Shown in pieces: positions 1-64,000 of a DNA stretch of 64,000 bases. How positions within the stretch are numbered: position 1 is the stretch's first letter; the number at the start of each line of letters is the position of its first letter. Both the position numbers and the translations under genes were made by a program. This DNA is from a virus, in IMG/VR virus record IMGVR_UViG_3300025030_000006; one strand, given 5' to 3'. The notes beneath the pieces are model-generated. The model worked only from the letters and a program-made list of their open reading frames with translations. It ran no database searches and was not told the origin of the DNA.

Positions 1-2481
1 ATTTGGGGAATATTTAATTGAATTTTCAGTTACCGTAAATGTCCCTTGATTATGAAAATATTCAACATCAGATACTTTTTCCCCTGCTTCAAGGGTTATT
101 TTTCTTCCTTTTTTAACATAAGGGGAAAACAAAGATAACTGATTACTAGAATCAAACAAATGACCATGAGATAAAGAAAAACTTAATTCATTTGGTTTTC
201 CATCAACAGTTCTTTTCCACTCAATATCCTTGTCCACAATAACATAATCAGTAATGTCAAAAAAGGGTTCAATGTTATCCCAAGCAAGGTAGTGCTCAGT
301 ATTATTTAATTTATCTTTTTGCCAGAAAGACCATACTTTGTTATCTTCATCAATACCTAACCAAGCATTTGACTCGGATAAACCATTGACTAATATAGCA
401 GAATCACCAAAAGACCAATCTGTATCTTTTGTTCCTATTTTGTAAAAAATACGGCTAAATTTTCCATCACGCAAAAATGTAGTAAGTCCATTCCAACTTG
501 AATAAAAACTACCACAGAAAAATTGTCCTGAATCATTATCCCAAGTCATTTCCCAAAAGGTATCAGTGTTATTACCTGTAATCCCTGGAATTTCTGTTGC
601 ACTTAATCTTGTAAAAAATTCAGAACTGCAATCAAAAATAACCAAACCATCATAAGTTGATGTTATATAAATTTCATGTTTTTCTGGATTATAAAATAAA
701 TGATTAAATGCGTAATCATCTGCTGTCTTGTACGCTGGAATGCTAAATGTAAAATTATCATTTGCTAAATCCACTTTGCATAGGCCTTTTTGAGTTACAT
801 AACTTGCACCACCATAATAATCAAAAATTCCATAAAGATAATTTTCAACAATAACTGCCTTTTGTAATCCGTGGTAAGGAAAACCAATAGTGGTAGAGTC
901 GTAATATTTTATTGTGTTTCCGTCAAGGTCAAATATTGTTAATCTTCCAGGCCCATTAGGATAATCATTACAAACTACAAGTTGGCTGTCAAACAACTGG
1001 CAATAAATATTCCCATTAGGTCTGGTTATTGCATTATTAAACAATAGGTTAAATGTAAACATCGGTCCTGTATCATTTAAATCAATATAACCAACAACCA
1101 AGCGAACATTAACACCAAATAAATGTGTATTAAATATATAAAGTCTATCAGATGCAGAATCTAACTGAATATACCCATTTTCTATTGCCGAGGTATAAGG
1201 ATAACCAGTAACATTAGCCTCTACACCATAAGTACCATTAGCAACAAAATGATATTCGGTGATTGAATCAGTAGTTCCATTTAGGACACCTATATGCTCC
1301 ATAGACCCAAAAACAACCTTATCACCAAATTGGTTTCCAGCATATCGGTAATATTGAGTTAAAGCAACATTGTAAAAAATATTATTTATCGCTGGCGTAG
1401 ACGAAGCACTCCAAGATTTTTCTATTGTCCAAGAGTCAACATCAATTTTTAATATACTTGCAATGACTTTATCGCCAGCGCCAAAATTAGACAGCACCAA
1501 GTATAACTTTCTATTAGCTACATCAAAAGTCAATGTATTAATACTATCTGCTGTAGCACCAACCCAACCGCTTGTGCTACTACTCATCCACAACGCACCG
1601 GATTCTTCTGTAAATGATAAATACATTGATTCCGCAGCAGTCTGAACAGCAGAAGGAGAATACCCAATTGTTGTAAATCCAGTGTAATTAGTAATTTTAA
1701 CCGCAGTCCCCCAAGTAGCTCCGTTGTCTATTGACTTAGAATAATAAATATTACGTAATGGGTTTAGGTTAGTATCCAATCCATCAACAAAGTAAAAAAA
1801 CAGCAACAATTCATTCCCAGCAACAGTCTCCAGCAGAAAGAATGTAGATGCCCTATTATCTATTGTATTGATTGGGGATAATCCAAACGAGGAAATAATA
1901 TCTGCTGCAGAACTCCAAGAAGTAAAATTGCTAGAAGTTCTAGTAAAAACATTCCAAGCAGGAGTACCTGAAGTATAGTTATTATACACCATCGCATAAG
2001 TATTATCAGCCAATTTAATAGCTGCTATTGAATACTTAACATAAGTATTGCTAATAACTAAATAATCACTAATAGTTGTTACCCCAGCGGGGCTTACCCC
2101 GAAAGCCCGGACATCATAATTAGAGCCACTTTTTCTGATGTAGCAAACACCAATATCCCCATTTACCAATTCAACCAAAGCAAAATCATCAATATCAGTA
2201 TTAATAATAAGCGGAATATCAATTGTAAATTCAACCCTATCTGCGTCCGTATAAAACATATACAAATGATTAGTAACAGAGTTATAATATTTCAAATTAA
2301 ACCCAATAATCCTACCAGAAGAATGCACAAGATATTTTGGTTTCATCTCGGTCGTATTAGCCGTAAAAATATTCCCAATAAATGGAATATCTGCAACGGC
2401 TTTATTCGATAAAAGCCTGACAATTGGGTGGTGAATATCCCCATCTTGTGCTGTTTGAAGATTTTCATTTAAAGTAAGCAT
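1..2481 (-). CDS. tail/baseplate-associated protein with BNR/Asp-box (sialidase-like beta-propeller) signature; C-terminus off window
   Basis: Minus-strand frame is open from ATG 2479-2481 (GAGGG SD upstream) to position 1. Absent from ORF track only because it runs off the window. Asp-box S-I-D-N-G-A-T-W encoded at 1711-1734. Lies just distal to the tape measure gene. Confidence 0.6.
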   Translation of the reverse strand, partial: MLTLNENLQTAQDGDIHHPIVRLLSNKAVADIPFIGNIFTANTTEMKPKYLVHSSGRIIGFNLKYYNSVTNHLYMFYTDADRVEFTIDIPLIINTDIDDFALVELVNGDIGVCYIRKSGSNYDVRAFGVSPAGVTTISDYLVISNTYVKYSIAAIKLADNTYAMVYNNYTSGTPAWNVFTRTSSNFTSWSSAADIISSFGLSPINTIDNRASTFFLLETVAGNELLLFFYFVDGLDTNLNPLRNIYYSKSIDNGATWGTAVKITNYTGFTTIGYSPSAVQTAAESMYLSFTEESGALWMSSSTSGWVGATADSINTLTFDVANRKLYLVLSNFGAGDKVIASILKIDVDSWTIEKSWSASSTPAINNIFYNVALTQYYRYAGNQFGDKVVFGSMEHIGVLNGTTDSITEYHFVANGTYGVEANVTGYPYTSAIENGYIQLDSASDRLYIFNTHLFGVNVRLVVGYIDLNDTGPMFTFNLLFNNAITRPNGNIYCQLFDSQLVVCNDYPNGPGRLTIFDLDGNTIKYYDSTTIGFPYHGLQKAVIVENYLYGIFDYYGGASYVTQKGLCKVDLANDNFTFSIPAYKTADDYAFNHLFYNPEKHEIYITSTYDGLVIFDCSSEFFTRLSATEIPGITGNNTDTFWEMTWDNDSGQFFCGSFYSSWNGLTTFLRDGKFSRIFYKIGTKDTDWSFGDSAILVNGLSESNAWLGIDEDNKVWSFWQKDKLNNTEHYLAWDNIEPFFDITDYVIVDKDIEWKRTVDGKPNELSFSLSHGHLFDSSNQLSLFSPYVKKGRKITLEAGEKVSDVEYFHNQGTFTVTENSIKYSPN

Positions 2482-2495
2482 TATATTTTCCCTCT

Positions 2496-2873
2496 TTAAT
2501 TCTGACTTATTATCAATAATTCCATTTTAACTTTTTCACGATAAGATTCATTGGTATCTAAATTCAACCAATAAATTCCATCCAATTCTTTTATAATTAC
2601 ATTGTACGTTGTTGCTGCTTCCTCACCACCTGAAGGGTCAAAAACAATCAATTCATCAGCTTGATATAATGTATTTAAAGAATTAAATTGTGCTGCTGGC
2701 ATCCAATCCCATTCCAAAGGAATAATTACTCCTGCTATAACAGGGTCCAAAGCAAAATAAGCAATGCCACCATAAGTGTCAACCGTTGAATTTCTTTTTC
2801 TTGGTTTAATTACTGGAAAACTAATTTTTGAATTATATGTAAATGTCACCCCACCTAATATCATTTTATTCAT
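2496..2873 (-). CDS. small tail component after tape measure (distal tail protein candidate)
   Basis: 125-aa ORF whose ATG overlaps the tape-measure stop (TAATG, 2871-2875). Function from synteny only. Confidence 0.5.
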   Translation of the reverse strand: MNKMILGGVTFTYNSKISFPVIKPRKRNSTVDTYGGIAYFALDPVIAGVIIPLEWDWMPAAQFNSLNTLYQADELIVFDPSGGEEAATTYNVIIKELDGIYWLNLDTNESYREKVKMELLIISQN

Positions 2874-5800
2874 TAGCTGTGCTCCTTGATAATTCTCAGA
2901 GTTGTTTCCTCTGTTACCCTCTGCAATTCAGATTTAAGTCTAGCAATGGTTCTATTATCCATTCCACCAGAAACACTTACTGGAATACTAATAGAAAGAT
3001 TATTAGTGCCACTGGATTTCAGTTGGCTTAAAGGCGTAACCAACTCGGGCTTACCACCCTCCCCAAAGTTATACGTAGTTCCTGAGCGTAAACCACGACC
3101 TATAATAGGCTCTTTAATAATTCCACCATCAGCCATTTTAGTAGTTCCACCACCAACACCAAACATGCCAGCAATGGAACTACCAATACCAATAAGGGCA
3201 TCCCAAGCACCACTTATATTCTCTGAGGAAAACATACTCATAATTGTATCAAAAATACTGGATAAACCACTTTTTAATAAATCAAACCCTTTACCTGAAA
3301 TTTCAACAAATTTATCAAAACCACCCTTAAACATTTCAGAAGTTTTTTCCCATCCCTTTTTCATAACATCAAAAATTTCTGCTTTTGCTCCTTTTTCACC
3401 TTCTTTTTTCTCCCCTGTTAAATCAGGAAGTAAGTTCATTAAATTATCAGTAATGTTTCTTTTAATCCATGCTCTGGATGCTTCTCTTGCAATGTCAGTA
3501 ATAAATTGCCTGAAATTTTCAGAAAAAGAATCAAGGTTAAATGCTGCTTCATTTAAAACATCAGCAAAATCATCAAACCAACCTTTAGACATTTCCCTTA
3601 AATCATTCCAAAACGGTTCCTGAACTTGTTTTTTATGGAAATCAAGAGATTTGCCAAGGTTAGTTAATTCCTGTTCCAATGCTTTTATTCTTTGTTTTTC
3701 ACTTTCAGGTATCCCATTTTTATCAGTTGCCCATTTGTCACTTATTTTATCAATTTCAGCCATAATACTTTTAGCTGATTGCTTATATTGTGCCTCAAGA
3801 GCCAACAAATCAGCTAATTGTTTATCTTTTGGTCTGTAGCCAGTACCAACCAAATCAGCATAGGAATTCCTAGCCCTAAAAATTGCATTTTGCTTTTCCA
3901 ATTCAAGTGATATTCCTTCCAATTCCATTCTTTCTGCTTTTGCTATATTTGCAGCTTCCAGAAGATTTTTTTTCATCTCATCAGAAAGTTTATCATTTTT
4001 TGAAAAATTCAAAATCATTTTATCCATCTCATTATTTATTCTTTCAAACGGAGAAAGAACTTCATGAGATTTAATAGATTCCATTACAGAATTAAACTCT
4101 GCTTCCATGTCATCAAAAATAACGTCTGATTCCAATTTAAAAATATCAGGCATTATTTTTTCAATTTCTTTTAACTGCTTTTTAAATTCTTCCGGTGCTT
4201 TTGCATAAAGATTTTTAAATTCAATACTTATTTTGGTCCATCTTTTTTCCAATTTTTCTAAGGGGCTTTCAGCTTTATTCAGTGATTCTCTAAACGAATC
4301 AATTTGAGAAGTCCAATTAATTTCTTCTTTACTTCCTTTTTTATTCAGTTCAGCTAATTTGTGCATTTTTTCATCATACAAAGCCTTTTCATAATTCCTA
4401 ATCATAGCCAAACCATCAATTTGTGCCTGTACTCTGTTTTTTATACTCTCTGTTTGTTCATCATCTAATTTTACACCCTTAGCAACGGCAGCATTATATG
4501 CTTTCAATATAGTGTTATAATTATTTATAAGACCTTCTTTTATTGCCTTTGTTGATTCAATTCCCAAACTATAATCAAATTCAATTTTCTGTGGTTCAGA
4601 AAGAGCATTTCTTTTTGCCTCATTTATTTTAGTAGACATTTTTTCAATTGCTTCAAAATCAGAAAAAGGCAAATTAAGAAGTACAGCACCTAATTTAAGT
4701 GCTTCATTTTTTGCATTTTCAAAAGTTTTCTGCATTCTATCATTTGCATCAGCTAAAGCATTTAATCTGTTAATCATTCTCTGATTTCTTTTTTCATCAG
4801 AACTATCAGCAGCATCCATGAATTTTTTAGCTTCTTTAAATTCAAGAAGCAGATAATTATAAAACCCTCTGGTTTTATTAACAACCAGACTTAAATCAGT
4901 TAATATTTCATCAATTAATTCAGCAGTAACAAAAAGAAAACCATTTACAACATTAAGTGCTGTAGCCCATGCAGTCGATTTTTGGTCCAAGTCAACCAAT
5001 GAACCAAAAGCAGAACCAAGTTGAACAACAATAGAATTCATTATCTCCATAGCAAATTGGAGTGCTTTGGCTAAACCTAATCCTGCATCAGTCAAATTCC
5101 CTTTTGAATCCATAAAAGAGGCATTCAGTTCTTTTATAGTTTTAGCAAGAGCATCTAAAGTGGAATCAGCACCAATACGTTTAATTCTGTCCCAAATGAT
5201 GTTTAACTTGTTTATTTGTGTTTGGTATTCATCCCCCAATTTTTTATTTACTTCTTCAAAAGGTTCTAGTGCTTTAGCCAATGCTTCAATTATTGATTTT
5301 CCCTCTTTTTTAGCTTCATCCATTACCTTTTGAATATTCACACCAACAAATTTAAACATCATTGCCAACTGGTCTGTTGCCCTTTGTCTTCCCTGAATTA
5401 CAGCATATAATTCTTGACGCATTTGAACACCAGCATTAGCCATACCCTCAGTGAGCGTTTTAATGGCTGTACCAATTGTTGCAATTTTTCTAACATCGTC
5501 ATCTGATTTAGGAACCATGCCCGCTTGACTGAAAGTTTTAACAAGCATGGTCATATCTTCAAGCGTCAATATTGTTCTTGCCGCCTCCAATTCCATTTTC
5601 CTAAGCAACTCTTTTGAATATTCATAAGCAATAGCAAAAGATTCTTTTGTGTTGCCAACTATTGAATAAACCATAGAAGCAGCAATAGACATTGCATCTA
5701 TTCTGAATTTTTGAACATCACTCAAGGTTTTAACAAATGTTTGTTTGATTGCATTTACTGCTTTGGTAACAAGGTAAATCAAACCGGCAACTTGCCACCG

Positions 5801-7870
5801 GAAATTTCTTATCATTTCCCAACCGTGACGGAACAAACCTTTAGACGCCTGCCTTGCAAGTGCCTCAGACTGATTAATTGCTTTCATTCTTATTTGGTTT
5901 AATTCACTAGCATTTCTTTTCATTTCTGTTAATTGTGCTTTCATTTGTTCTAAATCAGCACTAGATTTTGGGGCCAAACCCATCTTTTGTAATTTTTGTA
6001 ATTTTTCTATATTTGCCATTAAAATTTTAATTTCATCATCATATTTCTTAACAGCATTGGTTATTATCTCTGATTTTGCTTTAAAATCAGAAACAGTTTT
6101 ATCACCAATGAGTTTTTTGGTAGATAATTTTCCATACTTATTGTTCAAGTCAACAAACATAGCCTTTATTTTATCAAATTCTTCTTTTGGTTCTTTACTA
6201 ATATTTTTTAAAGAATCAGTAATTTCTTTGTGCATTCTTTTAGCAGTATTGGCAACATCTTTTTGGAGTTTACTTGTATCAGGTGAAAATGCTGAATTTA
6301 AAATACTCCTTAATTCATTAGCTTTATTTTGTAAAATGTTCTGTGTTTCGTTCAGAGATTCAATGACTTCTTGATTAGTTTGCTTAGTTATTTGGAGCCT
6401 AACTTTTTGTGATTGTTTTTCAATGTCTTGAATATCTTTTTCTACTTTTTTTCTTTCATTGACCATTTGTTGTTCAAGTTTTGCAATATTGTCTAAATTC
6501 TCTTTTGCTTTTTGTAAATCATAAATATTTGATTTTTTTGGTTTTAATTTTGGTTCCGCGTTTAAAGTTTCATCAATTTTAGCCCTTAAATCAGTGATAG
6601 ATTTTTTAGCCTGATTTATTTTTTCATTCCATTTTGCAATATCAAAGAAATTGGCTAATTTTTGAATCTCTTTAAATTCAGTTTTAAATTCTTTTGTTTT
6701 ATTCAGGATGCTTTCAATTTTACTTATTTCACCAGAAGCATCAACCAATCCAGTAGCGTGAAGTTTTTTAGCCTCAGAAAGCATATTTTCCAATGCTTTA
6801 ACATTTCCGTTCAATGTACTTTTTAAAATTTGTCCTTGGTCAACACTATTTTTAAACTCCTTACTGATTCCAGAAGCAGCTAAAGAAATTGATTCTTTGA
6901 AATTGGACATTATTGATTTAAATTGGGAATCAACATTAGTGGAATCAATTTCCAATTTAATTTTATTCTTTACACCTTCAGCACCTTGGGTTATTTTATT
7001 TTTTCCCTGTGCAATTGTTTCAGATAATTTGGCTACTTGTTTTTCCGTATCATGATATGCCTTTTGAATTCTGGTTACATTCTGAACTGTTTGTTTAAAA
7101 TATTGTTCCTGTTGAACAAGTAATTTAGCATCCGTCTGACCTTGCATTGCAGTTCTGGCATTCTGCATTTCCTGTTCAGCAGCAACAACTTGTTTGGCTT
7201 GTTCTTTTAAAGCCGTTCTTGCACCTTTTAATTGTTCATCTATTTTAGAAATACTTTCTTTTGCGACAGAAACATTACCAGCTTTTCCACTATTATTAAT
7301 GGCAACCTGTAAATCAACCAAAGTATCTTTTGTGCCTTTAGCCAATTGCTTAATTGAATTGAAAGAATCATTTACAGATTTAAAAATAGTTTGAGAAGCA
7401 TTTTTAGATATGCTACCCAATTGCAAAAACATATCATTTGCTGCTTTTACAGTTTCTTCCTTAGCTATTTTATCCAATCCTTTGATTGCTTCCGCTTTAC
7501 CAGTAGGTTGCATAATTTTATCATCAGCAACACTTCTGACTTTATTTTGCAATTGCAGCATTCTATTAACATAAGTTTCATACGTCTTACTTAATTTAAT
7601 ACTTTCATTCTGTGTTTCCCGCATTGCCCCTCTAGTCATATTAATAGAAGAAGCAACAGTTGATTGAACCCCCCTCATCATGGAAGACAGGTTACTGGAA
7701 ACCTGTTTATACATCGAATTGATATTCTGTTCCACAGAACGGGAAACGTTACCCGCTTTCTTCTGAAAAGAAGAATATTGGGCAGCAGCATTTCTCAATT
7801 CAGATTCAAAATTGGTTTTTAGTTCTAAAACAATGTCTTCAGTTATTTCATTTCCAGTATTTTCAGCCAT
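2873..7870 (-). CDS. tail tape measure protein (1665 aa)
   Basis: Very long K/E/Q-rich coiled-coil-like protein with hydrophobic and Gly-rich segments near the centre and C-terminus. Immediately follows the G/GT frameshift chaperone pair. About 0.15 nm per residue would imply a tail near 250 nm (inference). Confidence 0.9.
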   Translation of the reverse strand: MAENTGNEITEDIVLELKTNFESELRNAAAQYSSFQKKAGNVSRSVEQNINSMYKQVSSNLSSMMRGVQSTVASSINMTRGAMRETQNESIKLSKTYETYVNRMLQLQNKVRSVADDKIMQPTGKAEAIKGLDKIAKEETVKAANDMFLQLGSISKNASQTIFKSVNDSFNSIKQLAKGTKDTLVDLQVAINNSGKAGNVSVAKESISKIDEQLKGARTALKEQAKQVVAAEQEMQNARTAMQGQTDAKLLVQQEQYFKQTVQNVTRIQKAYHDTEKQVAKLSETIAQGKNKITQGAEGVKNKIKLEIDSTNVDSQFKSIMSNFKESISLAASGISKEFKNSVDQGQILKSTLNGNVKALENMLSEAKKLHATGLVDASGEISKIESILNKTKEFKTEFKEIQKLANFFDIAKWNEKINQAKKSITDLRAKIDETLNAEPKLKPKKSNIYDLQKAKENLDNIAKLEQQMVNERKKVEKDIQDIEKQSQKVRLQITKQTNQEVIESLNETQNILQNKANELRSILNSAFSPDTSKLQKDVANTAKRMHKEITDSLKNISKEPKEEFDKIKAMFVDLNNKYGKLSTKKLIGDKTVSDFKAKSEIITNAVKKYDDEIKILMANIEKLQKLQKMGLAPKSSADLEQMKAQLTEMKRNASELNQIRMKAINQSEALARQASKGLFRHGWEMIRNFRWQVAGLIYLVTKAVNAIKQTFVKTLSDVQKFRIDAMSIAASMVYSIVGNTKESFAIAYEYSKELLRKMELEAARTILTLEDMTMLVKTFSQAGMVPKSDDDVRKIATIGTAIKTLTEGMANAGVQMRQELYAVIQGRQRATDQLAMMFKFVGVNIQKVMDEAKKEGKSIIEALAKALEPFEEVNKKLGDEYQTQINKLNIIWDRIKRIGADSTLDALAKTIKELNASFMDSKGNLTDAGLGLAKALQFAMEIMNSIVVQLGSAFGSLVDLDQKSTAWATALNVVNGFLFVTAELIDEILTDLSLVVNKTRGFYNYLLLEFKEAKKFMDAADSSDEKRNQRMINRLNALADANDRMQKTFENAKNEALKLGAVLLNLPFSDFEAIEKMSTKINEAKRNALSEPQKIEFDYSLGIESTKAIKEGLINNYNTILKAYNAAVAKGVKLDDEQTESIKNRVQAQIDGLAMIRNYEKALYDEKMHKLAELNKKGSKEEINWTSQIDSFRESLNKAESPLEKLEKRWTKISIEFKNLYAKAPEEFKKQLKEIEKIMPDIFKLESDVIFDDMEAEFNSVMESIKSHEVLSPFERINNEMDKMILNFSKNDKLSDEMKKNLLEAANIAKAERMELEGISLELEKQNAIFRARNSYADLVGTGYRPKDKQLADLLALEAQYKQSAKSIMAEIDKISDKWATDKNGIPESEKQRIKALEQELTNLGKSLDFHKKQVQEPFWNDLREMSKGWFDDFADVLNEAAFNLDSFSENFRQFITDIAREASRAWIKRNITDNLMNLLPDLTGEKKEGEKGAKAEIFDVMKKGWEKTSEMFKGGFDKFVEISGKGFDLLKSGLSSIFDTIMSMFSSENISGAWDALIGIGSSIAGMFGVGGGTTKMADGGIIKEPIIGRGLRSGTTYNFGEGGKPELVTPLSQLKSSGTNNLSISIPVSVSGGMDNRTIARLKSELQRVTEETTLRIIKEHS

Positions 7871-7902
7871 GATATATTTCCCTCATTTATATAAATAAAA
7901 AT

Positions 7903-8221
7903 TTATCGCTTAAATCGTGATAATCTTGATTTCCAGTCAGAATCAGGTTTTACATTCTCCAAAGCATTCCCAAGGATTTTATTTCCAAATATTTTCTGAA
8001 ATTTCTTTTCCAAATCCTTAACATGCTCCTTATTACCAGAAAAGGCGGCATTCATATCGGTTATCAAAGAGATTCGTTCCCTGACTTCCTCTAATTCTGC
8101 CGCCTTTCTGATAAGTACATATTGAGAATAAGGTAATTTTTTTATATCATTCAGGCTTATCCCGCCCTTAGTTGCTTTGATAATTTGAATGTATTCCCGA
8201 ACCTGACTTATTGCTTTTTTT
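7903..8221 (-). CDS. -1 frame extension of tail assembly chaperone (GT-like fusion product spans 7903..8570)
   Basis: The -1 frame entered at A_AAA_AAG has no ATG but stays open for 104 codons (AISQVREYIQIIKATKGG...SRLSRFKR) to TAA at 7903-7905. Checked codon by codon. Ends 33 nt before the tape measure ATG. Confidence 0.8.
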
Positions 8222-8570
8222 CTTCAGGGGAATCCTCATCAATACCGGAAATACATTTATTAATCAATTTCATAACAGCAAGACTAACTTTCATCGGCCA
8301 CTGTTTAATTTCTTCGGGGGTAACTTTTTCTCCATTTTCTTTTACAATGGCAGAACTGATATATTCAAATTGGAAAGAAACATTATCTTCACTTTCTTCC
8401 GGCTTAGCCAAATCAGGGGAATCAATAGAACCGTCTTTTTTCATTGCTTTTCCCTGCTTAAACAATTCCATTGCTTTTTCATTAGTGATAGCAGGAATTA
8501 CATAAATCTGGTCTTTAAAAGTAAACTTGGTGTCATTTGCCAAATCATCAAAAGAAATCATTTCAGACAT
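8208..8570 (-). CDS. tail assembly chaperone, G-like short product
   Basis: 120-aa acidic ORF between major tail and tape measure genes. Ends ...GAA GAA AAA AAG CAA TAA, which contains a slippery heptamer. Confidence 0.8.
   Translation of the reverse strand: MSEMISFDDLANDTKFTFKDQIYVIPAITNEKAMELFKQGKAMKKDGSIDSPDLAKPEESEDNVSFQFEYISSAIVKENGEKVTPEEIKQWPMKVSLAVMKLINKCISGIDEDSPEEKKQ
8214..8220 (-). promoter_or_regulatory. programmed -1 ribosomal frameshift slippery site A_AAA_AAG
   Basis: Zero-frame codons GA[A AAA AAG] form an X_XXY_YYZ heptamer identical to the dnaX-type site, two codons before the G-like stop. Confidence 0.8.
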
Positions 8571-8611
8571 TTTCTTATCTCCTTTAGAGTTTTAAAATAA
8601 TTACTGCAAAA

Positions 8612-9307
8612 CTAATCAACCTTTTTAAATTTCCAACCCTTGTGTTGCTTTTCTTTTCCATCTAAACAATAATAAACATGAGAAGAATTAAGCCCATGCT
8701 TTTTACAAAACTCATTTACATTTTTTCCACTATATTCTTTTCCTTCAGGGGAAATAGCAATAAATGAACGAGTAGTCCTTTGGTTTTTTAATTGTTCAGT
8801 GAAAGTAATAAAAGTACAATTTTCTTTACAGTAATTTCCGTTTACATCTTTTCTTTCAATGGAAGGATTTTTTATTTTTTTAACTCTAATTGCTACCAAA
8901 TACTGAAAATACATGTCCTTTTTGAATTCTAAAAAATCATTCCATCTGGGGTCATATGTTATACCCCTACCACCGTAATTCTTATATGCTTTAAGATTTG
9001 GGTTATTACACCTTGCTTTTATATTTTGCCACATTAGATAAAACTTCATTGTTCCTTTTGAAAATTTATTATTCCAAAATCCATGCTTTACATTCTTTGT
9101 TTGTTTGTTAATTTCTTTATGGAGACAACCACAACTTTTTGTATGTCCTGATTTCAATTTACTTGTTTTTACCCTGTTTTTGTTTCCACAAGCACATCTA
9201 CACAGCCAATAACCATTTCCCAACCATTCAATTACAGTTAATCTATTAAAGTCTCTTCCAGTTAAATCTTCTAAAAATTGACTTTTTCCTCCATTTTTGC
9301 CTCTCAT
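8612..9307 (-). CDS. free-standing homing-endonuclease-like DNA-binding protein (Cys-rich N-terminal module, NUMOD/IENR-like C-terminal module)
   Basis: Motifs RLTVIEW..WLCRCACGN...SGHTKSCGC, then Y..W..IKARCNNP....YKNYGGRGI..DPRW..F..F..DM, then C-terminal GK.YSGKNVNEFCKKHGL. These are typical of phage HEG-associated DNA-binding proteins. Interrupts the tail module. Confidence 0.45.
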   Translation of the reverse strand: MRGKNGGKSQFLEDLTGRDFNRLTVIEWLGNGYWLCRCACGNKNRVKTSKLKSGHTKSCGCLHKEINKQTKNVKHGFWNNKFSKGTMKFYLMWQNIKARCNNPNLKAYKNYGGRGITYDPRWNDFLEFKKDMYFQYLVAIRVKKIKNPSIERKDVNGNYCKENCTFITFTEQLKNQRTTRSFIAISPEGKEYSGKNVNEFCKKHGLNSSHVYYCLDGKEKQHKGWKFKKVD

Positions 9308-9336
9308 TGTCTTTCTCTCCTTATCTTTTGTAGTTT

Positions 9337-9370
9337 GTATTAGGGGTAGGTTTTGCCCTACCCCTAATAC
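9337..9370 (-). terminator. 14-bp perfect hairpin after major tail gene
   Basis: GTATTAGGGGTAGG-ttttgc-CCTACCCCTAATAC, located between the major tail protein stop (9408) and the next gene start (9307). No clear U-tract on the minus strand. Confidence 0.45.
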
Positions 9371-9407
9371 TTTGTACTACAAATTAAGATAAGAAGTCAA
9401 CCCGCAA

Positions 9408-9926
9408 TTACGTAGGACTGCTATAGCCGGATATGCGGAACAATTGGTCCCCCGATACCCGGCTGTCGTCAATCAGCCCGACAAACTTACAGGCGTAAAT
9501 ACGCTGATTATCTGTGGTGAAACCAATTTCAATAGCACCACCAATGTTTGCAGCAGCTTTGTAAATCTGGAAAATATCGGTTCCATCTGTAGGTTCAATG
9601 ACCAATTCACCTGTTTCAATTGCACCACCAACAGGTTTACCAAAGGTAAGGAAAGTAGTATTATCCTCAGCCGAAGAAAAAAGCATTTTAAGGTTTTCAA
9701 AAGTGGCTTCAGTCAGATTTGCCGTAACTTCAAGAACAAGACCGGCATCAAGAATTTTTACAGGGGTTTCCCCATATTGGTCAGATTTCAATTCATAAAC
9801 ATTTTGCGTAATGGAAATAGACACACCACCATAGGTATGACCAACGTGACGCCCTTTAAAGTAAACATTCGCAGGACCAATGGAGATATTATCAGAATCA
9901 AATGCAGTGGTATATACAGTCATCAT
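9408..9926 (-). CDS. major tail (tube) protein
   Basis: 172-aa beta-rich ORF between the tail terminator candidate and the chaperone genes. Strong hairpin downstream. Function from synteny only. Confidence 0.6.
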   Translation of the reverse strand: MMTVYTTAFDSDNISIGPANVYFKGRHVGHTYGGVSISITQNVYELKSDQYGETPVKILDAGLVLEVTANLTEATFENLKMLFSSAEDNTTFLTFGKPVGGAIETGELVIEPTDGTDIFQIYKAAANIGGAIEIGFTTDNQRIYACKFVGLIDDSRVSGDQLFRISGYSSPT

Positions 9927-10054
9927 TGTTTAATTCTCCTTTTTAAATTCAATTAAATTGTTTTACGGTGAATCCCCTGTAAACTTGCTTCCCCTTATTT
10001 TTGATTATCTTTTGATAAGTTTTTTGCTAAAAGCATTTTCTTATCAAAATCAAA

Positions 10055-10492
10055 TCATCTTCTAAATACATTTGAAAACATAAAACTTACCACTTTTACC
10101 CATTGTGTATTAGGTGGTGTTCCTTCTGGAACAGAATCATTATAAGAAACCAACTCAATGTGTTTGATATGCCAGTTTGTTGTTTGTATGTTTTTAATAT
10201 CAAATAAATCAATTAGTCTTTCACCTATTTTATCTGTTGTTTCTTGGTCTATGGAAACAACCTTAAAAAACAAGGTTGAGTTGGAAAACTGGTGAGGATA
10301 AGACCATCTAGGAGGTCTTTTTCCTGTTGCTTCTTTATAAAGAATAGCACCTTTTTTACTACTTGAGTATATAATATCTTCCGATGGATTCCAAGCATAA
10401 ATTCTTTCATCATCAGAAGTATGACCAAGAAGTGTTTTAATTGTATTGTCAGCTAAAATTATATCAATGATTTCTGCATTGGTTTCTAACAT
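10055..10492 (-). CDS. tail terminator / tail completion protein candidate (DUF3168-like position)
   Basis: 145-aa ORF abutting the preceding gene (10493) and immediately before the major tail gene. Confidence 0.45.
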   Translation of the reverse strand: MLETNAEIIDIILADNTIKTLLGHTSDDERIYAWNPSEDIIYSSSKKGAILYKEATGKRPPRWSYPHQFSNSTLFFKVVSIDQETTDKIGERLIDLFDIKNIQTTNWHIKHIELVSYNDSVPEGTPPNTQWVKVVSFMFSNVFRR

Positions 10493-11242
10493 CTATTCCT
10501 CCCACCATTCTTCATCATTTCCACTTGAAGATTCCAATGCTTTTTTATTATCAAAATAGACACGAAAATAAATGGCTGTTCTTCCGCCTTTGCTTCTTGT
10601 TCTTCTTTTTAATGCTCTATTTAATCTATCTCTTATCGTTTTTCTTATTTGTGGCCTTAATTCTTCCATTATATTTCTAAACCAAGGACGTTCTTCAACT
10701 GACCATGCACCACCTGAAGCACCTGTATCTAAAGCATTTGCATATACTTCAACGGGAGTTCTGTTTCCTTCACCACCTTCTGAAACAAATATTTTTCCAC
10801 CCCTATAAAACAAAGAAGTGTATTCAGTTCCCGTTGATTTAAATACACCCACCCTTATTCTACCCGTACCATCTATTTCAAAATCAATTGAATTAAATAA
10901 TGTACCTGTGGGAACACCTAAACCACTATCAAAGGAAGCAGGAGGCTGGCCGGGAGCAGAAGCCGTATATTTTCCCAATTCAGTATATTGATTTTTTTCA
11001 CCATCACCTTCTACCAAAACAATTGTATATTCTCTTCCTACCGGTTGATTATTTAAAATATTTTCTCTTAAATGGGCAACAACAAATTCACCCACCCAAT
11101 GGGCTACATCCTCCATTTCTTTTTCTACAGAGTCAAGAATTGGATTTAAAATTCTATCAGCAATAGCAGCACCAAGTTTGCTTTTCTGTACTGCTTTGCC
11201 AATTCGTATTCTTTCTTCTGCTATATCCTTTTTAATTGTCAT
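10493..11242 (-). CDS. HK97 gp10-like neck/tail-completion protein
   Basis: 249 aa. Contains a ...GVPTGTLFNSI... (TG.L..S) motif typical of the HK97 gp10 family. ATG overlaps the upstream stop. Synteny supports the call. Confidence 0.5.
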   Translation of the reverse strand: MTIKKDIAEERIRIGKAVQKSKLGAAIADRILNPILDSVEKEMEDVAHWVGEFVVAHLRENILNNQPVGREYTIVLVEGDGEKNQYTELGKYTASAPGQPPASFDSGLGVPTGTLFNSIDFEIDGTGRIRVGVFKSTGTEYTSLFYRGGKIFVSEGGEGNRTPVEVYANALDTGASGGAWSVEERPWFRNIMEELRPQIRKTIRDRLNRALKRRTRSKGGRTAIYFRVYFDNKKALESSSGNDEEWWEE

Positions 11243-11580
11243 CAGGTTTCCTCGACAGACAATAAAACCTCTATATGATGAACCCTATTGCCAGAAGCAA
11301 ATACAGGAAAAGGAATACCTTTTACAAATAAATTAATTCCATTCCAAATAATCTTATCGCCTTTTAAAAGCACTTTATCTTTTTCAAAAAAACCAATATG
11401 GGTTCCACTTGTATTTAAACCTGTATCCTTTTGCTGATAATTGTTTGTAGAAATTCTTTCATATTGAATATTGCACTTCACCTTTGATTCAATAACATTC
11501 CACGTTTTAACAGATTGTTTCTGTGCATTCTTGGTAATTGTTACTCGTTCATGCTGGCATCTCTGATTTAATAGATTCAT
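11242..11580 (-). CDS. head closure / head-tail joining protein candidate
   Basis: 112-aa ORF coupled by 1-nt overlaps on both sides. Size and position match the head-tail joining family. Confidence 0.45.
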   Translation of the reverse strand: MNLLNQRCQHERVTITKNAQKQSVKTWNVIESKVKCNIQYERISTNNYQQKDTGLNTSGTHIGFFEKDKVLLKGDKIIWNGINLFVKGIPFPVFASGNRVHHIEVLLSVEET

Positions 11581-12245
11581 TATATTACCTCTTTCCGATA
11601 TCTTTTTAAACCAGCAAAAACAGTTGCATTTAATCCTTGTAATTCTTTTAAAGCAGAAGGAGAATAATTAGTATAAGCATAATTACCTATTCTTTCAGAA
11701 GCCAAATTTGAATTCAGGGGAGTATTCATCAAAGTTTTAACCATATCGAAACAAAGGAATTTCAGTTCTTCCATTTCTGCGTCAGTGGTTTTATAACCAC
11801 CATTCCATTTAAATTTTATATTTCTATAATAACCGGGATAGAAACCACCATAATAAATCAATTTACCCCTGCTATTATACAAATGATATCCTTCAAAATC
11901 ATCATAATCTGTTGCTTCAGTAATTACATCACCATTAAGCAAAAATGTGGTGACACTATTTACAGGGTAAGTTGGAAAATAAAAATCATTCCCATTCACA
12001 CCATCAAAAATTGCATATTTTTCAGAATAAACGGGATTAGCAATAACAACATCATCAACTATAATAGTTTCTGCATAATCAAAATCTTGTGCTTTCAAAG
12101 TTCTGTTGCAAAATCTCTCAAAGACATTGGAAACAAAATTAATAGTTCCAATTATCTTTTCAGTAGTTCCTTGTTCAAGGGAATCAATTCCCATCATATT
12201 TCTATAATATTCAATATTTATTAAAGCATTAGTTGAAAATTTCAT
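11580..12245 (-). CDS. head-tail connector (gp6-like) candidate
   Basis: 221-aa ORF, first of the neck gene run after the capsid/decoration genes. Confidence 0.4.
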   Translation of the reverse strand: MKFSTNALINIEYYRNMMGIDSLEQGTTEKIIGTINFVSNVFERFCNRTLKAQDFDYAETIIVDDVVIANPVYSEKYAIFDGVNGNDFYFPTYPVNSVTTFLLNGDVITEATDYDDFEGYHLYNSRGKLIYYGGFYPGYYRNIKFKWNGGYKTTDAEMEELKFLCFDMVKTLMNTPLNSNLASERIGNYAYTNYSPSALKELQGLNATVFAGLKRYRKEVI

Positions 12246-12254
12246 TTATACCCC

Positions 12255-12512
12255 CTACACCTTTATTTGGGGAAAAATAGGGTCATCCGGTCCCGGTACT
12301 CTTTTATTCTTATCTGTTATTTCTTTATTTTTATTTTCATCAGAAAAAACAAGAACAGTTTCATTACCAATAAACTCATGTTTTCCTAATTCTTTATTTA
12401 AAATTTTAACTTTTCCTTGTTCCTCATACCTGATAGCAAGATTTTCCTGCATGTCGATAATTGCACCACCAAATCGTCTAATCAATTCAATGTCCAGAAT
12501 TTTAACTTTCAT
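12255..12512 (-). CDS. hypothetical protein
   Basis: ORF-track ORF 12255..12581. Likely start is ATG 12512 (MKVKILD...), preceded by AGAGAGGAAAATATG. Confidence 0.6.
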   Translation of the reverse strand: MKVKILDIELIRRFGGAIIDMQENLAIRYEEQGKVKILNKELGKHEFIGNETVLVFSDENKNKEITDKNKRVPGPDDPIFPQIKV

Positions 12513-12594
12513 ATTTTCCTCTCTTTTAAGAAAAGGGGTACGGGACAAAATACCCATACCCCTTACATTATTACAATACAATTGATTTTATTTA

Positions 12595-13038
12595 TTAAGC
12601 AGTAGCTACTTTGGGTTTACGTCCAGTACCATAAGTGCCAGTGAGAACCGTACCAGCCTGAGTCACCGGACGGCGTTGTTCTTCAAAGGTAATCAAATAA
12701 GCACCCCAAGTAACCGTATTGGTATCAACATCATGCAACAGACGAAGATAACGATTTGGGTCATCCACAACCACCAGATAAAGACCAGCAGCAGTAATTT
12801 GGGGAATGGTCAGAAAGTCAGTATCATAAGTAGAATCGTCAGAAGAATCCTGAACAACAATGTCAAGAGTACCACCAGAAGCAACAGTAGTTACATCAAT
12901 CAGAATAAGAGCACGATTAGCAAGACCACCAGTAAAAAGGTCAATTTCGGTTGCTGGGGAATTGGCAGCAGCACCAGCAGTTTCATCAGCTACCGAACGA
13001 AGACGAGCAATCCTATGGTTAGACAGAATATCGTACAT
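12595..13038 (-). CDS. head decoration/accessory capsid protein candidate
   Basis: 147-aa Ala/Thr/Gly-rich ORF directly after the major capsid gene. GC is higher than neighbouring genes, as for the capsid gene. Confidence 0.4.
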   Translation of the reverse strand: MYDILSNHRIARLRSVADETAGAAANSPATEIDLFTGGLANRALILIDVTTVASGGTLDIVVQDSSDDSTYDTDFLTIPQITAAGLYLVVVDDPNRYLRLLHDVDTNTVTWGAYLITFEEQRRPVTQAGTVLTGTYGTGRKPKVATA

Positions 13039-13065
13039 TTTTATATTTCCTCCATTATTATTAAT

Positions 13066-13102
13066 TTTTTAAAAGTGGGGGATTTATATTTCAAAATCCC
13101 CC
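13066..13102 (-). terminator. rho-independent terminator after major capsid gene
   Basis: Minus strand: GGGGGATTT-tgaaatat-AAATCCCCC followed by CTTTTAAAAAA. Lies 20 nt downstream of the capsid stop. Confidence 0.65.
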
Positions 13103-13122
13103 GAATCAATCATCTATTACAA

Positions 13123-14364
13123 TTAACTTGGGTCACTTAAGGCCACAAACGACTGTGGGATAGCACATTGACCATCTACTCGACCAGAACAACGGAGAGC
13201 GGTACGGTTTTTACGGAACTGAGCATGTTTACTGGAATCCATCGAAAAATCTTGCGGGAAACCAATATAGTAATTACTGCAATTGGCATAAATAACATCA
13301 CCAGTGTTGCCAAGAGCCGGAATTTTACCATCAGCCAGAATTGCAGGACGGCCAAGCAGGGTCATATTATAACCATCAGAAATATTAGCAAAAGATTCCT
13401 GAAGAACCAATTCTTTACTCTGTGCAGAAACTTTCTGACCACGAAGGGCAGCACGAGCCTTTTTAGTAATAAACCAAACGGCACCATTATCAAAAACGGC
13501 AGGCATTCTTGCTTCCATATTCAGAATATCATCAACTTCAACCGTGGAAGCGGTCTGCCGATTAACAGTGAGAATAGACGGGTCATTGATAATACCAAGG
13601 GGTTGTTTTCCACCCGTACCCTGAATAAACGCTTTATCAGTAATCCAATACCACGCTTCGCGGAACATGCGGGTAAGGAAGTTCACCAGATTAACAACAG
13701 ACGATTCAAGTAGAGTATTGGTAATTTCAGTATAACCAGCCAATTCATGAGCAACCATTTCAATCAAACCAAAGGAAGGCTCAGTAGCACCCTTTTCGCC
13801 ACCTTCTTCAGTCCAAGTAAAAGAAACACCTGCAAAATGGTCAAAAGCTGCATCTTCAATATCAGGATTCTGATTCAGTTTAGGGAAAGCCAGTTTTTCA
13901 GCAGCCATAGGCCAAACGGTAGCCCTTTGCCAAACAAGAGTAGGCTGTGCATCGTACATAATCATAATTGCACGGAATTCAGCAGGAACCAAATAACCAC
14001 CTGAAGAATCCACACCTTCAGAAAGCAGTTTGGTAACTTGACCAGATTTCAGATATTGAGCAAAGTCTTTGGCCCACACAGAAACTTCTTCAGAAACCTG
14101 AACCCAAGGAGCCTGTTTATTTTTCAGAGAAATAATACTTCCCTGTTTGGTGGACATATAATCACCGTCGATTTTAACAAACGGGAGATTACTTGCCAGA
14201 GTTTTAGCCGACATACCAGAAAAAGGATTGGCAACGTCATTCTGCAAATCAGTAATTTGTTTTCCAATAACACCCTTAACCATATTACCAAAATCAGCAG
14301 ATTCAAAATGTGTATCCATTTGAGATTTCAACAGTTGAATAAGGTCTTCTTTGGTCATCTTCAT
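13123..14364 (-). CDS. major capsid protein, HK97 fold family
   Basis: 413 aa. Contains ...DSSGGYLVPAEF... and the overall pattern typical of HK97-family capsids. Follows the prohead protease gene. Confidence 0.85.
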   Translation of the reverse strand: MKMTKEDLIQLLKSQMDTHFESADFGNMVKGVIGKQITDLQNDVANPFSGMSAKTLASNLPFVKIDGDYMSTKQGSIISLKNKQAPWVQVSEEVSVWAKDFAQYLKSGQVTKLLSEGVDSSGGYLVPAEFRAIMIMYDAQPTLVWQRATVWPMAAEKLAFPKLNQNPDIEDAAFDHFAGVSFTWTEEGGEKGATEPSFGLIEMVAHELAGYTEITNTLLESSVVNLVNFLTRMFREAWYWITDKAFIQGTGGKQPLGIINDPSILTVNRQTASTVEVDDILNMEARMPAVFDNGAVWFITKKARAALRGQKVSAQSKELVLQESFANISDGYNMTLLGRPAILADGKIPALGNTGDVIYANCSNYYIGFPQDFSMDSSKHAQFRKNRTALRCSGRVDGQCAIPQSFVALSDPS

Positions 14365-14392
14365 TTCAATTTTCCTCCATTTAATTATTTAA

Positions 14393-15826
14393 TTAATCGT
14401 CCAATTTTCCAGAAAAATCCTGCATAACTTGTTTAATGGATTTCTCCAATGCTTCACACAAAGTAGATTTTGCATTTGCTTTCATCTGTGATTTAACTTC
14501 TTCAAAAACCTTATCATCTACTTCGATGAAATCTTCTGAATTCTTTTCTTCACTGACAGGGGAGAGCAATGAAGCATCAAATTCAATCATTTCACCATTT
14601 TTAGATTCTTCAGTTTCTTCTTCAAGTTCAATCTCAGAATCGACATTTTCATTATTGTCTATTTCTTCTTCCTTTTCAACCAAAATTTTAGAAGTGGTTA
14701 AAAGTTCTTTTACTTTGTCAAAAACTTTTTCAGCTAGTTCATCAATATTGATTTCTTTAGGTGTTAAACTAATATTTTCATTTAAAACTTCATTTTCCTC
14801 TTTTTCTTCTTTTTCCTCCACTTCCTCTGTTTCAATTTTTTCTTCTTTGACTTCAGTATTTTCTACTTCTTTATTTTTTTCCTCCATTTCCAATTCTTCT
14901 TCTAATTCCTCATTTTCATCAGTCTCTTCATTTTCAAGACCTTTATTTAATTCAATTTCTTCTTCAACCATTTCCAATTCAAATTCTTCTTCACCAATTT
15001 GTTTTTCACCCATATCAAAATATTTAACTTTTCCTATGGTGAAACCATTATCATTCACCCATTTTCCAGCCTCTTTTTCATCCATATCAGAATTAAACAA
15101 ATAACCAATCAATTCTTTTTCTGCTTCGGGATTATCAATGGCAACACCATAAATACCTTTAATTCCTTTAGTCATTTGCAGAATGGCGGGGGAAGTATAA
15201 ATTTCAGTATCAGTTACAGGAACAAATAAACCAGAATCCATTTTGCAGGTAAATTGCTTATAACCTTGTGCTGCCAGAGTAGGGGGAAGGTCATCATTGA
15301 TTCCCCGACAATCCATATTGGCATTTGGGTTTGCAGGAACAGTTACCGGAGAAATTTCAAGCAACTCTTGTTTGGTAAATTCCCTACCACCATACCAGCG
15401 GTTTTCTTCATCTCTCCAAGAAAATTCCAAACCCATAAAACCAACAGAAAAGGTATTCAAAAATCCATTCTGATATTTGCTGAAAATCATTCTAGCTTTT
15501 TCATCATTAGCATCAAATTGGGGTTTAAAAATAAGTTTCTTTTTTACTTTATCTTTTTTGATGGAAATTGCTTTACCAACAGGAAGTTCATAATAATTAT
15601 GACTCCAAGGAAGAACGGGATTTTTCATAAAATTTTGTAGTTTCCAACCATCTACCCTGACAATATCCTTGTCTCTGTCTTCATCTTCTGTAGAACCAAC
15701 AGCAAGAAAGGTTAGGTTCTTGTCATCCAATTGTTCAATTTTAACTTCTGGAATATCATAACCCATTAAAAAAAGACCATCCTTTTTAATAGGCAATCCA
15801 TTTTTGCCCTTAATACGATATGCCAT
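14393..15826 (-). CDS. prohead serine protease (HK97/S78-like) fused to acidic coiled-coil scaffold domain
   Basis: N-terminal ~190 aa resemble HK97 prohead protease (FLAVGSTEDEDRDKDIV..GW.L..F..NPV.PWSHN). C-terminal ~250 aa are extremely Glu-rich (EEELEMEEKNKE...). Confidence 0.8.
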   Translation of the reverse strand: MAYRIKGKNGLPIKKDGLFLMGYDIPEVKIEQLDDKNLTFLAVGSTEDEDRDKDIVRVDGWKLQNFMKNPVLPWSHNYYELPVGKAISIKKDKVKKKLIFKPQFDANDEKARMIFSKYQNGFLNTFSVGFMGLEFSWRDEENRWYGGREFTKQELLEISPVTVPANPNANMDCRGINDDLPPTLAAQGYKQFTCKMDSGLFVPVTDTEIYTSPAILQMTKGIKGIYGVAIDNPEAEKELIGYLFNSDMDEKEAGKWVNDNGFTIGKVKYFDMGEKQIGEEEFELEMVEEEIELNKGLENEETDENEELEEELEMEEKNKEVENTEVKEEKIETEEVEEKEEKEENEVLNENISLTPKEINIDELAEKVFDKVKELLTTSKILVEKEEEIDNNENVDSEIELEEETEESKNGEMIEFDASLLSPVSEEKNSEDFIEVDDKVFEEVKSQMKANAKSTLCEALEKSIKQVMQDFSGKLDD

Positions 15827-15827
15827 T

Positions 15828-17768
15828 TCAAATCTCCTTTTTAGGCTCTATTGAACAATCACAAGAAAAATTAGGAATCTGATTGGGGAACAATTGTTTC
15901 CCTTTTATATTTTCAAGTCTTCCTCTATGACCACATTCGTTTCCATTTACCTTCCAATCAAATGTAATATTTTTATTCGTCATTATCAACCATTTTGTAT
16001 AATTAACTGTTGCTCTCAAAAGAGTGTTGGTTATTTTCGCCATTCTTGGGTTTGTGTTGAATTGTTCATCAATCAATTGTTCCCAATTTTTATTATCTGA
16101 ATTGTTGTACTTGAAAATGGATTCCTTATACTCATACGCCAGTTTTTCGGAAATAGGAGATACCCAATTTTTTTCATCATAATCAATTGGTTTTACGCCT
16201 ATATGTTGAAAAAGAACCCCAATGGTTTTGCTAATAATCATGGAAAGTGCTTTGGATAAATCTTCTTTCATTGCTTCTTTATTGGTTTGTTTCAAAATAT
16301 CCAGAATCAGCTTATTCCATGTTTCCCTGAAAGAAAATTCATATTCTGAAAATTGAGTTAATTTTAAATTAATATCTGTGTTCTCAATTGTTCTTTCATC
16401 CGTTGGATTTTCGTCTCTATCATCCGTTCCATCGGGATTTAAATTAGGTTTATCGTCATCATGTCTGGTAGGGTCTGTTTCATTATCACCACCACCATTT
16501 CCAGAACCACTATTCCTTGCTTCTTCCAAAAGTAAATCAACAAAATCTTTTGCTCTACTTAATGGCACCAAGGAACCTTTTATACTAACTAAAATTTCAT
16601 CTCCACCTTCTTGCCTTGGTAAATCTAATGTTTCACTTCTAAATTCATTTATAGCCATTACTGGTTGTGCTGCCAAATAAACCCTTGCTTCTTTTACATC
16701 CAAATCCCTATCCCTTGGAATAGGGTCATGGTGTCTGATTTCTAGTTTTTCATCAAATTCATGCAAAATACCATAAGTCAGTGCTTCATCCCACAAAACC
16801 AGCCTAGACTTAATACATTCTCTATTAAATGAAATATCAGCCGTTACACTTCCTGAACGGTTAGATTCATTATCACCCCCCGCTTTGGAAATAGGAACAC
16901 CATAACAAGAAAATATTTTGGATTTACTCCATCCTGCCAAATTTAAAAATTCAAAATCCTTGTTGGTAAATTTAAGCGGTACAGGTTTCAATCCAGAAGA
17001 CAAAACGGCTATATCGTGGAATGTTCCAGTATATTTTGACTTCCATCTATTTTTAATTTCGTCTGCCTTTTCTTGGTCAATTTCTGCATCAGTATATAAA
17101 GCCATATCAATTCGTGCTGAGTTTTTAAAGAAATCTCTTTCATATACCTCAACGTAAGAATCTATATCAACTGAATAAGCCTGAGCCTGAATTGGACTCA
17201 TCGGCCAATAAACATTTTTAGGGTTGGGATATTTAATTACAATCAATTCTCTTGAATCAAACTTAATCTGCCTGTCATCAAAATTAAACGTGTAAGTTAT
17301 TTTTGGTTGTAAAAAATTATTTTCAATATCTACACTAACAAAATCATTCATGTTCAAGGGCCAAAGTTCCCAAATTTGGCCTAATTGATTTCTGGCTTTA
17401 TAAATACAAGCCATACCACACAAATCCAACTGAATCTGACAAAAGGCTTTGATAAATCTAAGCGTCATTAATTCGTTGGGTTTAAAAAATGGTTTGGTAA
17501 ATGTTTTATAGGCTTTTGATTTACTGGTAACTTCTTCATTCGTATCAGAACGATAGAAAAAATAAGGAACTGTAGAAACTCGTTTTTCAATAAGAGATAC
17601 ACAAGAAAATACCCATGATTTATATTCAGATAATTGTGCCTGTGTGCTTCCTTTTAAATTTTCAATGGAAGCACCTTTTTCCCTATTAATTATCTGAACT
17701 AAATCAGAATAACTTTTTCCAATGTCAAGTTTGAATGGTCCAATTCGCAAGGTGTCCTCCCTATACAT
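15828..17768 (-). CDS. portal protein with C-terminal Mu F/SPP1 gp7-like minor head domain
   Basis: 646 aa. The portal-like N-terminal ~430 aa are followed by a G/D-rich linker (SGSGNGGGDNETDP...). The C-terminal domain ends W..NGNECGHRG....P.FSCDCSIEP, like the Mu F C-terminal W..C...P.H.NCRC..P. Confidence 0.75.
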   Translation of the reverse strand: MYREDTLRIGPFKLDIGKSYSDLVQIINREKGASIENLKGSTQAQLSEYKSWVFSCVSLIEKRVSTVPYFFYRSDTNEEVTSKSKAYKTFTKPFFKPNELMTLRFIKAFCQIQLDLCGMACIYKARNQLGQIWELWPLNMNDFVSVDIENNFLQPKITYTFNFDDRQIKFDSRELIVIKYPNPKNVYWPMSPIQAQAYSVDIDSYVEVYERDFFKNSARIDMALYTDAEIDQEKADEIKNRWKSKYTGTFHDIAVLSSGLKPVPLKFTNKDFEFLNLAGWSKSKIFSCYGVPISKAGGDNESNRSGSVTADISFNRECIKSRLVLWDEALTYGILHEFDEKLEIRHHDPIPRDRDLDVKEARVYLAAQPVMAINEFRSETLDLPRQEGGDEILVSIKGSLVPLSRAKDFVDLLLEEARNSGSGNGGGDNETDPTRHDDDKPNLNPDGTDDRDENPTDERTIENTDINLKLTQFSEYEFSFRETWNKLILDILKQTNKEAMKEDLSKALSMIISKTIGVLFQHIGVKPIDYDEKNWVSPISEKLAYEYKESIFKYNNSDNKNWEQLIDEQFNTNPRMAKITNTLLRATVNYTKWLIMTNKNITFDWKVNGNECGHRGRLENIKGKQLFPNQIPNFSCDCSIEPKKEI

Positions 17769-17891
17769 GAATAAACTCTGCTAATACGATTAAATTGTAA
17801 AACCATACTAGCAGAGTCTTTAATAAAATACTAATCTTTTCGTTATATTATTGTTTTCATTATTTATAATACTTTTATTTCATTTTAAACT

Positions 17892-20800
17892 CCCCCCCCC
17901 ACTCCTTGAGGTCTCGGTGGCGGATGTAGAGGATGTACGGCTTTACCCCATTACTGCACCAGATAGGTGTAGGTGTAGAACATGGTAACTCCACCGGCGG
18001 TGTTGCTGTTCCATTTCAGCGTGGCCCGGTCATTGGTTGCATCCGCCGAAATCCCTGCACCCAAACCTGAAACCGACTGATTGAATGCTGTACCAGCGCA
18101 TTGTTCCTCTGTCGTTAGTGCACTAGCTATAGGCAGAGATATCCCCAGCGTTGTAGTCGTGGTCGAGGTTACGGTCATGTCCACTTTGCCAGAGACGGTA
18201 ACGGTATTACCTACCCGCATGTACTGAGCCGTGTAGGGAGTTGAGACGCTGATGTTGCCTACGTTGGTCAAGGTCGGGGTGTACGTGCCGGAGGTCGGTG
18301 AACCGGAAGGTAGCACCGAAGCATCAAATTTCCCGCTGCTGTCCAACTTCGCCAGCTTCCCGCTATCGCCGGCGCCAGCTGAGGTGGTAACGGCGGCCGC
18401 CACGGTGTCAGAGGCGCTTTTGATATTGGCGGCATCGGCACAGGCATTATTTTCGTCACAAATACCCTTAGTGTTGGCAAATTGGATATGGTCGTTATAC
18501 TCTACGTTTCCGTTGTTGGCGGCTGTGGAGTTACTGACGGCCCCTTGCAGGTCGGCGGTGCCGCCAACGGTGAGGTTGCCAGAAAAATCACCAATCGCCT
18601 TCCACCCGGTGTTGCCGGTGCCGGTGACCTTGATGTAAAGGACCGTGCTGGAGTCTGTCGGGTTCATTCGAAGGTACATTGACCCCACGGTAGCCGCAGC
18701 AGCACCTTCGGGGGAGTTCAGGCCGACAAACACCGATACGTAGGATTGCATATTATTCTGGCCATACAGCCGCATCGGTCCACGATATTCCAGCGCATCC
18801 TGATATAACCCGATCAGGTCAAAGGCCGCACCTGTCGAGGCGTAACACCATTTCACACCGTCCGCGCCGGTAACGCAGGCACTGGAATGGGTCGGTTCAC
18901 TCCCGGTCGCCGTTGTCCCGGCGGCGTTGCCACAAACATACACCCGGCCACCGTTTGCCCGGATACTCCCCCACTGGACACTCTGCCCATTGGCCCACGC
19001 CGTTGCGGTTCTGGACAAGGCCCGGGATACGGATGTGAGCAGGCCCCCAGCAGGGTCGATACTCCATGTACCCAGGTTGAATTTTCCATCGGCCCCCATC
19101 GCCGGATATTGGTTCGCTCCCGTACCAATATTGCTCTCCAGCATGTAGCCGGCGTGAGGGTCGGATGCTGCATTGTGCGCAGTCACGGCGGCACTCCCTG
19201 TGTCGCTGTTGGTTACCTGCTGACCTGCCAGAGATATCCCTGTACCAGCGGTTACCGGGTCGTGCAGCTTGGTATGGTCATGGGTGGATTCGTGCCCCGC
19301 GACAGCCCCTGCTTCCTCGAATGTTCCACGACTGCCGTCAGCCAGGGCATATTGCACATGATCATCATCGCCGAGACCTGTCAGTGAGCCGTGGTCAGTC
19401 GCTCCGGCCCCGGTCGGGCCGCCGCCAAGATGCTGGGTAATGGTGCCGTTGACGAATGTAAAAACCGCTCCGCCGTAGGGCGGGATAACCACGTCCGCGC
19501 CAGTCATCGTGCGCAGGACAGAAGAGTTGTTGGTCAGGGTAATTGAATAGGTCCCGCTCCCATTCCGCAGCACAAAGAGCGGAATCTTATTATCACCGCT
19601 CTTGCGGGCAAACCCGGTGATTGTCGCTCCCGCCCCGGTCGGTGTGTAGACTACCGCTGGAGCATTGACAGTCACCACGCCAGCCGATGGAGTGACTGCG
19701 GTCCAGCCCTCGAACTCAACCCCCGGCAGAATGGTTGACCCGCTCGTGTCCTGATAGGTGGCCACATACCCGGAGACGATGGCCCCGCCATTATCGAGGT
19801 CCGTGGCGTTAATCTGTCCCGTGGTGTTAGGTGCCACGTTGTCCTTGATCCGGATGCCGGTTTTAAGAGAAGCGCCCCGCTGCGAGAGGTTGACCAGCAT
19901 CCCCGCCCCCTCGTAGTAGTTGGTTTCGACGATGATGTTTTTGAGCGGGATCCCGGTTGATTCCGACACCTGAACACCGTGCCTGCTGGCCGCCGAAGCT
20001 GTAGAGACAGAAGGCGGGGTAAACATCTGATTCCCTCGTACAGCAATATCGGTTGCCGTCCCGTTGGCCGAGCTACCTAACTGGACACCGAAGCGCGAAG
20101 GATCGATCATCAGGTTATTCGCGACTAGTACCCGCTCCCCGGCAACGTCAGGGCCGACAACGGAGCCGGCCACACGAATTTGCGCCGATTCGGTATTGAG
20201 ATGGACCTTTCGCACTGACTCCTGGATAAACGTCTCGGTTGGCGCAGAGGAAAGGGTGATTGTCGTCCCGGCGATGTTGGTAATTTTGGAGACGAAGTAT
20301 TGCCCGAACGAGGTCTTGGACTCCACGATGACAAAATCATTGATAGCCAACCCTGTTACATCAGCCACAGTCAGGGTCGTGGACCCGGTGATGATTGAGC
20401 CGGTAGTGGAAATTTCAGAATCTGCGGTCCATCCAGAGCGGACCAGAGTGTTGTTTGCGATCAACCCGTTCCTGCCACCGTCCGCCGCCGTGATGTTGGA
20501 CGAATACCCCCCGACCACGGTATTGCCGGTGACAGTGAACTGAGACACGCCGGTTGCTGGGGCGGCATACCAGGTCGCCGGTGTGTTTTGCAGGCTCACA
20601 GGGGTTGCCGTCACACAGATGGCGGTCGCGGCGGTGCCGGATGCAATGCTTATAACCTTGAACGTCGCCTCGTCGCTGCCCGAGGTGAGCGTTATCAAAT
20701 TGTCAAGAAAGCTACTCGAAAAGGTCGTAGCCAAGGCCGTCAGGGTCACGGTGTCTCCGGCATTATAGGTTGATCCGGTCGCCGTTGCCGTGCCGGAGAG

Positions 20801-21695
20801 GGCGAGATTGAATCCCGCCACCCATATCCCGTTTGACTCGCAGTCTTTGAACAGGCTCCCGGTCACGGCGACGATCCTGCAACCGCGAGAAATAGATACC
20901 CCGTTATCGCTGCCGAACTCGGTGATGTTGTGAGCCCAAGTGACCTTATTGCAGAATCGAAAGCCGGGGTCGCGGGTCTTGTAGAAAATAGAGTTATCCA
21001 CTTGCACATTGTTGAAATGGTCGATCAGAAACGGAAGGTTGGGCATGTCCTTGAACCGGCAATCCGAGATGCGGAAGCGCGAATCAGGGTCGCCGGGTTG
21101 TGCTACCGCCTGAATCGCCGTCAGCATCCCGTAACTGTCCGTGGCAAACGACATATATGGGAACGTCCCGCGCACACGCTCCCCGTCGAACGTCACCCCC
21201 GAAACATCGATTGTTTTGGCAAAGGTCGCCCCTGGATAAGCGTTGGCAGTCACGAAGGCGGTCACACCATGTGCGGCACGGATAATGACGCTATCCCGGG
21301 ATGCTCCTCGCAGGATCAGCTTGCCATTGCCGGGGATAACCACCGATGATGCCAAATAATAGATGCCAGGCGGCAGGTTAATGGTCGCCCCAGCCGACAC
21401 GAGGGCCTGAAATGCCGATGTATCATCTGTGCCCCCATCTCCCACGGCCCCCGCCGTTTTAACGGACACGCCAAGCGGATCGAACCTCCCGTCATCCCCC
21501 GCCGCCACCGTCCCTTCCGTAATCCCGATATCGAGACCGGCGGAGTTGCCAAGTGTAGATTCCCGCGCGTAGCCGGTATGCGGGTCGGCTTCCCCGGCAT
21601 GGGTAGAAATCGCCCCAGGAACGGTGGGGTCGGATTCAAGCGCGGCAAGCTCACTTTCCTTAATGATCGTTGCGTCGGCGGGTTCTTTTCCGTCC
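17892..21695 (-). other. GC-rich compositional island (~3.8 kb) embedded in AT-rich genome
   Basis: Hand count of line 18961-19020 gives 38/60 G+C, versus 24/60 at 22261-22320 and lower elsewhere. Edges lie at a C9 tract (17892-17900, 51 nt past the stop) and near 21690 inside the ORF. Many spurious long ORFs occur in other frames. Confidence 0.85.
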
Positions 21696-22435
21696 AATGA
21701 ATCTTTTACAAGTTTCTCACTTGGATAATGTACATCATCCGGTGTTATCTGAAAAGTAGTTCTTTTGTTAGAAACATCTTCAGGGGTAAAGCCCAAAGCA
21801 GCTTGTTTTGCGCTCCACGTTGATTTCTCTGTATCAGTTACAAATCTATTATTTGCATCTTGTGTGATTATACTCGGAGCGTGGTTTGCTGGATGAGTGT
21901 AATTATTTGCATTTTCTTCAATTGCAAATAATTTTGTTTTTTCTGCGTCTGTAAAAACATTAGTATCTGCATTTAATTCATAAAGTGTTTTTATTTCAGA
22001 AGATGATAATTGTTGAATTGTTATTTCTTTCCATATTGCATTATTTACTGTGGCATCAACACATTCCCAAACAATTTTGCTTGTAGTATTCACCCATTTG
22101 GAACCAATAGAATAACCAATGGAGGAATCAGCCGTAACAGGTGGATTTATAATTGCCGTCAAATTTACTTTTATATTCTCCACATAACTCAAACCAACTT
22201 GAGTTTTAGTAACTGTATGCGGGTTACTTATATTTCCTGTATGGTTTGTTAAATCAGTTACAGAAGGAACCACCAAAAGTGTTCTAGCACCAGAAGGGTT
22301 AGTTTCTGGATTAAGATTAAAACCACCTTTTGAAGTATCCAAATAATTATTTCCATCAGAATCCAATTCAATCGAATAAGAGACTGATGCTATGAATAAC
22401 AGAAAAATTAATATACTGGTAAGTTTTTTTACCAT
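17951..22435 (-). CDS. secreted/tailspike-like right-handed beta-helix protein (pectate-lyase-3-type depolymerase domain), chimeric composition
   Basis: 1494 aa. N-terminal signal-peptide-like MVKKLTSILIFLLFIASVSYS. Fibre-stalk motifs FTDAEKTKL / FVTDTEKSTW. VKTAGAVGDGGTDDTSAFQALVSAG plus a long G/T/S/A/V-rich region typical of tailspike beta-helices. Only the first ~250 codons are AT-rich. Confidence 0.75.
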   Translation of the reverse strand: MVKKLTSILIFLLFIASVSYSIELDSDGNNYLDTSKGGFNLNPETNPSGARTLLVVPSVTDLTNHTGNISNPHTVTKTQVGLSYVENIKVNLTAIINPPVTADSSIGYSIGSKWVNTTSKIVWECVDATVNNAIWKEITIQQLSSSEIKTLYELNADTNVFTDAEKTKLFAIEENANNYTHPANHAPSIITQDANNRFVTDTEKSTWSAKQAALGFTPEDVSNKRTTFQITPDDVHYPSEKLVKDSLDGKEPADATIIKESELAALESDPTVPGAISTHAGEADPHTGYARESTLGNSAGLDIGITEGTVAAGDDGRFDPLGVSVKTAGAVGDGGTDDTSAFQALVSAGATINLPPGIYYLASSVVIPGNGKLILRGASRDSVIIRAAHGVTAFVTANAYPGATFAKTIDVSGVTFDGERVRGTFPYMSFATDSYGMLTAIQAVAQPGDPDSRFRISDCRFKDMPNLPFLIDHFNNVQVDNSIFYKTRDPGFRFCNKVTWAHNITEFGSDNGVSISRGCRIVAVTGSLFKDCESNGIWVAGFNLALSGTATATGSTYNAGDTVTLTALATTFSSSFLDNLITLTSGSDEATFKVISIASGTAATAICVTATPVSLQNTPATWYAAPATGVSQFTVTGNTVVGGYSSNITAADGGRNGLIANNTLVRSGWTADSEISTTGSIITGSTTLTVADVTGLAINDFVIVESKTSFGQYFVSKITNIAGTTITLSSAPTETFIQESVRKVHLNTESAQIRVAGSVVGPDVAGERVLVANNLMIDPSRFGVQLGSSANGTATDIAVRGNQMFTPPSVSTASAASRHGVQVSESTGIPLKNIIVETNYYEGAGMLVNLSQRGASLKTGIRIKDNVAPNTTGQINATDLDNGGAIVSGYVATYQDTSGSTILPGVEFEGWTAVTPSAGVVTVNAPAVVYTPTGAGATITGFARKSGDNKIPLFVLRNGSGTYSITLTNNSSVLRTMTGADVVIPPYGGAVFTFVNGTITQHLGGGPTGAGATDHGSLTGLGDDDHVQYALADGSRGTFEEAGAVAGHESTHDHTKLHDPVTAGTGISLAGQQVTNSDTGSAAVTAHNAASDPHAGYMLESNIGTGANQYPAMGADGKFNLGTWSIDPAGGLLTSVSRALSRTATAWANGQSVQWGSIRANGGRVYVCGNAAGTTATGSEPTHSSACVTGADGVKWCYASTGAAFDLIGLYQDALEYRGPMRLYGQNNMQSYVSVFVGLNSPEGAAAATVGSMYLRMNPTDSSTVLYIKVTGTGNTGWKAIGDFSGNLTVGGTADLQGAVSNSTAANNGNVEYNDHIQFANTKGICDENNACADAANIKSASDTVAAAVTTSAGAGDSGKLAKLDSSGKFDASVLPSGSPTSGTYTPTLTNVGNISVSTPYTAQYMRVGNTVTVSGKVDMTVTSTTTTTLGISLPIASALTTEEQCAGTAFNQSVSGLGAGISADATNDRATLKWNSNTAGGVTMFYTYTYLVQ

Positions 22436-22449
22436 TTATTGTTTCCTCC

Positions 22450-22668
22450 CTACCAAGTTACAGGTTGACCATTAAAAGTTACAGGTTGTCCCTGCCAAGT
22501 CACTTCATCTCCTTCAGGTACTTCCTCATCAGGAATAAAATAAGGTAAATAAACCATTCCCAATGAATCGGGAGGCCACATAACAGAACCCAATGAATCA
22601 GGAGGCCACATAACAGAACCCAATGAATCAGGAGGCCAACTAACCACTTTATTTATTAAACCACCCAC
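22450..22668 (-). CDS. small repeat protein (3x WPPDSLG[SM]V[MY])
   Basis: 72-aa ORF containing the 30-bp tandem repeat. C-terminal half also repeats internally (VTWQGQPVTFNGQPVTW). Confidence 0.5.
   Translation of the reverse strand: MGGLINKVVSWPPDSLGSVMWPPDSLGSVMWPPDSLGMVYLPYFIPDEEVPEGDEVTWQGQPVTFNGQPVTW
22558..22645. repeat. 30-bp tandem repeat, ~3 copies
   Basis: cccaatgaatc(g/a)ggaggccacataacagaa repeated head to tail. The third copy diverges at its end. Confidence 0.9.
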
Positions 22669-22997
22669 AACGGACCACCATTATCAAATGTAAAAGAACC
22701 ATTAAAAAATCTATAATGTTTTACTGTTCCCGGTTTACACAAAACATTATATTTCAATCCATCAGTATAATTTTCCAAAGCGGTAAGAATATCAGCAATA
22801 TCTTTTTCCAAAATTATTTTTTTATTTGTGATATCCTTTGTAACAGTCAAAATCAATAATACTGTGGTTGGGGCATCTTCATGATAGATATAAGCCACAA
22901 AGGACCAAGAGGTAATATCTTGCGTAGTATTTAATGTTAATGGAGCATATAAACTACCATCATCTGCTGTTTCTATATCAACTCTTGCACCAATCAT
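22656..22997 (-). CDS. hypothetical protein
   Basis: 113-aa ORF just downstream of terL, overlapping the next ORF by 13 nt. Confidence 0.6.
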   Translation of the reverse strand: MIGARVDIETADDGSLYAPLTLNTTQDITSWSFVAYIYHEDAPTTVLLILTVTKDITNKKIILEKDIADILTALENYTDGLKYNVLCKPGTVKHYRFFNGSFTFDNGGPLWVV

Positions 22998-23030
22998 AAT
23001 TTTCTCCTGAATAATTTCATTTTAATATAC

Positions 23031-25613
23031 CTAAAAGCAATTTGGCCCTGAATCAATACCCCTAATCAATTTCTTTGCCGCTTCTCTACAGAAATATAAA
23101 CTCATTGCAATGTCAGAAGTTTCATGAAAAGGATGATTTAGCATTTCATAATACATTCTTGACCATGGCTTTTGTTCCATATCATCAGCTATATCAGGTT
23201 TTTCATTAAAACAAAACATCCATTCTTTATTTTCAAACTCCTTATCCATAGAAGGAAGACCTGTATTAATATCCATCTTACCTCTACCTGTCAGAAAACC
23301 ATCAATCTTAATATTATACTTTTTAAATTTTTCATCCCCCATGGCAGCTTTTAACAAATCAATAATGGCTTCCTGAACACCGTTATTTTCTGCAAAATAT
23401 AATTCAACACCATATTCTCTATATGTTCTGATTATATGCCCCGTTAAATCTGAGGACTTCCTTATCGTAACAATTTCAATCGGTAATTTCAATCCAGTTT
23501 TTCTATGCACAGCAACTATGGATAAAACCGTACCGGGACGTTTGGAGCCAGCAAAGTCAATACCACCAACAAATATCCAGTTTGATTCAAATTCAATTAC
23601 TGCTCTTGGAGAAACACTAAAATGACAACATTTTTCAAAATGTCCAAAGGTTTTATCACTATCAGAATAAGGTATTAAGCAATAACCTCTTTTAAAATCT
23701 CTTTCCCCAAGGGTTATTTTTCTATCCTCTAATGCTGCTTTATTAAATTTCGACCAAAGGGGAATTTTAAAATTTCTACCAAAGGAATCCTTTACAATAA
23801 GGTGTTCCATTGTTTTTTCATCAGCAGCAATGCTTATCCATGCCCATGCTGGATTTCTTTGAACGTAAGATGCTATATCTGAATCATGCCATTTGTTGAT
23901 TAATATAATGGCTTCTGAATCATCAGGTATTAATCGAGTTATCCATACCGACTTAATTGTATCTTCAATTTTAACTCTGGTTGTTGGCTCATAAACTGCT
24001 GTTCTCAAATCTTGTGGGTCATCAAAAATAATTAAATTTGCACGACCACCAATACCTGTACCCAAAACAGAATGGGATTCAACGGTACAGTTTGCAGCGG
24101 GGGAATCTCTTTTAACAATGAATTTTTCAGAACCCCAAATATTTGTTGGTGTAATATGTGGTGCAATTGATTTAAAATCTTCATCCCCCTCTATATAATC
24201 CCGAATTGAACGGCATCTATGTGTTGCCTCTGTATCAGAAACGTGAACTAATTTTATAAGTATGTTTGGATTTTTTGCTATTCTGTATAAGGAGTAACCA
24301 ATACAAATCTGCTGTGTGTTATGAACCACTGTAAAGTCTTCAAGTAAAAACAGCTTGTTACCATCAAGAACAACACCAAAAAATTCCTTTTTCCCCAGCG
24401 GTTCTACATCAAAACCAAAAACCAATGGGTTTTTGTTTATTTTTCTTTCCTCAACAGCTTTTCTAGTTTTACATGGTATTAAGTGTGTATCACCACTAAC
24501 AACTACAACATAATAAGGTACACCATTAACATATTTTGTTCTATGAGATAATCTAAAACCGAGAGAACGACAAAGGAAAAGAAAATCATTTCTCAAATCA
24601 ATATATTTTGTAGACCATTCAAAACATTTAGCAAAGCTATAACCATCAGTATCAAGCATTCCCGCTAAAAGTTCTAATCTGTTTTCCCTTGAGTTTATTA
24701 AATAGTTTTTTGGTATTCTTTTTCCTTTCTTGCTTATTTTCATGATAAATGTTTTTTGAATGTACTTTTTACAATTACTCCTTCCTTTATTTAAACCATA
24801 CCTAGTGCAATCTCCCTTTTGGTCATCCACCCTTATTTTGAATTTATGCTTTTCTGCCCAATCAAAAAGATAATCAGCAATTTCCTCATCTTGGTTATTT
24901 ATAGTAAATTCAAGATTATTTGAATGCCCATCACCTAACCAAACACCAAAAAAATAAGGCTCTAATAAAGTGTTACTTTCTTTAAATTCCAATTTTGATT
25001 TATATAACTTAAAACAATTTTTCTTAGCATATTCTGGAAAAGTCAACCATTCTTTAAAATTTAAATTTACAATATCTCCTTTATTGTACTTTGAGTATTT
25101 TTTTGTTTTGTATTTATTTGAAATTTTAAAGGACATAATATGAGACTCATTACATACAAAAGAATCACCATTTTTGAGTGTAATTTTATACATCTCTTCT
25201 TTGCCACTACCCAAATTTAAAACTCTTCTTGGTGTTCCATCATCACCCATCAACAAATCACCAATCTTAATATCTTCAATATTTTTTACAGAACAATCAT
25301 GCAAAAGTACCTTGGTTCCTTTGCCAAAGCACTTGCCTAATCCGAACCCGCCTAAAATCATATATTTATTAAAGCCTTTTCTCCTTGCTATTCTCATAAA
25401 CCTATGCATTATATTATGTACTGGTTCATTCACAACTAAATCACCTTTTGTGTCTTTCAATACTTTCTGAACAAAATCTTCTGATTTCTTTGGAATCAAA
25501 GCATCTGTTGGTAAATCTATTCCTGAAAGTAAATCAGACATTCCACCCTTTAGAAATGTCTTAGTATCCTTACCCAACAATGATGCAGAAGTATTAACAA
25601 ATTTCTTTTTCAT
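23031..25613 (-). CDS. terL: terminase large subunit, intein-containing precursor (860 aa)
   Basis: Walker A GGFGLGK|T is split by the intein. Walker B LIIFDDPQ. Nuclease-domain motif FVGGIDFAGSK. Preceded by the small terminase gene. Confidence 0.9.
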   Translation of the reverse strand: MKKKFVNTSASLLGKDTKTFLKGGMSDLLSGIDLPTDALIPKKSEDFVQKVLKDTKGDLVVNEPVHNIMHRFMRIARRKGFNKYMILGGFGLGKCFGKGTKVLLHDCSVKNIEDIKIGDLLMGDDGTPRRVLNLGSGKEEMYKITLKNGDSFVCNESHIMSFKISNKYKTKKYSKYNKGDIVNLNFKEWLTFPEYAKKNCFKLYKSKLEFKESNTLLEPYFFGVWLGDGHSNNLEFTINNQDEEIADYLFDWAEKHKFKIRVDDQKGDCTRYGLNKGRSNCKKYIQKTFIMKISKKGKRIPKNYLINSRENRLELLAGMLDTDGYSFAKCFEWSTKYIDLRNDFLFLCRSLGFRLSHRTKYVNGVPYYVVVVSGDTHLIPCKTRKAVEERKINKNPLVFGFDVEPLGKKEFFGVVLDGNKLFLLEDFTVVHNTQQICIGYSLYRIAKNPNILIKLVHVSDTEATHRCRSIRDYIEGDEDFKSIAPHITPTNIWGSEKFIVKRDSPAANCTVESHSVLGTGIGGRANLIIFDDPQDLRTAVYEPTTRVKIEDTIKSVWITRLIPDDSEAIILINKWHDSDIASYVQRNPAWAWISIAADEKTMEHLIVKDSFGRNFKIPLWSKFNKAALEDRKITLGERDFKRGYCLIPYSDSDKTFGHFEKCCHFSVSPRAVIEFESNWIFVGGIDFAGSKRPGTVLSIVAVHRKTGLKLPIEIVTIRKSSDLTGHIIRTYREYGVELYFAENNGVQEAIIDLLKAAMGDEKFKKYNIKIDGFLTGRGKMDINTGLPSMDKEFENKEWMFCFNEKPDIADDMEQKPWSRMYYEMLNHPFHETSDIAMSLYFCREAAKKLIRGIDSGPNCF
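24318..25331 (-). mobile_element. intein (338 aa) with LAGLIDADG homing endonuclease domain in TerL P-loop
   Basis: Starts Cys95 (TGC 25329-25331), CFGKGTKVLL. LAGLIDADG blocks FFGVWLGDGHS and LLAGMLDTDGY. Ends ...FTVVHN (AAC 24318-24320) followed by Thr+1. Excision restores GGFGLGK-TQQ. Confidence 0.85.
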
Positions 25614-25630
25614 GCTTGCCTCAATTTCAT

Positions 25631-26152
25631 TTAATCATCATATTCAACATCAATAATTTTATCCGTATGTGCTTCAACATGTGCCTTGCTATGATATTCT
25701 ATCAGCAAGGGATTGGATGTATCCACTTTTTTAAGTCTTTGCATTATTGTTTGTTTTATTTGTGGGGAACATTCATTTATAACTTCAAGAACAATATTTT
25801 GAAATGTGACTAATTTAATTTCATATTTATGTTCTATGGTGTCTTTTTTTCCATACTTATCAGGAAATAATCTTTCCAACATCCATGCTGATGCTTGCCA
25901 TGTTCCTGACGAACCCGCATCAGATATATTCTCTAGTTGTTCCTGTTCCAACAATGCCTGACTACGTTGAATAAATTCTTCAAAAGTAACATCGGAACGC
26001 ATTTCTGCTAATTCTGATTTTGAAACATCTGCAAGTAGTGTTGCTTCACCTATTTTAAGTCCTTTTCGCAAATACTTTGCCATTTTTTGTTTTTTAACAT
26101 TTAATCTGTTGATTTTTTCTCGTTTTGACTTTAACCTTAATTTTGGTGGCAT
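25631..26152 (-). CDS. terS: terminase small subunit candidate
   Basis: 173 aa. Basic N-terminus, HTH-like segment, and ...ASAWMLERLFPDKYGKK motif common in small terminases. Directly upstream of terL. Confidence 0.6.
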   Translation of the reverse strand: MPPKLRLKSKREKINRLNVKKQKMAKYLRKGLKIGEATLLADVSKSELAEMRSDVTFEEFIQRSQALLEQEQLENISDAGSSGTWQASAWMLERLFPDKYGKKDTIEHKYEIKLVTFQNIVLEVINECSPQIKQTIMQRLKKVDTSNPLLIEYHSKAHVEAHTDKIIDVEYDD

Positions 26153-26238
26153 GGCATTACCTCATCTTTATTCAATAAAATAAAAACATTATTCTAATTT
26201 TTAACCTAATTTATGGATAAAAGCAAGGAGATATTATA

Positions 26239-26745
26239 ATGTCTAAAAATATTTATCAAAGAAAAAATGTATCAAAGCAGGAAAAGTATAACCTAATCAA
26301 TAGATTCAATAAATCACCAAAGGATAGTCCCTTCCTTGAACTATTTCAAAAAGTCATGATTGAAAGACTTCTATTGAATTATGAAAAAAAATACCATCCT
26401 GAAAATGTGAGGCAGATTATTAATTCTATTGATATAAAAGGTTACAGAAGAAATGCCAAGGGTATTAACACTGATATTTCTGGTGGATTTATATTATCCA
26501 CAAATGTAGATGCAGAATTTTATATTTTGTTACAGGAAGTTATAAAAGAAATTACTGGAAATTATATGCCCATGGATGAATTTATTCATTTATTACTTAC
26601 TTGGTTCTTTCAGTATTATAATAAGGATTCTAAACGAAAAGTTAAACTTCCATTTGTAAAAAATAATAAAAATGAAAAAAATAAATTGATTTTAAGTTTT
26701 AATAAGCAATTTTCTCCATTTTACAAAAATATTTGTTTGACTTAA
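26239..26745 (+). CDS. hypothetical protein
   Basis: First ORF of the rightward operon, divergent from terS. AAGGAG SD upstream. Confidence 0.65.
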   Translation: MSKNIYQRKNVSKQEKYNLINRFNKSPKDSPFLELFQKVMIERLLLNYEKKYHPENVRQIINSIDIKGYRRNAKGINTDISGGFILSTNVDAEFYILLQEVIKEITGNYMPMDEFIHLLLTWFFQYYNKDSKRKVKLPFVKNNKNEKNKLILSFNKQFSPFYKNICLT

Positions 26746-26785
26746 ACCTTTGAATTTCATAAGATAAAAGTCCAGACGAAAAAAT

Positions 26786-26817
26786 GGGTGAATCTCTGAC
26801 ACCCAGAAGATTCACCC
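26786..26817 (+). other. 10-bp hairpin (GGGTGAATCT-N12-AGATTCACCC)
   Basis: Perfect inverted repeat in the 120-nt gap between two plus-strand genes. No U-tract, so function is unclear. Confidence 0.3.
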
Positions 26818-26866
26818 AATTAAAGAGAGGCAAACCATTACCCAACCTTCCAAGGAGTTTAAGGCA

Positions 26867-28663
26867 ATGGCTTTAAATGATAGTAAAATTTTGGAAAGAA
26901 AAAAGCAAGTAGAAAAAAATACATCTTTTGATAATGACAAAAAATCTGAAAATCCAAGAAATATCCTTATTTCTTTTGGAAAAGACTTTTGTTCTCTTAT
27001 AAATTCCCTCCCTGATTCTCCTTGGCAAAAACAAAAAGACCCCATTTCAATTTTAAAAGAAAATTATAATATAAAATCCCTTAGTCAATTACAAAAGAAT
27101 TTCATCAAATTTGCACACCACTATTTCTGCTCTAATAAACCTTTATTTTTTAAAAGAGAAAACATTGCTAGGCATTTAGGGATGGAACAAATAGATCATG
27201 TTTCCAGACTTATTTTGACACTTGAAAAAAAAGAAATAATTGTTAAGGCAAATTGGAAATCAGGCAAAAAGGGGCATGGATATAAGATTCTGATTCTGCC
27301 AAACATACCAAAAATAAATCAAAGATATAAAAGAATTTTGGAGAAAAATGATTCAAAAAAGTTAAAAAAATGCAAAAAAATTGGCATTCTTAAGGATACC
27401 AGTTTGATTTGTAACTCACCAGAATTACAAGCAAATTTTCAACACCTTATAAAGGTATATAATACTACTAATATAATAGTAGAAAATACTGATGTATTAT
27501 CTAAAGAGATAAAGAAATTTAAAGATAAAAAAGACCTTCGGTCTTTAGACACGAACAAAAACCCCGTTCGTGTCACGGCTGTTGTTCCCGGCGTTTTTTC
27601 TTCAAAGCAAAGGAATAAACCTATGCGATTAATTTTGAAACGTAAAGAAAATTTTGAATCAAAAGAAATAAAATCTTTGTTCCCTGAAAGAAACCCCGCT
27701 TTGCGGGATAAATTTAAAAAAACAAAAATAACTTTTGAATCTGAAATACCAAGCAATATTAAAAATATTTTGAACAAATATAAAGAAACAAAACATTTGA
27801 CCAACCCTGAGATAAAAACCTTGGATGCTCAATTTGGTATGCGTTACGGTTGTTCTTTGAATGATTTGTTTAAAAACAGAGAAAACAAAACTTATGGTTT
27901 TATCCAGCAAAAACTTTTTGATATGTTTTTGGAAATTTTTGAAAACAATAAAACTTTGGATTATAAGAATACTAGCCATATATTAAATATTTTTAATAAA
28001 ATGGATAATAAAAAATTTAGTCATACAAATACTAATTTAAATAATAAAACATATATGCACACTGTTGTAGCTGTTAGCTATTGGTCCCTTGTTAAAAATA
28101 TTAGCAATAATAATTTTTGTTCAGCTATCAAAAGACTGAATAATTTTTCAGAATTTAGGTGTTTTAAACATTTGAAAAAAATAAAATTACTAGACTTATT
28201 GACCGTTGAAATGAATAAAAGGAATGTTTTTGAAATATTTTCACAGGAAGAGGAAAAAAATTTCAGGGATATGTTATTTTATAAGGAAGTAAAAAAGAAT
28301 GATAAATATGAAGCAGCGCAACAAGAATGGGCTAGAATTTTTGTTTCAATGTATCCAGACAAGGAACAAGGAAAAGAACAATATAATAAAAATAAATATC
28401 GTTTAGTTTCTTTTTTAAATGATTTGCTTGACGATGCAATCTTTAACAAAAGGGATATGTGTGGTCTTAGTTTTAAAGGAAAAAATACAATAACAAAAGA
28501 ATATTTGCAATATTTGCTAGATGATAGAGCTAGAAATATTGTTATGGTAAAAGACATTTGTAGCCATGCAAATTGGCAAAATTTTATTGAAAACAAAAGA
28601 CAAGAGGACTATGAATTTGAGAATCTTTGGAGATATTATATAAAAGAAGATAATGATTTTTAA
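26867..28663 (+). CDS. hypothetical protein (598 aa) with possible winged-helix segment
   Basis: Long K/N-rich ORF. The segment NIARHLGMEQIDHVSRLILTLEKKEIIVK looks wHTH-like. A replication/regulatory role is speculative. Confidence 0.6.
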   Translation: MALNDSKILERKKQVEKNTSFDNDKKSENPRNILISFGKDFCSLINSLPDSPWQKQKDPISILKENYNIKSLSQLQKNFIKFAHHYFCSNKPLFFKRENIARHLGMEQIDHVSRLILTLEKKEIIVKANWKSGKKGHGYKILILPNIPKINQRYKRILEKNDSKKLKKCKKIGILKDTSLICNSPELQANFQHLIKVYNTTNIIVENTDVLSKEIKKFKDKKDLRSLDTNKNPVRVTAVVPGVFSSKQRNKPMRLILKRKENFESKEIKSLFPERNPALRDKFKKTKITFESEIPSNIKNILNKYKETKHLTNPEIKTLDAQFGMRYGCSLNDLFKNRENKTYGFIQQKLFDMFLEIFENNKTLDYKNTSHILNIFNKMDNKKFSHTNTNLNNKTYMHTVVAVSYWSLVKNISNNNFCSAIKRLNNFSEFRCFKHLKKIKLLDLLTVEMNKRNVFEIFSQEEEKNFRDMLFYKEVKKNDKYEAAQQEWARIFVSMYPDKEQGKEQYNKNKYRLVSFLNDLLDDAIFNKRDMCGLSFKGKNTITKEYLQYLLDDRARNIVMVKDICSHANWQNFIENKRQEDYEFENLWRYYIKEDNDF

Positions 28664-28670
28664 ATTTATG

Positions 28671-28699
28671 TTGACAATGAGCATTTCAAGCCATAAAAT
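28671..28699 (+). promoter_or_regulatory. sigma70-like promoter
   Basis: TTGACA, 17 nt, TAAAAT, upstream of the 28731 gene. Confidence 0.55.
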
Positions 28700-28730
28700 T
28701 GAGTAAAATAACTTTTATGGAGATTTATAT

Positions 28731-29453
28731 ATGGCAAAGCAATTGACTGTGGAAAATTTTTTAAAGTTACCAGATTGGAAAAAAGTTGAATTGAAGAAGA
28801 AGAAAGAATGTTTTTCTTCTATGCCACTTATGACTGAGGAAGAAAAGGAAAGAAGAACTTGGGTATTATTTGAAATAGCTGCCCATTTTAATAAAAAAGA
28901 CGTACAAGAAATTATTGATAGTGGTCAAGACCCCTTAGATTTAATTCCTTATTTTTTAAAATCTTTACTTTTTCCAAAATTACTGGATATGTTATATACT
29001 GGTCGTCATGATAATATGATAAAGGAACTCGGCATATGTTACACCTGTACTGCTTATGAATGTTATTCTGGATTACACTACAAAAAAATAGTCAAAAGGG
29101 AAAACAGATTGGTAAACAAAGTTATAACCTTTAGTGGCATTTGTTATATGAAAAAAGGAATGAAAGCAAACAATGGTTTTTATGTTAAAAGTATTTTTCC
29201 ACCACACCATGCTTGTAGTGATTGGGGTCCAAAGGATTTTTTTAATCAATTATTCATGTTGCGTTTAAACGAACTGATAAAACACGAACATTGGAAATAT
29301 TTGCTAAAAGATAACGGCAATTATACATATACGTTTGATGATTATATTAAAGATTTTAAAACAATAGACATTAGCAATTTTTTTAATAATGTCTATTATG
29401 CTGGAATGGATAAAGATGAGGCAGAGAAACTAAAAAATGGGGATTACTATTAA
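28731..29453 (+). CDS. hypothetical protein
   Basis: 240-aa ORF with SD (TGGAGA). No motif recognised. Confidence 0.65.
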   Translation: MAKQLTVENFLKLPDWKKVELKKKKECFSSMPLMTEEEKERRTWVLFEIAAHFNKKDVQEIIDSGQDPLDLIPYFLKSLLFPKLLDMLYTGRHDNMIKELGICYTCTAYECYSGLHYKKIVKRENRLVNKVITFSGICYMKKGMKANNGFYVKSIFPPHHACSDWGPKDFFNQLFMLRLNELIKHEHWKYLLKDNGNYTYTFDDYIKDFKTIDISNFFNNVYYAGMDKDEAEKLKNGDYY

Positions 29454-29477
29454 ATAAAATGAAAGAGAGGAAAACCT

Positions 29478-29918
29478 ATGGCTAAGAAAACAAAGAAACT
29501 ATTTTTAAAGAAGAAAGAAGACAATCCGCTGGAATATGTTCTCAATCAAAAACCATTGTATTATTCAGGGTTTTGCTTAACCGATAACAAATCATTCGCT
29601 TTTTTTTACGCCGATGATAAAAATTTTGTTGACAATGTTCCAATAAAAGATTTAAATAGATTTAAACTGAATGAGACAGACTTAGATATGATAATTGACA
29701 AATCGGAAATGGTCATTCCGAGTAAGGGTGTTAAAAAAGTTAATTTTCCTGAAATTGGATTCGTTGACCGTGAAATTTTTAACACCATAAAGAAACTCTA
29801 TCCAAGAAGTGTGTTTCATCGTATCAATAGTTTCTTTGGGCAAGCAGTTAATTCAATGATTATTGTATTGCACGAAGAGTATGGCAAACCAGTAGGTTTA
29901 TTTAAAACCCAACCCTAA
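29478..29918 (+). CDS. hypothetical protein
   Basis: 146-aa ORF with AGAGAGGAAAACC SD. Confidence 0.65.
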   Translation: MAKKTKKLFLKKKEDNPLEYVLNQKPLYYSGFCLTDNKSFAFFYADDKNFVDNVPIKDLNRFKLNETDLDMIIDKSEMVIPSKGVKKVNFPEIGFVDREIFNTIKKLYPRSVFHRINSFFGQAVNSMIIVLHEEYGKPVGLFKTQP

Positions 29919-29941
29919 CATGAAATCAAAGGAGAAAGACA

Positions 29942-30331
29942 ATGGCTAAAGCTAAAAAAGAAGAGGTGAAAGCCCCGGCCAAAGGTAAAGTTAAAAAAGC
30001 TGCTGAAGTGGTTCCGGTTGAAGAAGCGAAACCTGCCAAAGGTAAAAAAGCTGCTGCTCCGGTTATCAAGGAAGTAAAAGGCCGTGGTCGTAAACCTGGT
30101 ATTCGTAACGAGATTACCGAAAAAAATGCTAAGGCGCTTAAAAATCAATTTGAAGCTATGGAATCCCAATTCAATACTTTGGCTGAAAATGTTGGCGCTC
30201 TGATTGAGAAAAGCAATAAAAGTGCGGCTAAAGATGCGCGTACTTGTTGCCAGAATCTTGTGAAGATGTTGAAACCTTTTAGGCAGAGTTTACAACAGGC
30301 AAAAACTGAAATGAAACAAGTTTCTGTGTAA
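29942..30331 (+). CDS. histone H1-like nucleoid protein (Hc1-type domain) with Lys/Ala-rich tail and AT-hook
   Basis: N-terminal KAKKEEVKAPAKGKVKKAAE... and GRGRKPG AT-hook core. C-terminal EKSNKSAAKDARTCCQNLVKMLKPFRQSLQQAK resembles the Hc1 motif EKGNKAA..RAR...L.LEK.LK.FRK.S. GC and codon choice (CGT, CCG, GCG) differ from neighbours. Confidence 0.6.
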   Translation: MAKAKKEEVKAPAKGKVKKAAEVVPVEEAKPAKGKKAAAPVIKEVKGRGRKPGIRNEITEKNAKALKNQFEAMESQFNTLAENVGALIEKSNKSAAKDARTCCQNLVKMLKPFRQSLQQAKTEMKQVSV

Positions 30332-30373
30332 TTGTTTTATTATTCTATTTAATTTTTAAAGAGAAGGCACCAT

Positions 30374-30422
30374 GAAAAGGGAATGAGTCTGGTAAACTTG
30401 TTCCCTTTTCTTTTATCTTTTT
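30374..30422 (+). terminator. rho-independent terminator
   Basis: GAAAAGGGAA-N17-TTCCCTTTTC followed by TTTTATCTTTTT. Confidence 0.7.
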
Positions 30423-30450
30423 CATCTTGTATTAATAAGGAGTATATATT

Positions 30451-30639
30451 ATGGCAAACGGTAAAGTAGAAGTAACAATAAATGTAGAAAAAATAATACA
30501 TGAAAAATTATCTGATTTCTTTAAACAAATAAAAGATGAACATAATATTTATATAATAAAAGTTGAGCCTAAGTGGTTACATGGTAATGTAGGGGCGTTG
30601 ATTATTGAAAGTCACTATCTTCCAAAGGGGGAAGAATAA
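30451..30639 (+). CDS. hypothetical protein
   Basis: 62-aa ORF with AAGGAG SD. Confidence 0.6.
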   Translation: MANGKVEVTINVEKIIHEKLSDFFKQIKDEHNIYIIKVEPKWLHGNVGALIIESHYLPKGEE

Positions 30640-30652
30640 AAGGAATAAATAA

Positions 30653-30943
30653 ATGAGTGAAAGAAAATTTGGTGAATTTAAATGTAAAGAATGTGGTAAG
30701 ATATTTTTTCAAAAAAGATTACTCGATTGTCATACTGGAAGTCATAAACGTGGTTACACAGGAAAACCTAAATGTAAAAAATGTGGTTGTGAATTAAATA
30801 AAAAAACATGGCTCCCAAGTTTGGAAAAGAGTAGCAATCTTCTTTGTCGTGTCTGTTTGCGTAAAAGAAACTCGGACAGTTATAAAAGAAAAAAACAAAG
30901 AAAAATAGAAGAAATAAAACAAAGGAAAAATAAATGCGATTAA
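30653..30943 (+). CDS. zinc-finger protein (C2H2-like finger plus zinc ribbon), basic C-terminus
   Basis: FKCKECGKIFFQKRLLDCHTGSH fits C-x2-C-x12-H-x4-H. Second CxxC...CxxC pair is KCKKCG...CRVC. Ends in a K/R-rich tail. Confidence 0.55.
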   Translation: MSERKFGEFKCKECGKIFFQKRLLDCHTGSHKRGYTGKPKCKKCGCELNKKTWLPSLEKSSNLLCRVCLRKRNSDSYKRKKQRKIEEIKQRKNKCD

Positions 30944-32478
30944 TTATTTCATTATTGGTTTATAACCAACTAGAGGTAACAAAGAAATGTATTGAATCCA
31001 TTCTTGAAAATACCGTCACTGAAGATTACCTTCTTATTATTTCTGATAATGCCTCAAGACCAGATACCAAAAAATACCTTTCCTCGTTAAAACATAAAAA
31101 AATCAAATATGTCAGAAACAAAGAAAACCTTGGATTTATCAAAGCACATAATAATATTTTCAATTCCACTAAATCAAAATATTTCTGCGTTTTGAATAAT
31201 GATTTAATTATTAAAACAAAAGGATGGGATTACAAGTTTATCCATATAATGGAAGAACACTTTGGATTAGCCCAGATTGGCCCAAGACAGGCTTATGGCT
31301 ACTTGGGTTCAGATGGGAAAGGTTGTCCAAGGAAAAGCCAAGGAATTGATTATATCGAGGGTTCTTGTTTCATTGTGAATCGCGATTATGTCAATACGGT
31401 TGGTGGTTTGTTTGAAGAAAAATACATGAACTTCGCTTTTTGTGAAGATGCTGATTTATCCCTTAGATTGAGAAATTATGGTTATAAAATTGCTGAATGT
31501 ATTGATATAAATATTTTGCATTTACATCATCAGTCTTTTAAAAATGAAAAAGTGGACATTGATTTCAAAAAAATTGAAATGGAAAATAATTTATTTTTAA
31601 GAGAAAGATGGAAGAAATATCTTAAAACAAGGAAATTTGAGCCTATGAGAATATTAGTTATTCGGGATGGAGCAATTGGTGACACTTTCTTAGTAACTGG
31701 TATTCTTCCGCTTTTAAAAGAAAAATATCCTAGTTGTCAAATATTCTTTGAAACATCTTGTCCTCAAGGTTTGGTGAATAATCCTTATATTATTGAATAC
31801 GGAAAAGGCTTAAAGCATAAATTTCAATATGACTTAACTATTGATTTAAATCTGGTATATGAAAGAAAACCAAATATCCATCCAATTAATGCTTATGCTG
31901 AAACTGCTGGTGTTATTCTAAAAGAGGGTGAAGGAAAACCTGTCTATTACGGGATTGATAAAAACAATAAGAAAAAAGATAATACAATAATTGTCAATTC
32001 AGAAGGAAGTTGGGAAAGTAGAACATGGCCTTTGGATAGATGGAAATTATTCATTGAATATGTAAAAGAAAAATATAAAGACAAAACAATTATTGAAGTT
32101 GGTTCTAATCCATCTTATTATTTGGGCGTTGGTTTAAATTTAGTTGGGAAAACAACATTCCAACAAACAATGAATTTAATTAATAATTCTGATATGTATT
32201 TGGGAATGGACGGAAGTTTAGCCCATTTTGCACAATCAATGAATATTCCAACATTTTTGATTTTTGGTTGCACTTCACCCCACTTGCGGGTACACAATTG
32301 GAAAATTACAAATGTAGTATGGTTGGATAAAACAAAAAACCCTTGTGCTGGTTGTCACCATGATTTGGAAGAAGCACCAAAGGTATTTACAAAATGCAAA
32401 AGAGATAAAATTTATTGTTTGGAAAATATTACTTTGGAAATGGTTATTGATAAATTTGAAAGGGGTACAAAATTGTGA
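30934..32478 (+). CDS. bifunctional glycosyltransferase: GT2 (N-terminal) fused to GT9 heptosyltransferase-like (C-terminal)
   Basis: N-terminal ISLLVYNQ..CIESIL.NT...LIISDNASRPDT...N.GF..AHN...LNND plus CEDADLSLR (GT2). C-terminal RILVIRDGAIGDTFLVTGILPLLKEKYP ... VGKTTFQQTMNLINNSDMYLGMDGSLAHFAQSMNIPTFLIFG (GT9/RfaF-like). Confidence 0.75.
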   Translation: MRLIISLLVYNQLEVTKKCIESILENTVTEDYLLIISDNASRPDTKKYLSSLKHKKIKYVRNKENLGFIKAHNNIFNSTKSKYFCVLNNDLIIKTKGWDYKFIHIMEEHFGLAQIGPRQAYGYLGSDGKGCPRKSQGIDYIEGSCFIVNRDYVNTVGGLFEEKYMNFAFCEDADLSLRLRNYGYKIAECIDINILHLHHQSFKNEKVDIDFKKIEMENNLFLRERWKKYLKTRKFEPMRILVIRDGAIGDTFLVTGILPLLKEKYPSCQIFFETSCPQGLVNNPYIIEYGKGLKHKFQYDLTIDLNLVYERKPNIHPINAYAETAGVILKEGEGKPVYYGIDKNNKKKDNTIIVNSEGSWESRTWPLDRWKLFIEYVKEKYKDKTIIEVGSNPSYYLGVGLNLVGKTTFQQTMNLINNSDMYLGMDGSLAHFAQSMNIPTFLIFGCTSPHLRVHNWKITNVVWLDKTKNPCAGCHHDLEEAPKVFTKCKRDKIYCLENITLEMVIDKFERGTKL

Positions 32479-32603
32479 GTTATCATAATTGTAAAGGCTA
32501 TAGACCAAAAGAAGCAAAAATTGGTGATGAGTTCAGATGTATTTGTGGTGTAAGATATAAGCTGATTAGGAAATTTCCTTGGAATAAATGGGTAAAAATC
32601 TAA
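32475..32603 (+). CDS. possible 42-aa miniprotein (GTG start)
   Basis: GTGA overlap with the upstream stop. No SD seen, so support is weak. Confidence 0.25.
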   Translation: MSYHNCKGYRPKEAKIGDEFRCICGVRYKLIRKFPWNKWVKI

Positions 32604-32619
32604 CAAAGGAGAAAAAGTA

Positions 32620-33315
32620 ATGCCTTATCCTGAAAGACAAATCGTTGTGGAAAAGAAAAAGGAAAACTTTGATAAAACTGGTTATCCTGAAAGAACGTTC
32701 AATTCAGATTATTGGCTATATTCTGATGGTGTAAATCCTGCCAGAATTGATAAAAGTGCTCACCAATTGATTAATTATTTTACTCGTTTGTTTAATAATT
32801 TTATTGGTGATAATGATTTTACAATTCTTGACGTTGGTGCTGGTGCTGGCAGCATGGTTCAGCAATTCAGAGATAAAGGATATAAAGCTGAAGGTTGTGA
32901 ATTTTCTGAATCAGGAAGAATAATTGCAAAAGAAAGATTTAATATTGATTTGGAATTCTGTGATTTGAGAAATAAACTGCCTTATGATAATGACCAATTT
33001 GATTGGTCCTATTGTGTGGGTGTTCTTTCCATGATTCCAAAAAACAAAATGGAAAATGCTATTTCTGAAATCATGCGAGTAACCAAATATGGTTTTCTTT
33101 TAAATGTTGGAACCATTGTAAATGATGCCGGTGGGGATAGGAGAGGAAACCCACACCATATTACCGCAATGAATTGTCCTGATTATTGGAAAATAATCAA
33201 CAAACTTGGTGGTTATAGTTGGACTTCCATTCAACCACCACAAAAAGCATTTTTCGGAATGGGCGTTATGGATGAATTCTGTGGTCTATTTTCTAAAAAT
33301 AAATGGGAATTTTAA
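32620..33315 (+). CDS. class I SAM-dependent methyltransferase
   Basis: Motif I ILDVGAGAGSMV, followed by acidic motif II and the typical spacing. AAGGAG SD. Confidence 0.75.
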   Translation: MPYPERQIVVEKKKENFDKTGYPERTFNSDYWLYSDGVNPARIDKSAHQLINYFTRLFNNFIGDNDFTILDVGAGAGSMVQQFRDKGYKAEGCEFSESGRIIAKERFNIDLEFCDLRNKLPYDNDQFDWSYCVGVLSMIPKNKMENAISEIMRVTKYGFLLNVGTIVNDAGGDRRGNPHHITAMNCPDYWKIINKLGGYSWTSIQPPQKAFFGMGVMDEFCGLFSKNKWEF

Positions 33316-33336
33316 ATATAATAAAGGAGATTTAAA

Positions 33337-33861
33337 ATGTCTGAAACAAACAAGCACCGCCATTTATTTACTGAATACTGTCAGGGAACGGGCTTAGATA
33401 TTGGTTATGGTGGTGATGCCATAACTCCTACTGCAATCACCTTTGATTTGCCCGATAAATATAGTTCAGTGGGGGATGACCCACAAAATATAGAAGGAGA
33501 TGCAAGAGATTTATCCATGTTTTCTGATAATAGTTTATCGTACATTTTTAGTAGTCATGTAATTGAGGACTTTTTAAATCCACAAGATGTATTAATTGAA
33601 TGGCTTAGAGTTATTAAACCAAATGGTTATCTTTGTCTCCTTTTTCCCGATGAATCCATTTATAGACAAAAAACAAAAATAAGAAATACAGAACATAAAT
33701 ATGCTGAATTTGGAATGAACTTTGTAACAAACATCCTTAGCAATATTTCAAAGGTAAAAACATTTTGCAAAGAATATAGCCTTTATATCATTCATTCTGA
33801 AGAACATTTTGAAAACGATGATTACAATTGTATTTTAATCGTTCAAAAGATAATGGAATGA
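33337..33861 (+). CDS. SAM-dependent methyltransferase (Methyltransf_11-like)
   Basis: GLDIGYGGD motif I, ...SHVIEDF... and LRVIKPNGYL motifs. Confidence 0.65.
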   Translation: MSETNKHRHLFTEYCQGTGLDIGYGGDAITPTAITFDLPDKYSSVGDDPQNIEGDARDLSMFSDNSLSYIFSSHVIEDFLNPQDVLIEWLRVIKPNGYLCLLFPDESIYRQKTKIRNTEHKYAEFGMNFVTNILSNISKVKTFCKEYSLYIIHSEEHFENDDYNCILIVQKIME

Positions 33862-33864
33862 AAA

Positions 33865-34680
33865 ATGAAGATTTTAATTTCTACACTTGCGTTTTCCAAT
33901 CCAGAATTATTGGATAAATGTATTTCTTCATGGCCTAAAAATGTAGATAAATGTGTTTTATGGCAGGGATTTCGTCATCCTGAAATGGAACCAATTATAA
34001 ATAAACACAGAGATAATCTTTCTATTTATTTGCGAAGAAAAAATAATTGGTATGTTTCGGGTGGTTGGAATATTATTTTACGAGAAGCATTTTTAAAAAA
34101 TGATTTTGATGGTGTTGTTTTGGTTGGTAGTGATACTGCTTTTTTATCTGGGTTTTGGGAAGAATTTATTTATAAAATAGAAAAATATGATTTTGTAGAA
34201 TCTTCCCACCAATTTAATTGTTTTTATGTAAGTAGAAAGTGTTTTGATATTGTTGGTACTTTTGATGAAAATATTGTGAATTATTGTGAAGATGATGATT
34301 ATAGACTGAGGGTAAAACTTTCAGGAATTAATTATTTACACAGTAAAGGAAATAAAGATTTATTTTTACATGAATATTCTTCTACTGTTAGAAAAAATCC
34401 AATTTATGCTTTAAAATCAAGAAAATCATTTGCTTTGAATAAACAATATATGACTGAAAAATGGGGAGGAATTGAACAGTCTATTCCTAAGTGGAATCCA
34501 GTTTATAAAACCCCATTCAATGACCCTAATTGGCCTTTAGATAAATGGGTTTTAAATCCACAAGGCAGAATCGCAAGACTGTGGGATAACATTATAGAAG
34601 ACAAGGATGATGATAGATTAATTCATTTGGTCAATGCCTTGAAATACCCTGATAAATATATTTATGATTATAAAACTTGA
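33865..34680 (+). CDS. glycosyltransferase family 2-like protein
   Basis: N-terminal KILISTLAFSNPELLDKCISS and a CEDDDYRLR (DxD-type) motif. Confidence 0.5.
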   Translation: MKILISTLAFSNPELLDKCISSWPKNVDKCVLWQGFRHPEMEPIINKHRDNLSIYLRRKNNWYVSGGWNIILREAFLKNDFDGVVLVGSDTAFLSGFWEEFIYKIEKYDFVESSHQFNCFYVSRKCFDIVGTFDENIVNYCEDDDYRLRVKLSGINYLHSKGNKDLFLHEYSSTVRKNPIYALKSRKSFALNKQYMTEKWGGIEQSIPKWNPVYKTPFNDPNWPLDKWVLNPQGRIARLWDNIIEDKDDDRLIHLVNALKYPDKYIYDYKT

Positions 34681-34691
34681 AAGGAAATTTT

Positions 34692-34916
34692 ATGGCTTGT
34701 AATATTTGTGGAAAAACAGGAACACATTTAGAAGATTTAAATAAAGAATACCAAACTGAAAAAATAAAACAAATTTGCTCAAGTTGTACCGCCGATGTAA
34801 ACAAACACCTTTGGGACATAAGAAGATTATCATCAAAAATGACTGAACATTGGCTTAAAAGATTTATGACCACCCTAAAAGAAAAGTTTACTGGAAAGGA
34901 AACAAGAAATGATTAG
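34692..34916 (+). CDS. small CxxC protein
   Basis: ORF-track ORF 34677..34916. ATG 34692 follows AAAGGA. MACNICGK...CSSC. Confidence 0.5.
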   Translation: MACNICGKTGTHLEDLNKEYQTEKIKQICSSCTADVNKHLWDIRRLSSKMTEHWLKRFMTTLKEKFTGKETRND

Positions 34917-35046
34917 TGTCTATTGTTGTGAAGCAACAACCTGCAAATGGAATGAAAATAAACGATGTTGTCATTCTGCTGATGAAATTACCATAGATTC
35001 ATTTGGTCATTGTGAAGAATATGAAATGAATTCAATGGAGAAATAA
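34909..35046 (+). CDS. DUF1540-like Cys-rich miniprotein (45 aa)
   Basis: MISVYCCEATTCKWNENKRCCHSADEITIDSFGHCEEY. Below the ORF-track size cutoff. Start overlaps the upstream stop. Confidence 0.45.
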   Translation: MISVYCCEATTCKWNENKRCCHSADEITIDSFGHCEEYEMNSMEK

Positions 35047-35223
35047 ATGGCTATTCGTGAATTTGAATGTCCTAAATGTGGTTTGGTTAAAGAATTATTG
35101 ATTAATTCAAATCAAATTATTCCAAAAACAATTTTAAAAGGTTGTGATAATTGTCAGGAAGATTTAAATTATAAACTTAGTGTTCCCGGTTTTCACAGGA
35201 ATAAAACCATTTATGGAGAATAA
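35047..35223 (+). CDS. FmdB-type zinc-ribbon miniprotein (58 aa)
   Basis: MAIREFECPKCG...CDNC fits the CxxC_CxxC_SSSS pattern. ATG abuts the upstream TAA. Confidence 0.55.
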   Translation: MAIREFECPKCGLVKELLINSNQIIPKTILKGCDNCQEDLNYKLSVPGFHRNKTIYGE

Positions 35224-35228
35224 ATAAA

Positions 35229-35555
35229 ATGAACATTAATATTGGTGATAAATGTTTGATTACAACAGATAATTATTTTGTTGCTCCTGATGGAAAACAA
35301 TATCGTTCCGTCTTTGGTACTGTTAAAGCTGTTCATGATGCCCAAACTGTTTTGGGAATTAAGCCAAATGCAAAATCAACAAATTGGTATGTAGAAATTG
35401 GAAACATGATTCTTGCTGGCTGTCAAATTCATTATTTAGTTAAAACGGATAAAGTTTCTTATAATATGATTACTGATACCACTTGGGGGGGTGGTATTTA
35501 TACCACTTTCACAAGAGAGACAGTAATTTACAATGCTGACGGAGAACAATTATGA
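35229..35555 (+). CDS. hypothetical protein
   Basis: 108-aa ORF in a tightly packed operon. Confidence 0.6.
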   Translation: MNINIGDKCLITTDNYFVAPDGKQYRSVFGTVKAVHDAQTVLGIKPNAKSTNWYVEIGNMILAGCQIHYLVKTDKVSYNMITDTTWGGGIYTTFTRETVIYNADGEQL

Positions 35556-35800
35556 ATTGGGAGCTAACATCAAAAAACAAGAGTGGGGAAATACAAGTTA
35601 ATTTTTTCTGGGTATGTACTCTTATTGTTTTTATTGGTTTTCTTTTGGGCATTGGTTTTACTGTAGCTTATTTTGTGATTCATTATATTCTTGGAAATGA
35701 TGGTTTCTATATTTACTTTTTCTTTAAAAAATATTGGGTTGCTCTGTTTATTGGTTTTATTGTTTTTTGTGCTTATAAAATTAAAAAGGAGAATATTTAA
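35552..35800 (+). CDS. membrane protein (2 TM)
   Basis: ATGA coupling. Two long hydrophobic stretches. Confidence 0.6.
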   Translation: MNWELTSKNKSGEIQVNFFWVCTLIVFIGFLLGIGFTVAYFVIHYILGNDGFYIYFFFKKYWVALFIGFIVFCAYKIKKENI

Positions 35801-36163
35801 ATGAGTATAGAATGTTATCATGGTCATTGTGAACACCATGACAAAGAGGAACCATATTGCAACCTAGATGAATGTGTTAGTGGTAATGACACTATAAAAG
35901 AAAATAAAACCATTCCTTTGGATAAATTTGACAAATTAAAAAAATGTAAAAATTACAAAATATTTAATATAGGTAAATACCTATTTGCAATTGCATTTGC
36001 TTCAGAAAAAGGTGACAGAATTTGGGCTAAACAAAATGAAGAAGGAACAGAAAGAACAAATTATTATTTATCAATAAGCAAAACTAAAATGATAAAAGTT
36101 AAAAGCACCACAACATTATATACCCTTATTTTTGGTCCATTTAATTTTACCATTGGAAAATAA
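35801..36163 (+). CDS. hypothetical protein
   Basis: 120-aa ORF abutting the upstream stop. AAGGAG SD. Confidence 0.6.
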   Translation: MSIECYHGHCEHHDKEEPYCNLDECVSGNDTIKENKTIPLDKFDKLKKCKNYKIFNIGKYLFAIAFASEKGDRIWAKQNEEGTERTNYYLSISKTKMIKVKSTTTLYTLIFGPFNFTIGK

Positions 36164-36176
36164 AGGAGAATGTTTA

Positions 36177-36347
36177 ATGTGGTATAATTTTAAATCATGG
36201 TTCAATAGTAATATTATGTTTTTTAGTTTTGGAAAATATTGGAAAGGCGTTTATATCCATTTTCTTCCTAAATATTGCTACAGATTTTTTTATACAAATT
36301 GTTTTAAGATTGATAAACATAAAAAACCAGGGGGGCACTTTAAATGA
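36177..36347 (+). CDS. hypothetical protein
   Basis: ATG 36177 follows AAAGGAGAATG. The ORF-track start (36132) is less likely. Confidence 0.45.
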   Translation: MWYNFKSWFNSNIMFFSFGKYWKGVYIHFLPKYCYRFFYTNCFKIDKHKKPGGHFK

Positions 36348-36607
36348 TAAAGCGTGGCAACATAAAATCGTGCAAGGTTTATATTAAAGAAAACGGCAAA
36401 ATGGTCACAAAATATTCAGTACAAGTGAGACTTAGAAATAAACAAGATTGGATTCAGGCCAGAAAAGGGGAGGAACAACTTATCTTTATGACGCCTGAAG
36501 AAGCAAATAAAGTAGTTATTGATTATGTAGAAGAAATTAAAAAATCTATGAATGATAAAATTAAAGAAGGAAAAGTAAAACTCAAAATGGAAAGGAAAAT
36601 AAAATGA
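36344..36607 (+). CDS. hypothetical protein
   Basis: 87 aa, ATGA coupling. Confidence 0.6.
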   Translation: MIKRGNIKSCKVYIKENGKMVTKYSVQVRLRNKQDWIQARKGEEQLIFMTPEEANKVVIDYVEEIKKSMNDKIKEGKVKLKMERKIK

Positions 36608-36858
36608 GTAAACGAGGAGAAAATTGGAAAAAGTTTTCTGATGAAGTTCTTCTTCATATTGAAAATTATACTGTTCCTCAATATGGAGATGAAGGAGAAG
36701 ACCAAGTTTCTGAGTGGGAAATTAGTGATTTTCTAACCACTATTAAAAAGTACCTTGCACGTTATGGAAAAAATGTGCGTGAAGGGGAACAAAGAAGAGA
36801 CTTTGTAAAAATTGCTCATTACGCTTCTATGGTTGCTGAAAAATATTCGGAGGAATAA
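36604..36858 (+). CDS. DUF3310-like protein (weak)
   Basis: 84 aa. ...FLTTIKKYLARYGKN....DFVKIAHYASMV resembles the DUF3310 core. Confidence 0.5.
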   Translation: MSKRGENWKKFSDEVLLHIENYTVPQYGDEGEDQVSEWEISDFLTTIKKYLARYGKNVREGEQRRDFVKIAHYASMVAEKYSEE

Positions 36859-36859
36859 A

Positions 36860-37087
36860 ATGAGACAATGGTTTAATAATTATATTACTAAAATATATAC
36901 GAGGTTTACCCTTTGGCTTATGAAAGGAACAAATGTAACAGTTTTATTTACAGAAGATAAAAGATATATTGTTTTGATGAATGAAGAAAAATATAAAGAA
37001 TGGGAAGATTTTGAAAATAATTTCTTTGTTGTATATGAGAACGAACAACAATTAAAGATGGATTTTCCAAATGCGGAAAAAATATAA
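36860..37087 (+). CDS. hypothetical protein
   Basis: ATG 36860 follows GGAGGAATAAA. Confidence 0.55.
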   Translation: MRQWFNNYITKIYTRFTLWLMKGTNVTVLFTEDKRYIVLMNEEKYKEWEDFENNFFVVYENEQQLKMDFPNAEKI

Positions 37088-37199
37088 ATGCCCTTATTGT
37101 AAAAAGATTCTTGAAAGAGAATCAAAAAAACAATGGATAAAATCTTATTGCGTGCTAAAAGATGGATATATCAGATTACAAATTATAAGAGAGGAATAA

Positions 37200-37646
37200 A
37201 TGAAATTATGGTTTTCTTCAACGAAGTACGGAATGACACTACCACAAAAACTTAAAGTACAAGAATTCTTGGTCAAAAATAAAGAAATTATAAAAACAAT
37301 CAGGCATGAAGATTTCATTGGCGGTGAAGAAGAATTTCATAGAATGTGTTTAAATTTTGATTTATTTAATAAAATAATTATTCATCCACCAAAAGATAGA
37401 ACCAATAGGGCTTTATGCAAAGCATCGGTTATTCTTGACCCTATGATGGATTCCACCAGTAGAAGAAGTAATATGGCTATTAAATCTGATTTTCTTTTAG
37501 CCACACCTCACAGTTATTCAGAAAATATCAGGAAGGGTTGCTGGCAATCAATCAGAATAGCAAAGCAAAAAGAAATGGATTTATTAATTGTTTTTCCTGA
37601 CGGGAGTCTTTGTAATGAGTATGAAATTAGCAGAAATAAAAATTGA
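37200..37646 (+). CDS. hypothetical protein (possible SLOG/DUF2493-like fold, weak)
   Basis: 148-aa ORF with GAGAGGAATAA SD. Confidence 0.55.
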   Translation: MKLWFSSTKYGMTLPQKLKVQEFLVKNKEIIKTIRHEDFIGGEEEFHRMCLNFDLFNKIIIHPPKDRTNRALCKASVILDPMMDSTSRRSNMAIKSDFLLATPHSYSENIRKGCWQSIRIAKQKEMDLLIVFPDGSLCNEYEISRNKN

Positions 37647-37809
37647 TAAAGACAAAGCAGAAGACTATGTTTTTATCAGAGAACAATTAATACAAAACAA
37701 TTTTAAATTAAATAAGGATTACCCACAATACATAATGCCTGTTTCTGAAACATCAATAATAAAATACGTGGAAAAAGATTTTATACTCTATGTTCAGGAG
37801 AAAACATAA
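37615..37809 (+). CDS. hypothetical protein
   Basis: ATG 37615 follows GGGAG. Overlaps the upstream gene by 32 nt. Confidence 0.45.
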   Translation: MSMKLAEIKIDKDKAEDYVFIREQLIQNNFKLNKDYPQYIMPVSETSIIKYVEKDFILYVQEKT

Positions 37810-37810
37810 T

Positions 37811-37996
37811 ATGTATACAGGAGAGGATATTATAAATGGAATAAAACACATGCAAAATAATGGAAAATATTATATAACAGCGGATGCAGAAGAATTTGCA
37901 AAAAGAGTGATTAATCATATAAATATGTATAGACATGATAAATACATTGAAGAAGTATTTGATAAATCAAAACAAGATATGGAAGAAAAACTATAA
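37811..37996 (+). CDS. hypothetical protein
   Basis: ATG 37811 follows CAGGAGAAAAC. Last gene before the terminator. Confidence 0.55.
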   Translation: MYTGEDIINGIKHMQNNGKYYITADAEEFAKRVINHINMYRHDKYIEEVFDKSKQDMEEKL

Positions 37997-37999
37997 AAT

Positions 38000-38033
38000 A
38001 TAGCCCCTTTCCAAATCATAGGAAAGGGGCTAT
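38000..38033. terminator. bidirectional terminator between convergent blocks
   Basis: ATAGCCCCTTTCC-aaatcata-GGAAAGGGGCTAT followed by ATTTGTG. Separates the plus operon from the minus lysis-like block. Confidence 0.75.
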
Positions 38034-38098
38034 ATTTGTGTCTATAATCACTATAAAATAATGAATATTCCAGTAAAACATACCAATAATTCTGAATA

Positions 38099-38233
38099 TT
38101 AGAACTTAAAAAGCGTATAATTTATTATAATTCCATCCTCTAATCTTTCATCAAAATCCCTTCTAGCACGTTCTTTTTCCAAAACACAACCATACAAAAT
38201 AAAAGTCATAAGGAATAAAAGAATTAGTTTCAT
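38099..38233 (-). CDS. small lipoprotein (44 aa), o-spanin-like position
   Basis: MKLILLFLMTFILYGC: signal peptide plus lipobox-like LYGC. ATGA overlap with the upstream membrane protein gene. Below the ORF-track cutoff. Confidence 0.5.
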   Translation of the reverse strand: MKLILLFLMTFILYGCVLEKERARRDFDERLEDGIIINYTLFKF

Positions 38234-38508
38234 ACAATAACCCTTTCTTTATCATATTTCTCTACAATCCTGAATGGGGTATCAAAAGCCTTGTTTTCCT
38301 CTTCCATTGAATTGAAATAGTAATCATGAATAGCCAAGAGAGCAATCAAGGCAATACGGATAATTTTAATAGTGCTGGTCACTTCTCCGGTATGGTAATT
38401 CAGATAGGCTTTCAAACCAAATATGCTTATTTTATGAGTAACCACAATAGCAGTCTTGGCTACCTTTAAAACTTTCCTTTTAATTTCTTTTCTTCCTTGT
38501 TTATTCAT
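38230..38508 (-). CDS. membrane protein (holin or i-spanin candidate)
   Basis: 92 aa with hydrophobic segments (AIVVTHKISIFGL, IIRIALIALLAI). Overlaps both neighbours. Confidence 0.5.
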   Translation of the reverse strand: MNKQGRKEIKRKVLKVAKTAIVVTHKISIFGLKAYLNYHTGEVTSTIKIIRIALIALLAIHDYYFNSMEEENKAFDTPFRIVEKYDKERVIV

Positions 38509-39166
38509 TATTTAATTCCTTTTCATCAATGTATGTTCTATCATCTTTTCTTATTTGCCACCATGCAGCTGCACCATATTTTCTAAACCAGTCTCTTCCC
38601 TTTACCCAAAATTTACCTTTAGCAGAACAAACAACGTGGATAAACTCTTCTTGTGAAGCACAAATGAAATTATTATTTTCATCATATTGGTTTACCCATA
38701 CTTTTTTAATTCCATCCACGATAACAATATGGTCTGTTCCTTTAAACATAAGTTTCTCATCATAAGGACCAGTACCACTCATTGATATACTTGTTAAAAT
38801 AACCCAACCACTTCTCAATAAACCTTCTATTCTATCAGTATATTCCCTTGCAGGTTCAAAATGATAAAAATTAGGATTGAATCTGCTTGTATAAAAATTA
38901 GGAAGAACACAATCAGTATAAATATCAACGGTTCTATCATTTTGGTGATTGCACAAAGCATAAAAAGCAAAATGGTAAAAATCCCATGAATTACATAAAT
39001 GTCCTTGCTTATCTTTAAATGCCTCAAAGACCTCATCAAAGGTTACTTTGTTTTCTGGAAATAAATAATTGATTGCAGCAGTAGTGGCACAAGCAAAACA
39101 ATCCCCACCGGGATTTTTCTTTGGGTAGGGTTGTAAATGTGGTTCAATGTTTAGACAGAATTCCAT
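38501..39166 (-). CDS. papain-fold cysteine peptidase candidate (C39-like), possible endolysin
   Basis: ATG 39166 follows GAGGAACAATAAA. The ORF-track start at 39181 is GTG. Candidate catalytic Cys in GGDCFACATTAAINYL and His in GTDHIVIVDG. Confidence 0.45.
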   Translation of the reverse strand: MEFCLNIEPHLQPYPKKNPGGDCFACATTAAINYLFPENKVTFDEVFEAFKDKQGHLCNSWDFYHFAFYALCNHQNDRTVDIYTDCVLPNFYTSRFNPNFYHFEPAREYTDRIEGLLRSGWVILTSISMSGTGPYDEKLMFKGTDHIVIVDGIKKVWVNQYDENNNFICASQEEFIHVVCSAKGKFWVKGRDWFRKYGAAAWWQIRKDDRTYIDEKELNNE

Positions 39167-39167
39167 T

Positions 39168-39740
39168 TTATTGTTCCTCACATATTTGGTTTTTAGAAAA
39201 AATAGTTCTTACATAAGTATCTTCAAACCATTCACGTTCTTTTTTATCAAAACATAATCCCCATTTTTCTTTTATCATTATCCAAAGAATTCTGTATTCT
39301 ACTCTATTAATCAATGGCATCCAATCAGACGGGTTTTTAGCTCCCTTTTCCCGATTACTCTTGGCTGTGACTGCAATTAAATGATTTGGGTCAGCAAGAT
39401 AATTTGCATACTCAATACGTCTTTCCTGACTCCATTTATCAGCGCCAGAAATCCATGCTTCTTTTAAAGGAATAAAATGGTCTATATCCAATTCAGAAGG
39501 ATTTGTAATAATACTTCCGGTATATCTGCAAATCCAGATTCCCCATTCTACTTTTCCATTTTTATCAAATCGAACAGGAATAATACTTTCCTCAATTAGA
39601 ACTTCCTGCCTTGTGTCCCTCCCGTTGTTATCGGTGTCAATCCAGCCATTACCAAAATGCTTTTCCCTATTATATTTCTCCGCAAAACAAATTCCAAAAC
39701 TTAATAAAGTAATAACTAAACAGGAAATTAATATTCTCAT
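39168..39740 (-). CDS. secreted HNH/DUF1524-family nuclease
   Basis: ATG 39740 follows AAGGAG. The ORF-track start at 39758 is TTG. Signal peptide MRILISCLVITLLSFGICFA. Motifs DIDHFIPLKEAW and AVTAKSNREKGAKNPSDWMP. Confidence 0.65.
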   Translation of the reverse strand: MRILISCLVITLLSFGICFAEKYNREKHFGNGWIDTDNNGRDTRQEVLIEESIIPVRFDKNGKVEWGIWICRYTGSIITNPSELDIDHFIPLKEAWISGADKWSQERRIEYANYLADPNHLIAVTAKSNREKGAKNPSDWMPLINRVEYRILWIMIKEKWGLCFDKKEREWFEDTYVRTIFSKNQICEEQ

Positions 39741-39751
39741 TATTCTTCTCC

Positions 39752-39928
39752 TTAACAATCCGTATTTTTCTCTTCCGGTAATTCATAATACATGGCAATC
39801 GAAGCACACTCTTCATCTGTATATTCTCCTTCCAAATCATCGGAGAAACAACATGGAATAAAAGGAGTTTGTAATTTAGGTTCCTGAAAAGGTTCAGAAT
39901 ACCAATAACGAGATTCACTAACACACAT
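39752..39928 (-). CDS. acidic miniprotein (58 aa)
   Basis: ATG 39928 follows TGGAGAAAATTAA. MCVSESRYWYSEPFQEP...EEKNTDC. Confidence 0.45.
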   Translation of the reverse strand: MCVSESRYWYSEPFQEPKLQTPFIPCCFSDDLEGEYTDEECASIAMYYELPEEKNTDC

Positions 39929-39951
39929 TTAATTTTCTCCAAAATAATAAA

Positions 39952-40236
39952 TCAATTATTTTCTGCATAAAAGTCATCCCATTTTTGTTTGTATTTTTGC
40001 CACGGACCCGTAGCACGTTCATTGTTTCAAGAACTGCAAGCAATTTGTAAATTCAAAAAATGCCAGTTTCCCCCCAAGGATAATGGATGAAGATGTTCAA
40101 TCGTTGCCAAATGAAAGGGTAATTTTTCTCGGCAATAGAAACATGGTGCTTTTTTTCTCGAACCATATTTTTTAAAAAGTTTCTTTTTGATTTCCTTTTT
40201 CTGACTGCTATTTCTTGCACTGGAAAACTGACTCAT
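39952..40236 (-). CDS. HNH endonuclease interrupted by in-frame TGA at 40027-40029 (Sec/readthrough candidate or pseudogene)
   Basis: AAGGAGG SD. ...CFYC...ATIEHLHPLSLGG...NLQIACSS[TGA]NNERATGPWQKYKQKWDDFYAENN, stop at 39952-39954. Same frame before and after the TGA. Confidence 0.6.
39999..40014 (-). promoter_or_regulatory. SECIS-like minihelix candidate
   Basis: mRNA GCUACG-GGUC-CGUGGC begins 12 nt after the UGA, placing the GGUC loop at nt 22-25 counted from the U of UGA. Confidence 0.35.
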
Positions 40237-40269
40237 AAGGATATGTCCTCCTTATAATAAAATTAATTT

Positions 40270-40530
40270 CTAGATATAATGTTCTTCTTCGATTAATAAT
40301 CCGTTTTCGTTAAAATAAAACCTTTCCATTTTATAATCAGGATTACAAGAACAGGACGGGCAGTTTTCAATTAACAAAGCAGCATCATCCGGGTCTATAC
40401 CATAAATCCTTACCATATTACTTTTATGCACGTTGCATTTATTACAAAATAAATGTATCCGACCTTCCTGTAATTCTTCAAATAATTCCATTCCCATTCT
40501 GAAACAACCATCCCATACAAAATCATTCAT
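40270..40530 (-). CDS. Cys-rich hypothetical protein
   Basis: 86 aa with CNKC and CPSCSC pairs. AAGGAGG SD. Confidence 0.6.
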   Translation of the reverse strand: MNDFVWDGCFRMGMELFEELQEGRIHLFCNKCNVHKSNMVRIYGIDPDDAALLIENCPSCSCNPDYKMERFYFNENGLLIEEEHYI

Positions 40531-41297
40531 TTTTGATTACCTCCTTTTCCTTACAATAATTACAGATACCAGATTCAATCCCCATACAAATAAATAATTT
40601 ATTACATTTTAAAATAACAGAACAATACATACATTTTATTTCCTTATCCATAACAATAAACGAGTGATTGCATACTAAATTCAATTAATCACCTCCTTTT
40701 ATTAATTTTACTTTAATCCATTATCTCTCTCTTTATTTTTCAGGTCAAATATAAAATAATATTTGAATTAAAATAATAACCAAATTTTTTATAAAATTTT
40801 AAATAGAGATTTATTTTTATAGAATATGGAAAACAAAAGAAAGTATATGACAAAAACCAGAAGACTACAGAGGATAGACTAGGGAAGGAATCTTTGATTA
40901 TAAAAAATTTTGAATAAACTAAAAAATAAAAATACTAAAAAATCTACGGGCTGCCTATATCTATATAAACATACCTTGAATAAAGCAGTTTATTATTTTT
41001 ATCAGAATTTTGTTACGCTACCTCTTAGCCTCGGGATTTTAAAAAATTCTATACGGTGGGATTATTGGTATGAATTATTTATTTCATTTAATTCAATTGT
41101 TTTTGGCATGATATTTAATTCAATTAAATAATAATATCAGAAAATGAATTATATTCTATTTGTTCCAAATTTGCCCTACAATCCATTTAATGTTGAAACC
41201 ATTATCAGGATATTAGTTTTTAGATAAGGAATGGCAGAGGACCGAATAGAGCCATTAAACCCTGAATCAATCCCCTGCCATTATCACCGATAAACAA

Positions 41298-41480
41298 TTA
41301 ACCATTGATTACCTTTCCAAGCCATCCAAGGGAAAACACAGAGGGGAAGGATACAATACGTTTCCCTGTTACCTTACCGACAATGGATTGTTTATAATCA
41401 TTCTGATTTAATCGGCTATTGATATTCCGTTTATCCTTTGCTTCTTTCCTCATATAGTTCTGACATCCTGTATTTTTCAT
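41298..41480 (-). CDS. hypothetical miniprotein
   Basis: 60 aa. AAAGGAG SD upstream. Confidence 0.55.
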   Translation of the reverse strand: MKNTGCQNYMRKEAKDKRNINSRLNQNDYKQSIVGKVTGKRIVSFPSVFSLGWLGKVING

Positions 41481-41509
41481 ATCTAATAACTCCTTTCTTT
41501 ATTGTTTGT

Positions 41510-41665
41510 TTAATGTTTTGTTCTGTCCAGCAACACAGGTTGCCAGTTAGATAAAAAGATATGTAGTGCTAATGCCTCTTGCTCCTTTTCCTTTGCTGTC
41601 TCAATTTTCCATGTCCAGTAATCTCTTGAGCTGGTGAACGTTTTTCCATCGATAGTAACTGGCAT
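41510..41665 (-). CDS. hypothetical miniprotein (51 aa)
   Basis: MPVTIDGKTF... with AAAGGAG SD. Below the ORF-track cutoff. Confidence 0.5.
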   Translation of the reverse strand: MPVTIDGKTFTSSRDYWTWKIETAKEKEQEALALHIFLSNWQPVLLDRTKH

Positions 41666-41808
41666 GGTAATAACTCCTTTCTTTTATTATTTATTGGTCT
41701 AATTACCAATAAATTCATTTTTAAATACTTAAACATATTCTTTATACAGGGCTTCCAAATTTGCCTTGTATTAAACGATAAGCCTTAGACCTATGGTAAA
41801 CCCTACCT

Positions 41809-41844
41809 TAGAATCCCTTTGTTTTAAATGGTAAAGGGATTCTA
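41809..41844. repeat. palindromic element TAGAATCCC..GGGATTCTA, copy 1
   Basis: TAGAATCCCTTT-N12-AAAGGGATTCTA, just 3' of the minus gene ending at 41852. Confidence 0.6.
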
Positions 41845-41851
41845 TAAACAT

Positions 41852-41998
41852 TTAATTGATGTTTATTTCGATTTTGGTCAACAGTAAATGGCGCATACCA
41901 CGGATAAATCCACGGTATTTAAAATGACACAACCAATCCTGCAAGGTGTAATTATACAGACCACACCCGCAAAGAAATTTTATTTTTATTTTTTTCAT
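41852..41998 (-). CDS. hypothetical miniprotein (48 aa)
   Basis: MKKIKIKFLCGCGLYN... with AAAGGAG SD. Confidence 0.45.
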   Translation of the reverse strand: MKKIKIKFLCGCGLYNYTLQDWLCHFKYRGFIRGMRHLLLTKIEININ

Positions 41999-42026
41999 AT
42001 AAATAAACTCCTTTTTGGTTATTGGT

Positions 42027-42101
42027 TTAAAACGAAAGAATAAAACCTATGCACAGAATAAACAGGATGCACAGAAACAAAGAATAAAAGAATTGAATCA
42101 T
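42027..42101 (-). CDS. possible 24-aa hydrophobic peptide
   Basis: MIQFFYSLFLCILFILCIGFILSF with AAAGGAG SD. Very short. Confidence 0.3.
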   Translation of the reverse strand: MIQFFYSLFLCILFILCIGFILSF

Positions 42102-42197
42102 TTTATAAACTCCTTTTTCTTGAATTATTGAATTTAGTATAAAGAGAAAGTGTAAGGGGGAAGACAGTAAACAGTATCTTACATTATGTTTTATTTT

Positions 42198-42527
42198 TTA
42201 AACTCCTTTCCGTTGTTTGATTTTTTCTTTCATGATTTCCAATTTGCTTTTGGGTTTATCCCGTATCTCATCCTCTGGACTCAATTCTATAATATCTTCC
42301 ATTTGTTTCTTTTCTTTTACAGGTTTAATAACCTGAATTCCCTCAATACAATATTCTTGTATTTCATTGTGATTGATTAAACCTTTATCTGCCAATAACT
42401 GCAAAAGTCCAAAAAGCCTATATTCATTTTTTTCAAACCTATTCAATTCCTGTTTTGTTTCCGGTGTTAATTGTTTCTTTTCCTTTTGCTCCTGTAATTG
42501 TTTTCGTTTCAATTCAAGTTTGTTCAT
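42198..42527 (-). CDS. hypothetical protein, K/E-rich
   Basis: 109-aa ORF with AGGAGA SD. Confidence 0.6.
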   Translation of the reverse strand: MNKLELKRKQLQEQKEKKQLTPETKQELNRFEKNEYRLFGLLQLLADKGLINHNEIQEYCIEGIQVIKPVKEKKQMEDIIELSPEDEIRDKPKSKLEIMKEKIKQRKGV

Positions 42528-42570
42528 TTTGTTATTTCTCCTTTCTGTGGTGTTGCGTTAATGAATTTAA

Positions 42571-42614
42571 TAGAATCCCCTATCAGTCAATTAATAAATC
42601 AATAAGGGATTCTA
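42571..42614. repeat. palindromic element TAGAATCCC..GGGATTCTA, copy 2
   Basis: TAGAATCCC-N26-GGGATTCTA, just 3' of the minus gene ending at 42630. Flanks (..ctataaa) are shared with copy 1. Confidence 0.6.
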
Positions 42615-42629
42615 TAAATCAATTAACGG

Positions 42630-43598
42630 TTAAAACTTTGCTTTGCAGAATTCAATAAATTCGGAATAAGCATTATCATCTACGTCCTCGTTTTCTTCAA
42701 GGATGATATCCAAAATTTCATTTTCCTCGGCATCACCGAAGCAATCATAACCATCAACCATTTCCAAAATATCTTTAATCGTGCTTTTTTCAATTCCCAG
42801 ATTTTTAGCAAAGGTTGAAACACTGAAAACAGGAGAATTCCCTTTTCCCTTTTCTCCCTTTGCCGTTTCTGTTTTCCCTTTGGTATCAATATAGGTTTGC
42901 CAAAGTGCAGAAACAAATTGCTTTTTGCTTTTTCTTGCACAGATAAACCCTTTACCATTATCTTGATTTTTCTTTTCCACTGCTTTCAGTGTTGTTTCCA
43001 TTGTTTCAATCGTGGAAAAATCACAGCCTTTAAAAGCAAGATTGAAATTTTCTTCGGTGACATTCCCGGAAAAATACTTTTGAAATTGTTTGAAAGCATT
43101 ACCCGGAAGATTGTTATTTGTTGTTTCCTCTTCTTTCTTTTGTTCAGTAGGTTTTACTGATTCAACCTGTTTTGTTTTCACGTTCAAATCAACAAGATTT
43201 TTCAAGAGAGTGATAATTTGATCGTTATTGTTATTGAACGTAATACTGTGCAGTTTTTCCAATTTTGCGTTGTTTTCTGTCAATTGCGCCTCAATGACCA
43301 TTAACCGGGAAATAATAGCATCAAGAGATTGTTTGACTTCCTTGACAGCTGCAAATCCTTCAAGAGATAATGCCGGTTTGGTTTGGATATTGATTGATTG
43401 TTTCTTTTCCTGTGCGAGTTTTTTAGCCGCTGCAAGTTTACTCATGGTTTTAAACTCCTCTGTTAATGGTTTAAAAACATCGAAAAAATGCGTTTTTCCA
43501 TTGTGGCTGTAAAACTGTCTCACCTGATAATGGTTAACTCTCAATTCCCTTTCTAATTTCCCGTTTGTTTTAATGCTTTTTTCTAAAAGATAGTTCAT
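42630..43598 (-). CDS. hypothetical protein (322 aa)
   Basis: AAAGGAGA SD. Coiled-coil-like middle. No motif recognised. Confidence 0.65.
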   Translation of the reverse strand: MNYLLEKSIKTNGKLERELRVNHYQVRQFYSHNGKTHFFDVFKPLTEEFKTMSKLAAAKKLAQEKKQSINIQTKPALSLEGFAAVKEVKQSLDAIISRLMVIEAQLTENNAKLEKLHSITFNNNNDQIITLLKNLVDLNVKTKQVESVKPTEQKKEEETTNNNLPGNAFKQFQKYFSGNVTEENFNLAFKGCDFSTIETMETTLKAVEKKNQDNGKGFICARKSKKQFVSALWQTYIDTKGKTETAKGEKGKGNSPVFSVSTFAKNLGIEKSTIKDILEMVDGYDCFGDAEENEILDIILEENEDVDDNAYSEFIEFCKAKF

Positions 43599-43621
43599 TC
43601 TCCTTTCCTTTTGTTAGCGGT

Positions 43622-43729
43622 TTAAGGCAATTGAATTGCTTTTGCAACCTGATTAAATACTGGGATGACATAGCAAAACATAATCAAAAGAAAAAAGCAT
43701 AGGGGAAGAAGCATCAAAATTGCTTTCAT
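43622..43729 (-). CDS. possible 35-aa membrane peptide
   Basis: MKAILMLLPLCFFLLIMFCYVIPVF... with GGAGC SD-like sequence. Confidence 0.35.
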   Translation of the reverse strand: MKAILMLLPLCFFLLIMFCYVIPVFNQVAKAIQLP

Positions 43730-43816
43730 GGTAAAAGCTCCTTTCAACTAATAGCAAAGTTAATTCCCTGCTATTTTTCAAGGGATAGAATGTTAGATGT
43801 TTATTCAATTAGATGT

Positions 43817-43984
43817 TTATTCAATGATTTTTCCAGCTAAGGACCAAAAAAGCAATTTTTCCGCGTTTATTGCTGATTCTATATCGTTAAACCTTTCTTC
43901 AGTCCGTAATGTGCGTTCACCTTTTTTATTCAATTTGTAAATTGTTATCCAATTTCTTTCATCTCTTATAATTTTGTATTTCAT
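43817..43984 (-). CDS. hypothetical miniprotein (55 aa)
   Basis: MKYKIIRDERNW... with GAAAGGA SD. First gene of the leftward block. Confidence 0.5.
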   Translation of the reverse strand: MKYKIIRDERNWITIYKLNKKGERTLRTEERFNDIESAINAEKLLFWSLAGKIIE

Positions 43985-44450
43985 TTTGTTTCATCCTTTC
44001 TTTTCTATCCCTTGAAAAATAACAGGCAAAAGATACCTGTTATTTAAATCGGTATTTTGGGGGATTGTTCCTAGTTGTTTCTAGGGCCACCGTTACCGTT
44101 ATTCAGTTTTTAAAGAGCAAAAATGGTACGCCTAAATATATATCAAGAATTGCAAGGAATGCAATACCCAAAAACGCATTTTTTCATATTTTTTTTCCTT
44201 CCCCCTGTTTTCGTGGTTTTATCCTATTTTGTGTCCTATTTATTTTCCTGATACCTCTGCACACCATTAAAAAATAAGTTTTTCTGTAGTTATCAGGATA
44301 TACATTTTTTCGTTATGTTTTAAATAACCCTAATAGTCGAAATCATAACGTTATAAACTATTAAATTCATTATGTTTTTTATTTTCTATTGGATAAATTA
44401 GCTTTTAATCGTGCCGGGAAAACCCAATGTTTTCAATAGTTTAAAACCTC

Positions 44451-44480
44451 TTGACACTACTTTATATTTTCTGTTAGTAT
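44451..44480 (+). promoter_or_regulatory. sigma70-like promoter with conserved upstream box
   Basis: TTGACA, 18 nt, TAGTAT. Preceded by TTCAATAGTTTAAAACCTC, which recurs at 53002-53020. Confidence 0.55.
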
Positions 44481-44525
44481 TTTGAGGTGTTTTAAAAGCA
44501 TAATTTTCAGAAAGGAGTGCAAAAA

Positions 44526-44729
44526 ATGCTATTAGATAGTTTATTGTTTATTTGTTTTCTGTTGTTCATTCTGATTCATTCAACGCACCTTGCCTTGTCT
44601 GGTTTTAAACCCGTTGACAGTTTGCCTTTATCCATTGGTTTAATTGAATTGATTATGTTTAATTCAATTGTTTTCTGCTATCCATTTGCTTTCAACCAAT
44701 CCAATTCATTCTTAGATTATTTTAATTAA
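44526..44729 (+). CDS. membrane protein (67 aa)
   Basis: ATG 44526 follows GAAAGGAG. The ORF-track start at 44517 is GTG. Confidence 0.5.
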   Translation: MLLDSLLFICFLLFILIHSTHLALSGFKPVDSLPLSIGLIELIMFNSIVFCYPFAFNQSNSFLDYFN

Positions 44730-44811
44730 TAAATTTTAATTAGAACTAATTTTCCCCTCTGCGCCGTAATTCCTGTATAGTCTATTCAATTAATTTTTAT
44801 CTTATATACAT

Positions 44812-44839
44812 ATATAATGTAACAAGGGCATCGAATCCA
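44812..44839 (+). repeat. 28-bp direct repeat, copy 1 (contains TATAAT)
   Basis: atataatgtaacaagggcatcgaatcca. Confidence 0.85.
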
Positions 44840-44888
44840 TTTTTTCAATTTTGTTTTCACTTTTAAAATCAATTCTTTTTATTATTTC

Positions 44889-44916
44889 ATATAATGTAAC
44901 AAGGTCATCGAATCCA
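44889..44916 (+). repeat. 28-bp direct repeat, copy 2
   Basis: atataatgtaacaaggtcatcgaatcca. One mismatch to copy 1; copies start 77 bp apart. Confidence 0.85.
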
Positions 44917-44954
44917 AAATTTTCATTTTATTTTCAGGTACTTACAAAAATTTC

Positions 44955-44984
44955 TTGACAGTATTCAAATTGATGATGTAGTTT
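44955..44984 (+). promoter_or_regulatory. sigma70-like promoter
   Basis: TTGACA, 18 nt, TAGTTT, upstream of the 45051 gene. Confidence 0.45.
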
Positions 44985-45050
44985 GGCGGAAAATTGGTTT
45001 CAATAGCTTCAATAGCAAGTAAACAATTAACATGTGAAAGGAGAAACAAA

Positions 45051-45365
45051 ATGACACGTAAAGAGTATATAGCTAATTCAAGCGAATTGCACAGACAATA
45101 CAATGCACAGTTTGTTAATAACAGTATAAAGGTGGCTGTAAAGAATTATTTTGGAATTGATGCACTATTGAATAGTAATGATAAACATTTAAATGACATT
45201 CCATTAGAACAATGGGATTCTGTCGGCACAAGGTTTAAAAGTCATTTGAATAAAGAAATGAAGAAACAAGGTGATTTTGTTAGTATGGCTGGAATTGTTT
45301 GCGTAATGAAAGAAGCCGCAAAACAATTGATTGAAGAAAATAGAAAGGGGATGCAAAATGATTAA
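45051..45365 (+). CDS. hypothetical protein
   Basis: ATG 45051 follows GAAAGGAGAAACAAA. Confidence 0.6.
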   Translation: MTRKEYIANSSELHRQYNAQFVNNSIKVAVKNYFGIDALLNSNDKHLNDIPLEQWDSVGTRFKSHLNKEMKKQGDFVSMAGIVCVMKEAAKQLIEENRKGMQND

Positions 45366-45519
45366 ACATAAAACAATTGGATTGACCAGACCATGCAATG
45401 CGCATGATTTGATTTTAACGTCAAATGGATTGCAGTGTGCTAATTGTTTGACAATGGATAATAATAAGTATATTAAATATGATTTGAATAGAGAAAAAGA
45501 TAATAGAAAGGAGAATTAA
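45358..45519 (+). CDS. hypothetical miniprotein
   Basis: ATG 45358 overlaps the upstream gene end. A CxxC is present. Confidence 0.45.
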   Translation: MIKHKTIGLTRPCNAHDLILTSNGLQCANCLTMDNNKYIKYDLNREKDNRKEN

Positions 45520-45702
45520 ATGGAAAAGGTTATTCCATTTAAATCAAGAAAGGATATAGGGGAAAGTATAGCAAAGGATTATTTTGATGAAATGGATAAA
45601 TGGTACAATTCCTTGATTGAATATCTTGGAAAGCTGGAACAAGAATTCTTTATTAGTGAAAGGCGAAGGGGATTTAAAGTATTTAAACAATTAACCAAAT
45701 GA
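45520..45702 (+). CDS. hypothetical miniprotein
   Basis: 60 aa with AAAGGAGAATTAA SD. Confidence 0.6.
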   Translation: MEKVIPFKSRKDIGESIAKDYFDEMDKWYNSLIEYLGKLEQEFFISERRRGFKVFKQLTK

Positions 45703-45720
45703 AAGGAGATTTTAAAATGA
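45676..45720 (+). repeat. ~45-bp direct repeat, left copy, flanking the Cys-triplet gene
   Basis: aaagtatttaaacaattaaccaaatgaaaggagattttaaaatga. Confidence 0.9.
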
Positions 45721-46493
45721 AAAAAGAAAATGGCTGGTATATCGACGATAATAATAATAAATGGGATAGTAATTATTACACAAAGGAACTAGCAATTGAA
45801 TTATCAAAAACTCTAATTGATTGCAGTGATTGCAGTGATTGCAGGTATTGCATTAATTGCAGGTATTGCATTAATTGCAGGTATTGCAGTGATTGTAGTG
45901 ATTGCAGTAATTGCAGTGATTGTAGTGATTGTAGTGATTGCAGTGATTGCAGTAATTGCAGTAATTGCAGTGATTGTAGTGATTGCAGTGATTGCAGTAA
46001 TTGCAGTAATTGCAGTAATTGCAGTAATTGCAGTGATTGTAGTGATTGCAGTGATTGCAGTAATTGCAGTAATTGCAGTGATTGTAGTGATTGCAGTGAT
46101 TGTAGTGATTGCAGTAATTGCAGTAATTGCAGTAATTGCAGTAATTGCAGTAATTGCAGTAATTGCAGTGATTGCAGTGATTGCAGTGATTGCAGTAATT
46201 GCAGTAATTGCAGTAATTGCAGTAATTGCAGTAATTGCAGTAATTGCAGTAATTGCAGTAATTTTGAAAATAACCCTAATAGATATATTGGTAATAAAAT
46301 TGGTAGCAGAAAAGCACAAACTACCACTTATTGGTTAAATGATAATATTCAAGTTGTTTGTGGTTGTTTTAAAGGAAATTTAATTGAATTTGAAAAAAGA
46401 GTAAATGAAGTATATAAGGGAAATGAACATCATAAAGAATATATGGGTTATATTTCAATTGTTAAGAAAATAATGGAGATGGAAAGTATTTAA
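45717..46493 (+). CDS. Cys-x-x triplet-repeat protein (49 consecutive C-S-[DN]/C-R-Y/C-I-N units) with unique N- and C-terminal domains
   Basis: ATG 45717 follows AAAGGAG. N-terminal 35 aa, then the repeat, then an ~75-aa C-terminal domain (FENNPNRYIGNKIGSRKAQTTTYW...VVCGCFKGNL...). Confidence 0.75.
   Translation: MKKENGWYIDDNNNKWDSNYYTKELAIELSKTLIDCSDCSDCRYCINCRYCINCRYCSDCSDCSNCSDCSDCSDCSDCSNCSNCSDCSDCSDCSNCSNCSNCSNCSDCSDCSDCSNCSNCSDCSDCSDCSDCSNCSNCSNCSNCSNCSNCSDCSDCSDCSNCSNCSNCSNCSNCSNCSNCSNFENNPNRYIGNKIGSRKAQTTTYWLNDNIQVVCGCFKGNLIEFEKRVNEVYKGNEHHKEYMGYISIVKKIMEMESI
45822..46262 (+). repeat. 9-bp tandem array, 49 units (441 bp)
   Basis: TG(C/T)AGT(G/A)AT units, with three TGCAGGTAT-TGCATTAAT pairs near the 5' end. 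No phase break. All six frames are open across it. Confidence 0.95.
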
Positions 46494-46527
46494 ACAATTA
46501 ACCAAATGAAAGGAGATTTAAAATGAT
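46483..46527 (+). repeat. ~45-bp direct repeat, right copy
   Basis: aaagtatttaaacaattaaccaaatgaaaggagatttaaaatga. One T shorter than the left copy. Confidence 0.9.
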
Positions 46528-47011
46528 TGAATTGGAAAGAGCAAAACAATTGCAGCATGGGGAAATTATCCATTACTTTAATGGCAAATGTCAAAATTGG
46601 AGAGTATCGGGAAAAGTTAAATTGTGGAAAACAAGGCCGGACGAATTGAAAGTACCAATTAAATATGATTTGTATGGTAATTCCTATTTGACTGAAAAAG
46701 TATTGGATATAATACATTTGGCTAGTGAATGCCCATTATGTAAAGAGGGAAGATTGACTATTGCAGAATGTATTGATTTGGCTATTAATAAAAGTGAATT
46801 GGCAAAGCATTATGGATTGAAGAATTTTGATAATGCAATTCCTGAAATGTTGTTTGCTGAATTGATTAGGGGAACTGATTTGACTATTTATCATTTTGTT
46901 TATTCCTATGACAGATATAAATCATTTGGTGAATTGTTTCCATTGACTATTGAGGCGGAAAACAGAATGAAAGAATTGGAGATAAATATTCCTGATATGC
47001 CTAACAAATGA
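46523..47011 (+). CDS. hypothetical protein
   Basis: 162-aa ORF with AAAGGAG SD. Confidence 0.65.
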   Translation: MIELERAKQLQHGEIIHYFNGKCQNWRVSGKVKLWKTRPDELKVPIKYDLYGNSYLTEKVLDIIHLASECPLCKEGRLTIAECIDLAINKSELAKHYGLKNFDNAIPEMLFAELIRGTDLTIYHFVYSYDRYKSFGELFPLTIEAENRMKELEINIPDMPNK

Positions 47012-47043
47012 ATTGAATCTATTTTAAAGAAAGGAGATTTAAA

Positions 47044-47412
47044 ATGAAAAGTTATCAAGAGGAAAACGTACATCTTAAAGGAATCCATTTGTTTTCTGAT
47101 TTCTTATCCAATCCAATCCCATTTAAACAACCCAACTTGTATAAACCAATTCCATTCCAATTGTCTCAAATAAGTTCTTACCTTCAAATTATGAATAGAA
47201 AATGTCAATATTCTTTTGAAGTATTTGAAGTAATGCCAACTGATAAATTGATTGATTTTGTAAAAGAAAATATGTTGGCAATTGATTATGATTCCATTTA
47301 TTTTGAAATCATTTGTTATGAGAATAATACAGCCATGTTAATTGCAAAATACAATCAAATCATAGGTAGCCGTTGGATTGCCATGATTGATATTAATTCA
47401 ATTCCCAAATAA
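47044..47412 (+). CDS. hypothetical protein
   Basis: 122-aa ORF with AAAGGAG SD. Confidence 0.65.
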   Translation: MKSYQEENVHLKGIHLFSDFLSNPIPFKQPNLYKPIPFQLSQISSYLQIMNRKCQYSFEVFEVMPTDKLIDFVKENMLAIDYDSIYFEIICYENNTAMLIAKYNQIIGSRWIAMIDINSIPK

Positions 47413-47439
47413 CCAATAACAAATGAAGGGAGAATTAAA

Positions 47440-48306
47440 ATGAACAAACAAGTAAAGAAATTGGCTAATGGGATTAAATACATTTCTTGTGATTATCTTT
47501 CCTTTGGGGATTATGACAATTCCTGTGCCATTGAAAGGGCGAATGTTAGATATTTAAAAAGTAAAGTTAGGAAATCCTCAATTGATTCCCATTCAATGAA
47601 TGACTGGGAATATCTATCCAAGGAATATACAATTGAAAGGGGTCATATTTGGTCTCCAATTGAAACGAAAAAGAAAATGGTTGAGACATATGGTGGCTAT
47701 GGTTCAATTCAATTGTGGATAAGGGAAGACGTTTGGAAAGAAATGGAATTGGCTTCATTGGATAATTATCCTGCATTGGATGATGAATTGGTTTCTGAAA
47801 TTGAAATGGAAATGGAAAATGAAGCATGGGAAAATGATGTTAAATCTGATCTGATTAAAACATTATCAGAGGAACATACAGAAGAGGAAATGGATAATCA
47901 GGAATGTAAATGTTTAAACTGCAATTGGGAAGGAAAAGTAAATGAATTGAAAGAAGATGGTATTTATGGTTGCCCCAATTGCAATAATCATTATTCAATA
48001 AAATATTATGATATTGATAAACAAACATTGCAGGAATTTGCTGATGAATTGGATAATGAAACCCTTTGGGAAATTTATCGTTATTGCTGCGATAAAACCA
48101 ATACCTATGGGGAAGTTGAATCCGGTGGCAATTGGTTTATCCAAATTGATGATTTGAAAGAATGCTTTGCTAATGTAATTGAAAAATACAGAAATGGAAA
48201 TGAATTGTGTGATTGTCATGGTAATGGTAGATGGGATAATGAGTTTAAAACAATTGAATGCGCCTTGTGTCATAATACTGGATTTATTGTTAGCGTAACA
48301 GAATAA
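47440..48306 (+). CDS. hypothetical protein with acidic central region and zinc-ribbon motifs
   Basis: 288 aa. Acidic run DDELVSEIEMEMENEAWEND. CKCLNC...CPNC and CDCHG...CALCHN pairs. Confidence 0.65.
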   Translation: MNKQVKKLANGIKYISCDYLSFGDYDNSCAIERANVRYLKSKVRKSSIDSHSMNDWEYLSKEYTIERGHIWSPIETKKKMVETYGGYGSIQLWIREDVWKEMELASLDNYPALDDELVSEIEMEMENEAWENDVKSDLIKTLSEEHTEEEMDNQECKCLNCNWEGKVNELKEDGIYGCPNCNNHYSIKYYDIDKQTLQEFADELDNETLWEIYRYCCDKTNTYGEVESGGNWFIQIDDLKECFANVIEKYRNGNELCDCHGNGRWDNEFKTIECALCHNTGFIVSVTE

Positions 48307-48343
48307 TTGAATCAATAATTTAACAGATGAAAGGAGAATCAAA

Positions 48344-48808
48344 ATGTATAAACAGGAATTTAATAATTTAACCCTTTGTCAATTGACTTCTGAACAGAAT
48401 AAACAAACCTGTGATTATTGGTTTATAGTTCAAAGTGATAGTATGGCTCATACAGCGTTTAGAACAAAGGATGAATTGAATAGATGGTTACTTGAACGGA
48501 ATATTGAATTGACGCAAGAATTGGTAGAACATGGAAAGCATTCATTTCAGAAATTGAAAGGACATTATTTTAGAACAAGTTACATGGATTATAATGTTTT
48601 TTATTCTTTGGATTATATTCAGAAAGCAAGAGTAATGGATAATGATAGATATACTCTTGCTTTAATAACAGAAGAAAATGGAATCAGAACAATTAATCAT
48701 TTGAATTGTAATATGAAATTTAGAATTGAATATCATTACAGAACAGGTGAAATGGTATTGGCAAATAAAATGAAATCATATTCGGATTACACTTATCGTT
48801 ATAATTAA
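48344..48808 (+). CDS. hypothetical protein
   Basis: 154-aa ORF with AAAGGAG SD. Confidence 0.65.
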   Translation: MYKQEFNNLTLCQLTSEQNKQTCDYWFIVQSDSMAHTAFRTKDELNRWLLERNIELTQELVEHGKHSFQKLKGHYFRTSYMDYNVFYSLDYIQKARVMDNDRYTLALITEENGIRTINHLNCNMKFRIEYHYRTGEMVLANKMKSYSDYTYRYN

Positions 48809-48834
48809 TTCAATAACAAGAAAGGAGATTTAAA

Positions 48835-49011
48835 ATGAGAGATGATTCTTGTAGGCGTCTTGAAAAAAATACTGTTAAATCAAGGACAAATAGAGCTGAT
48901 TCAATTGATTTATATTGTGGTGAATGCTTAAAAGAATCTACTATAATTGCTAATATTTCTTTGTTGATTTATTGTCCCCATTGTGGAAATGGAATTATAA
49001 TTGGCGCATAA
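48835..49011 (+). CDS. zinc-ribbon miniprotein (58 aa)
   Basis: AAAGGAG SD. CGEC...CPHCG. Confidence 0.5.
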   Translation: MRDDSCRRLEKNTVKSRTNRADSIDLYCGECLKESTIIANISLLIYCPHCGNGIIIGA

Positions 49012-49029
49012 CAATAAAGGAGAATTAAA

Positions 49030-49215
49030 ATGTTTTACGTTTTTTTTGAAAGGGATAACGATTCATTTATTGGTGACAGTAACAAGGAAAAGGAATCAGC
49101 TAAAATTCTAAGGGAATTGGCTGATAGGGTTGAAAAGGGGGATAAATCAGGTAAAATATTTGATTCAAATGGAAATTCAATTGGTATCTTTGGAATTAAA
49201 GGAAAGGAGAAATAA
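49030..49215 (+). CDS. hypothetical miniprotein
   Basis: 61 aa with AAAGGAG SD. Confidence 0.6.
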   Translation: MFYVFFERDNDSFIGDSNKEKESAKILRELADRVEKGDKSGKIFDSNGNSIGIFGIKGKEK

Positions 49216-49375
49216 ACAATGATTTATAATCAGCAAGAAAAAGATATACTCCAAAAAATTTATTGGAAAACACATATACACAATAAATAAACAAATGGTT
49301 GTGTTTGTTGGGGGTAGATTTTTATTTCACGAAACCTGCTCTAATATATTAAATAAAGGGAAGGAGAAATAAAAA

Positions 49376-49543
49376 ATGAATGAATTATTCTTGTTTCTTT
49401 CCGTACCTTACTTTTTTGTTTTTGGTTTGCTTTGGGAAAAGAAAACATTTGTGAATCTCTTTCTAAAAGTATTTCACTTGATTATGGCAATTTTTGGAAT
49501 TATTCTTTTGTTATTGCATTTTGGTTTTGTTATTAAACAATAA
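49376..49543 (+). CDS. membrane miniprotein (55 aa)
   Basis: GGAAGGAG SD. Two hydrophobic segments. Confidence 0.5.
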   Translation: MNELFLFLSVPYFFVFGLLWEKKTFVNLFLKVFHLIMAIFGIILLLLHFGFVIKQ

Positions 49544-49560
49544 AGAAAGGGGATTTAAAC

Positions 49561-49881
49561 ATGGTTTCTTTTAAATTCAAAACAAGATATGGATATACGT
49601 CTGTAATTGCTGAATTGATAGGTAAAAGAATCAGGTTTAAATTATCCCCATTGAAAGGTTTCAGACCGTTTCCAATTGAATGTTTTGCAGAATACAACCG
49701 TGAACTGCTTTATAAAAAGAAAATCGCTTCTGTCGTAATTGTGTGTGATTCCAATAAACTATCCATGTTGGAAATAGTTCGATTAAAAGAAAAAGCCAAG
49801 GAATTGTTACCTGTTCCAATTCAGGCAATTGATTTAGTATTTGAAAGACTTGCAAAGGGAGATTATTCTGTAGTACGCTAA
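49561..49881 (+). CDS. hypothetical protein
   Basis: 106-aa ORF with AAAGGGG SD. Confidence 0.6.
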   Translation: MVSFKFKTRYGYTSVIAELIGKRIRFKLSPLKGFRPFPIECFAEYNRELLYKKKIASVVIVCDSNKLSMLEIVRLKEKAKELLPVPIQAIDLVFERLAKGDYSVVR

Positions 49882-49926
49882 CAAGCAATTCAAATCCAAA
49901 TTTTAACAATTGAAAGGAGAATTAAA

Positions 49927-50292
49927 ATGAAAATTGGAACTGATGGAAGCATTGTTGAATGTCGAAATGAAGGATACACAGTAATTGAATTTGCAAAAAA
50001 CAAATTATTTAAAAATGGTATATTAGATAAAGATTTTCCTGTGCATGTTACAATCTCAAATCCGTATAATTGGGAAAATGGAAAACCATTAATTGGATAT
50101 AAAAAAGAAGATTTATATTTGTATGATACTTATTATTCTTTTAACGATGCTTTTGAAGTTTATTGTACTTATAAAGACGCAATTGATTCTTTTGCTGATT
50201 TGAAAAACTGTCCAATTGAAATGGATAATCCTAGTGAATATGATTTGCTTCATTTAATTGATGTTGTAAGTCATTATTGTGGTCTTGATTAA
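49927..50292 (+). CDS. hypothetical protein
   Basis: 121-aa ORF with AAAGGAG SD. Confidence 0.65.
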   Translation: MKIGTDGSIVECRNEGYTVIEFAKNKLFKNGILDKDFPVHVTISNPYNWENGKPLIGYKKEDLYLYDTYYSFNDAFEVYCTYKDAIDSFADLKNCPIEMDNPSEYDLLHLIDVVSHYCGLD

Positions 50293-50321
50293 ACAAATTA
50301 ACAAATGAAAGGGGAATTAAA

Positions 50322-50549
50322 ATGAGAACGTTTATTGAAGAAGTAAAGGTTTATAAGTTTAATGAGTTGAGTGATGAAGCAAAACAAAAGGCAATTGAAA
50401 ATCTGCATGATTTAAATACAAGTTACGATTGGGATCAGTTTATTACTGATGATTTCAAAGAGAAAATGAATGCAATTGGATTTGTTGTAAGTAATACTTA
50501 TTTTTCTGGTTTCTGGTCACAAGGGGATGGTGCCTGTTTTGAAGGATAA
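50322..50549 (+). CDS. hypothetical protein, N-terminal-like half of a two-part family (ends ...FSGFWSQGDGACFEG)
   Basis: 75 aa with AAAGGGG SD. Stop TAA is followed immediately by an in-frame ATG. Confidence 0.6.
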   Translation: MRTFIEEVKVYKFNELSDEAKQKAIENLHDLNTSYDWDQFITDDFKEKMNAIGFVVSNTYFSGFWSQGDGACFEG

Positions 50550-50894
50550 ATGGAAGATTTAGAATTTTTTATAAAAACACATAAAATGGGGAATAAATTC
50601 AGAAAGTTTTTGAATAATGCAGATGATTTGTCAATTACTACAAAACATAGGGGACATTATTACCATGAAATGTGCATGGATATTTCGGTAATTGAATATC
50701 ATTTGTCTGATTCAATTACTCAATCTGAATTTACTGAATTTGAAGAATGGATTACTGAAACATTGAGGGATTATGCAAAAGAATTGTATAGAGATTTGGA
50801 AAAGGAGTATGAGTATTTGTCAAGTGAAAAAGTAATCATTGAAACAATTGAGGCAAATGAATATGAATTTACCGAAGATGGAAAATTGTATTAA
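50550..50894 (+). CDS. hypothetical protein, C-terminal-like half (ends ...IEANEYEFTEDGKLY)
   Basis: 114 aa, same frame as the upstream ORF. No separate SD other than GAAGGA. Confidence 0.55.
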   Translation: MEDLEFFIKTHKMGNKFRKFLNNADDLSITTKHRGHYYHEMCMDISVIEYHLSDSITQSEFTEFEEWITETLRDYAKELYRDLEKEYEYLSSEKVIIETIEANEYEFTEDGKLY

Positions 50895-50919
50895 TTTATA
50901 ACAAGAAAGGAGAATTAAA

Positions 50920-51105
50920 ATGAAAGATAAATATTATGATTGGGTAAAGAGATTGGGACAATATCATTTATCAATTGGTGGTCAATCAACAACTCTTTGT
51001 GGAATGCCAATGATGGGCAATAATTATGCTAAAGTAATTCCAAAGGATGAAAGAACTAAATGTAACAAATGTTTTAATATAGCAGAAATTAGGTCATTAA
51101 CTTAA
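50920..51105 (+). CDS. hypothetical miniprotein
   Basis: 61 aa with AAAGGAG SD. Confidence 0.6.
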   Translation: MKDKYYDWVKRLGQYHLSIGGQSTTLCGMPMMGNNYAKVIPKDERTKCNKCFNIAEIRSLT

Positions 51106-51126
51106 TAAAGAAAGGAGAATTAAATA

Positions 51127-51309
51127 ATGGATAATGAAGAGTTTAATTTTATTGTAACAACAATTGTCAAAGGTAAGAAACAAAACAGAATTGTGAAAGC
51201 AGAGAATTCATTATCTGCCAGATTTAAAGTTTATCATCAATTAATGGCAGCAGATAAGAAAGGCAATTTCACAATTATTGATGTTAAACAGAAAGGAGAA
51301 AAACAATGA
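51127..51309 (+). CDS. hypothetical miniprotein
   Basis: 60 aa with AAAGGAG SD. Confidence 0.6.
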   Translation: MDNEEFNFIVTTIVKGKKQNRIVKAENSLSARFKVYHQLMAADKKGNFTIIDVKQKGEKQ

Positions 51310-51494
51310 GAAAGGATTCAACAGAGAGACTAATTGATGCTAAAGGTATCCTTGACAATTTACTTTTTACTAGAAGTCAAGAAATGTCTGCAATAATTAA
51401 TCAAGAAATAAGTGTTGTAAGAAGTATTATTTTTAATGTTTTGGTAGCTGAAAACGTTTATTGGTGGGAAGAACAGAAAGGAGAAAATAAATGA
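51306..51494 (+). CDS. hypothetical miniprotein
   Basis: 62 aa with ATGA coupling. Confidence 0.6.
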   Translation: MRKDSTERLIDAKGILDNLLFTRSQEMSAIINQEISVVRSIIFNVLVAENVYWWEEQKGENK

Positions 51495-51682
51495 CTAAAC
51501 TTAATCTTCATCATAAAGAAGTTAAAAAGGAAACAAATATAATGATGTTTCGTTGTCCTGAATGTCACAAGGATTCTGAATTCAGTAAATGGATTAAATC
51601 AGTAAATCATGCAGAACATTCCATTTGTCCTAGTTGTAAAAAGGAAGTAAAAGATACTATGGTAAAACGAGTGAAATCATAA
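51491..51682 (+). CDS. zinc-ribbon miniprotein
   Basis: 63 aa. CPEC...CPSC. ATGA coupling. Confidence 0.6.
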   Translation: MTKLNLHHKEVKKETNIMMFRCPECHKDSEFSKWIKSVNHAEHSICPSCKKEVKDTMVKRVKS

Positions 51683-51936
51683 CAGATTAATTGAATCCAT
51701 TTTTATAAAAGAAAGGATAAATCAAATGGATAAAATAAGAATAAATGTAATAAGCAAATATGGTAACATTGATGAAATTTTTGAATTCACACCAAAAAAA
51801 AACAAAAAGAAACATATTTACAGTTAATACACAAAAAATATTTATGGAAGCAATAAACCATGCAAAAGATATAAAAGGCAAAATTGAGATTACTTTTGAG
51901 TCTATTCATTTTTAAATAAAAGAAAGGAGAAATAAA

Positions 51937-52131
51937 ATGAAAGAATTGCTGGTTATTAAAAAGGAAATTGAAAGAGTCATTGTAATTGGAGAGAATCACA
52001 ATTTTGAAAAAGCCAAAAGGCAATATGAGAATCAGGGATACAGAATTATTAGAACGGGGGCTAGACCAATTACATTGAATCAATACAGTAAAGACGAATT
52101 CAAAATGATTGCTGAACGAACAATTGATTGA
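51937..52131 (+). CDS. hypothetical miniprotein
   Basis: 64 aa with AAAGGAG SD. Confidence 0.6.
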   Translation: MKELLVIKKEIERVIVIGENHNFEKAKRQYENQGYRIIRTGARPITLNQYSKDEFKMIAERTID

Positions 52132-52143
52132 AGGGAAAATTAT

Positions 52144-52428
52144 ATGGATTATTTAAAAAAGAAAATACATTCTATTAACAGAATAATTGAACATTTAGGA
52201 AAGGAAATTAAAATCCAAATTGTGGTTACTTGTTCAATTGACAACATTGGAAGACGTTACGAATCCAAAGGAACATTTTTGGATAATAGAGCAACAAAAC
52301 AAACAATCAAAAATGCTTTATGGGATGAAACAATTTATCTAATTCATTTTCTGGAAGCATTGGGTTTCCCTGAAAATTATGTAATTGAAAAAATGAATGA
52401 ATTCATTGAAGAGGAAATAAACAAATGA
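52144..52428 (+). CDS. hypothetical protein
   Basis: 94-aa ORF. Confidence 0.6.
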   Translation: MDYLKKKIHSINRIIEHLGKEIKIQIVVTCSIDNIGRRYESKGTFLDNRATKQTIKNALWDETIYLIHFLEALGFPENYVIEKMNEFIEEEINK

Positions 52429-52550
52429 AAAAAGAAATATCGACTGTAGGTTATTGCCCTTCATGTAGAAAGAAAGTTATGTTTATTAAAACAAAAGATA
52501 AGAATGAATATACTTGTGTAACTTGTAAACTTCCATTTTTTAAACAATAA
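52425..52550 (+). CDS. zinc-ribbon miniprotein (41 aa)
   Basis: ATGA coupling. CPSC...CVTC. Confidence 0.45.
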   Translation: MKKEISTVGYCPSCRKKVMFIKTKDKNEYTCVTCKLPFFKQ

Positions 52551-52564
52551 TTGAAAGGAGAAGA

Positions 52565-52738
52565 ATGAAAAGAATAAATGATAATCAATTGAGAATGGTA
52601 AATGATTCTTGTCCATTTTGTTTTGCTGAAATGTATCCGTTACAATCACTTACTTTGGAAGTCATTTACCGTTGTGGTTCTTCGGGTAGCAGAATAACGG
52701 GTTTATATATTAAACAATGTGGAAAGGGGAATAAATAA
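52565..52738 (+). CDS. Cys-containing miniprotein (57 aa)
   Basis: AAAGGAGAAGA SD. CPFC...C..G. Confidence 0.45.
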   Translation: MKRINDNQLRMVNDSCPFCFAEMYPLQSLTLEVIYRCGSSGSRITGLYIKQCGKGNK

Positions 52739-52739
52739 A

Positions 52740-52940
52740 ATGAATGAACAACAAAAGAAAGATGCAGAAGACACAATAAACTTATTGAAAGAAATGGATT
52801 ATAATTTTATTAGACCAGCAGATTTGATTTTAAAAGAATTTGCTGATGTTTTGTTACTTCAAGAAGAGGAAATAAATAACTTGAAAACAAGATTGGATTT
52901 TGTAGAAAGAGTAAACAAAAGAAATTTGCCCATGAGATAA
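52740..52940 (+). CDS. hypothetical miniprotein
   Basis: ATG 52740 follows GGAAAGGGGAATAAATAAA. Confidence 0.5.
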   Translation: MNEQQKKDAEDTINLLKEMDYNFIRPADLILKEFADVLLLQEEEINNLKTRLDFVERVNKRNLPMR

Positions 52941-53020
52941 TTACCAGATAAATACTTAAATCAATTCTTTTATTTTCATGTATTTTAAAAACAGTAACAA
53001 TTTCAACAGTTTAAAACCAC

Positions 53021-53049
53021 TTGACAGAATTATATTTTTCCGATAGACT
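53021..53049 (+). promoter_or_regulatory. sigma70-like promoter with conserved upstream box
   Basis: TTGACA, 17 nt, TAGACT. Upstream TTCAACAGTTTAAAACCAC matches the box at 44432-44450. Confidence 0.55.
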
Positions 53050-53107
53050 TTTAACTTCCTACAAGTCATTCGACTCCAAGTTTTCAAACTCAAAAGGAGA
53101 ATTCAAA

Positions 53108-53380
53108 ATGATTGAAATCAAAGTTAATTATCCATCAAAGAAAGCTGAGAAAAATAATTATCCTTATATTGGTGTAAAGGAGTTTATTTATGTTCTTTTT
53201 ACAAAACCACGTGAGGGGTTTGTAATTGCCATTGATGAAGACTTTTGTGAAATTGATATGAGTATACCAGAGGATGATGAAAGTTATTCTGAAAGTTATT
53301 CAATTGGTGATTATAGAAAAACATGGTCAGAAAAATATTTTAAAAAAATTGAGGGTGAATTGATTTTGAAAAACAAATAA
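53108..53380 (+). CDS. hypothetical protein
   Basis: ATG 53108 follows AAAGGAGAATTCAAA. Confidence 0.6.
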   Translation: MIEIKVNYPSKKAEKNNYPYIGVKEFIYVLFTKPREGFVIAIDEDFCEIDMSIPEDDESYSESYSIGDYRKTWSEKYFKKIEGELILKNK

Positions 53381-53396
53381 AAGAAAGGAGAATTAA

Positions 53397-53810
53397 ATGG
53401 ATGAAAAGAAAAAATTCAATCCCTATCCAGAAGGAATAATTCATCCCATTCCAAAAGAGCAATATCCCAAACTCAATTCAGAACACAAACAAATGCTGGA
53501 ATTATTTAATCGGAAAAAACAATTGGAAGAAGAACTCAAGGAAGTCAATGAATCAATTGACAGAAAGGAGAAACTGATTTTAAAACAAATTGATTCAGGT
53601 AAAACATTTAATTGGTGTTGGAAATGGATTTTTACCAGAACTAATATTTCGTGGAAAGATGTTTGTATTAAGTTTATTGGTAAAAAGAAAGTAGAGGAAA
53701 TATCCGCAAGAACGGAAGCAACCAAATATCCCCATGTTGGAATTGAGGGATTCCACCCTAGACCATTTCAGAAACCAAGGCGTTTCAATCTTAGAAGACC
53801 AATTAAATGA
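53397..53810 (+). CDS. hypothetical protein
   Basis: 137-aa ORF with AAAGGAG SD. Confidence 0.65.
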   Translation: MDEKKKFNPYPEGIIHPIPKEQYPKLNSEHKQMLELFNRKKQLEEELKEVNESIDRKEKLILKQIDSGKTFNWCWKWIFTRTNISWKDVCIKFIGKKKVEEISARTEATKYPHVGIEGFHPRPFQKPRRFNLRRPIK

Positions 53811-53824
53811 AAGGGGAAAAGGAA

Positions 53825-54034
53825 ATGAGTAACCATAATAAAATTGATTTTAAAAATGCTTCCATAGAATTGCTTGATTCAGCTATAGTTGTGCTTGGTT
53901 TGGCTATTAAATGGTATGAAGCAGAAAATTTTGATAGGGAGGAACTTTGTGGTGGTGAACAATGTGATACTTGCAATCTGGCAAAAGGGGTCAAAGAATT
54001 TTTGAACAAACAAAATAATGAAACCGAAAGTTAG
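53825..54034 (+). CDS. hypothetical miniprotein
   Basis: ATG 53825 follows GGGGAAAAGGAA. Confidence 0.5.
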   Translation: MSNHNKIDFKNASIELLDSAIVVLGLAIKWYEAENFDREELCGGEQCDTCNLAKGVKEFLNKQNNETES

Positions 54035-55520
54035 ATTGCCAATTTGGAAAGTATATTTGTATAATCTGCTTTATCGTTTCAGACGATTTAAATGGATAAA
54101 TACAGGTATGCTTGAATTCGGCATGACCAACAAGGAAAAAGGTTTATTGCATGGGATGTTGCACAAATATCTCAGAAAGGAGGTAATGCGACAAGTAAAA
54201 GCAGTTCAGTATTATGAATTGGTAAGTCTCGTGCTTGGTAGTAAAATTGCCATAGCTACCAAGGAAGAAATTCAATTGGCAAATAAACTATTCATCTCTT
54301 ACAAAATCAACACAAAGGAGCTAATCATGGAAATGAAACAATTGAAGAAATTCGCTGAAGAAGTTGGTCTTACTGCTAAAGCAATTAAAGGAATGGAAGA
54401 AGATGAATTGATTCTTGAAATTGTGAAGAATTTGGATGCTGATACCACTTATTCTGATGATTTCATTGCTTGGTATGATGAATTGCCGGAAGAAATGTTT
54501 GATGAGGCTGACGCAATTGATGAAGAGAAACCCAAGGGCAAAGGCAAGAAGGAAAAAGAAGTAGAGAAGGAAGAGGAAGAAGAAAATGATTTCTCTGAAT
54601 TGATTGGAGCAATTGAAGAATGTACGGAAATTGATGAATTGGTAGAGATTGCCCAAGATGAAGATTTTGAAGAAATTTTTGCTGAGGTGGATACTGATAC
54701 CAAATTGGTTAAGAAACTGAAAAAAGCAATGCTTAAAGCAATTGAAGATTATGAACCTGAAGTGGAAGAAGAAAAACCTGAAGTAAAAGAAAAAGGCAAA
54801 AAGGAAGAACCCATTAAAGAAGAAAAGAAACGTGGCCGTCCTGCCAAAGAAAAAGAAGAAGTGGAAGAAGTTGAATTGGATGACGAAGCCAAGGAAGAAT
54901 TGGTTACTGCAATCAATGAAGCTGATTCTACTGAAGACCTGAAAGAAGTAGCTGATTCGGTAAAAGAAGATTATCCCGAATTGTTTAAAGGTATTGCTTT
55001 CCGTTCTGGTCGGGGCAAATCCCCTTATCGTGAATTGGAAGAAGTTCAGGCAGAAATGCTTGAAAAATTGGGCGCTGAAGTAGAAGAAAAAGAAGAGGAA
55101 GAAGAAACTGAAACGGAATTGGAAATCACCGCTGAATCCGTAAATGATGCAGTTGAAGCAGATGATAAGGAAACTCTGGTTGCAATGTGTGAGCAATTGG
55201 AAATTGAATTGAAACCTTTGATGAAAAGGTCTGCTAAGAAAATGGCTGAAAAGATTGTTGAAAAACTTCCCAAAGAAAAACCGGGGAAACGCGGATTGAA
55301 AGGGAAAGACAAAAAAGAAAAAGTAGAAGAGGTTGCAGAAGAAAAAGGAGAAAAACAATCTGTTTTCGCTTTGGTTGAACAAATGGTAAATGATGGTGCC
55401 AAAGAAAAAGATATCGTTGCAGCGTGTGAACCTATTCTCGCTGAAAGAGGAAAGAAAAAACTCTTTGTAGCAAAGTTTGTTAAATCTTTGATTGCCATTG
55501 TTGAATCTCTTGAAGATTAG
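54018..55520 (+). CDS. highly charged E/K-rich protein with RGRP AT-hook core
   Basis: 500-aa ORF. An internal ATG at 54327 with AAAGGAG SD is an alternative or additional start. KKRGRPAKEKEE. Long acidic runs. Confidence 0.6.
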   Translation: MKPKVRLPIWKVYLYNLLYRFRRFKWINTGMLEFGMTNKEKGLLHGMLHKYLRKEVMRQVKAVQYYELVSLVLGSKIAIATKEEIQLANKLFISYKINTKELIMEMKQLKKFAEEVGLTAKAIKGMEEDELILEIVKNLDADTTYSDDFIAWYDELPEEMFDEADAIDEEKPKGKGKKEKEVEKEEEEENDFSELIGAIEECTEIDELVEIAQDEDFEEIFAEVDTDTKLVKKLKKAMLKAIEDYEPEVEEEKPEVKEKGKKEEPIKEEKKRGRPAKEKEEVEEVELDDEAKEELVTAINEADSTEDLKEVADSVKEDYPELFKGIAFRSGRGKSPYRELEEVQAEMLEKLGAEVEEKEEEEETETELEITAESVNDAVEADDKETLVAMCEQLEIELKPLMKRSAKKMAEKIVEKLPKEKPGKRGLKGKDKKEKVEEVAEEKGEKQSVFALVEQMVNDGAKEKDIVAACEPILAERGKKKLFVAKFVKSLIAIVESLED

Positions 55521-55529
55521 TTGGTTAAA

Positions 55530-55574
55530 GGGGGATTAGGTTATATAATTTTTGTCAATATAACCTAATCCCCC
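55530..55574 (+). terminator. 17-bp perfect hairpin terminator candidate
   Basis: GGGGGATTAGGTTATAT-N11-ATATAACCTAATCCCCC, 10 nt after the stop at 55520. Weak U-tract. Confidence 0.55.
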
Positions 55575-55612
55575 ACATCTAAAATAAATAATAAATGAAA
55601 GGAGAAAACAAA

Positions 55613-55927
55613 ATGAAAAAGGTTATTGATGGTAAAGTTTATAATACTGAAACGGCAGAGGAAGTTCATAATTGGTCTAATCATTATTACAGAAATGATT
55701 TTGGTTACTGTGAAGAAACACTTTATAAAACAAAGAAAGGCAATTACTTTTTGTATGGTGAGGGTGGTGCAATGAGTAAATATTCAAGACCAGTAGGAAA
55801 CAATGGTCAAACTGGTGGGGATGGAATTACTGTAATGACAAAATATGAGGCAGTTAAATGGTTGGAAAACCATGATGGGGATAATGTTTTAATTGGGTTG
55901 TTTTCAGAAGAAATAGAAGAAGCATAA
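55613..55927 (+). CDS. hypothetical protein
   Basis: ATG 55613 follows AAAGGAGAAAACAAA. Confidence 0.6.
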   Translation: MKKVIDGKVYNTETAEEVHNWSNHYYRNDFGYCEETLYKTKKGNYFLYGEGGAMSKYSRPVGNNGQTGGDGITVMTKYEAVKWLENHDGDNVLIGLFSEEIEEA

Positions 55928-56035
55928 TTGATTTCTGAATAAATGGGGTTGCCCTTCTTTTATTGGTTAAAAGGATTCCTCCTTTTGAGTGGGTTAATGG
56001 ACAATGAAAGGCAATCCCATTTTTATTATTCTTGT

Positions 56036-56127
56036 GGGGTAGTGGCGAAGCTGGTTGAAACGCAACGGTCTTAAAAACCGTTACTGATAAGTTCACACCG
56101 TCGGTTCGATTCCGACCTACCCCACCA
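56036..56127 (+). tRNA. tRNA-Leu (anticodon UAA), class II with long variable arm, CCA encoded
   Basis: Acceptor GGGGTAG/CTACCCC. Anticodon stem ACGGT/ACCGT with loop CUUAAAA. T-arm GTCGG-TTCGATT-CCGAC. 18-nt variable region. Discriminator A followed by CCA. Confidence 0.85.
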
Positions 56128-56151
56128 ATTAAAAAGAAAGGAGAAAATAAA

Positions 56152-56328
56152 ATGGGTAAAACTCTTTGTGCCTTTATTTTTGGATTGCTTTTTTCAAGTT
56201 CTTTTTGGGTTTTCTTTGTGTTTGGTGAAGGTAATTTGAAAAATGGCTTGGTATTTTTTCCAATTGCATCATCAGCTATTCTTACTATTGTAATAACAGT
56301 ATTTATTTTAGACAATTGGAATAATTAA
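56152..56328 (+). CDS. membrane miniprotein (58 aa)
   Basis: AAAGGAG SD right after the tRNA. Two hydrophobic segments. Confidence 0.5.
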   Translation: MGKTLCAFIFGLLFSSSFWVFFVFGEGNLKNGLVFFPIASSAILTIVITVFILDNWNN

Positions 56329-56346
56329 AAAGAAAGGATAAAATGA

Positions 56347-56631
56347 ATGGAAAGAGAATCAATTGGAAAAGGCTTTAGAGAAAAGAATAAAAGAATCCTA
56401 TTGTATAAAAGTATAAACCCAGAAACAAATAAAAATGAATATTGTCTTGTAACAAAAGTTTTGAAGGAAAATAGAAAAATTGAAATACAGGAAATATTTC
56501 TAAAAGAAGAAACTATCTACAGATTTATTGATTTATTTATGGTGCTAAATGAAACAGCAAGAATGAATTGTTATTACGAAGATAATTTATTTAAGGCTGA
56601 ATTGTATAAAAAGAAAGGAGAAAATAAATGA
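56347..56631 (+). CDS. hypothetical protein
   Basis: 94-aa ORF with AAAGGA SD. Confidence 0.6.
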   Translation: MERESIGKGFREKNKRILLYKSINPETNKNEYCLVTKVLKENRKIEIQEIFLKEETIYRFIDLFMVLNETARMNCYYEDNLFKAELYKKKGENK

Positions 56632-56801
56632 AATGGAAAGCATTAAATGAGTTAAAAGAAGTATTGCAAGAACATCTATCAATTGAGTTAAATACAAAAA
56701 CATTTGCTATGAAAGTAATGGTTTTGAAATAAAAATTAAATTCGATGATGAAGTCATTTGTTCTGATTGGATTTATTTGTCACAATTAAAGGAATAAGAT
56801 T

Positions 56802-58466
56802 ATGTCTTTCTATTTTGAATTTCCCTCCATAGAAAGAAAATCAAAAACTAATTTTGATTGCAACAAATGCACTTTAAAGAATAATAAAATTCAATCCCCA
56901 GAAATGCAAATGTATGTTGGAGAACAATACGAAGGATTAATTATTTTAGGAAACAAAGCATCAAAACATGATGATGAAAAGGGATTTCCTTTTGCTGATT
57001 CCCGTTCAAAAATATTGAGAAGTACAGCCGCAAAATTCAGAATTAATTTATCAAAACAAGCCGCAATGCTTCATGCTGTTTCCTGCTATAACCCTACCAA
57101 AAAGAAAACTTCTGATACACATTTTAAATGCTGTCAAAGTATTTTAGATGCACGTCTTAAAGAATTACGTCCTAAATTGATTATCTGTTGTGGTGAATTG
57201 GCTTTTAAATATATTTTTGGGTTGAAAAACAAATATGCCATTTCAAAATTAAGAAACAGAATCATTCCTAATTACCAATACAACTGTCTGGTTTTTCCTG
57301 TTTACGACCCTTATAATTATGAAATGTATAACACCAGAAAAGAAGAGGAAGAACTAAGTTATTATTACGAACATGCTTATAAATGGGACTTACAAAGAAT
57401 ATTTGAATTATGGGATAAGAAATTTCATAAAAGAACGGAGGTCAACAAAGTTCTGAAAGAAAGAAAAATTCTTGAGAATATTGAAATAAAAGAAGTAACT
57501 GATTTCCATGAAGCCAAGGAATTATTCAGACTTTGGAATAAATCTAAAGCCATTTGCCTTGACTATGAAACCACTAATTTGTTTCCTTATGATAATCATT
57601 TTGAAATTGTTTATGCTGCCTTTGGAAATAAAACAAATGCTTGGGTTTTCCATGAAGATTTTTGGAAAGATAATCCATTCGTAAAGATTTGGTTCAAACG
57701 TCAAATGCAAAGGATTCTGGTTAATCAGAAAGTATTGAAAGTAGTTCAGAACAGCAAGTTTGAAGATTTATGTTCTAGGTTTGTTTATGGAATAAAAGAA
57801 ATAAAGAATTCATTTTGTACCATGCTGGCGCAACACGTAATTGATGAAAGAGAAGGATGTACTTCATTGGATTTCCAGAATTTAATACGGTTTGGAATTC
57901 CTCCTTATAATGAAACCATAAAGAAATATTTGATAACGGATAAGAAAGCCAAGGAAATTGAATCGGATGATTCAGAAGATGAGATGGAAGAAATCATTGA
58001 ATTGGATGAAGCAAAAGCATATACGTTTCAGAAAGTAAATAAAATCAGAGAAGCACCAAAACAAGATATGATTCAATACAACGGCCTTGACGTTATTACA
58101 GCATTTAATCAGTGGGTTTTATTTGAAAAAGATTTGTTGGATTCCTATCCTAAAGCCAGAGAGAATTACGAATTCTTGAATGAAGGTCATTGGTTGTTTG
58201 CCAGAATGAGTCAAAGAGGAGTTAATATTGGTGAACAGGAATTAAAAGATTTTGAATTGTTCTTGGAAAAAGAAATTGAAAGAATAGAAAAGAAAATAAT
58301 GGAGATACCGGAAATTCAAGAATATAACAAGCATTTGGAATCAAAAAGTTCAAAGACAAAGAAGAAAAAGAATGATAAGCAATTGGAAGATTTATGTTTT
58401 TCTAAACCTAAAAAGATTCGGTTGATTAATAGAAAATTTGATTTTACGGAAGGAGAAGAGAAATGA
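56802..58466 (+). CDS. DNA polymerase A N-terminal fragment: family-4-UDG-like domain plus 3'-5' exonuclease domain
   Basis: UDG-like GEQYEGLIILGNKASKHDDEKGFPFADSRSKIL. Exo I ICLDYETTNL, Exo II VQNSKFEDL, Exo III YNGLDV. Ends in a low-complexity K-rich tail. Confidence 0.75.
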   Translation: MSFYFEFPSIERKSKTNFDCNKCTLKNNKIQSPEMQMYVGEQYEGLIILGNKASKHDDEKGFPFADSRSKILRSTAAKFRINLSKQAAMLHAVSCYNPTKKKTSDTHFKCCQSILDARLKELRPKLIICCGELAFKYIFGLKNKYAISKLRNRIIPNYQYNCLVFPVYDPYNYEMYNTRKEEEELSYYYEHAYKWDLQRIFELWDKKFHKRTEVNKVLKERKILENIEIKEVTDFHEAKELFRLWNKSKAICLDYETTNLFPYDNHFEIVYAAFGNKTNAWVFHEDFWKDNPFVKIWFKRQMQRILVNQKVLKVVQNSKFEDLCSRFVYGIKEIKNSFCTMLAQHVIDEREGCTSLDFQNLIRFGIPPYNETIKKYLITDKKAKEIESDDSEDEMEEIIELDEAKAYTFQKVNKIREAPKQDMIQYNGLDVITAFNQWVLFEKDLLDSYPKARENYEFLNEGHWLFARMSQRGVNIGEQELKDFELFLEKEIERIEKKIMEIPEIQEYNKHLESKSSKTKKKKNDKQLEDLCFSKPKKIRLINRKFDFTEGEEK

Positions 58467-58714
58467 TATTAATTATGAATATATTGGTTATCGTTTTTAC
58501 CATCTTTGTTTTTGGTTACTGTATTGGTTGGGTTTTTTGCAATAGAGAATGGCGTTGGTATGCAAAATATAATGTACCTCACAGGCATAAAGGAAATTGG
58601 TATTTTGTAGAAAAGGAAAACAATGACAAAAAAGAAAGCACACCCTATAAAGAATTAAATGAAGCTCTTAATAGAATGGATGCAAAATTAAAGGAGAAGA
58701 GAAATGATAATTAG
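58463..58714 (+). CDS. membrane protein (1 TM) within polymerase split
   Basis: 83 aa with ATGA coupling. MILIMNILVIVFTIFVFGYCIGWVF. Confidence 0.55.
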   Translation: MILIMNILVIVFTIFVFGYCIGWVFCNREWRWYAKYNVPHRHKGNWYFVEKENNDKKESTPYKELNEALNRMDAKLKEKRNDN

Positions 58715-58937
58715 TAAAGATATTACTGAAAAAATTATTATTGGTGAAGGTTTTACAGATGAAGAATTAAATAAAGCAATAAATTTTTATTCTAATTTAT
58801 GTGATTCTATTAAATGTCTTGGAATACGTTATGATTTGGTTTTTTGTGATTTATTTCACACACTGGATAATTTGCAATCAATTAGATATTTTAGGGAGAA
58901 AAGAAATGAACAAGAGCAAATATGTAAAAGGATATAA
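58704..58937 (+). CDS. hypothetical protein within polymerase split
   Basis: 77-aa ORF overlapping its neighbours. Confidence 0.5.
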   Translation: MIISKDITEKIIIGEGFTDEELNKAINFYSNLCDSIKCLGIRYDLVFCDLFHTLDNLQSIRYFREKRNEQEQICKRI

Positions 58938-59280
58938 TGACAGATATACCCATTTGGGTTTGGCAAAAATTGAAGAATTATTGAAAAATCATAAAGTTCC
59001 AATTGATTTGAAAATTGAAGATGTTTATGCAAGAGCAGATGTAATGGTAAAAGAAATAAATAAAAATCTCCCCAATAATACAAAACAATTTAAACGTGGT
59101 CAATTGTTAGAACATATTTCTTGGAATGAATATGGATTTTATAAATGGAATGCCTTGAAAGCATTGCTTATGAGTAGAGAGAAATTGAGGGAACAAAGAG
59201 AAAAAGAAAAGAATAAAAATTTTGCAAAGAATTATGGTAAACAGGTTAATAAAATTAGTGAAGCAATTCATGGAGTATAG
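58906..59280 (+). CDS. hypothetical protein within polymerase split
   Basis: ATG 58906 follows AGGGAGAAAAGAA. The ORF-track start at 58801 is less likely. Confidence 0.5.
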   Translation: MNKSKYVKGYNDRYTHLGLAKIEELLKNHKVPIDLKIEDVYARADVMVKEINKNLPNNTKQFKRGQLLEHISWNEYGFYKWNALKALLMSREKLREQREKEKNKNFAKNYGKQVNKISEAIHGV

Positions 59281-59286
59281 AATAAA

Positions 59287-60699
59287 ATGGATATGTTATT
59301 CAATACCCAAAGTAATATGCAGCTTCAGGAGTTTTTATATGAATTCCTAGAATTGAAACCACCAAGGGCAAAGAATGATAAAGGTAATTATTCGGTAGCA
59401 GAAGAAATATTAATTCATCATGCAGAGAAAGATGAAGTTGAATTCTGCAAATTACTGTTGAATATACGTAAATTGAAAAAAGCAAGAAATACTTATGCAA
59501 GGGGATTTAGAAGATATAAGGATGAATTGGAAGGAATGATTCATCCTGATTTTTGGCTTAACACAACAAAAACTTATCGGAGTTCTTCATCAAACCCAAA
59601 TTTTCAGAATTTGCCAAAACACGGTGAAATTATTCCCGGTATTGAGTGGCAAACGATTCGTAAAATATTCACCAGAAAATTATTAATTGAAAAGATAAAA
59701 GCTGGAGAAATAGAATTTACAATTCAAAATGGATTCATTGGTGAAGTTGACTATGTTGGTGCTGAAGTTAAAGTTGCCGCCGCTGAAGCAGACGATGAAC
59801 AATTGATTACTGATTTAAATAATGGATTCGACCAACACTCACATTGGGCTGGCGTTTTATTCGGAATCAATAAAGCAATTGAGGAAATAAAAAAGATACA
59901 CACTGAAGAAAGATTCCTTGCAAAGAATAACTTTACCTTTGCCAATCTCTTTGGTGCTGGCAATACTTCAATTGCGGAGGAAATGCGTAAAAGTGAATTC
60001 TACGTTGAATTTGTAAGAAAAGCATTTGAAAAAGCAAGACAATCAAAGGGGTTTAAATCCTCATGGAATGATTTTTTTAAAGAGTATTCGGAACAACATA
60101 TTCAGGAATGTCAAAATGTTTTTTATGACCGATATAAAGATGTAAAAGCATGGCAAGAATGGGTAGTAAAAAAATATTATGACGTTGGCTATGTAGAGAA
60201 CAAATTTGGGTTTAGAAGAAGATACCCAATGAAGCGTAATGAAATAATTAATTTTCCAATACAGTCAACAAGTTTTCATTTACTCCTTCATTCATTGATT
60301 GAAATTGAAAAGAAAATGGAACAATTGGATTTACAATCTAAATTGGTTGGTCAGATTCATGACTCTGGATTTTTTAATATTGTGAGAAGAGAAGCAGAAC
60401 AGGTTATGGATTTAATTGAATATGAAATGACTCACAAATCATTTGATTGGCTTAAAAAAATTAACCTAGAAGCTGAATTCGAGTTGTCTGATGATAGCTG
60501 GTACAATTTGAAATTGGAAAATAAATGGTTTGAAGCAAAACATATTAAATCAGAAGAAGTATTTAGAGAAAAATTCCTGCATGGATTTACAACTGATATA
60601 GGAATGGATGTTGATTTAATTGCAAAGATTCTGGCAGGGAAAAAGGACAAGGAAGGTAATCTGTATAAACTAGAAAATTGGTCTTTTTCCTATATTTGA
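59287..60699 (+). CDS. DNA polymerase A C-terminal fragment (polymerase domain)
   Basis: Starts at the FN..S..QL motif (MDMLFNTQSNMQLQEFLY). RSSSSNPNFQNLPK. Motif A VDYVGAEVKV. Motif B RFLAKNNFTFANLFGAG. Motif C QIHDSGFF. Confidence 0.8.
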   Translation: MDMLFNTQSNMQLQEFLYEFLELKPPRAKNDKGNYSVAEEILIHHAEKDEVEFCKLLLNIRKLKKARNTYARGFRRYKDELEGMIHPDFWLNTTKTYRSSSSNPNFQNLPKHGEIIPGIEWQTIRKIFTRKLLIEKIKAGEIEFTIQNGFIGEVDYVGAEVKVAAAEADDEQLITDLNNGFDQHSHWAGVLFGINKAIEEIKKIHTEERFLAKNNFTFANLFGAGNTSIAEEMRKSEFYVEFVRKAFEKARQSKGFKSSWNDFFKEYSEQHIQECQNVFYDRYKDVKAWQEWVVKKYYDVGYVENKFGFRRRYPMKRNEIINFPIQSTSFHLLLHSLIEIEKKMEQLDLQSKLVGQIHDSGFFNIVRREAEQVMDLIEYEMTHKSFDWLKKINLEAEFELSDDSWYNLKLENKWFEAKHIKSEEVFREKFLHGFTTDIGMDVDLIAKILAGKKDKEGNLYKLENWSFSYI

Positions 60700-60712
60700 G
60701 AAAGGAATTAAT

Positions 60713-61024
60713 ATGTCTGAAATTTATAAGGGTGGAAAAAGAATTCTTATTGTGGACAAGATTTCAAAAATGCCCACAGGTTTACTAAAATGTAAATCAA
60801 CATCAGCAACGTTTGGAGAATTAAAATTTAAAATTGAGTTGTTGTCAGAAGCAATGGGGAAAGCACATAAAGAGGCTGAAGAAGCAGCCAAAAACTTTAA
60901 TTTAGCAATTGCAGAATTAACAGCAAAAACACTTATTGAATTGCCAAAAATTAAAGAAACAAAAGAAAAACATTTTGAGAAATTCAATTACAAAATGAAA
61001 CGTGGAAAAAGGAAATGGAGATAA
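60713..61024 (+). CDS. hypothetical protein
   Basis: 103-aa ORF with AAAGGAATTAAT SD. Confidence 0.6.
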   Translation: MSEIYKGGKRILIVDKISKMPTGLLKCKSTSATFGELKFKIELLSEAMGKAHKEAEEAAKNFNLAIAELTAKTLIELPKIKETKEKHFEKFNYKMKRGKRKWR

Positions 61025-61025
61025 T

Positions 61026-61202
61026 ATGAAAAGAATTAAACTGAAGGAAAAAAATAAAACATATTCAGAAGGGGTAAAATGTTTTGACAGATTTATAAAA
61101 ATGAATAGGGTTCATATTGATAAAATGAAGGATGAAGGAAAAGAAATGTATCTGTTCCTTGCTGGCTATTATGCCAAATGTAAAAGGGATAAAGGGGAAT
61201 AG
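61026..61202 (+). CDS. hypothetical miniprotein, paralog A
   Basis: MKRIKLKEKNK...YLFLAGYYAKCK. ATG 61026 follows GGAAATGGAGATAAT. Confidence 0.55.
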   Translation: MKRIKLKEKNKTYSEGVKCFDRFIKMNRVHIDKMKDEGKEMYLFLAGYYAKCKRDKGE

Positions 61203-61205
61203 TAT

Positions 61206-61409
61206 ATGAAAAGAATTAAATTAAAAGGAACAACAAAAGATTTTCAAACAAATTTTGATGATTATGCTGTTGGTAAAGGAAAATTTCAAATGTACATGAG
61301 ATTAAATAAACAACATTTGGATAAGGCAACAGAAAATGAAAAAGAATTTATGTTGTTTATGTCAGGATTTTATGCTGCTTGTCAGTATAAACTATCAGGA
61401 AATAAATAA
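61206..61409 (+). CDS. hypothetical miniprotein, paralog B
   Basis: MKRIKLKGTTK...MLFMSGFYAACQ. Tandem duplicate of the previous ORF. Confidence 0.6.
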   Translation: MKRIKLKGTTKDFQTNFDDYAVGKGKFQMYMRLNKQHLDKATENEKEFMLFMSGFYAACQYKLSGNK

Positions 61410-61420
61410 TTTTTTGGTAC

Positions 61421-61450
61421 TTGACAGATTAGTAATTCAAGATGTATATT
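61421..61450 (+). promoter_or_regulatory. sigma70-like promoter
   Basis: TTGACA, 18 nt, TATATT. Confidence 0.5.
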
Positions 61451-61481
61451 TACCAAACATTTAACGGAAAGGAGAAAACAA

Positions 61482-61727
61482 ATGAAAAAAAGAGTTTATA
61501 TTTATTCAGGTGAATATGAAAATTACTTGGAAGATGAACCTGATTATTTAACATCTGTTGTTGAAATCAATGAAGAACTTTATAAACGGATAAAGGATTA
61601 TGAAAAGGAACATCAAGAAATACAAAAAATAATGGATAAACTTTATGATGATGGAAAAATATTGGATTCACAAACAAAAGTTAAATTGGAAAAAATGAAA
61701 AGGAAGGAGAAAAAATATGAATCATAA
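61482..61727 (+). CDS. hypothetical protein
   Basis: 81-aa ORF with AAAGGAG SD. Confidence 0.6.
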   Translation: MKKRVYIYSGEYENYLEDEPDYLTSVVEINEELYKRIKDYEKEHQEIQKIMDKLYDDGKILDSQTKVKLEKMKRKEKKYES

Positions 61728-62034
61728 AACAAGGCATTTGATTTATGAATGTATTTCAGATTATTTTCAAATACCAATTTCAACGGCAAGGCAACTTTGT
61801 TATATGACTATAGTTGGTGCTGATTTCAGTTTTAAAATGTCAGAAGAAATTGTATGGCATAATATTTATCATTCCTTGAAAACAAATGATGAAAGATTTA
61901 TCAAGGTATTGGAAAATGAAATGGAAGCAATAAATAAAGATGCAGAATTAAAAAGAAAATTGGATAAATTCATTTTGTATAATGGCATTGAATCAGGGGA
62001 ATTGAAGAGTTTTAAATCTTATTTGAAAGGATGA
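61717..62034 (+). CDS. hypothetical protein
   Basis: 105-aa ORF with GGAAGGAG SD. Confidence 0.6.
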   Translation: MNHKTRHLIYECISDYFQIPISTARQLCYMTIVGADFSFKMSEEIVWHNIYHSLKTNDERFIKVLENEMEAINKDAELKRKLDKFILYNGIESGELKSFKSYLKG

Positions 62035-62213
62035 ATATGAAAAAAAATATTATAATAAAAAAAGTAAACAATAAAAGTGATGTTTGTTTACTTTGCAATA
62101 ATGGAAATGAGGCAGAACAATTGTGGAGTATTAAATTAGGAAATAATATTCTAATTCTTTGTGGTTTTTGTTGTGGTAATCTAGGATATAAACTAATCCA
62201 TGAAACTGACTAA
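62031..62213 (+). CDS. Cys-rich miniprotein
   Basis: 60 aa. Starts at ATGA coupling or at ATG 62037. CLLCNN...CGFCCGN. Confidence 0.55.
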   Translation: MNMKKNIIIKKVNNKSDVCLLCNNGNEAEQLWSIKLGNNILILCGFCCGNLGYKLIHETD

Positions 62214-62309
62214 AGAAAGGATGAATATGATTCTTTGTGTTTTGTTAATTTTGGAGGTAATTTTTCTTTTGTGGATTGACACAACTAAATAAAGAAAGGA
62301 GAATAGAAA

Positions 62310-63263
62310 ATGCAAATTACAAACTATCTTAGGGCTGGTTATGCTTCTGTTTTTTGTGAGGCAATTGAAATTAAACGCTGTGTTAAATCCATTTCAGTTG
62401 ATTTGCCATTTGAGAAATTGGAATGGGACTTTGTAACAGGATTGGAAGTTAATAAACAAAAGGAAGAAGCCAATCAAGTTGAAATTCTTAACAAGGCAAC
62501 TGAATTACAACAAAAGGCAATCATTCTGGAAAACTTTGATTTGTTTCTGGAAAACCCCATTATTATGCAAACATTCCTGAATAATTATGAAACATATAAA
62601 TCCAATCAGGTTTGTTTGGTAATGGTAGGAAATTCCTCATCCAAGATTCCCGTTATTTTAAAAGAACTGATTCCTGTAATTGAGTTCAATCTTCCCAATA
62701 AAGAAGAAATCAGGAAGATTGCAGAAATTATTTCCACCACAGCGGAAGAAGATTTTAAACAATCCAAAGATTATGATAAGAATAAAAAGGAATTCGATTT
62801 CCATGTATCTGAAGAATTGATTTCCGCTTGTCTAGGATTAAGTCATGAAGAGGTTGAAAGCATTTTAGCCCTGTCGCTCATTGAACATAAAAAATTGGAT
62901 ACAAAAACAGTCTTAGAAAGAAAAAGGCAAGTAATAAGACAAACTGGATTTATGGATTTTATAAACCCAGAACCAATAGAAAATTTAGGAGGGTTAGATA
63001 AATTAAAAGAGTATATTTTTAAAAGAAAAGAAGCGTTTATTGAGGGAAGTATAAAACCAAAAATAAAATCAATGGTGATGGCCGGTTTTCCCGGAACAGG
63101 TAAAACGATGGCCGCAAAGGCAATTATTTCTATTTTTGATTGGCCAGGAATAATTCTTGACGTAGGTTCTTTAAAAGGTGGAATCGTTGGTGAAACAGAA
63201 AAAAATGTAAGACATGCCTGCAAAACAATTGACGCTTTTGGAAGATGTATTGTAATACTGGAT
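62310..63263 (+). CDS. AAA+ ATPase, exon 1 (exon 2 beyond window)
   Basis: Walker A GFPGTGKT. The reading frame reaches CIVILD, the start of Walker B hhhhDE, where intron sequence begins. The ORF-track stop at 63273-63275 lies inside the intron. Confidence 0.75.
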
Positions 63264-63498
63264 AAACAAATCTAATCTTGTTCAGTATAAATCCCCTTAA
63301 TTGCTGGAAACCCCTTAGAGCCAATTGAACTACAACGTAGCTGGAAACGGCAAGCGTGAATGTTTGAAAATCAATTGGATTGGGCAATCAGCAGCCAAGT
63401 GCCTTTAAAATGGTGAAGGTTCAGAGACTATCCCGTAAGGGAGTAGGATTCAAGTGAATCCGAAATGGGGGACAAATAACAAAAATTCCTTTATTTTC

Positions 63499-63527
63499 TT
63501 GACTTCATAAATTCTCTATCCTATATT
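63499..63527 (+). promoter_or_regulatory. sigma70-like promoter inside intron, upstream of HEG
   Basis: TTGACT, 17 nt, TATATT. Confidence 0.5.
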
Positions 63528-63573
63528 CTTAAAATAAGTTTTCAGCACAAAATAGGACAAGGGAGATTTTATT

Positions 63574-64000
63574 ATGTGGTCCAAGAAACGTGGTAGATGC
63601 AAAGGGTGCCGTTCTATTCGTTACCGTCATCAAGCAAAGGGATTATGCACAAAATGTTATTTAGAAAAATATCGTAATAACCCACAAAACAAAGAAAAAA
63701 GCAAGAAACACAAAAGTGAATGGCTTAAAAAACAACCAAAAGAATATGGCAAAATGCGTAGAGAACAACTACATTTTGGTGGTAAAAGAGAATTAGCTTT
63801 AGAAAGAGATAATTATACTTGTCAAAAATGTGGGGAAAAAGATATTCCTAAATTAACTGTGCATCATATTGATGGTAATGGTAGAAAGCATAAAACACCA
63901 AACAATAAACTTAGTAATTTGCAAACTTTATGCAGAACATGTCACATTAAAATCCACAAGTATGATTTAGTAAAAGGAAGAAGAACAATAAAAAGTGGAT
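63574..64000 (+). CDS. HNH homing endonuclease (intron-encoded), C-terminus off window
   Basis: GGGAG SD. MWSKKRGRCKGCRS...CTKCY...; CQKCGEKDIPKLTVHHIDGN....N.LSNLQTLCRTCHIKIH. Open to the window edge. Confidence 0.8.
   Translation, partial: MWSKKRGRCKGCRSIRYRHQAKGLCTKCYLEKYRNNPQNKEKSKKHKSEWLKKQPKEYGKMRREQLHFGGKRELALERDNYTCQKCGEKDIPKLTVHHIDGNGRKHKTPNNKLSNLQTLCRTCHIKIHKYDLVKGRRTIKSG

Follow-up and report, generated by a model that had tools for sequence, protein, structure and literature searches.

A GC-rich block joined in frame into an accessory fibre-like gene between terL and portal of an AT-rich phage

In the window (the 64,000-nt stretch of viral DNA analysed here, IMG/VR record IMGVR_UViG_3300025030_000006), an ORF of 1494 codons begins with the AT-rich composition of its surroundings and then turns GC-rich for the rest of its length. 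This raises the question of whether the two parts belong to one gene and, if so, where the GC-rich part came from, how recently it arrived and what the fused protein might do. The features needed to address this are as follows (positions are those of the window).

17951..22435, minus strand: mosaic ORF of 1494 aa, fibre/tailspike-like protein; the exact protein occurs on 9 contigs
22373..22435, minus strand: Sec-type signal-peptide-like N-terminus by sequence heuristics, codons 1-21 (KK, 14-residue hydrophobic core, SYS/IE)
21686..22372, minus strand: AT-rich N-terminal part, aa 22-250, ending …TTFQITPDDVHYPSEKLVKDSLDGK; GC3 0.185, with NPHxV and 'phage tail repeat'-type motifs
21473..21685, minus strand: first GC-rich segment, aa 251-321, with a DPHTGY fibre repeat (from GC3 and motif)
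19421..21472, minus strand: predicted right-handed beta-helix (pectate-lyase-like) module, aa 322-1005 (PF12708, PF13229, homologues)
19136..19420, minus strand: TDHGxLTGLGDDDHxQY and DPHAGY fibre repeats, aa 1006-1100 (motifs, homologues)
18299..19135, minus strand: middle region, aa 1101-1379; low AF2 confidence, partial homologues (e.g., P0175)
17954..18298, minus strand: predicted C-terminal beta-sandwich head domain of receptor-binding type, aa 1380-1494 (predicted structure, sequence relatives)
17890..21683, minus strand: GC-rich foreign block of about 3.79 kb, which spans codons 251-1494 with their stop codon, plus 58 nt of 3' tail as far as C9/G9 (change points, G+C, GC3)
17892..17900, no strand: C9 homopolymer, G9 in the sense of the gene, marking the 3' limit of the foreign block
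17775..17817, minus strand: native hairpin (arms of 17 nt in the repeat search, stem of 19 bp when folded as RNA) with a U-run after it, preceding the ribosome-binding site of portal
17769..23030, minus strand: whole terL-portal interval of 5262 nt, an accessory slot (24-41 nt in most relatives)
22450..22668, minus strand: orf72, in the inserted interval, with a 30-nt tandem repeat (WPPDSLGSVM x3) and no family match
22656..22997, minus strand: orf113, an ORF in the inserted interval

An initial annotation had described an abrupt change from AT-rich to GC-rich DNA inside this ORF, with the reading frame kept across the junction and spurious long ORFs in other frames, and sliding 300-nt windows and change-point analysis bear out each of these statements. 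G+C is 58% between 17890 and 21683, the likelihood change points of G+C, versus 31% for the rest of the phage. The 35 windows inside this island have a mean of 0.579 and a minimum of 0.53, compared with a mean of 0.314 (sd 0.041, maximum 0.44, n=596) outside, and the island is the sole stretch of such G+C within the 64 kb. At either edge the composition switches over about 30 nt, within one intact ORF (17951-22435, minus strand), and eight spurious ORFs of 91-166 aa occupy other frames or strands inside the island. A recount likewise returned the 38/60 G+C noted for the line 18961-19020 and the C9 tract at 17892-17900. Codon usage changes with base composition: GC3 is 0.19 over codons 1-245 and 0.66 over the remaining codons of the ORF, so the shift is not an amino-acid effect, and the neighbouring genes have GC3 values of 0.20-0.25. 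The share of CTG among Leu codons is 0.46 in the GC-rich part versus 0.10, and that of AGA among Arg codons 0.03 versus 0.56. Because all five sub-modules of the block have a GC3 of 0.60-0.68, the 3.8 kb is a single contiguous piece of uniform composition. On the portal side, the C9 tract is followed by a short AT-rich stretch without counterpart in two related loci (L005 and L006), and then by native intergenic sequence that can be aligned to both; the hairpin upstream of portal is also present in these relatives, with different stem sequences. Apart from this hairpin, neither flanking repeats, direct or inverted, nor an invertible segment turned up at the island beyond what chance would give. 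No terminator-like site of note was seen at the island junctions, promoter-like sites between 17600 and 23200 were at background level in a promoter scan, and Rfam gave no match to 17000-23500.

So abrupt a change of composition is a typical warning sign of an assembly chimera, in which a GC-rich fragment of another genome is mis-joined into a phage contig. The JGI gene product P0123 begins only near aa 823-826 and is thus a fragment, which means that the island is interrupted in one assembly or more. Nevertheless, contigs from runs SRR1658465 and SRR1658462, assembled with MEGAHIT (ENA) and in Logan, cross both junctions with 100% identity to the window, a comparison made at the level of contigs between runs that share project and genotype and are thus not fully independent. 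Logan contigs break at the 30-nt tandem repeat upstream, not at the junctions, and seven of the contigs carrying the identical 1494-aa protein are 50-200 kb long. A chimera would also require two mis-joins that land in one and the same phage, precisely in its terL-portal interval, while keeping a frame of 1494 codons and ending 58 nt past the stop codon. We consider this explanation extremely improbable and treat the mosaic ORF as genuine.

The position of the gene between terL (23031-25613) and portal (15828-17768), rather than in the tail module (1-12600), agrees with what had been noted previously. In 45 related loci the median terL-portal distance is 32 nt, compared with 5262 nt here, so the whole gene and two small ORFs occupy an accessory slot. 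None of 48 related phage loci, all with a G+C of 28-42%, contains a homologue of the 1494-aa protein (aa 1-250 included) or a 500-nt window above 0.50 G+C, and the block is missing even from relatives whose portal is 74-75% identical. Thus, the earlier description of a GC-rich module fused to an AT-rich gene stands as regards the fusion; the AT-rich part is not a resident gene of the lineage either, and the entire 5.26-kb interval is inserted. Since the 48 relatives lack the gene and the phage has tail-tip genes of its own downstream of the tape-measure gene (2873-7870; an AT-rich tail ORF of 833 aa or more comes after it), the 1494-aa protein is accessory, not core. No relatives of orf113 were found in IMG/VR or in the 48 loci, and NCBIfam and PADLOC returned nothing for the 1494-aa protein, orf72, orf113 or the ORF occupying the slot in L006. 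The arrangement resembles phage morons and accessory slots, in which a gene block likewise lies between two structural genes that are adjacent in almost all relatives and in which close relatives carry unrelated cargo, here, in L005/L006, an ORF of 127 aa with a signal peptide and, in L007, a homing endonuclease of the HNH+AP2 type. It differs from a typical moron slot in that the cargo is a 4.5-kb structural-type gene and the promoter scan stayed at background. There is an intein in the adjacent terL, and neither this intein nor the homing endonuclease of L007 flanks the island. The locus also bears on whether the terL-portal junction, which holds a homing endonuclease in the sister phage, is a general entry point for cargo.

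By its deviant composition and codon usage and its absence from relatives at the locus, the block is a horizontally acquired island. The proposal that a receptor-binding or depolymerase module was recently captured from a high-GC donor is accordingly supported, both by absence from the 48 loci, which speaks against an ameliorated segment present throughout the lineage, and by a GC3 without detectable decay. The genomes that harbour homologues of the block's modules range from 36 to 71% G+C, and these homologues always have the composition of their own flanks: across the loci of 22 homologues, GC3 in the homologous segment follows the G+C of the flank (r=0.95). With this calibration, the island's GC3 of 0.683 corresponds to a donor of about 58% G+C and its GC12 to about 64%. 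From GC12 a GC3 of 0.77 would be expected, and the observed 0.68 deviates from it by less than 1 sd, indicating little amelioration. Synonymous-site composition is still donor-like and the event is therefore recent on the timescale of mutational amelioration; recent is used here relative to amelioration, not as an absolute date. An old acquisition, or a purely compositional effect of a Gly/Ala/Thr-rich protein, would account for the somewhat low GC3 relative to its expectation, and Gly and Ala, at about 12% each in the GC-rich part, do raise GC1 and GC2. Such an account is very unlikely in view of the contrast in GC3 (0.66 vs 0.19) within the same ORF, the sharp edges (within about 30 nt) and the absence of the block from 48/48 relatives; in addition, a homologue in a genome of 36% G+C has a GC3 of 0.22, and therefore the family does not require high G+C. 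We did not find the donor of this recent acquisition: the best beta-helix homologue is 38-40% identical, a DNA search of the island and its flanks against 50,697 phage records gave no match, and a single-protein scan of IMG/VR with the GC-rich part gave repeat-motif matches only. Neither an integrase nor direct repeats, as signatures of mobility, were found beside the island, and literature searches returned no description of this case.

Searching the two parts of the protein separately, as had been suggested, showed homology at motif level only for aa 1-250 and about 30 homologues of the beta-helix module at 28-40% identity in the GC-rich part. The latter were obtained by an exhaustive HMMER search, which replaced a first protein search that was swamped by low-complexity words and returned 2 matches. 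PF12708 (42.7 bits, cut-off 27; aa 323-537) and PF13229 (Beta_helix; 28.8 bits, cut-off 25.9) both score above their gathering cut-offs, in agreement with the pectate-lyase-3-type beta-helix recognized earlier, in which VKTAGAVGDGGTDDTSAFQALVSAG begins at aa 325. The repeated DPHxGY/DDDHxQY motifs recorded at the same time were located at aa 284, 1024 and 1092. The segment aa 251-321 has no counterpart in the beta-helix homologues, the N-termini of which all differ; aa 1101-1379 has no match in Pfam, and lenient Pfam searches with sub-regions of the 1494-aa protein gave nothing credible. A tblastn search of phages with the beta-helix module gave no match. An AF2 model of aa 249-1100, built on a 3-sequence alignment, has a mean pLDDT of 42, with aa 319-508 alone reaching 70-89 and displaying a regular strand pattern. 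Profile matches of the beta-helix in the PDB include phi29 gp12, the Sf6 tailspike and glucanases or other polysaccharide-active beta-helix enzymes. The best sequence match to a solved structure is the phi29 gp12 pre-neck appendage (a tailspike; PDB 3gq7, 3suc and 6qz9), a pectate-lyase-type right-handed beta-helix like the one predicted here, which matches aa 320-419 with E ~3e-7 (profile E ~2e-11), the alignment covering about 100 residues and no more. By analogy with phi29 gp12 or tailspikes, the module would bind, and probably cleave, a surface polysaccharide; D96, D168, D189, D351 and E353 of the module, invariant in 16/16 sequences of alignment A1, are candidate catalytic residues only. 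The autocleaving C-terminal chaperone of phi29 gp12 has no sign in the 1494-aa protein, which, unlike gp12, has long fibre repeats and a terminal head of receptor-binding type.

This head (aa 1380-1494) is predicted with a pLDDT of about 97 (AF2), and Foldseek matches 1-50 against the PDB are all viral attachment heads (E ~1e-3, probability ~1.0). The predicted fold is that of the heads of lactococcal p2 and TP901-1, Listeria PSA gp15, reovirus sigma1 and the adenovirus fibre, a likeness at fold level only (12-23% identity, TM ~0.5, predicted monomer), and phage tail-fibre tips in BFVD superimpose with an rmsd of 0.9-1.1 A over 115-117 residues. Sequence relatives number in the thousands, always in C-terminal position, and the closest is 63% identical over 115 aa. 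As modelled, aa 1380-1494 is a viral receptor-binding head-type domain, and by extension it would bind a receptor. A tblastn search with the head found a 'minor tail protein' of a Stenotrophomonas phage, and the named carriers are all phages or prophages of high-GC Proteobacteria (Stenotrophomonas, Sphingobium, Rhodobacter, Burkholderia and Pseudomonas). The initial annotation called the product tailspike-like, which holds for the beta-helix; it is not a plain tailspike, since the protein ends in a receptor-binding head domain and is thus better described as a composite fibre.

The junction at codon 251 falls exactly on a recurrent module boundary (after …SEKLVKDSLDGK). The block that precedes it, ending …LDGK, is shared with P0094, P0102, P0059 and P0045, and all four diverge right after it. 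Mosaic receptor-binding proteins drive host-range change in phages, and modular exchange of tail fibres and tailspikes likewise couples a distinct N-terminal part, through a conserved linker, to a C-terminal specificity block of foreign origin, just as every beta-helix homologue here has its own, different N-terminus. To our knowledge, documented exchanges are normally between phages of similar composition; the contrast within this one ORF is extreme (27 points of G+C and 47 of GC3), the N-terminal part is not shared with relatives, and the gene lies in the head-gene region. What is seen here is the familiar exchange of host-recognition modules among phages, in a real, recent and extreme instance. 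As a nearly unameliorated in-frame fusion of parts that differ by about 27 G+C points, and with each breakpoint located to within about 30 nt, it offers a natural experiment on how distant donor and recipient can be and on where functional joins are tolerated.

These data are best explained if a siphovirus-type phage with about 31% G+C, uncultured and present in Rifle groundwater, took up accessory genes in its normally empty terL-portal junction, the last of them assembled or reassembled from two pieces. The first would be the AT-rich 5' part, encoding the signal-peptide-like N-terminus and fibre repeats (aa 1-250), and the second one uninterrupted 3.8-kb block, supplied by a phage or prophage that resided in a genome with roughly 58-64% G+C. 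The pieces would have been joined in frame exactly after the conserved …YPSEKLVKDSLDGK, where related fibre proteins also switch to unrelated sequence, and the foreign block would have brought the donor stop codon and 58 nt to the G9 tract, followed by a short AT-rich stretch, the native hairpin and the portal ribosome-binding site. The product would be a long adhesion fibre, probably trimeric. We regard it as probable that this is a genuine mosaic gene carrying a recent high-GC block and encoding an accessory adhesion fibre with putative polysaccharide- and receptor-binding modules. Several observations fit less well with a mosaic fibre of the virion: the N-terminus resembles a cleavable Sec signal peptide, no homologue of aa 1-250 occurs in the 48 loci to suggest how the fibre would dock on the particle, the gene lies outside the tail module, and the closest homologues of the beta-helix and head are only 38-40% and 63% identical, respectively.

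The signal-peptide-like N-terminus raises the possibility of a different use of the protein. Directly behind a strong ribosome-binding site (GGGAGGA), the ORF begins MVKKLTSILIFLLFIASVSYS, and by heuristics the layout MVKK, LTSILIFLLFIASV, SYS/IE is that of a Sec (type I) signal, with a positive n-region, a hydrophobic h-region in the 10-15-residue range and small side chains at -3 and -1, so the classical signal peptide reported earlier appears canonical in its n-h-c organization. Codons 1-21 form the segment of highest hydropathy in the 1494-aa protein, and such an N-terminus occurs in only 2/81 genes of the window. A cleavable Sec signal peptide is unexpected on a protein that is assembled onto virions in the cytoplasm. 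The protein might therefore be exported by the Sec pathway and act outside the virion, as a moron-type polysaccharide depolymerase or adhesin that is secreted or anchored in the envelope, with capsule or biofilm stripping around the infected cell, receptor destruction and exclusion of other phages as possible roles. The gene's dispensability for the lineage and its location would suit such a product, none of the aligned fibre homologues has a signal peptide, and the slot ORF of L005/L006 also starts with one; inheritance of the present signal peptide from that resident ORF was considered and rejected, there being no convincing DNA homology. However, the remaining recognizable modules (fibre repeats, tailspike-type beta-helix and receptor-binding head) are all known from virion tail proteins, and the gene sits within the late structural operon, sharing the native hairpin upstream of portal. 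We consider export somewhat unlikely. If functional, the signal peptide would point to a non-virion use of a fibre-type protein, possibly an unprecedented deployment relative to a virion part assembled in the cytoplasm; without a functional signal peptide, the case is a clean but conceptually familiar module capture.

Returning to the mosaic adhesion fibre as the preferred reading, its high-GC block need not have come from the phage of a distant host. A virulent AT-rich phage might instead infect a host of about 60% G+C and have looted the module from a resident prophage; large phage-host G+C gaps are documented for some virulent phages, such as phiKZ. In keeping with this, the phage has a family-A DNA polymerase of its own (UDG/exonuclease and polymerase ORFs) and a tRNA-Leu(UAA), the codon of which makes up 32% of phage Leu codons, no integrase was seen within the window, and the named head-domain carriers all come from high-GC Proteobacteria. 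On the other hand, the 48/48 relatives of low G+C (28-42%) contain no other GC-rich acquisitions, and isolate relatives give no close match for a host assignment (portal, capsid and polymerase 22-31% identical, across many phyla). Looting within a high-GC host is thus a somewhat unlikely origin, under which the composition of the island would report that of the host. We consider it improbable that the case reaches further, with a working host-recognition module from the phage of a distant high-GC bacterium conferring a second adsorption specificity, or an AT-rich virulent lineage preying on a host of about 60% G+C, possibly with a Sec-exported fibre. The sole GTDB match, also at odds with a high-GC host, is a contig of 33% G+C assigned to the bin of a Thermoplasmata archaeon, perhaps a virus that was binned wrongly.

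Across the 64-kb window, sliding 300-nt windows revealed just one high-G+C block, in which G+C content rises from ~0.30 to 0.53-0.63 between ~17.9 and 21.7 kb and drops back at both edges within one to two windows. Mean G+C was 0.579 (minimum 0.53) in the 35 windows inside the block versus 0.314 (sd 0.041, maximum 0.44) in the 596 windows outside it. Likelihood change points at 17890 and 21683 place the block within one ORF and just beyond its 3' end (17951-22435, minus strand, 1494 aa). The shift is not an effect of amino-acid composition, since GC3 jumps from 0.19 in codons 1-245 to 0.66 in the later codons of this ORF (the neighboring portal, protease, terL and orf113 genes range from 0.20 to 0.25) and synonymous codon preferences are inverted in the GC-rich part (Leu CTG, 0.46 vs 0.10; Arg AGA, 0.03 vs 0.56; Gly GGT, 0.17 vs 0.59). 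These results confirm the GC-rich island described in the initial annotation, including its C9 tract at 17892-17900, a 60-nt line with 38 G+C, a quoted peptide (found at aa 325), the DPHxGY/DDDHxQY motifs and the spurious ORFs in other frames across the block.

A chimeric assembly, against which the initial annotation had cautioned, is regarded as excluded at the contig level. Nine contigs, seven of which measure 50-200 kb, carry exactly this 1494-aa protein, and three returned loci match the window at 100% identity over 24.5, 12.8 and 7.4 kb, through both junctions; one is a 98.5-kb MEGAHIT contig from SRR1658465, and the other two are Logan contigs, one each from SRR1658465 and SRR1658462. 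This identity, obtained from two runs and two assemblers, argues against a chimera, which would also require the assembly to be mis-joined twice, out of the phage and back into it between two neighboring genes, without interrupting the 1494-codon frame and with the second mis-join only 58 nt past the stop codon. The Logan contigs end in a 30-nt tandem repeat upstream of the 1494-aa gene and not at a junction.

The window is a siphovirus-like phage genome, whose minus-strand genes are ordered as follows.

Start: small terminase candidate, terL with a Hint/homing-endonuclease intein, orf113, orf72, the 1494-aa gene
Next: portal, prohead protease, major capsid, then adaptor, neck and tube genes and an HNH endonuclease
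End: 1665-aa tape-measure protein, a 125-aa ORF with no family match, an AT-rich ORF of at least 833 aa leaving the window

This last ORF (1-2499, minus strand), which lies downstream of the tape-measure gene and the 125-aa ORF and is cut off by the window start, includes a BNR/Asp-box-like motif (SKSIDNGATWG); it probably encodes the phage's own tail-tip or receptor-binding protein. The HNH endonuclease gene (8612-9307, minus strand; phrog_374, E=3e-53) is free-standing within the head-tail/tail gene string.

A portal-based scan of IMG/VR identified 48 related loci (portal identity 44-75%). In none of them did orf113, the AT-rich N-terminal part or the GC-rich part have a homologue, and none had a 500-nt window above 0.50 G+C. 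In 45 loci, the terL stop and the portal start are separated by a median of 32 nt and at most 627 nt, versus 5262 nt here, and the content of this slot differs among relatives.

L008: no insert (38 nt)
L005/L006, 9537-9920: 127-aa ORF with an N-terminal signal peptide and glycine-rich hydrophobic segments
L007, 9429-10013: 194-aa HNH_3 + AP2 homing endonuclease

These gap sizes and differing cargo show that a variable accessory slot lies at the terL-portal junction and that all 5.26 kb of the interval are lineage-specific. Thus, of the proposal that an island had entered a resident gene, the island stands, but the resident gene does not. Insertions within or just after terL in L052 (7877-9081, ~1.2 kb), L011 (7628-8277, ~0.63 kb) and L045 (2938-3252, ~0.27 kb) suggest that the region near the terL 3' end is generally insertion-prone. 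The terL intein itself (about aa 95-432; terL 23031-25613, minus strand; Hint and homing endonuclease, PF05203/PF05204) is absent from most of the 48 relatives, whose terL aligns as aa 1-97 and 433-860; it is present in L035, L036 and L048 and partial in L008, and the L052 terL carries a different insertion further downstream than the intein site. Also within the slot, orf72 (22450-22668, minus strand), which has no family match, carries two repeats, located at 22559-22638 and 22447-22500: a 30-nt tandem unit present in 2.7 copies with 98% matches (peptide WPPDSLGSVM three times), which is the one where the Logan contigs break, and a 21-nt repeat (VTWQGQP/VTFNGQP).

The 3' edge of the block is a G9 tract, 58 nt past the stop codon, and sequence alignable to the L005/L006 pre-portal spacer resumes shortly downstream of it; this spacer includes one further feature.

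17775-17817: hairpin with 17-nt arms by repeat search and 19 bp by RNA folding, then a U-run and the portal ribosome-binding site

A hairpin with a different stem sequence occupies the same place in L005/L006, and this element is probably a terminator or processing site. The true portal start is likely a TTG (…RIGPFKLDIG) and not the upstream ATG.

The 5' change point lies at codon 251, between …HYPSEKLVKDSLDGK and EPADATIIKESELAALESDPTVPG…. A search with the N-terminal part recovered the block TTFQ(I/V)TPDD(V/T)HYPSEKLVKDSL(D/N)(G/L)K in four proteins of unrelated lengths (P0094, P0102, P0059 and P0045), each with different sequence past the K, so the 5' join coincides with a module boundary used repeatedly by this fibre family. 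A join at such a boundary would explain how a functional frame was kept despite an illegitimate 31%/58% G+C join, which nucleotide homology presumably could not have guided. Neither flanking repeats nor signatures of an integrase or invertase were detected at the block. The homing endonuclease in the same slot of L007 and the intein endonuclease in the adjacent terL suggest that double-strand breaks at the slot may promote cargo capture.

An exhaustive HMMER search with aa 295-1494 against 1.84 billion representatives resolved the modules of the GC-rich part of the ORF, which starts with an ATG behind GGGAGGA.

aa ~322-1005: beta-helix module, ~30 homologues with 28-40% identity, E<1e-30
aa ~1005-1100: fibre repeats of the TDHGxLTGLGDDDHxQY type, common to proteins with up to 16 copies
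Last ~115 aa: C-terminal domain, thousands of relatives up to 63% identical, always C-terminal

Pfam places PF12708 and Beta_helix at aa 323-541, and the N-terminal region differs in each beta-helix homologue (e.g., P0001, 38% identical over 712 residues). Among solved structures, a single-sequence search matched the beta-helix only to phi29 gp12 pre-neck appendage chains; a profile search ranked a beta-1,3-glucanase best and phi29 gp12 second, with mannuronan epimerases, pectin lyase, Sf6 tailspike and other tailspikes lower. The C-terminal domain was modeled by AlphaFold2 (60-sequence alignment) with a pLDDT of about 97, the remainder of that model being poor, and all of its top 50 Foldseek PDB matches are viral attachment heads, such as those of reovirus sigma1, Listeria phage PSA gp15, the lactococcal p2 and TP901-1 RBPs and adenovirus fibres. 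Its BFVD matches are phage fibre tips (~1 A rmsd); a Pseudomonas tail fibre and proteins of Rhodobacter phage RcapNL and Burkholderia phage Bcep22, the latter a 'pectin lyase-like protein', are also listed. With tblastn, the domain was detected in a Stenotrophomonas phage 'minor tail protein'. From aa 22 to 250, the AT-rich part resembles widespread fibre repeats only at the motif level (NPHxV, …NNYTHPANHAPSIITQDANNRFVTDTEKSTW…), and the first 21 residues, in which the hydrophobicity of the protein is highest, show the n-h-c organization typical of Sec signal peptides. Just one other of the 81 putative window genes has such a start (39168-39740, minus strand, 190 aa, MRILISCLVITLLSFGICFAEK…).

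The 1494-aa gene is intact, has a strong ribosome-binding site in front, lies inside the late structural gene string and ends before the native hairpin. Its product would be an elongated, probably trimeric fibre, whose beta-helix would bind, and probably cleave, a surface polysaccharide and whose distal head would bind a receptor. Export of the protein for a non-virion role is suggested by its signal-peptide-like N-terminus, and the L005/L006 slot likewise holds a signal-peptide protein, but we consider it rather unlikely, as every other module points to a virion adhesin. Since the core virion of this lineage lacks the gene and the phage has its own tail-tip genes, this putative adhesin is accessory.

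All five GC-rich sub-modules have similar GC3 (0.60-0.68), indicating that they arrived as a unit or were drawn from a single compositional class. At every locus examined (L001 and L053-L078 for the beta-helix, with flanks of 36-71% G+C, and L080-L085 for the C-terminal domain), module homologues match the G+C of their own flanks within a few points, this window being the sole exception. Across 22 beta-helix homologue loci, GC3 in the homologous segment rises with the G+C of the flanks (r=0.95); by this calibration, the island GC3 of 0.683 corresponds to a donor genome of ~58% G+C and its first- and second-position G+C to one of ~64%, and the GC3 is within one standard deviation of the value predicted from GC12. 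Because a homologue in a 36% G+C genome has a GC3 of 0.22, the beta-helix family has no intrinsic need for G+C. Synonymous sites thus still carry the signature of the donor, and this, together with the absence of the block from all 48 relatives, is why we call the event recent, in support of the module capture from a high-GC donor proposed in the initial annotation. The searches yielded no donor, and nothing more than 40% identical over the beta-helix was found in any collection covered. The type of donor may be indicated by the module families, which belong to phage tail proteins, and by the small number of head-domain carriers that have a name, which are phages or prophages of high-GC Proteobacteria. 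An AT-rich virulent phage infecting a ~60% G+C host could have copied the module from a resident prophage, a scenario that we hold to be possible but doubtful; transfer across very different hosts is another route by which the two DNAs could have met.

The process itself is known, in that receptor-binding and depolymerase modules are exchanged at linker boundaries, as in the swap here, and the 1494-aa gene sits in a moron-like slot, resembling moron-type insertions. Four features are unusual: the compositional gap is large and unameliorated, the gene is placed between terL and portal, a beta-helix occurs together with a receptor-binding head and a signal peptide, and the beta-helix family is rare, the 1.84 billion representatives including only ~30 relatives at E<1e-30.

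The phage has no close isolate relative, its portal, capsid and polymerase being only 22-31% identical to those of the nearest isolates. The sole portal relative among 185,579 GTDB species genomes (L079, JAHWGK010000034.1, 27.6 kb, 33% G+C) is on a contig binned as a Thermoplasmata archaeon MAG; either this contig is viral and was mis-binned, or it hints at the host. Replication genes are found on the plus strand, among them a family-A DNA polymerase that is split into a UDG-like and 3'-5' exonuclease ORF and a separate polymerase-domain ORF (56802-58466 and 59287-60699), as is a single tRNA-Leu(UAA) at 56036-56127.

Follow-up and report, generated by a model that had tools for sequence, protein, structure and literature searches.

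A small HNH nuclease gene in the genome of an aquifer phage carries an in-frame TGA codon in the column where its homologues encode the fourth cysteine ligand of a structural zinc site, and we regard this codon as probably a recent TGT-to-TGA nonsense allele that was fixed in a clonal phage population. A hairpin located downstream of the TGA reproduces much of the geometry of bacterial SECIS elements, and there is a minority chance that the gene encodes a phage selenoprotein, in which selenocysteine (Sec) would take the role of fourth zinc ligand in an HNH nuclease and would be inserted via a minimal fdhF-like SECIS within the coding sequence. The window referred to below is the whole stretch of 64,000 nucleotides analyzed in this work, taken from the IMG/VR record IMGVR_UViG_3300025030_000006.

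Organization of the HNH gene and its genomic neighborhood

The HNH gene is encoded on the minus strand, as are all features described in this section. Direct reading of the sequence places a Shine-Dalgarno motif, AAGGAGG (40247-40253), 10 nt 5' of the ATG at 40236. The N-terminal 69 codons (40030-40236) specify a basic N-terminal stretch, the C32-x2-C35 pair, the catalytic His within ATIEHLHP, N62, and C67, and are followed by the in-frame TGA (40027-40029) in the context A-C-S-S-[TGA]-N-N-E-R. The frame then stays open for 24 sense codons (39955-40026), whose product NNERATGPWQKYKQKWDDFYAENN has homologous counterparts in intact relatives, namely their C-terminal helix and tail, and includes the Asn residues directly after the CxxC motif. 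It is closed by a second TGA (39952-39954), the stop of the read-through form, which is located 23 nt 5' of the ATG (39928) of the next gene. The ribosome-binding motif, both TGA codons, and the open frame between them are as described in an earlier note on this DNA, which had counted 25 rather than the actual 24 downstream sense codons. Translated in full, the frame reads MSQFSSARNSSQKKEIKKKLFKKYGSRKKAPCFYCREKLPFHLATIEHLHPLSLGGNWHFLNLQIACSS, stop, NNERATGPWQKYKQKWDDFYAENN, stop; the product as called comprises 69 aa and ends at codon 70 (TGA), and the read-through form comprises 94 aa. The HNH gene is preceded by a gene for a Cys-rich protein of 86 aa (40270-40530), its partner in related phages, which was aligned with ORFs located 5' of the HNH gene in the related loci L006, L007, and L008. 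It is followed by a gene for a 58-aa protein (39752-39928) with a GGAG motif 8 nt 5' of its start codon; this downstream gene is separated from the HNH gene by 98 nt if the 69-aa form is considered and by 23 nt in the case of the long form.

Two Pfam families recognize the product even in its truncated form: HNH_5 (PF14279, cut-off 27.5 bits) with 34.3 bits (2.2e-8) and HNH (PF01844, cut-off 21.4 bits) with 22.9 bits (9.3e-5). Reading the TGA as Cys raises both scores by 10 bits, to 44.3 and 32.9 bits, respectively. Many HNH families of the PHROG collection also match the ORF, and among solved structures the HNH endonuclease PDB 4H9D comes nearest (E = 1.8e-5), the TGA being aligned with the second of the two Cys residues in its C-terminal C-x2-C-N-N motif. 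The gene shares with 4H9D and with the nucleases of the HNH_5 and HNH families the order C-x2-C, catalytic His, N, C-x2-C-N-N-x-R, and with 4H9D a basic N-terminal stretch and a similar size (94 aa when read through, compared with 112 aa); it differs from these small zinc-finger nucleases in having TGA in place of the codon for the second Cys of the C-terminal CxxC. The HNH class is characterized by four ligands (C-x2-C ... C-x2-C) together with catalytic His and Asn residues; the gene encodes C32, C35, C67, H48, N62, N71, and N72, and the place of the fourth ligand is taken by TGA instead of a Cys codon. Judging from these sequence comparisons, the gene is predicted to be a small zinc-finger HNH (beta-beta-alpha-metal) nuclease, ordinary save for the TGA. 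Given the position of the TGA in the 4H9D alignment, the 69-aa product lacks the last zinc ligand, the subsequent Asn-Asn pair, and the C-terminal helix. A premature stop within a conserved domain that removes essential residues is what is expected of a pseudogene.

Phage context, authenticity of the TGA, and genetic code

The window originates from a tailed phage with ~31% GC and a full genome of ~98.5 kb, which was assembled independently, with differing start points, in several groundwater samples from one aquifer. Its gene order includes the portal (15828-17768), terminase (23031-25613), protease, major head protein, tape measure, and split family-A DNA polymerase genes. Other endonuclease-like genes of the phage include an I-HmuI-like gene (8612-9307) and a second HNH gene just outside the window. 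A blastn comparison of the 4-kb neighborhood of the HNH gene with cultured phages gave no match, and Pfam and PHROGs searches with ten neighboring genes were nearly all negative. In GTDB genomes, the sole match to the portal protein (46% identity) was on a 27-kb contig binned as a Thermoplasmata MAG, which is possibly a mis-binned virus; among cultured phages, tblastn with the portal gave at most 26% identity with mixed hosts, and the GC-rich tailspike module produced motif-level matches only. Shine-Dalgarno-like motifs precede 42 of the 52 window genes, compared with 7.8% of random positions; the host makes heavy use of Shine-Dalgarno sequences.

Across 0.6-2.6 kb, five further contigs that span the HNH locus match the window with 100% identity, and the identical 69-aa protein (P0001) is encoded on 13-17 contigs, with no intact allele of the HNH gene in any of the 17. 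Since the same base occurs in independent assemblies from several runs and assemblers at 100% identity, the TGA is real. The population is clonal and holds no polymorphism to exploit; a neutral or mildly harmful allele can therefore become fixed in it.

Elsewhere in this phage, TGA acts as a conventional stop codon. It ends 28 of the 105 called genes, including those for the portal and the DNA polymerase; homologues of the portal align to within one or two residues of its C-terminus, and the long ORFs are intact under code 11. The window and its flanks of 10 kb on either side encode a single tRNA, Leu(UAA), and neither a suppressor tRNA nor a tRNA-Sec. A genome-wide or late-gene reassignment of UGA was rejected on the grounds of this stop usage and the missing suppressor tRNA, in line with the initial judgment that genome-wide recoding is unlikely, and a suppressor or Sec tRNA supplied by the phage itself was rejected for the window with its 10-kb flanks. 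A scan for hairpins with GU in the apical loop did not find a second Sec-candidate gene in the phage.

Comparative analysis of the HNH family

Four close homologues with 52-65% identity were identified: P0002 (locus L006), P0003 (L007), P0004 (L091), and a protein from L008 (IMGVR_UViG_3300037722_000807). All four have TGT or TGC at the TGA column; L008, which has TGC, comes from the closest related phage, with a 74% identical portal protein and the same gene pair. Together with the 4H9D alignment, these codons bear out the assignment of the UGA to the last conserved zinc-ligand Cys. The tails of the four homologues align with the part of the window's gene located downstream of the TGA, with N71, N72, R74, W79, and K83 being invariant and the KWD region aligning as well. 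This contradicts the idea, put forward earlier as a ground for dismissing Sec, that the downstream codons could be unrelated to HNH C-termini. A UGA aligned with Cys in homologues and conserved sequence on both of its sides form the pattern by which selenoprotein genes are recognized.

In a search of the 69-aa product against 1.84 billion cluster representatives, 189 matches were obtained, and the best 151 of them were inspected using regular expressions. The C-x2-C motif is present at this place in at least 128 of these best 151 representatives (regular-expression count), among which only the window's own protein ends at C-x-x. A degenerate DNA motif pattern, permissive for TGA, TGC, or TGT at the zinc-ligand codon and run with a positive control, detected 22 metagenome and 11 viral loci; these 33 hits represent 25 distinct sequences, one of which is the window's own allele. 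No second TGA form was found among the four homologues, the best 151 cluster representatives, or the 33 pattern hits, the homologues and the pattern hits other than the window's own allele all having TGT or TGC. An HNH-alignment search of metagenome contigs for related loci yielded no confirmed hits; in the search for further syntenic relatives, the GmrSD_C-like neighbor gave none and the upstream partner gene returned only an already known contig.

The upstream Cys-rich gene is conserved beside the HNH gene in L006, L007, and L008, and the two thus constitute a stable gene pair. The occurrence of the HNH gene together with its upstream partner, in synteny, in four lineages suggests that the HNH gene may be useful rather than purely selfish.

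The HNH gene has no frameshift and no second premature stop, and its tail is free of both stops and indels. The ratio of tail to body identity is 0.60-0.96 for pairs that include the window's protein and 0.65-0.91 for pairs of intact proteins. At the 37 positions invariant in the four relatives, the window differs only by K27R, G75A, and E93N, compared with 0-6 differences of this kind in the relatives. By region, one conservative change falls on the 28 invariant positions of the upstream 69 codons, and two of the approximately nine invariant positions of the tail are changed. Beyond the TGA, the gene displays no further signs of relaxed constraint, a state that is compatible with a very young pseudogene; read from the sequences, either the mutation would be young or the gene would still be under selection.

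A SECIS-like hairpin downstream of the TGA

The hairpin UGCUACG-GGUC-CGUGGCA (39998-40015, minus strand) consists of 7 bp without a bulge and a loop at nt 22-25, counting the U of UGA as nt 1, with G23 at 40007 and U24 at 40006. The 6-bp form GCUACG-GGUC-CGUGGC (39999-40014) has a folding energy of -7.0 kcal/mol, which becomes -8.6 to -9.4 kcal/mol with the seventh pair U15-A32; the fold and loop numbering proposed at the outset proved right, as did the absence of a bulged U17. In this hairpin, nt 17 is a C paired with G30, and G23 and U24 are unpaired in the GGUC loop.

The rarity of the hairpin depends on how it is measured. By energy alone, -9.4 kcal/mol or below is reached by 5.5% of the 48-nt windows taken from the low-GC portion of this phage; as a compact hairpin with 6 bp and a 4-nt loop, it is among the four most stable in 128 kb. 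The published bSECIS consensus includes a loop of 3-9 nt, a stem of 4-16 bp, a G within the first two loop positions, a spacing of 16-37 nt, and a minimum free energy of -7.5 kcal/mol or below (PMC13188914), and the HNH hairpin falls within all of these limits (loop GGUC, 7 bp, spacing 18 nt, -8.6 kcal/mol). The same limits are passed by 1.3% of TGA triplets, by ~1.8% of in-frame codons (computed outside a gene with 9-nt tandem repeats), and by 6 of the 24 distinct Cys-codon homologue sequences, and the model is therefore permissive. The looser rule of GU in the apical loop has a chance rate of 0.66% of TGA triplets. The strict G23/U24 geometry at -7 kcal/mol or below is found at 1.5e-4 of window positions, and at -8 kcal/mol or below the TGA of the HNH gene is the only one of the 2440 TGA triplets of the window to pass. 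The stem contains two rare codons, ACG (9.1%) and CCG (8.7%), and 1.3% of the usage-weighted synonymous encodings of ATGPW fold this well; CCG-TGG may be ancestral, as it is common to the window and L007. The match of the hairpin to SECIS geometry is non-trivial.

In the Cys-form relatives, the same stretch of 9-33 nt forms hairpins of -5.3, -7.0, -7.0, and -0.8 kcal/mol that are out of register and have other loops, indicating that the R-G-x-S-C/P-W stretch is fold-prone. RNAalifold found no shared structure in five homologues (-0.42 kcal/mol), and a family-wide conserved hairpin was rejected on this basis. In comparison with the Cys-form relatives, SECIS geometry in this stretch is restricted to the window's version, whose hairpin involves the lineage-specific changes G75A and S77G at residues conserved in the relatives. 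Related phages with TGC or TGT and no conserved hairpin had been named beforehand as evidence against Sec, and this is the situation observed in the four homologues.

A search of 301 nt against Rfam gave no SECIS hit at E <= 10. A covariance model built from 51 natural formate dehydrogenase (FDH) hairpins assigned at most 2 bits to the HNH hairpin; since this model mainly learned the coding sequence of FDH genes, and few bits are contained in any short hairpin, the score constitutes weak negative evidence. The background-level scores that the earlier note had listed as an argument against Sec were thus obtained, and the score of the covariance model, dominated as it is by FDH, counts for little.

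Comparison with natural SECIS elements

The fdhF element of Escherichia coli is a 17-nt stem-loop at nt 15-31, located 11 nt from the UGA, with U17, G23, and U24 as key bases (PMC8659212). For comparison, the A-R-x-UGA-H-G-P..V pattern was used to collect 108 distinct Sec-type formate dehydrogenase genes of many phyla from GTDB genomes. GU is present at nt 23-24 in 106 of these 108 natural elements, and 96 of the 108 have a loop beginning at nt 22 or 23, in agreement with the fdhF geometry given in the earlier note. By RNAfold, 62 elements have a single-nucleotide 5' bulge and 44 lack it, and the exact dot-bracket structure of the window's hairpin is found in 18 natural bulge-less FDH SECIS elements. 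The local minimum free energy of the HNH hairpin (-9.4 kcal/mol) is close to the natural FDH mean (-9.5 kcal/mol). U17 is invariant in the FDH sample, and the HNH hairpin, with its paired C17, lacks this bulged determinant. Genes for SelD have GU loops at nt 25-26 or 37-38; SECIS geometry therefore depends on the gene family.

The likeness to fdhF-type elements comprises a stem-loop at nt 15-32 (the fdhF-type determinant being nt 15-31) and an apical loop that begins at nt 22, leaves G23 and U24 unpaired, and has the same sequence (GGUC) as the enterobacterial loop (L100). The HNH hairpin differs from them in having neither U17, nor the bulge, nor a lower stem reaching the UGA, in the lack of sequence similarity beyond the loop, which accounts for the low score with the FDH covariance model, and in being located in a gene for a nuclease and not an oxidoreductase. 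Structurally, it resembles a minimal fdhF-type SECIS, but it deviates from this type at U17 and is unsupported by other genomes.

Origin of the in-frame TGA

The most probable course of events begins with one transversion, T to A, that turned the codon for the fourth zinc-ligand Cys of a free-standing HNH gene from TGT into TGA, and this nonsense change would then have been fixed in the clonal population of the ~98.5-kb phage. The 69-aa product would be an inactive nuclease, the 24-codon tail would still be intact and homologous-looking because the mutation is young, and the hairpin would derive from the G/C-rich codons of A-T-G-P-W, its SECIS match being coincidental. The class of homing-endonuclease genes often decays. 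Degenerating free-standing homing endonucleases share with the present case a small phage HNH gene, one premature stop, and a genome with several endonuclease-like genes; the window's HNH gene differs from them in being free of further lesions and in belonging to a gene pair that is syntenic in four lineages, an arrangement less typical for selfish, sporadic inserts. The nonsense allele is favored by the Cys codons of all relatives at this column, TGC in the closest phage relative and TGA in none; by a hairpin that is not conserved, lies in a fold-prone stretch, stands at the 5.5% level by energy, and scores at background with SECIS models; by the other homing-endonuclease-like genes of the phage; by clonality; and by the low frequency of Sec users among sequenced bacteria (21.5%; PMC5029168). 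On the opposite side stand the absence of other damage, a tail no more diverged than between intact proteins, and changes at only 3 of 37 invariant positions; the close SECIS geometry (1.5e-4 per position), the rare codons ACG and CCG, and the G75A and S77G changes; and the retention of the gene pair in four lineages along with the lack of an intact allele in 17 contigs.

Insertion of Sec is an unlikely but serious alternative. According to this explanation, SelB and Sec-tRNA(Sec) of a Sec-competent host bind the hairpin 11-12 nt after the UGA, and Sec at codon 70 completes a 94-aa nuclease; the arrangement could be adaptive (e.g., by throttling a toxic nuclease to a low dose), or a nonsense allele could have been rescued by a chance SECIS-like hairpin. 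In its favor are the UGA in the Cys column of all homologues between conserved flanks, the classical Sec/Cys-pair pattern, and a hairpin that satisfies all four published bSECIS constraints (PMC13188914), has the G23/U24 geometry of 106 of 108 natural FDH elements, lacks a bulge as do 44 of them, matches 18 in exact dot-bracket structure, and represents the sole strict pass at -8 kcal/mol or below among 2440 TGA triplets. The formation of the stem from the rare codons ACG and CCG and the absence of other decay point in the same direction. A precedent for a CxxC metal site is provided by the [NiFeSe] hydrogenases, in which Sec is reported to take the place of a Cys of the C-terminal CxxC metal site (PMC13582414); their large subunits resemble the HNH gene in having UGA for one Cys of a C-terminal CxxC and Cys-form homologues in the majority, and differ from it in that their site is redox-active and catalytic rather than structural zinc, and in that their Sec forms recur in many genomes, of organisms possessing the Sec machinery, whereas the window's case is a singleton. 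Several observations speak against Sec: the lack of a second Sec form in ~150 cluster representatives or 33 pattern hits, the absence of the hairpin from the closest relatives, background scores both for Rfam and for the covariance model from FDH hairpins, the lack of a phage tRNA-Sec gene across the window and its 10-kb flanks, no second candidate gene, and a base rate of Sec use of 21.5%. Moreover, nt 17 is a paired C in place of the U17 that is invariant in the FDH sample and reported to be essential in E. coli (PMC8659212), and the residue has a structural role as a zinc ligand, in contrast to the redox-active Cys from which bacterial Sec is reported to evolve (PMC1794560). Selection is unlikely to have built a SECIS once the nonsense mutation had occurred, since reversion to TGY takes a single step and is far easier. 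A chance hairpin and a TGY-to-TGA change are required by both a neutral pseudogene and a rescued allele, and therefore decide neither. We infer that the odds hinge on the Sec use of the host, the value of the gene to the phage, and the fit of a bulge-less C17 hairpin to SelB; regarding the second of these, conserved synteny suggests that the gene may matter, whereas the other endonuclease-like genes suggest that such genes can be lost.

The remaining explanations dispense with Sec. UGA is the leakiest stop codon in bacteria, and a near-cognate Trp or Cys tRNA reading it at a few percent would supply a low dose of nuclease. The tail is intact and in frame, no other decay is seen, and the 23-nt spacing to the next start fits the long form better than the 98 nt of the short form; nothing in the sequence specifically predicts leakiness, however, and no relative has such an arrangement. 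Trp, the usual insertion at UGA, is unfit as a zinc ligand, while Cys would restore the zinc site. Such leaky termination, which looks the same in silico as a young pseudogene, appears improbable. The coat/A1 readthrough of phage Qbeta resembles the present gene in that the frame of a phage gene stays open beyond an in-frame UGA, but its extension adds a new domain to a short form that is the main functional product, whereas the stop in the window splits a single domain at a metal ligand. It is very improbable that the 69-aa protein is itself functional, for example as a DNA-binding or regulatory remnant, with the hairpin serving as a 3' transcript stabilizer. The single conservative change at 28 invariant upstream positions, set beside two changes at approximately nine invariant tail positions, would suit this explanation; against it, the 4H9D alignment suggests that a stable fold is doubtful with a zinc ligand and the post-CxxC residues missing, no other member among the best 151 representatives ends there, and the hairpin is followed by an A-run and not a U-run, unlike a terminator. 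The least probable alternative, with hardly any chance of being right, is either an artefact at 40027, through an error of sequencing or assembly, or a code in which UGA is a sense codon (code 4 or 25) in host and phage. Bacteria with UGA as a sense codon are known from the source aquifer; nevertheless, the same base in independent assemblies from several runs and assemblers, the 28 of 105 genes that end in TGA, and the lack of a suppressor tRNA effectively refute both, and neither Gly nor Trp could substitute for a zinc-ligand Cys. Among the three options offered in the earlier note, namely a Sec-containing HNH protein, regulated readthrough, and a pseudogene, the data do not separate; we rank the plain nonsense allele first and retain Sec as a minority explanation.

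Biological implications

If the TGA is a plain nonsense allele, the locus represents a routine decaying endonuclease gene, and it would serve as a warning that chance can produce a Cys-aligned UGA together with a hairpin of SECIS shape. If Sec is inserted, the gene would be, according to the literature searched, the first phage selenoprotein gene described and the first with Sec in the structural zinc site of a nuclease: no phage selenoprotein was found in that literature, and a 2026 review of prokaryotic selenoproteomes mentions neither phage, virus, HNH, nor nuclease (PMC13188914). Since gene callers cut ORFs at UGA, phage selenoproteins would be systematically missed. Sec insertion would further mean that phages can exploit the selenocysteine machinery of their hosts, that Sec is able to act as a structural zinc-site ligand in a nuclease, and that new selenoprotein genes are one step away from Cys codons already located 5' of a suitable hairpin.

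Additional nuclease-like genes of the phage

Two further homing endonuclease-like genes are carried by the same phage: a minus-strand gene within the tail module that encodes a 231-aa I-HmuI NUMOD-like protein (8612-9307), and a gene for another HNH protein (195 aa), which follows the AAA ATPase gene and lies just past the right end of the window (11265-11852 in L093, a locus of this phage). The second gene downstream of the HNH gene with the in-frame TGA, also on the minus strand (39168-39758), encodes a 196-aa protein with a GmrSD_C/DUF1524-type nuclease domain (PF07510, 4.1e-6). Its hydrophobic N-terminus resembles a signal peptide, and the protein is possibly a secreted nuclease, a type of enzyme that is unusual in a phage. 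It is followed by two unannotated genes encoding proteins of 226 and 92 aa, the latter of which looks membrane-associated.

Atypical genes and repeats

The terminase and portal genes are separated by a minus-strand ORF of 1494 aa (17951-22435), an odd placement within the packaging/head module. Its GC content is 54-58%, compared with approximately 31% for the remaining phage. The N-terminal part is phage-like and has a hydrophobic start, and residues ~320-540 form a pectate-lyase-like right-handed beta-helix (PF12708, PF13229), which gives the predicted product the look of a tailspike or depolymerase. No close relative of this ORF was found in the GTDB search, and its GC-rich portion appears to have been taken up from a high-GC source. 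For the portal protein, the only GTDB genome match, at 46% identity over the full length, was L009 (JAHWGK010000034.1). This 27.6-kb contig has been assigned to the MAG of a Thermoplasmata archaeon but may be a mis-binned viral contig.

The plus-strand ORF at 45699-46493 contains a tandem array (45820-46263) in which the 9-nt unit ATTGCAGTA/G occurs 49 times with 91% matches. Several reading frames are open on both strands of the array, whose translation in the frame of the ORF is a Cys-rich three-residue repeat, and the array forms long imperfect hairpins.

The family-A DNA polymerase is encoded on the plus strand in two pieces: one gene combines the UDG and 3'-5' exonuclease domains, and another contains the polymerase domain (56802-58466 and 59287-60699). 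The two or three small ORFs between them (58463-58714, 58801-59280) may mark a mobile insertion. Upstream of these genes, a 92-nt tRNA Leu(UAA) is located on the plus strand (56036-56127); no other tRNA was found in the window or within 10 kb on either side.

SECIS spacing in natural genes

The position of the GU motif relative to the UGA codon, with the U of UGA counted as nt 1, was compared among natural Sec-type genes. In formate dehydrogenase genes (loci L100-L219) GU is found at nt 23-24 in 106 of 108 cases, whereas in Sec-type selD genes (loci L222-L341) the GU-bearing apical loop occupies nt 24-27 in Pasteurellaceae and nt 36-39 in Acidimicrobiia. Therefore, SECIS spacing is not universal but differs from one gene family to another.

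Follow-up and report, generated by a model that had tools for sequence, protein, structure and literature searches.

What kind of protein is encoded by a phage gene that specifies a Cys at each third residue for 147 residues in a row (aa 36-182), and is the reading frame that does so the one that is translated? We addressed these questions in a 64,000-nucleotide stretch of DNA (here termed the window) from the genome of a tailed phage of ~98.7 kb, present in groundwater metagenomes, which carries genes for terminase, portal, protease, capsid, tape measure and DNA polymerase. The gene is located in the phage's block of small non-structural genes. A search of known phages with the DNA at positions 44000-49000 detected no similarity.

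Results

The 9-bp array lies in a genuine reading frame

By Tandem Repeats Finder, positions 45820-46263 were shown to form a repeat of period 9 with 49.3 copies, 91% matches, 0 indels and a score of 636, by far the strongest tandem repeat within the window. Cutting positions 45822-46262 (+ strand, aa 36-182) into 9-mers confirmed the original prediction of 49 in-phase 9-bp units encoding CSD, CSN, CRY and CIN triplets. Five unit types were distinguished among the 49 i.e., 23 copies of TGCAGTAAT (CSN, A), 14 of TGCAGTGAT (CSD with TGC, B), seven of TGTAGTGAT (CSD with TGT, C), three of TGCAGGTAT (CRY, D) and two of TGCATTAAT (CIN, E), arranged in the order BBDEDEDBCABCCBAABCBAAAABCBAABCBCAAAAAABBBAAAAAAAA. 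Three CRY/CIN pairs had been described; CRY does occur three times, but CIN only twice, so that there are not three full pairs. The variation between units had been said to be confined almost entirely to one G/A and one C/T, and 44 of the 49 units indeed vary just at position 3 (C/T, synonymous) and position 7 (G/A, Asp/Asn). The array is thus nearly uniform in DNA, with AGT as the codon for every Ser, and its 49 units make it the longest tract among ~170 examined.

The coding sequence that contains the array (45717-46493, + strand) was defined by its open reading frame, by full-length homologues and by a match to PHROG 15341. It specifies an acidic protein of 258 aa with 51 Cys and a pI of 4.3, in which the tract contributes 21 Asp and 3 Arg. 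The N-terminus (MKKENGWYIDDNNNK) is hydrophilic and non-hydrophobic, with no apparent signal peptide. A Shine-Dalgarno (SD) sequence, AAAGGAG, lies 8 nt 5' of the ATG at 45717, and a scan for sigma-70 promoters around the gene returned fewer sites than shuffled sequence.

The Cys frame was corroborated by full-length homologues (e.g., P0001, E = 7e-77, coverage 100%). The earlier concern that homologues might reveal another frame was likewise settled in favor of the Cys frame, as the N- and C-terminal domains are in frame with Cys in >500 of them. The gene caller of the public assembly had instead chosen a spurious open reading frame in the +1 frame (45826-46338, + strand, 170 aa, 'IAVIAV...'). 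A look-up of the exact Cys-frame protein yielded no database record, since the public gene call uses this other frame.

The array appears to change length in whole units

Within the array we identified a 63-bp (7-unit) duplication at 45946-46079 (+ strand), visible as exact 71-nt copies at 45946-46016 and 46009-46079; 71 nt is also the length of the longest exact repeat inside the array. A second, independent assembly of this phage, from another sample (L042), has 42 rather than 49 units and is missing exactly one 63-bp block, with identical flanks; this variant sits at a contig end. In addition, the synonymous T was found only together with G in the array units (Fisher p = 0.003), and arrays across the family range from uniform to fully diverged DNA. 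The 42- and 49-unit assemblies, the linkage of the variable sites and this range of divergence all support the proposal that units turn over by slippage or recombination. We conclude that the repeat has recently expanded and that its length appears to differ between samples. Given that the unit is 9 bp, changes in length preserve the reading frame; if the gene does encode a length-variable contingency protein, as had been suggested, such behavior would alter the length of the protein and would not turn the gene on or off.

A quite different reading is that the array is an assembly artefact or a non-coding simple repeat whose Cys frame is not translated. Several short-read contigs do end in or beside the array (L037, L042), at the 37-nt linker repeat described below (L043) or in the C-domain region, shortly before the second linker copy (L038-L040), the public gene call lies in another frame, and the antisense strand of the array can also be read as a triplet series, C-N-Y. 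An apparent 20-nt indel in L038 proved to be a scaffold gap of Ns. However, an identical 49-unit array was found in the ENA contig ERZ27254732:k141_400306, so that the array does not stem from one assembly only, and the mis-called spanning product is recorded on two contigs. As no exact internal repeat exceeds 71 nt, a k of 141 resolves the array. With the conserved end domains in frame with Cys in so many homologues, and with the SD and ATG properly placed, we regard an artefact or an untranslated repeat as highly improbable.

The A/G variation in the AAT/GAT codons superficially resembles adenine mutagenesis, as would be expected of a target of a diversity-generating retroelement; alternatively, the array might matter purely as DNA, serving as a recombination hotspot or a restriction decoy, and its coding capacity might be incidental. 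The former was rejected, as the 64-kb window contains no second, template copy of the array and the scanned window open reading frames of >=300 aa gave no reverse-transcriptase match. Against the latter stands protein-level selection for Cys and Ser across codon classes. At the first position after Cys (x1), Ser was encoded by 199 AGY and 377 TCN codons in 47 tracts, and since both codon classes encode it across the family, Ser at x1 is kept by selection. The ~2-fold excess of TCN over AGY also led us to discard the idea that x1 residues are a one-step mutational cloud around TGY-AGT-GAT. We assign next to no probability to either a retroelement target or a DNA-level element.

The gene is flanked by copies of a general linker

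The gene had been described as bracketed by ~45-bp direct repeats, which differ by one T and take in the SD and ATG of the genes on either side. This was borne out by an exact 37-nt match, present twice (45676-45712 and 46483-46519; 0 expected by chance), with likeness extending to the ATG and one additional T in the first copy. The upstream copy (45676-45720, + strand) comprises stops in three frames (TAA 45684, TAA 45692, TGA 45700), the SD AAAGGAG at 45702-45708 and the ATG at 45717, and an upstream 60-aa gene terminates at its TGA 45700. In the downstream copy (46483-46527, + strand), the repeat gene stops at the first TAA (46491-46493), and the SD and the ATG at 46523 serve the next gene (162 aa).

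The two copies are not isolated. At <=2 mismatches, AAAGGAGATTTAAAATG was present 12 times against 0.15 expected, and a conserved junction, with a linker of ~26-45 nt, was found at >=10 gene starts. Junction families D2, D4 and D5 each span 7-10 gene junctions; the flanking pair itself constitutes D18 and scored 41, whereas the remaining 945 junction pairs averaged 11.8 +/- 4.2 and reached at most 27. The flanking repeat is thus one pair, albeit the best conserved, within a linker family that is general to the gene block, and is not specific to the repeat gene. Among homologues of the family, flanking repeats are not a general trait.

It had further been proposed that the gene is a cassette that could be gained or lost through these repeats. 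The bracketing repeats are real, but no cassette-less genome was seen, as all recovered assemblies carry the repeat gene or break within it. A search for the downstream neighbor gene in viral contigs and JGI metagenomes gave no relatives, so that neither collection yielded a more distant phage in which to compare presence or absence of the cassette.

The tract joins two family-conserved domains

A protein search recovered 524 relatives. The family shares a conserved domain at either end, joined by a (C-x-x)n tract that ranges from 8 to 42 units. Tract length had a median of 19 and a maximum of 36 triplets in 120 relatives, and reached a maximum of 42 in viral loci. The Cys columns are invariant across the family alignment, and the triplets take the form Cys-Ser-(Asp/Asn/Tyr/Gly). 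The homologues lie on phage contigs of 60-160 kb, in small-gene blocks near Xre-type regulators and DNA polymerase. PHROG 15341, which has no function assigned, matched aa 1-135 at E = 7e-41. No Pfam model (window protein and 111 relatives) or NCBIfam model (window protein and five relatives) was found for the family, and literature searches found no functional study of it; a eukaryotic literature on 'cysteine-rich repeats' was set aside, as it concerns a different and longer repeat.

The N-terminal domain (45717-45821, + strand, aa 1-35) was modelled as three short strands and a helix, with a pLDDT of 94-97 over aa 1-30. It contains the motif NG.Y.D.NNN.W....YT.E.A...S.TL..C, and an alignment of 66 sequences shows little or no variation at N14, W16, A26, S30 and L33. 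The C-terminal alpha/beta domain and stop codon (46263-46493, + strand, aa 183-258) include the stretch IGSR..TT..YW..VVCGCFKG.L.EFE, with a pLDDT of ~90-98 from aa ~190. The corresponding family motif, NP.RY..IGSR..QTT.YW...VVCGCF.G.L.EFE, is present, with P187, G196, S197, R198, C215, G216 and C217 conserved, and the domain matched phrog_20532 at E = 5e-12. A profile search of the six-frame open reading frames of the window returned only one C-domain match. The two ends had been described as unique domains; they are separate domains, but are conserved in the family and hence not unique.

The tract probably occupies the place of a beta-solenoid

An exhaustive HMMER search with the C-domain yielded 517 cluster representatives and superseded an earlier word-indexed search with the C-domain only, which had given 2 matches. 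The partners of the domain were C-x-x, hexapeptide, pentapeptide or LRR repeats, and Pfam confirmed hexapeptide/YdcK, pentapeptide and LRR repeats in these proteins. The C-domain is 41-43% identical to that of hexapeptide-repeat proteins of Chryseobacterium phage MA9V-1 and Clostridium phage Amboise, and its predicted fold superimposes with an rmsd of 1.3-2 A on the C-termini of phage proteins annotated as 'Beta solenoid repeat', 'Polymer-forming cytoskeletal', 'Hexapeptide repeat' and 'Pentapeptide repeat'. Since the same C-domain elsewhere follows hexapeptide/YdcK, pentapeptide or LRR repeats, we infer that the Cys tract occupies the usual place of a beta-solenoid.

The tract itself was less readily modelled. 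AlphaFold placed both end domains with confidence but gave most of the tract a pLDDT < 50, and the same low tract pLDDT was obtained for a 183-aa homologue with a 111-sequence alignment. A period-3 beta-bridge pattern was seen over aa 130-175, at a low pLDDT of ~55. Models of true pentapeptide or hexapeptide solenoids are usually of good quality. A Foldseek search of the PDB gave no match below E = 1.4, no recognized solenoid repeat model in Pfam matched the repeat region (window protein and 111 relatives), and an analysis of the x positions of 68 diverse tracts for a coil-length periodicity revealed nothing significant, lags 4 and 8 reaching only z ~2. A comparison of the family profile with the antifreeze beta-helix of Tenebrio (1EZG) was marginal (E = 0.012-0.03), and the insect antifreeze repeat PF02420 gave no Pfam match at E <= 0.1. 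The suggestion of a beta-solenoid-like scaffold is hence supported indirectly, by the C-domain that follows true beta-solenoids in many phage proteins, but not by a confident predicted fold of the tract. For a regular 147-residue repeat with Cys at every third position, we found no solved structural precedent.

Could the tract instead mainly bind many metal ions or Fe-S clusters via CxxC knuckles, e.g., with every four triplets supplying a Cys4 site? The tract would then not be a passive scaffold, but would serve in infection as a sink resembling metallothionein or as a redox-active element. Ferredoxin-type cluster motifs have CxxCxxC as their core; here, the protein lacks an export signal and the 49 Cys of its tract are arranged as overlapping CxxC motifs. 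That AlphaFold fails to fold the tract in the absence of cofactors is consistent with such a role, as are weak matches of the family profile to CXXC-type zinc fingers (E = 0.1-0.9). The latter are, however, not significant, and no metal-handling genes lie nearby in the window. Moreover, as the same C-domain is joined to Cys-free solenoids, the common function of the family needs no cysteine chemistry. We consider it unlikely that metal binding is the main role of the tract, while noting that it is compatible with the rod that we favor, as its stabilizing means.

Discussion

The gene encodes a three-module phage family protein. On balance, we think it probable that its Cys tract is a repeat rod of adjustable length, placed in the slot of a solenoid; for its role, early host interaction is our best guess. 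The tract would most likely form a thin, acidic, rod-like repeat in which a cysteine-ladder core replaces the hydrophobic core, and this ladder might be held by disulfides or, in the cytoplasm, by metal ions. The length of the rod would be altered by in-frame slippage and by unequal recombination, with the protein left unbroken, and the linkers may permit, or remain from, gene insertion by homologous recombination between gene junctions. The early-type position of the gene and the acidic surface of the repeat could, as a guess, point to a binding protein for host takeover or counter-defence. A bolder proposal, which we rate as decidedly improbable, is that (Cys-Ser-x)n represents an undescribed cytoplasmic 'cysteine-ladder' solenoid with a core formed by a chain of metal ions or Fe-S clusters, used by phages as an adjustable rod that is interchangeable with beta-solenoids in a common host-interaction family.

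The locus is of interest in several respects. A tract in a slot that relatives fill with well-understood beta-solenoids offers a clean test of how a repeat with no hydrophobic core folds in the cytoplasm i.e., by metal, by disulfide or not at all. Environmental phages commonly carry the family, so that even a basic biochemical finding would annotate many genes. The array provides a concrete case of expansion and contraction of an in-frame coding repeat, and the linker of three-frame stop, SD and ATG makes gene insertion seamless. Finally, gene callers may settle on an incorrect frame when they meet such an array, and the family then stays hidden from protein databases.

Of the known systems with which the locus can be compared, the precursors of heterocycloanthracins raise an explanation of their own. 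These contain Cys-Xaa-Xaa repeats, and strains differ in repeat number by multiples of three residues (Haft 2009, PMC2674419); gene finders frequently overlook or mis-call their low-complexity genes (PMC2674419). By analogy, the phage protein might be a precursor of a ribosomally synthesized and post-translationally modified peptide (RiPP) of the TOMM/heterocycloanthracin-like type, whose repeat Cys and Ser are heterocyclized and whose product is freed as a toxin; the variable repeat number, the mis-called gene and the presence of Cys and Ser, both open to heterocyclization, are as such a precursor would have them. However, heterocycloanthracin precursors are peptides of ~88 aa that comprise a leader and a core, and need cyclodehydratase, dehydrogenase and scaffold genes, whereas the protein described here has 258 aa and, in place of leader and core, two conserved end domains that are confidently predicted to fold. 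Its C-domain is common to ordinary solenoid proteins. No cyclodehydratase, YcaO, dehydrogenase, radical-SAM or lanthipeptide enzyme was detected among the scanned proteins of the 64-kb window (of a genome of ~98.7 kb) or in the homologue contexts, and the NCBIfam scan (window protein and five relatives) did not return the heterocycloanthracin model TIGR03601. A RiPP precursor is accordingly very unlikely, and we retain the rod as the preferred reading.

The antifreeze protein of Tenebrio molitor (TmAFP, PDB 1EZG) resembles the tract in being a Cys-rich, very regular short repeat, and folds as a disulfide-braced beta-helix of 12 residues per turn. The residues of TmAFP that face inward (Cys, Ser, Cys, Ala) are spaced three apart, as they would be in a (C-x-x)4 coil. 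In TmAFP, however, Cys occupies each sixth residue and not each third, and the protein is secreted and disulfide-bonded with a Thr-Cys-Thr ice-binding face, whereas the phage protein has no apparent signal peptide. The likeness is an analogy and not a family relationship.

With respect to the linkers, the PeSL cassettes of T4-type phages are conserved gene-junction sequences, repeated in variable regions, for which a role in gene insertion, deletion or swapping by homologous recombination has been proposed (PMC2839356, PMC4122927). The 'boundary sequences' of lambdoid phages, according to their citation in PMC3029335, are likewise short repeated junction sequences with a proposed role in recombination. 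The linker described here resembles both in being repeated at many junctions but, in contrast to PeSL, is a translation junction of stops in three frames, SD and ATG, and not a promoter with a stem-loop.

Among phage proteins, the homologues CPt10_1641, CP21_165 and that of CP220 from Campylobacter phages (Firehammervirus group) have the same N-domain (46-56% identity, aa 1-55) followed by C-x-x repeats, and are likewise phage-encoded among non-structural genes. They differ in having 142 aa, diverged repeats and no C-domain, and are annotated as hypothetical only, with old, weak 'insect antifreeze repeat' matches; the Campylobacter phage genome paper makes no mention of antifreeze, cysteine, a repeat protein or CPt10_1641. 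At the other end of the protein, the layout of repeats followed directly by the C-domain is shared with phage solenoid proteins (e.g., MA9V-1 gp165, the Amboise protein, the 'polymer-forming cytoskeletal protein' of Bacillus phage Bp8p-T, the 'hexapeptide repeat' protein of phiAGATE and 'pentapeptide repeat' proteins of uncultured Caudovirales). The N-terminal regions of these solenoid proteins are unlike that of the repeat protein, and their repeats are of the YdcK/hexapeptide, bactofilin-like, pentapeptide or LRR type, built around a hydrophobic core, whereas in the groundwater phage the same position is filled by Cys-Ser-x triplets of no recognized fold.

A Genuine Cys-Triplet Repeat Gene in a Groundwater Phage

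The window is part of a tailed-phage genome of ~30% GC, in which a minus-strand structural module (tape measure, major head protein, protease, portal and large terminase) is accompanied by plus-strand small-gene blocks leading into a replication module (UDG/exonuclease protein, family A polymerase and AAA ATPase). No close relative was found among the deposited phages compared with it. The window matched the ENA metagenome contig ERZ27254732:k141_400306 (98,675 nt) with 100% identity across 12 kb or more, and 98.4-98.7-kb contigs of the same phage came from several groundwater-metagenome assemblies. Independent short-read contigs of the phage terminated in or beside the array (L037, L042) or in the 37-nt linker repeat (L043), and three others (L038-L040) started 50-146 nt before the second copy of the linker; the ~98.5-kb contigs appear to be circular genomes opened at the repeat-gene locus.

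Tandem Repeats Finder detected one outstanding array in the window, at 45820-46263 (period 9, 49.3 copies, 91% matches, 0 indels, score 636). Splitting 45822-46262 into 9-mers gave exactly 49 units of five types, i.e., TGCAGTAAT (CSN, n = 23), TGCAGTGAT (CSD, n = 14), TGTAGTGAT (CSD, n = 7), TGCAGGTAT (CRY, n = 3) and TGCATTAAT (CIN, n = 2). The original prediction had described this array accurately overall, save that its "three pairs" are three CRY and two CIN units. In the Cys frame, the ORF at 45717-46493 (+) encodes 258 aa with 51 Cys and a pI of 4.3, and a Shine-Dalgarno (SD) sequence, AAAGGAG, lies 8 nt ahead of its ATG (45717). Called mechanically, the ORF opens at an ATG at 45699, inside the upstream linker; relatives begin MKKENG. 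The gene call made for the array in the public metagenome assembly is in the +1 frame and yields a 170-aa "IAVIAV..." protein at 45826-46338 (+), seen on contigs L036, L041 and L044; for this reason the Cys-frame protein is missing from protein collections. Such wrong-frame annotation is a general pitfall for this family. The coding frame was settled by relatives that share the plan of N-terminal domain, C-x-x tract and C-terminal domain, with invariant Cys columns. Identical independent assemblies, together with these homologues, exclude an assembly or frame artefact; the repeat gene is real and had been correctly observed.

Several other features of the genome were recorded. The replication enzyme is split between a UDG-superfamily protein with 3'-5' exonuclease and a second protein with the family A polymerase domain (56802-58466 and 59287-60699, +), with ~800 bp of small ORFs between the two genes and a tRNA-Leu(TAA) just upstream (56036-56127). 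The window also encodes a protein with a histone H1-like Hc1 domain (E = 1e-7), one with a GmrSD C-terminal-like nuclease domain (E = 4e-6), a glycosyltransferase that fuses GT2 and GT9, and two methyltransferases; the coordinates of this group are 29942-30331 (+), 39168-39758 (-), and 30934-32478 and 32620-33861 (+). The 860-aa "large terminase" ORF (23031-25613, -) matched terminase PHROGs, and the best tblastn matches of its N-terminal half (~35% identity) were to phage proteins labelled DNA helicases; this may reflect an unusual fusion or mis-annotation of the helicase-labelled records. Between the portal and terminase genes, a 1494-aa ORF (17951-22435, -) is a sharp compositional chimera, with ~31-34%, phage-like GC in its first ~210 codons (about 21800-22435) and 53-62% in the other ~1,280. 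It combines a signal-like N-terminus with a right-handed beta-helix domain of pectate-lyase-like type (Pfam E = 7e-11), and resembles a depolymerase or receptor-binding module recently gained from a high-GC source and fused to a phage anchor. Just upstream, between its start and the next minus-strand gene (22447-22638), are two tandem repeats, one of 30 bp x 2.7 copies with 98% identity (22559-22638) and one of 21 bp x 2.6 copies (22447-22500).

A Family of Phage Proteins with Cys-Triplet Tracts

The repeat protein matched PHROG 15341 (function unknown; E = 7e-41), and a large protein collection yielded 524 relatives (best E = 7e-77, full coverage). These all share a three-part plan comprising an N-terminal domain (NG.Y.D.NNN.W....YT.E.A...S.TL..C), an uninterrupted (C-x-x)n tract and a C-terminal domain (NP.RY..IGSR..QTT.YW...VVCGCF.G.L.EFE..V). 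The triplet vocabulary of the family is C-[S > R > I, T]-[D > N > Y > G]. At triplet position 2, Ser was encoded by 199 AGY and 377 TCN codons in 47 tracts from other loci, indicating that serine itself is selected and not merely one ancestral codon. No Pfam model matched any of 111 family members, and the family has no NCBIfam model.

In phage contigs, relatives were located in small-gene blocks close to genes for Xre-type regulators and DNA polymerases; others came from MAG contigs of many phyla. In other phages, the C-x-x tract was joined to at least three other N-termini and to short alternative C-termini; the tract is itself modular. Some phage contigs (L007/L008, L010, L012, L013, L019, L025) carried 2-5 tandem C-x-x paralogues within 6 kb, in which the N-terminus differs (MTITKRDNRWYDENNNSW) and a short C-terminus (...NRLLEPDL) replaces the C-domain. 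A Prevotella sp. MAG contig (JAMPIK010000011.1; locus L046, 2890-3399, +) carried a chromosomal gene, flanked by TolC-like and recF-like genes, for a 169-aa protein in which a lipoprotein-type signal (MKKFFLTLFAALALVASSC) precedes C-x-x repeats; the module therefore also occurs in exported cellular proteins, in which disulfides could form.

The C-Terminal Domain Links the Tract to Beta-Solenoid Proteins

By tblastn, the last ~60 residues of the repeat protein resembled the C-termini of one Chryseobacterium and one Clostridium phage protein (41-43% identity over the C-domain), both of which carry classic hexapeptide repeats of the GNAxVx type upstream. With the C-domain alone as query, an exhaustive HMMER search returned 517 cluster representatives. 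In those sampled, the domain either stood alone or was preceded by C-x-x tracts or by hexapeptide/YdcK-type, pentapeptide or LRR repeats, the latter three classes being confirmed by Pfam. A Foldseek search of predicted viral structures matched it, with superposition at 1.3-2 A, to the C-terminal ends of proteins annotated as "Beta solenoid repeat protein", "Polymer-forming cytoskeletal protein", "Hexapeptide repeat containing transferase like protein" or "Pentapeptide repeat". This common C-domain is the strongest evidence on the nature of the Cys tract, and suggests that the tract is a module standing in for a beta-solenoid within a modular superfamily of phage proteins.

The occurrence of the C-domain in ordinary solenoid proteins also tells against a TOMM-type RiPP precursor, a reading suggested by heterocycloanthracin (Haft 2009; PMC2674419), the only published strain-variable Cys-Xaa-Xaa repeat that we found. 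We disfavour it, given also that the protein has two folded, conserved end domains and that no maturation enzymes were detected among the window proteins scanned. Within this uncharacterised phage family, the repeat protein is a new and extreme case, with a Cys-Ser-x tract in place of the beta-solenoid of its relatives.

AlphaFold modelled both end domains confidently (pLDDT ~90 or more) in the window protein and in a 183-aa relative, but most of the tract had a pLDDT <50 in both, with a weak period-3 beta-bridge pattern at residues 130-175 (pLDDT ~55). Foldseek found no match in the PDB. In a family-profile search, the Tenebrio antifreeze beta-helix (1EZG) was a marginal match (E = 0.012-0.03), CXXC zinc fingers matched equally weakly, and old "insect antifreeze" labels on a Campylobacter phage homologue are of the same weak kind. 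The 12-residue coil of the Tenebrio protein has inward-facing positions every third residue, making a (C-x-x)4 coil geometrically plausible for the tract by way of analogy. Across 68 diverse tracts, the x positions showed no significant coil-length periodicity.

As it has no hydrophobic N-terminus, the repeat protein is presumably cytoplasmic. Disulfides are unfavoured in the cytoplasm, and putative metal coordination by overlapping CxxC motifs is a reasonable alternative. A role as a metal sponge overlaps with the explanation preferred here, and is less probable than it. The fold and chemistry of the tract constitute a testable question.

Recent Expansion and Apparent Length Variation of the Array

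At 49 units, the tract is the longest of ~170 examined (median 19 and maximum 36 in 120 proteins; maximum 42 in viral loci). Every Ser codon in it is AGT. Combinations of positions 3 and 7 comprised 23 C/A, 14 C/G, 7 T/G and 0 T/A (Fisher p = 0.003), the synonymous T being confined to units that have G at position 7, which argues that units spread as copied blocks and not by independent mutation. An exact 71-nt repeat recurs within the array at an offset of 63 bp (45946-46016 and 46009-46079). In L042 (ERZ27254729:k141_928766), assembled independently from another sample, the array had 42 units between identical flanks and equalled the window array minus exactly one 7-unit block. Although placed at a contig end and known from assembly alone, this variant is probably real, since a 141-mer across its junction cannot derive from the 49-unit allele.

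Across the family, arrays formed a continuum from near-uniform (L021, 41 units of 4 types; L009, 28 units of 5 types) to fully diverged (L001, 25 units of 22 types), so expansion followed by divergence is recurrent. The proposed turnover of units is supported: the window array is young and its length appears variable, and with a 9-bp unit, length changes always preserve the reading frame. A DGR target was excluded, no template copy having been found in the window and no reverse transcriptase among its scanned ORFs of 300 aa or more.

Linkers and Possible Gene Exchange

The direct repeats said to flank the gene were recovered as an exact 37-mer, AAAGTATTTAAACAATTAACCAAATGAAAGGAGATTT, occurring exactly twice (45676 and 46483; none expected by chance). 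A related stop-SD-ATG junction, TAAC(A/C)AATGAAAGGAGA(A/T)TTAAAATG, was found at ~10 gene starts in the plus-strand small-gene block (45028-56632), and AAAGGAGATTTAAAATG occurred 12 times at <=2 mismatches, against 0.15 expected. The 37-mer belongs to this wider junction family, within which the flanking pair is a clear outlier (local alignment score 41; the other 945 junction pairs average 11.8 +/- 4.2 and reach at most 27). The linker has stops in all three frames (45684, 45692, 45700), directly followed by SD and ATG; the upstream gene uses the third stop, and the repeat gene ends at the first stop in the downstream copy. If two linkers of this kind recombined, a gene in any frame would be cleanly excised or inserted, and the recurrent junction could allow genes to be shuffled as modules throughout the small-gene block. 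Gain or loss of the repeat gene by this route is what the linkers suggest; no genome lacking it was found among the assemblies recovered. The family does not in general carry flanking repeats, which elsewhere occur only between tandem paralogues. Separately, two 48-nt direct repeats with 85% identity (44812-44859 and 44889-44936; ATATAATGTAACAAGG.CATCGAATCCA...), located immediately before the small-gene block in the divergent intergenic region, may be operator or promoter elements.

Comparison with Known Systems

The Cys-triplet family is already numerous in databases, and the present evidence indicates no specific biological activity. From the gene position and the acidic repeat surface, our best guess is a putative early host-interaction protein with a rod whose length would be evolving fast. 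The protein has the same C-domain as phage beta-solenoid proteins, but carries Cys-Ser-x triplets where those carry the beta-solenoid. Its stop-SD-ATG linkers resemble the "boundary sequences" of lambdoid phages (as cited in PMC3029335) and the PeSL cassettes of T4-type phages (PMC2839356; PMC4122927), both of which are repeated junction sequences proposed to let genes recombine in or out.
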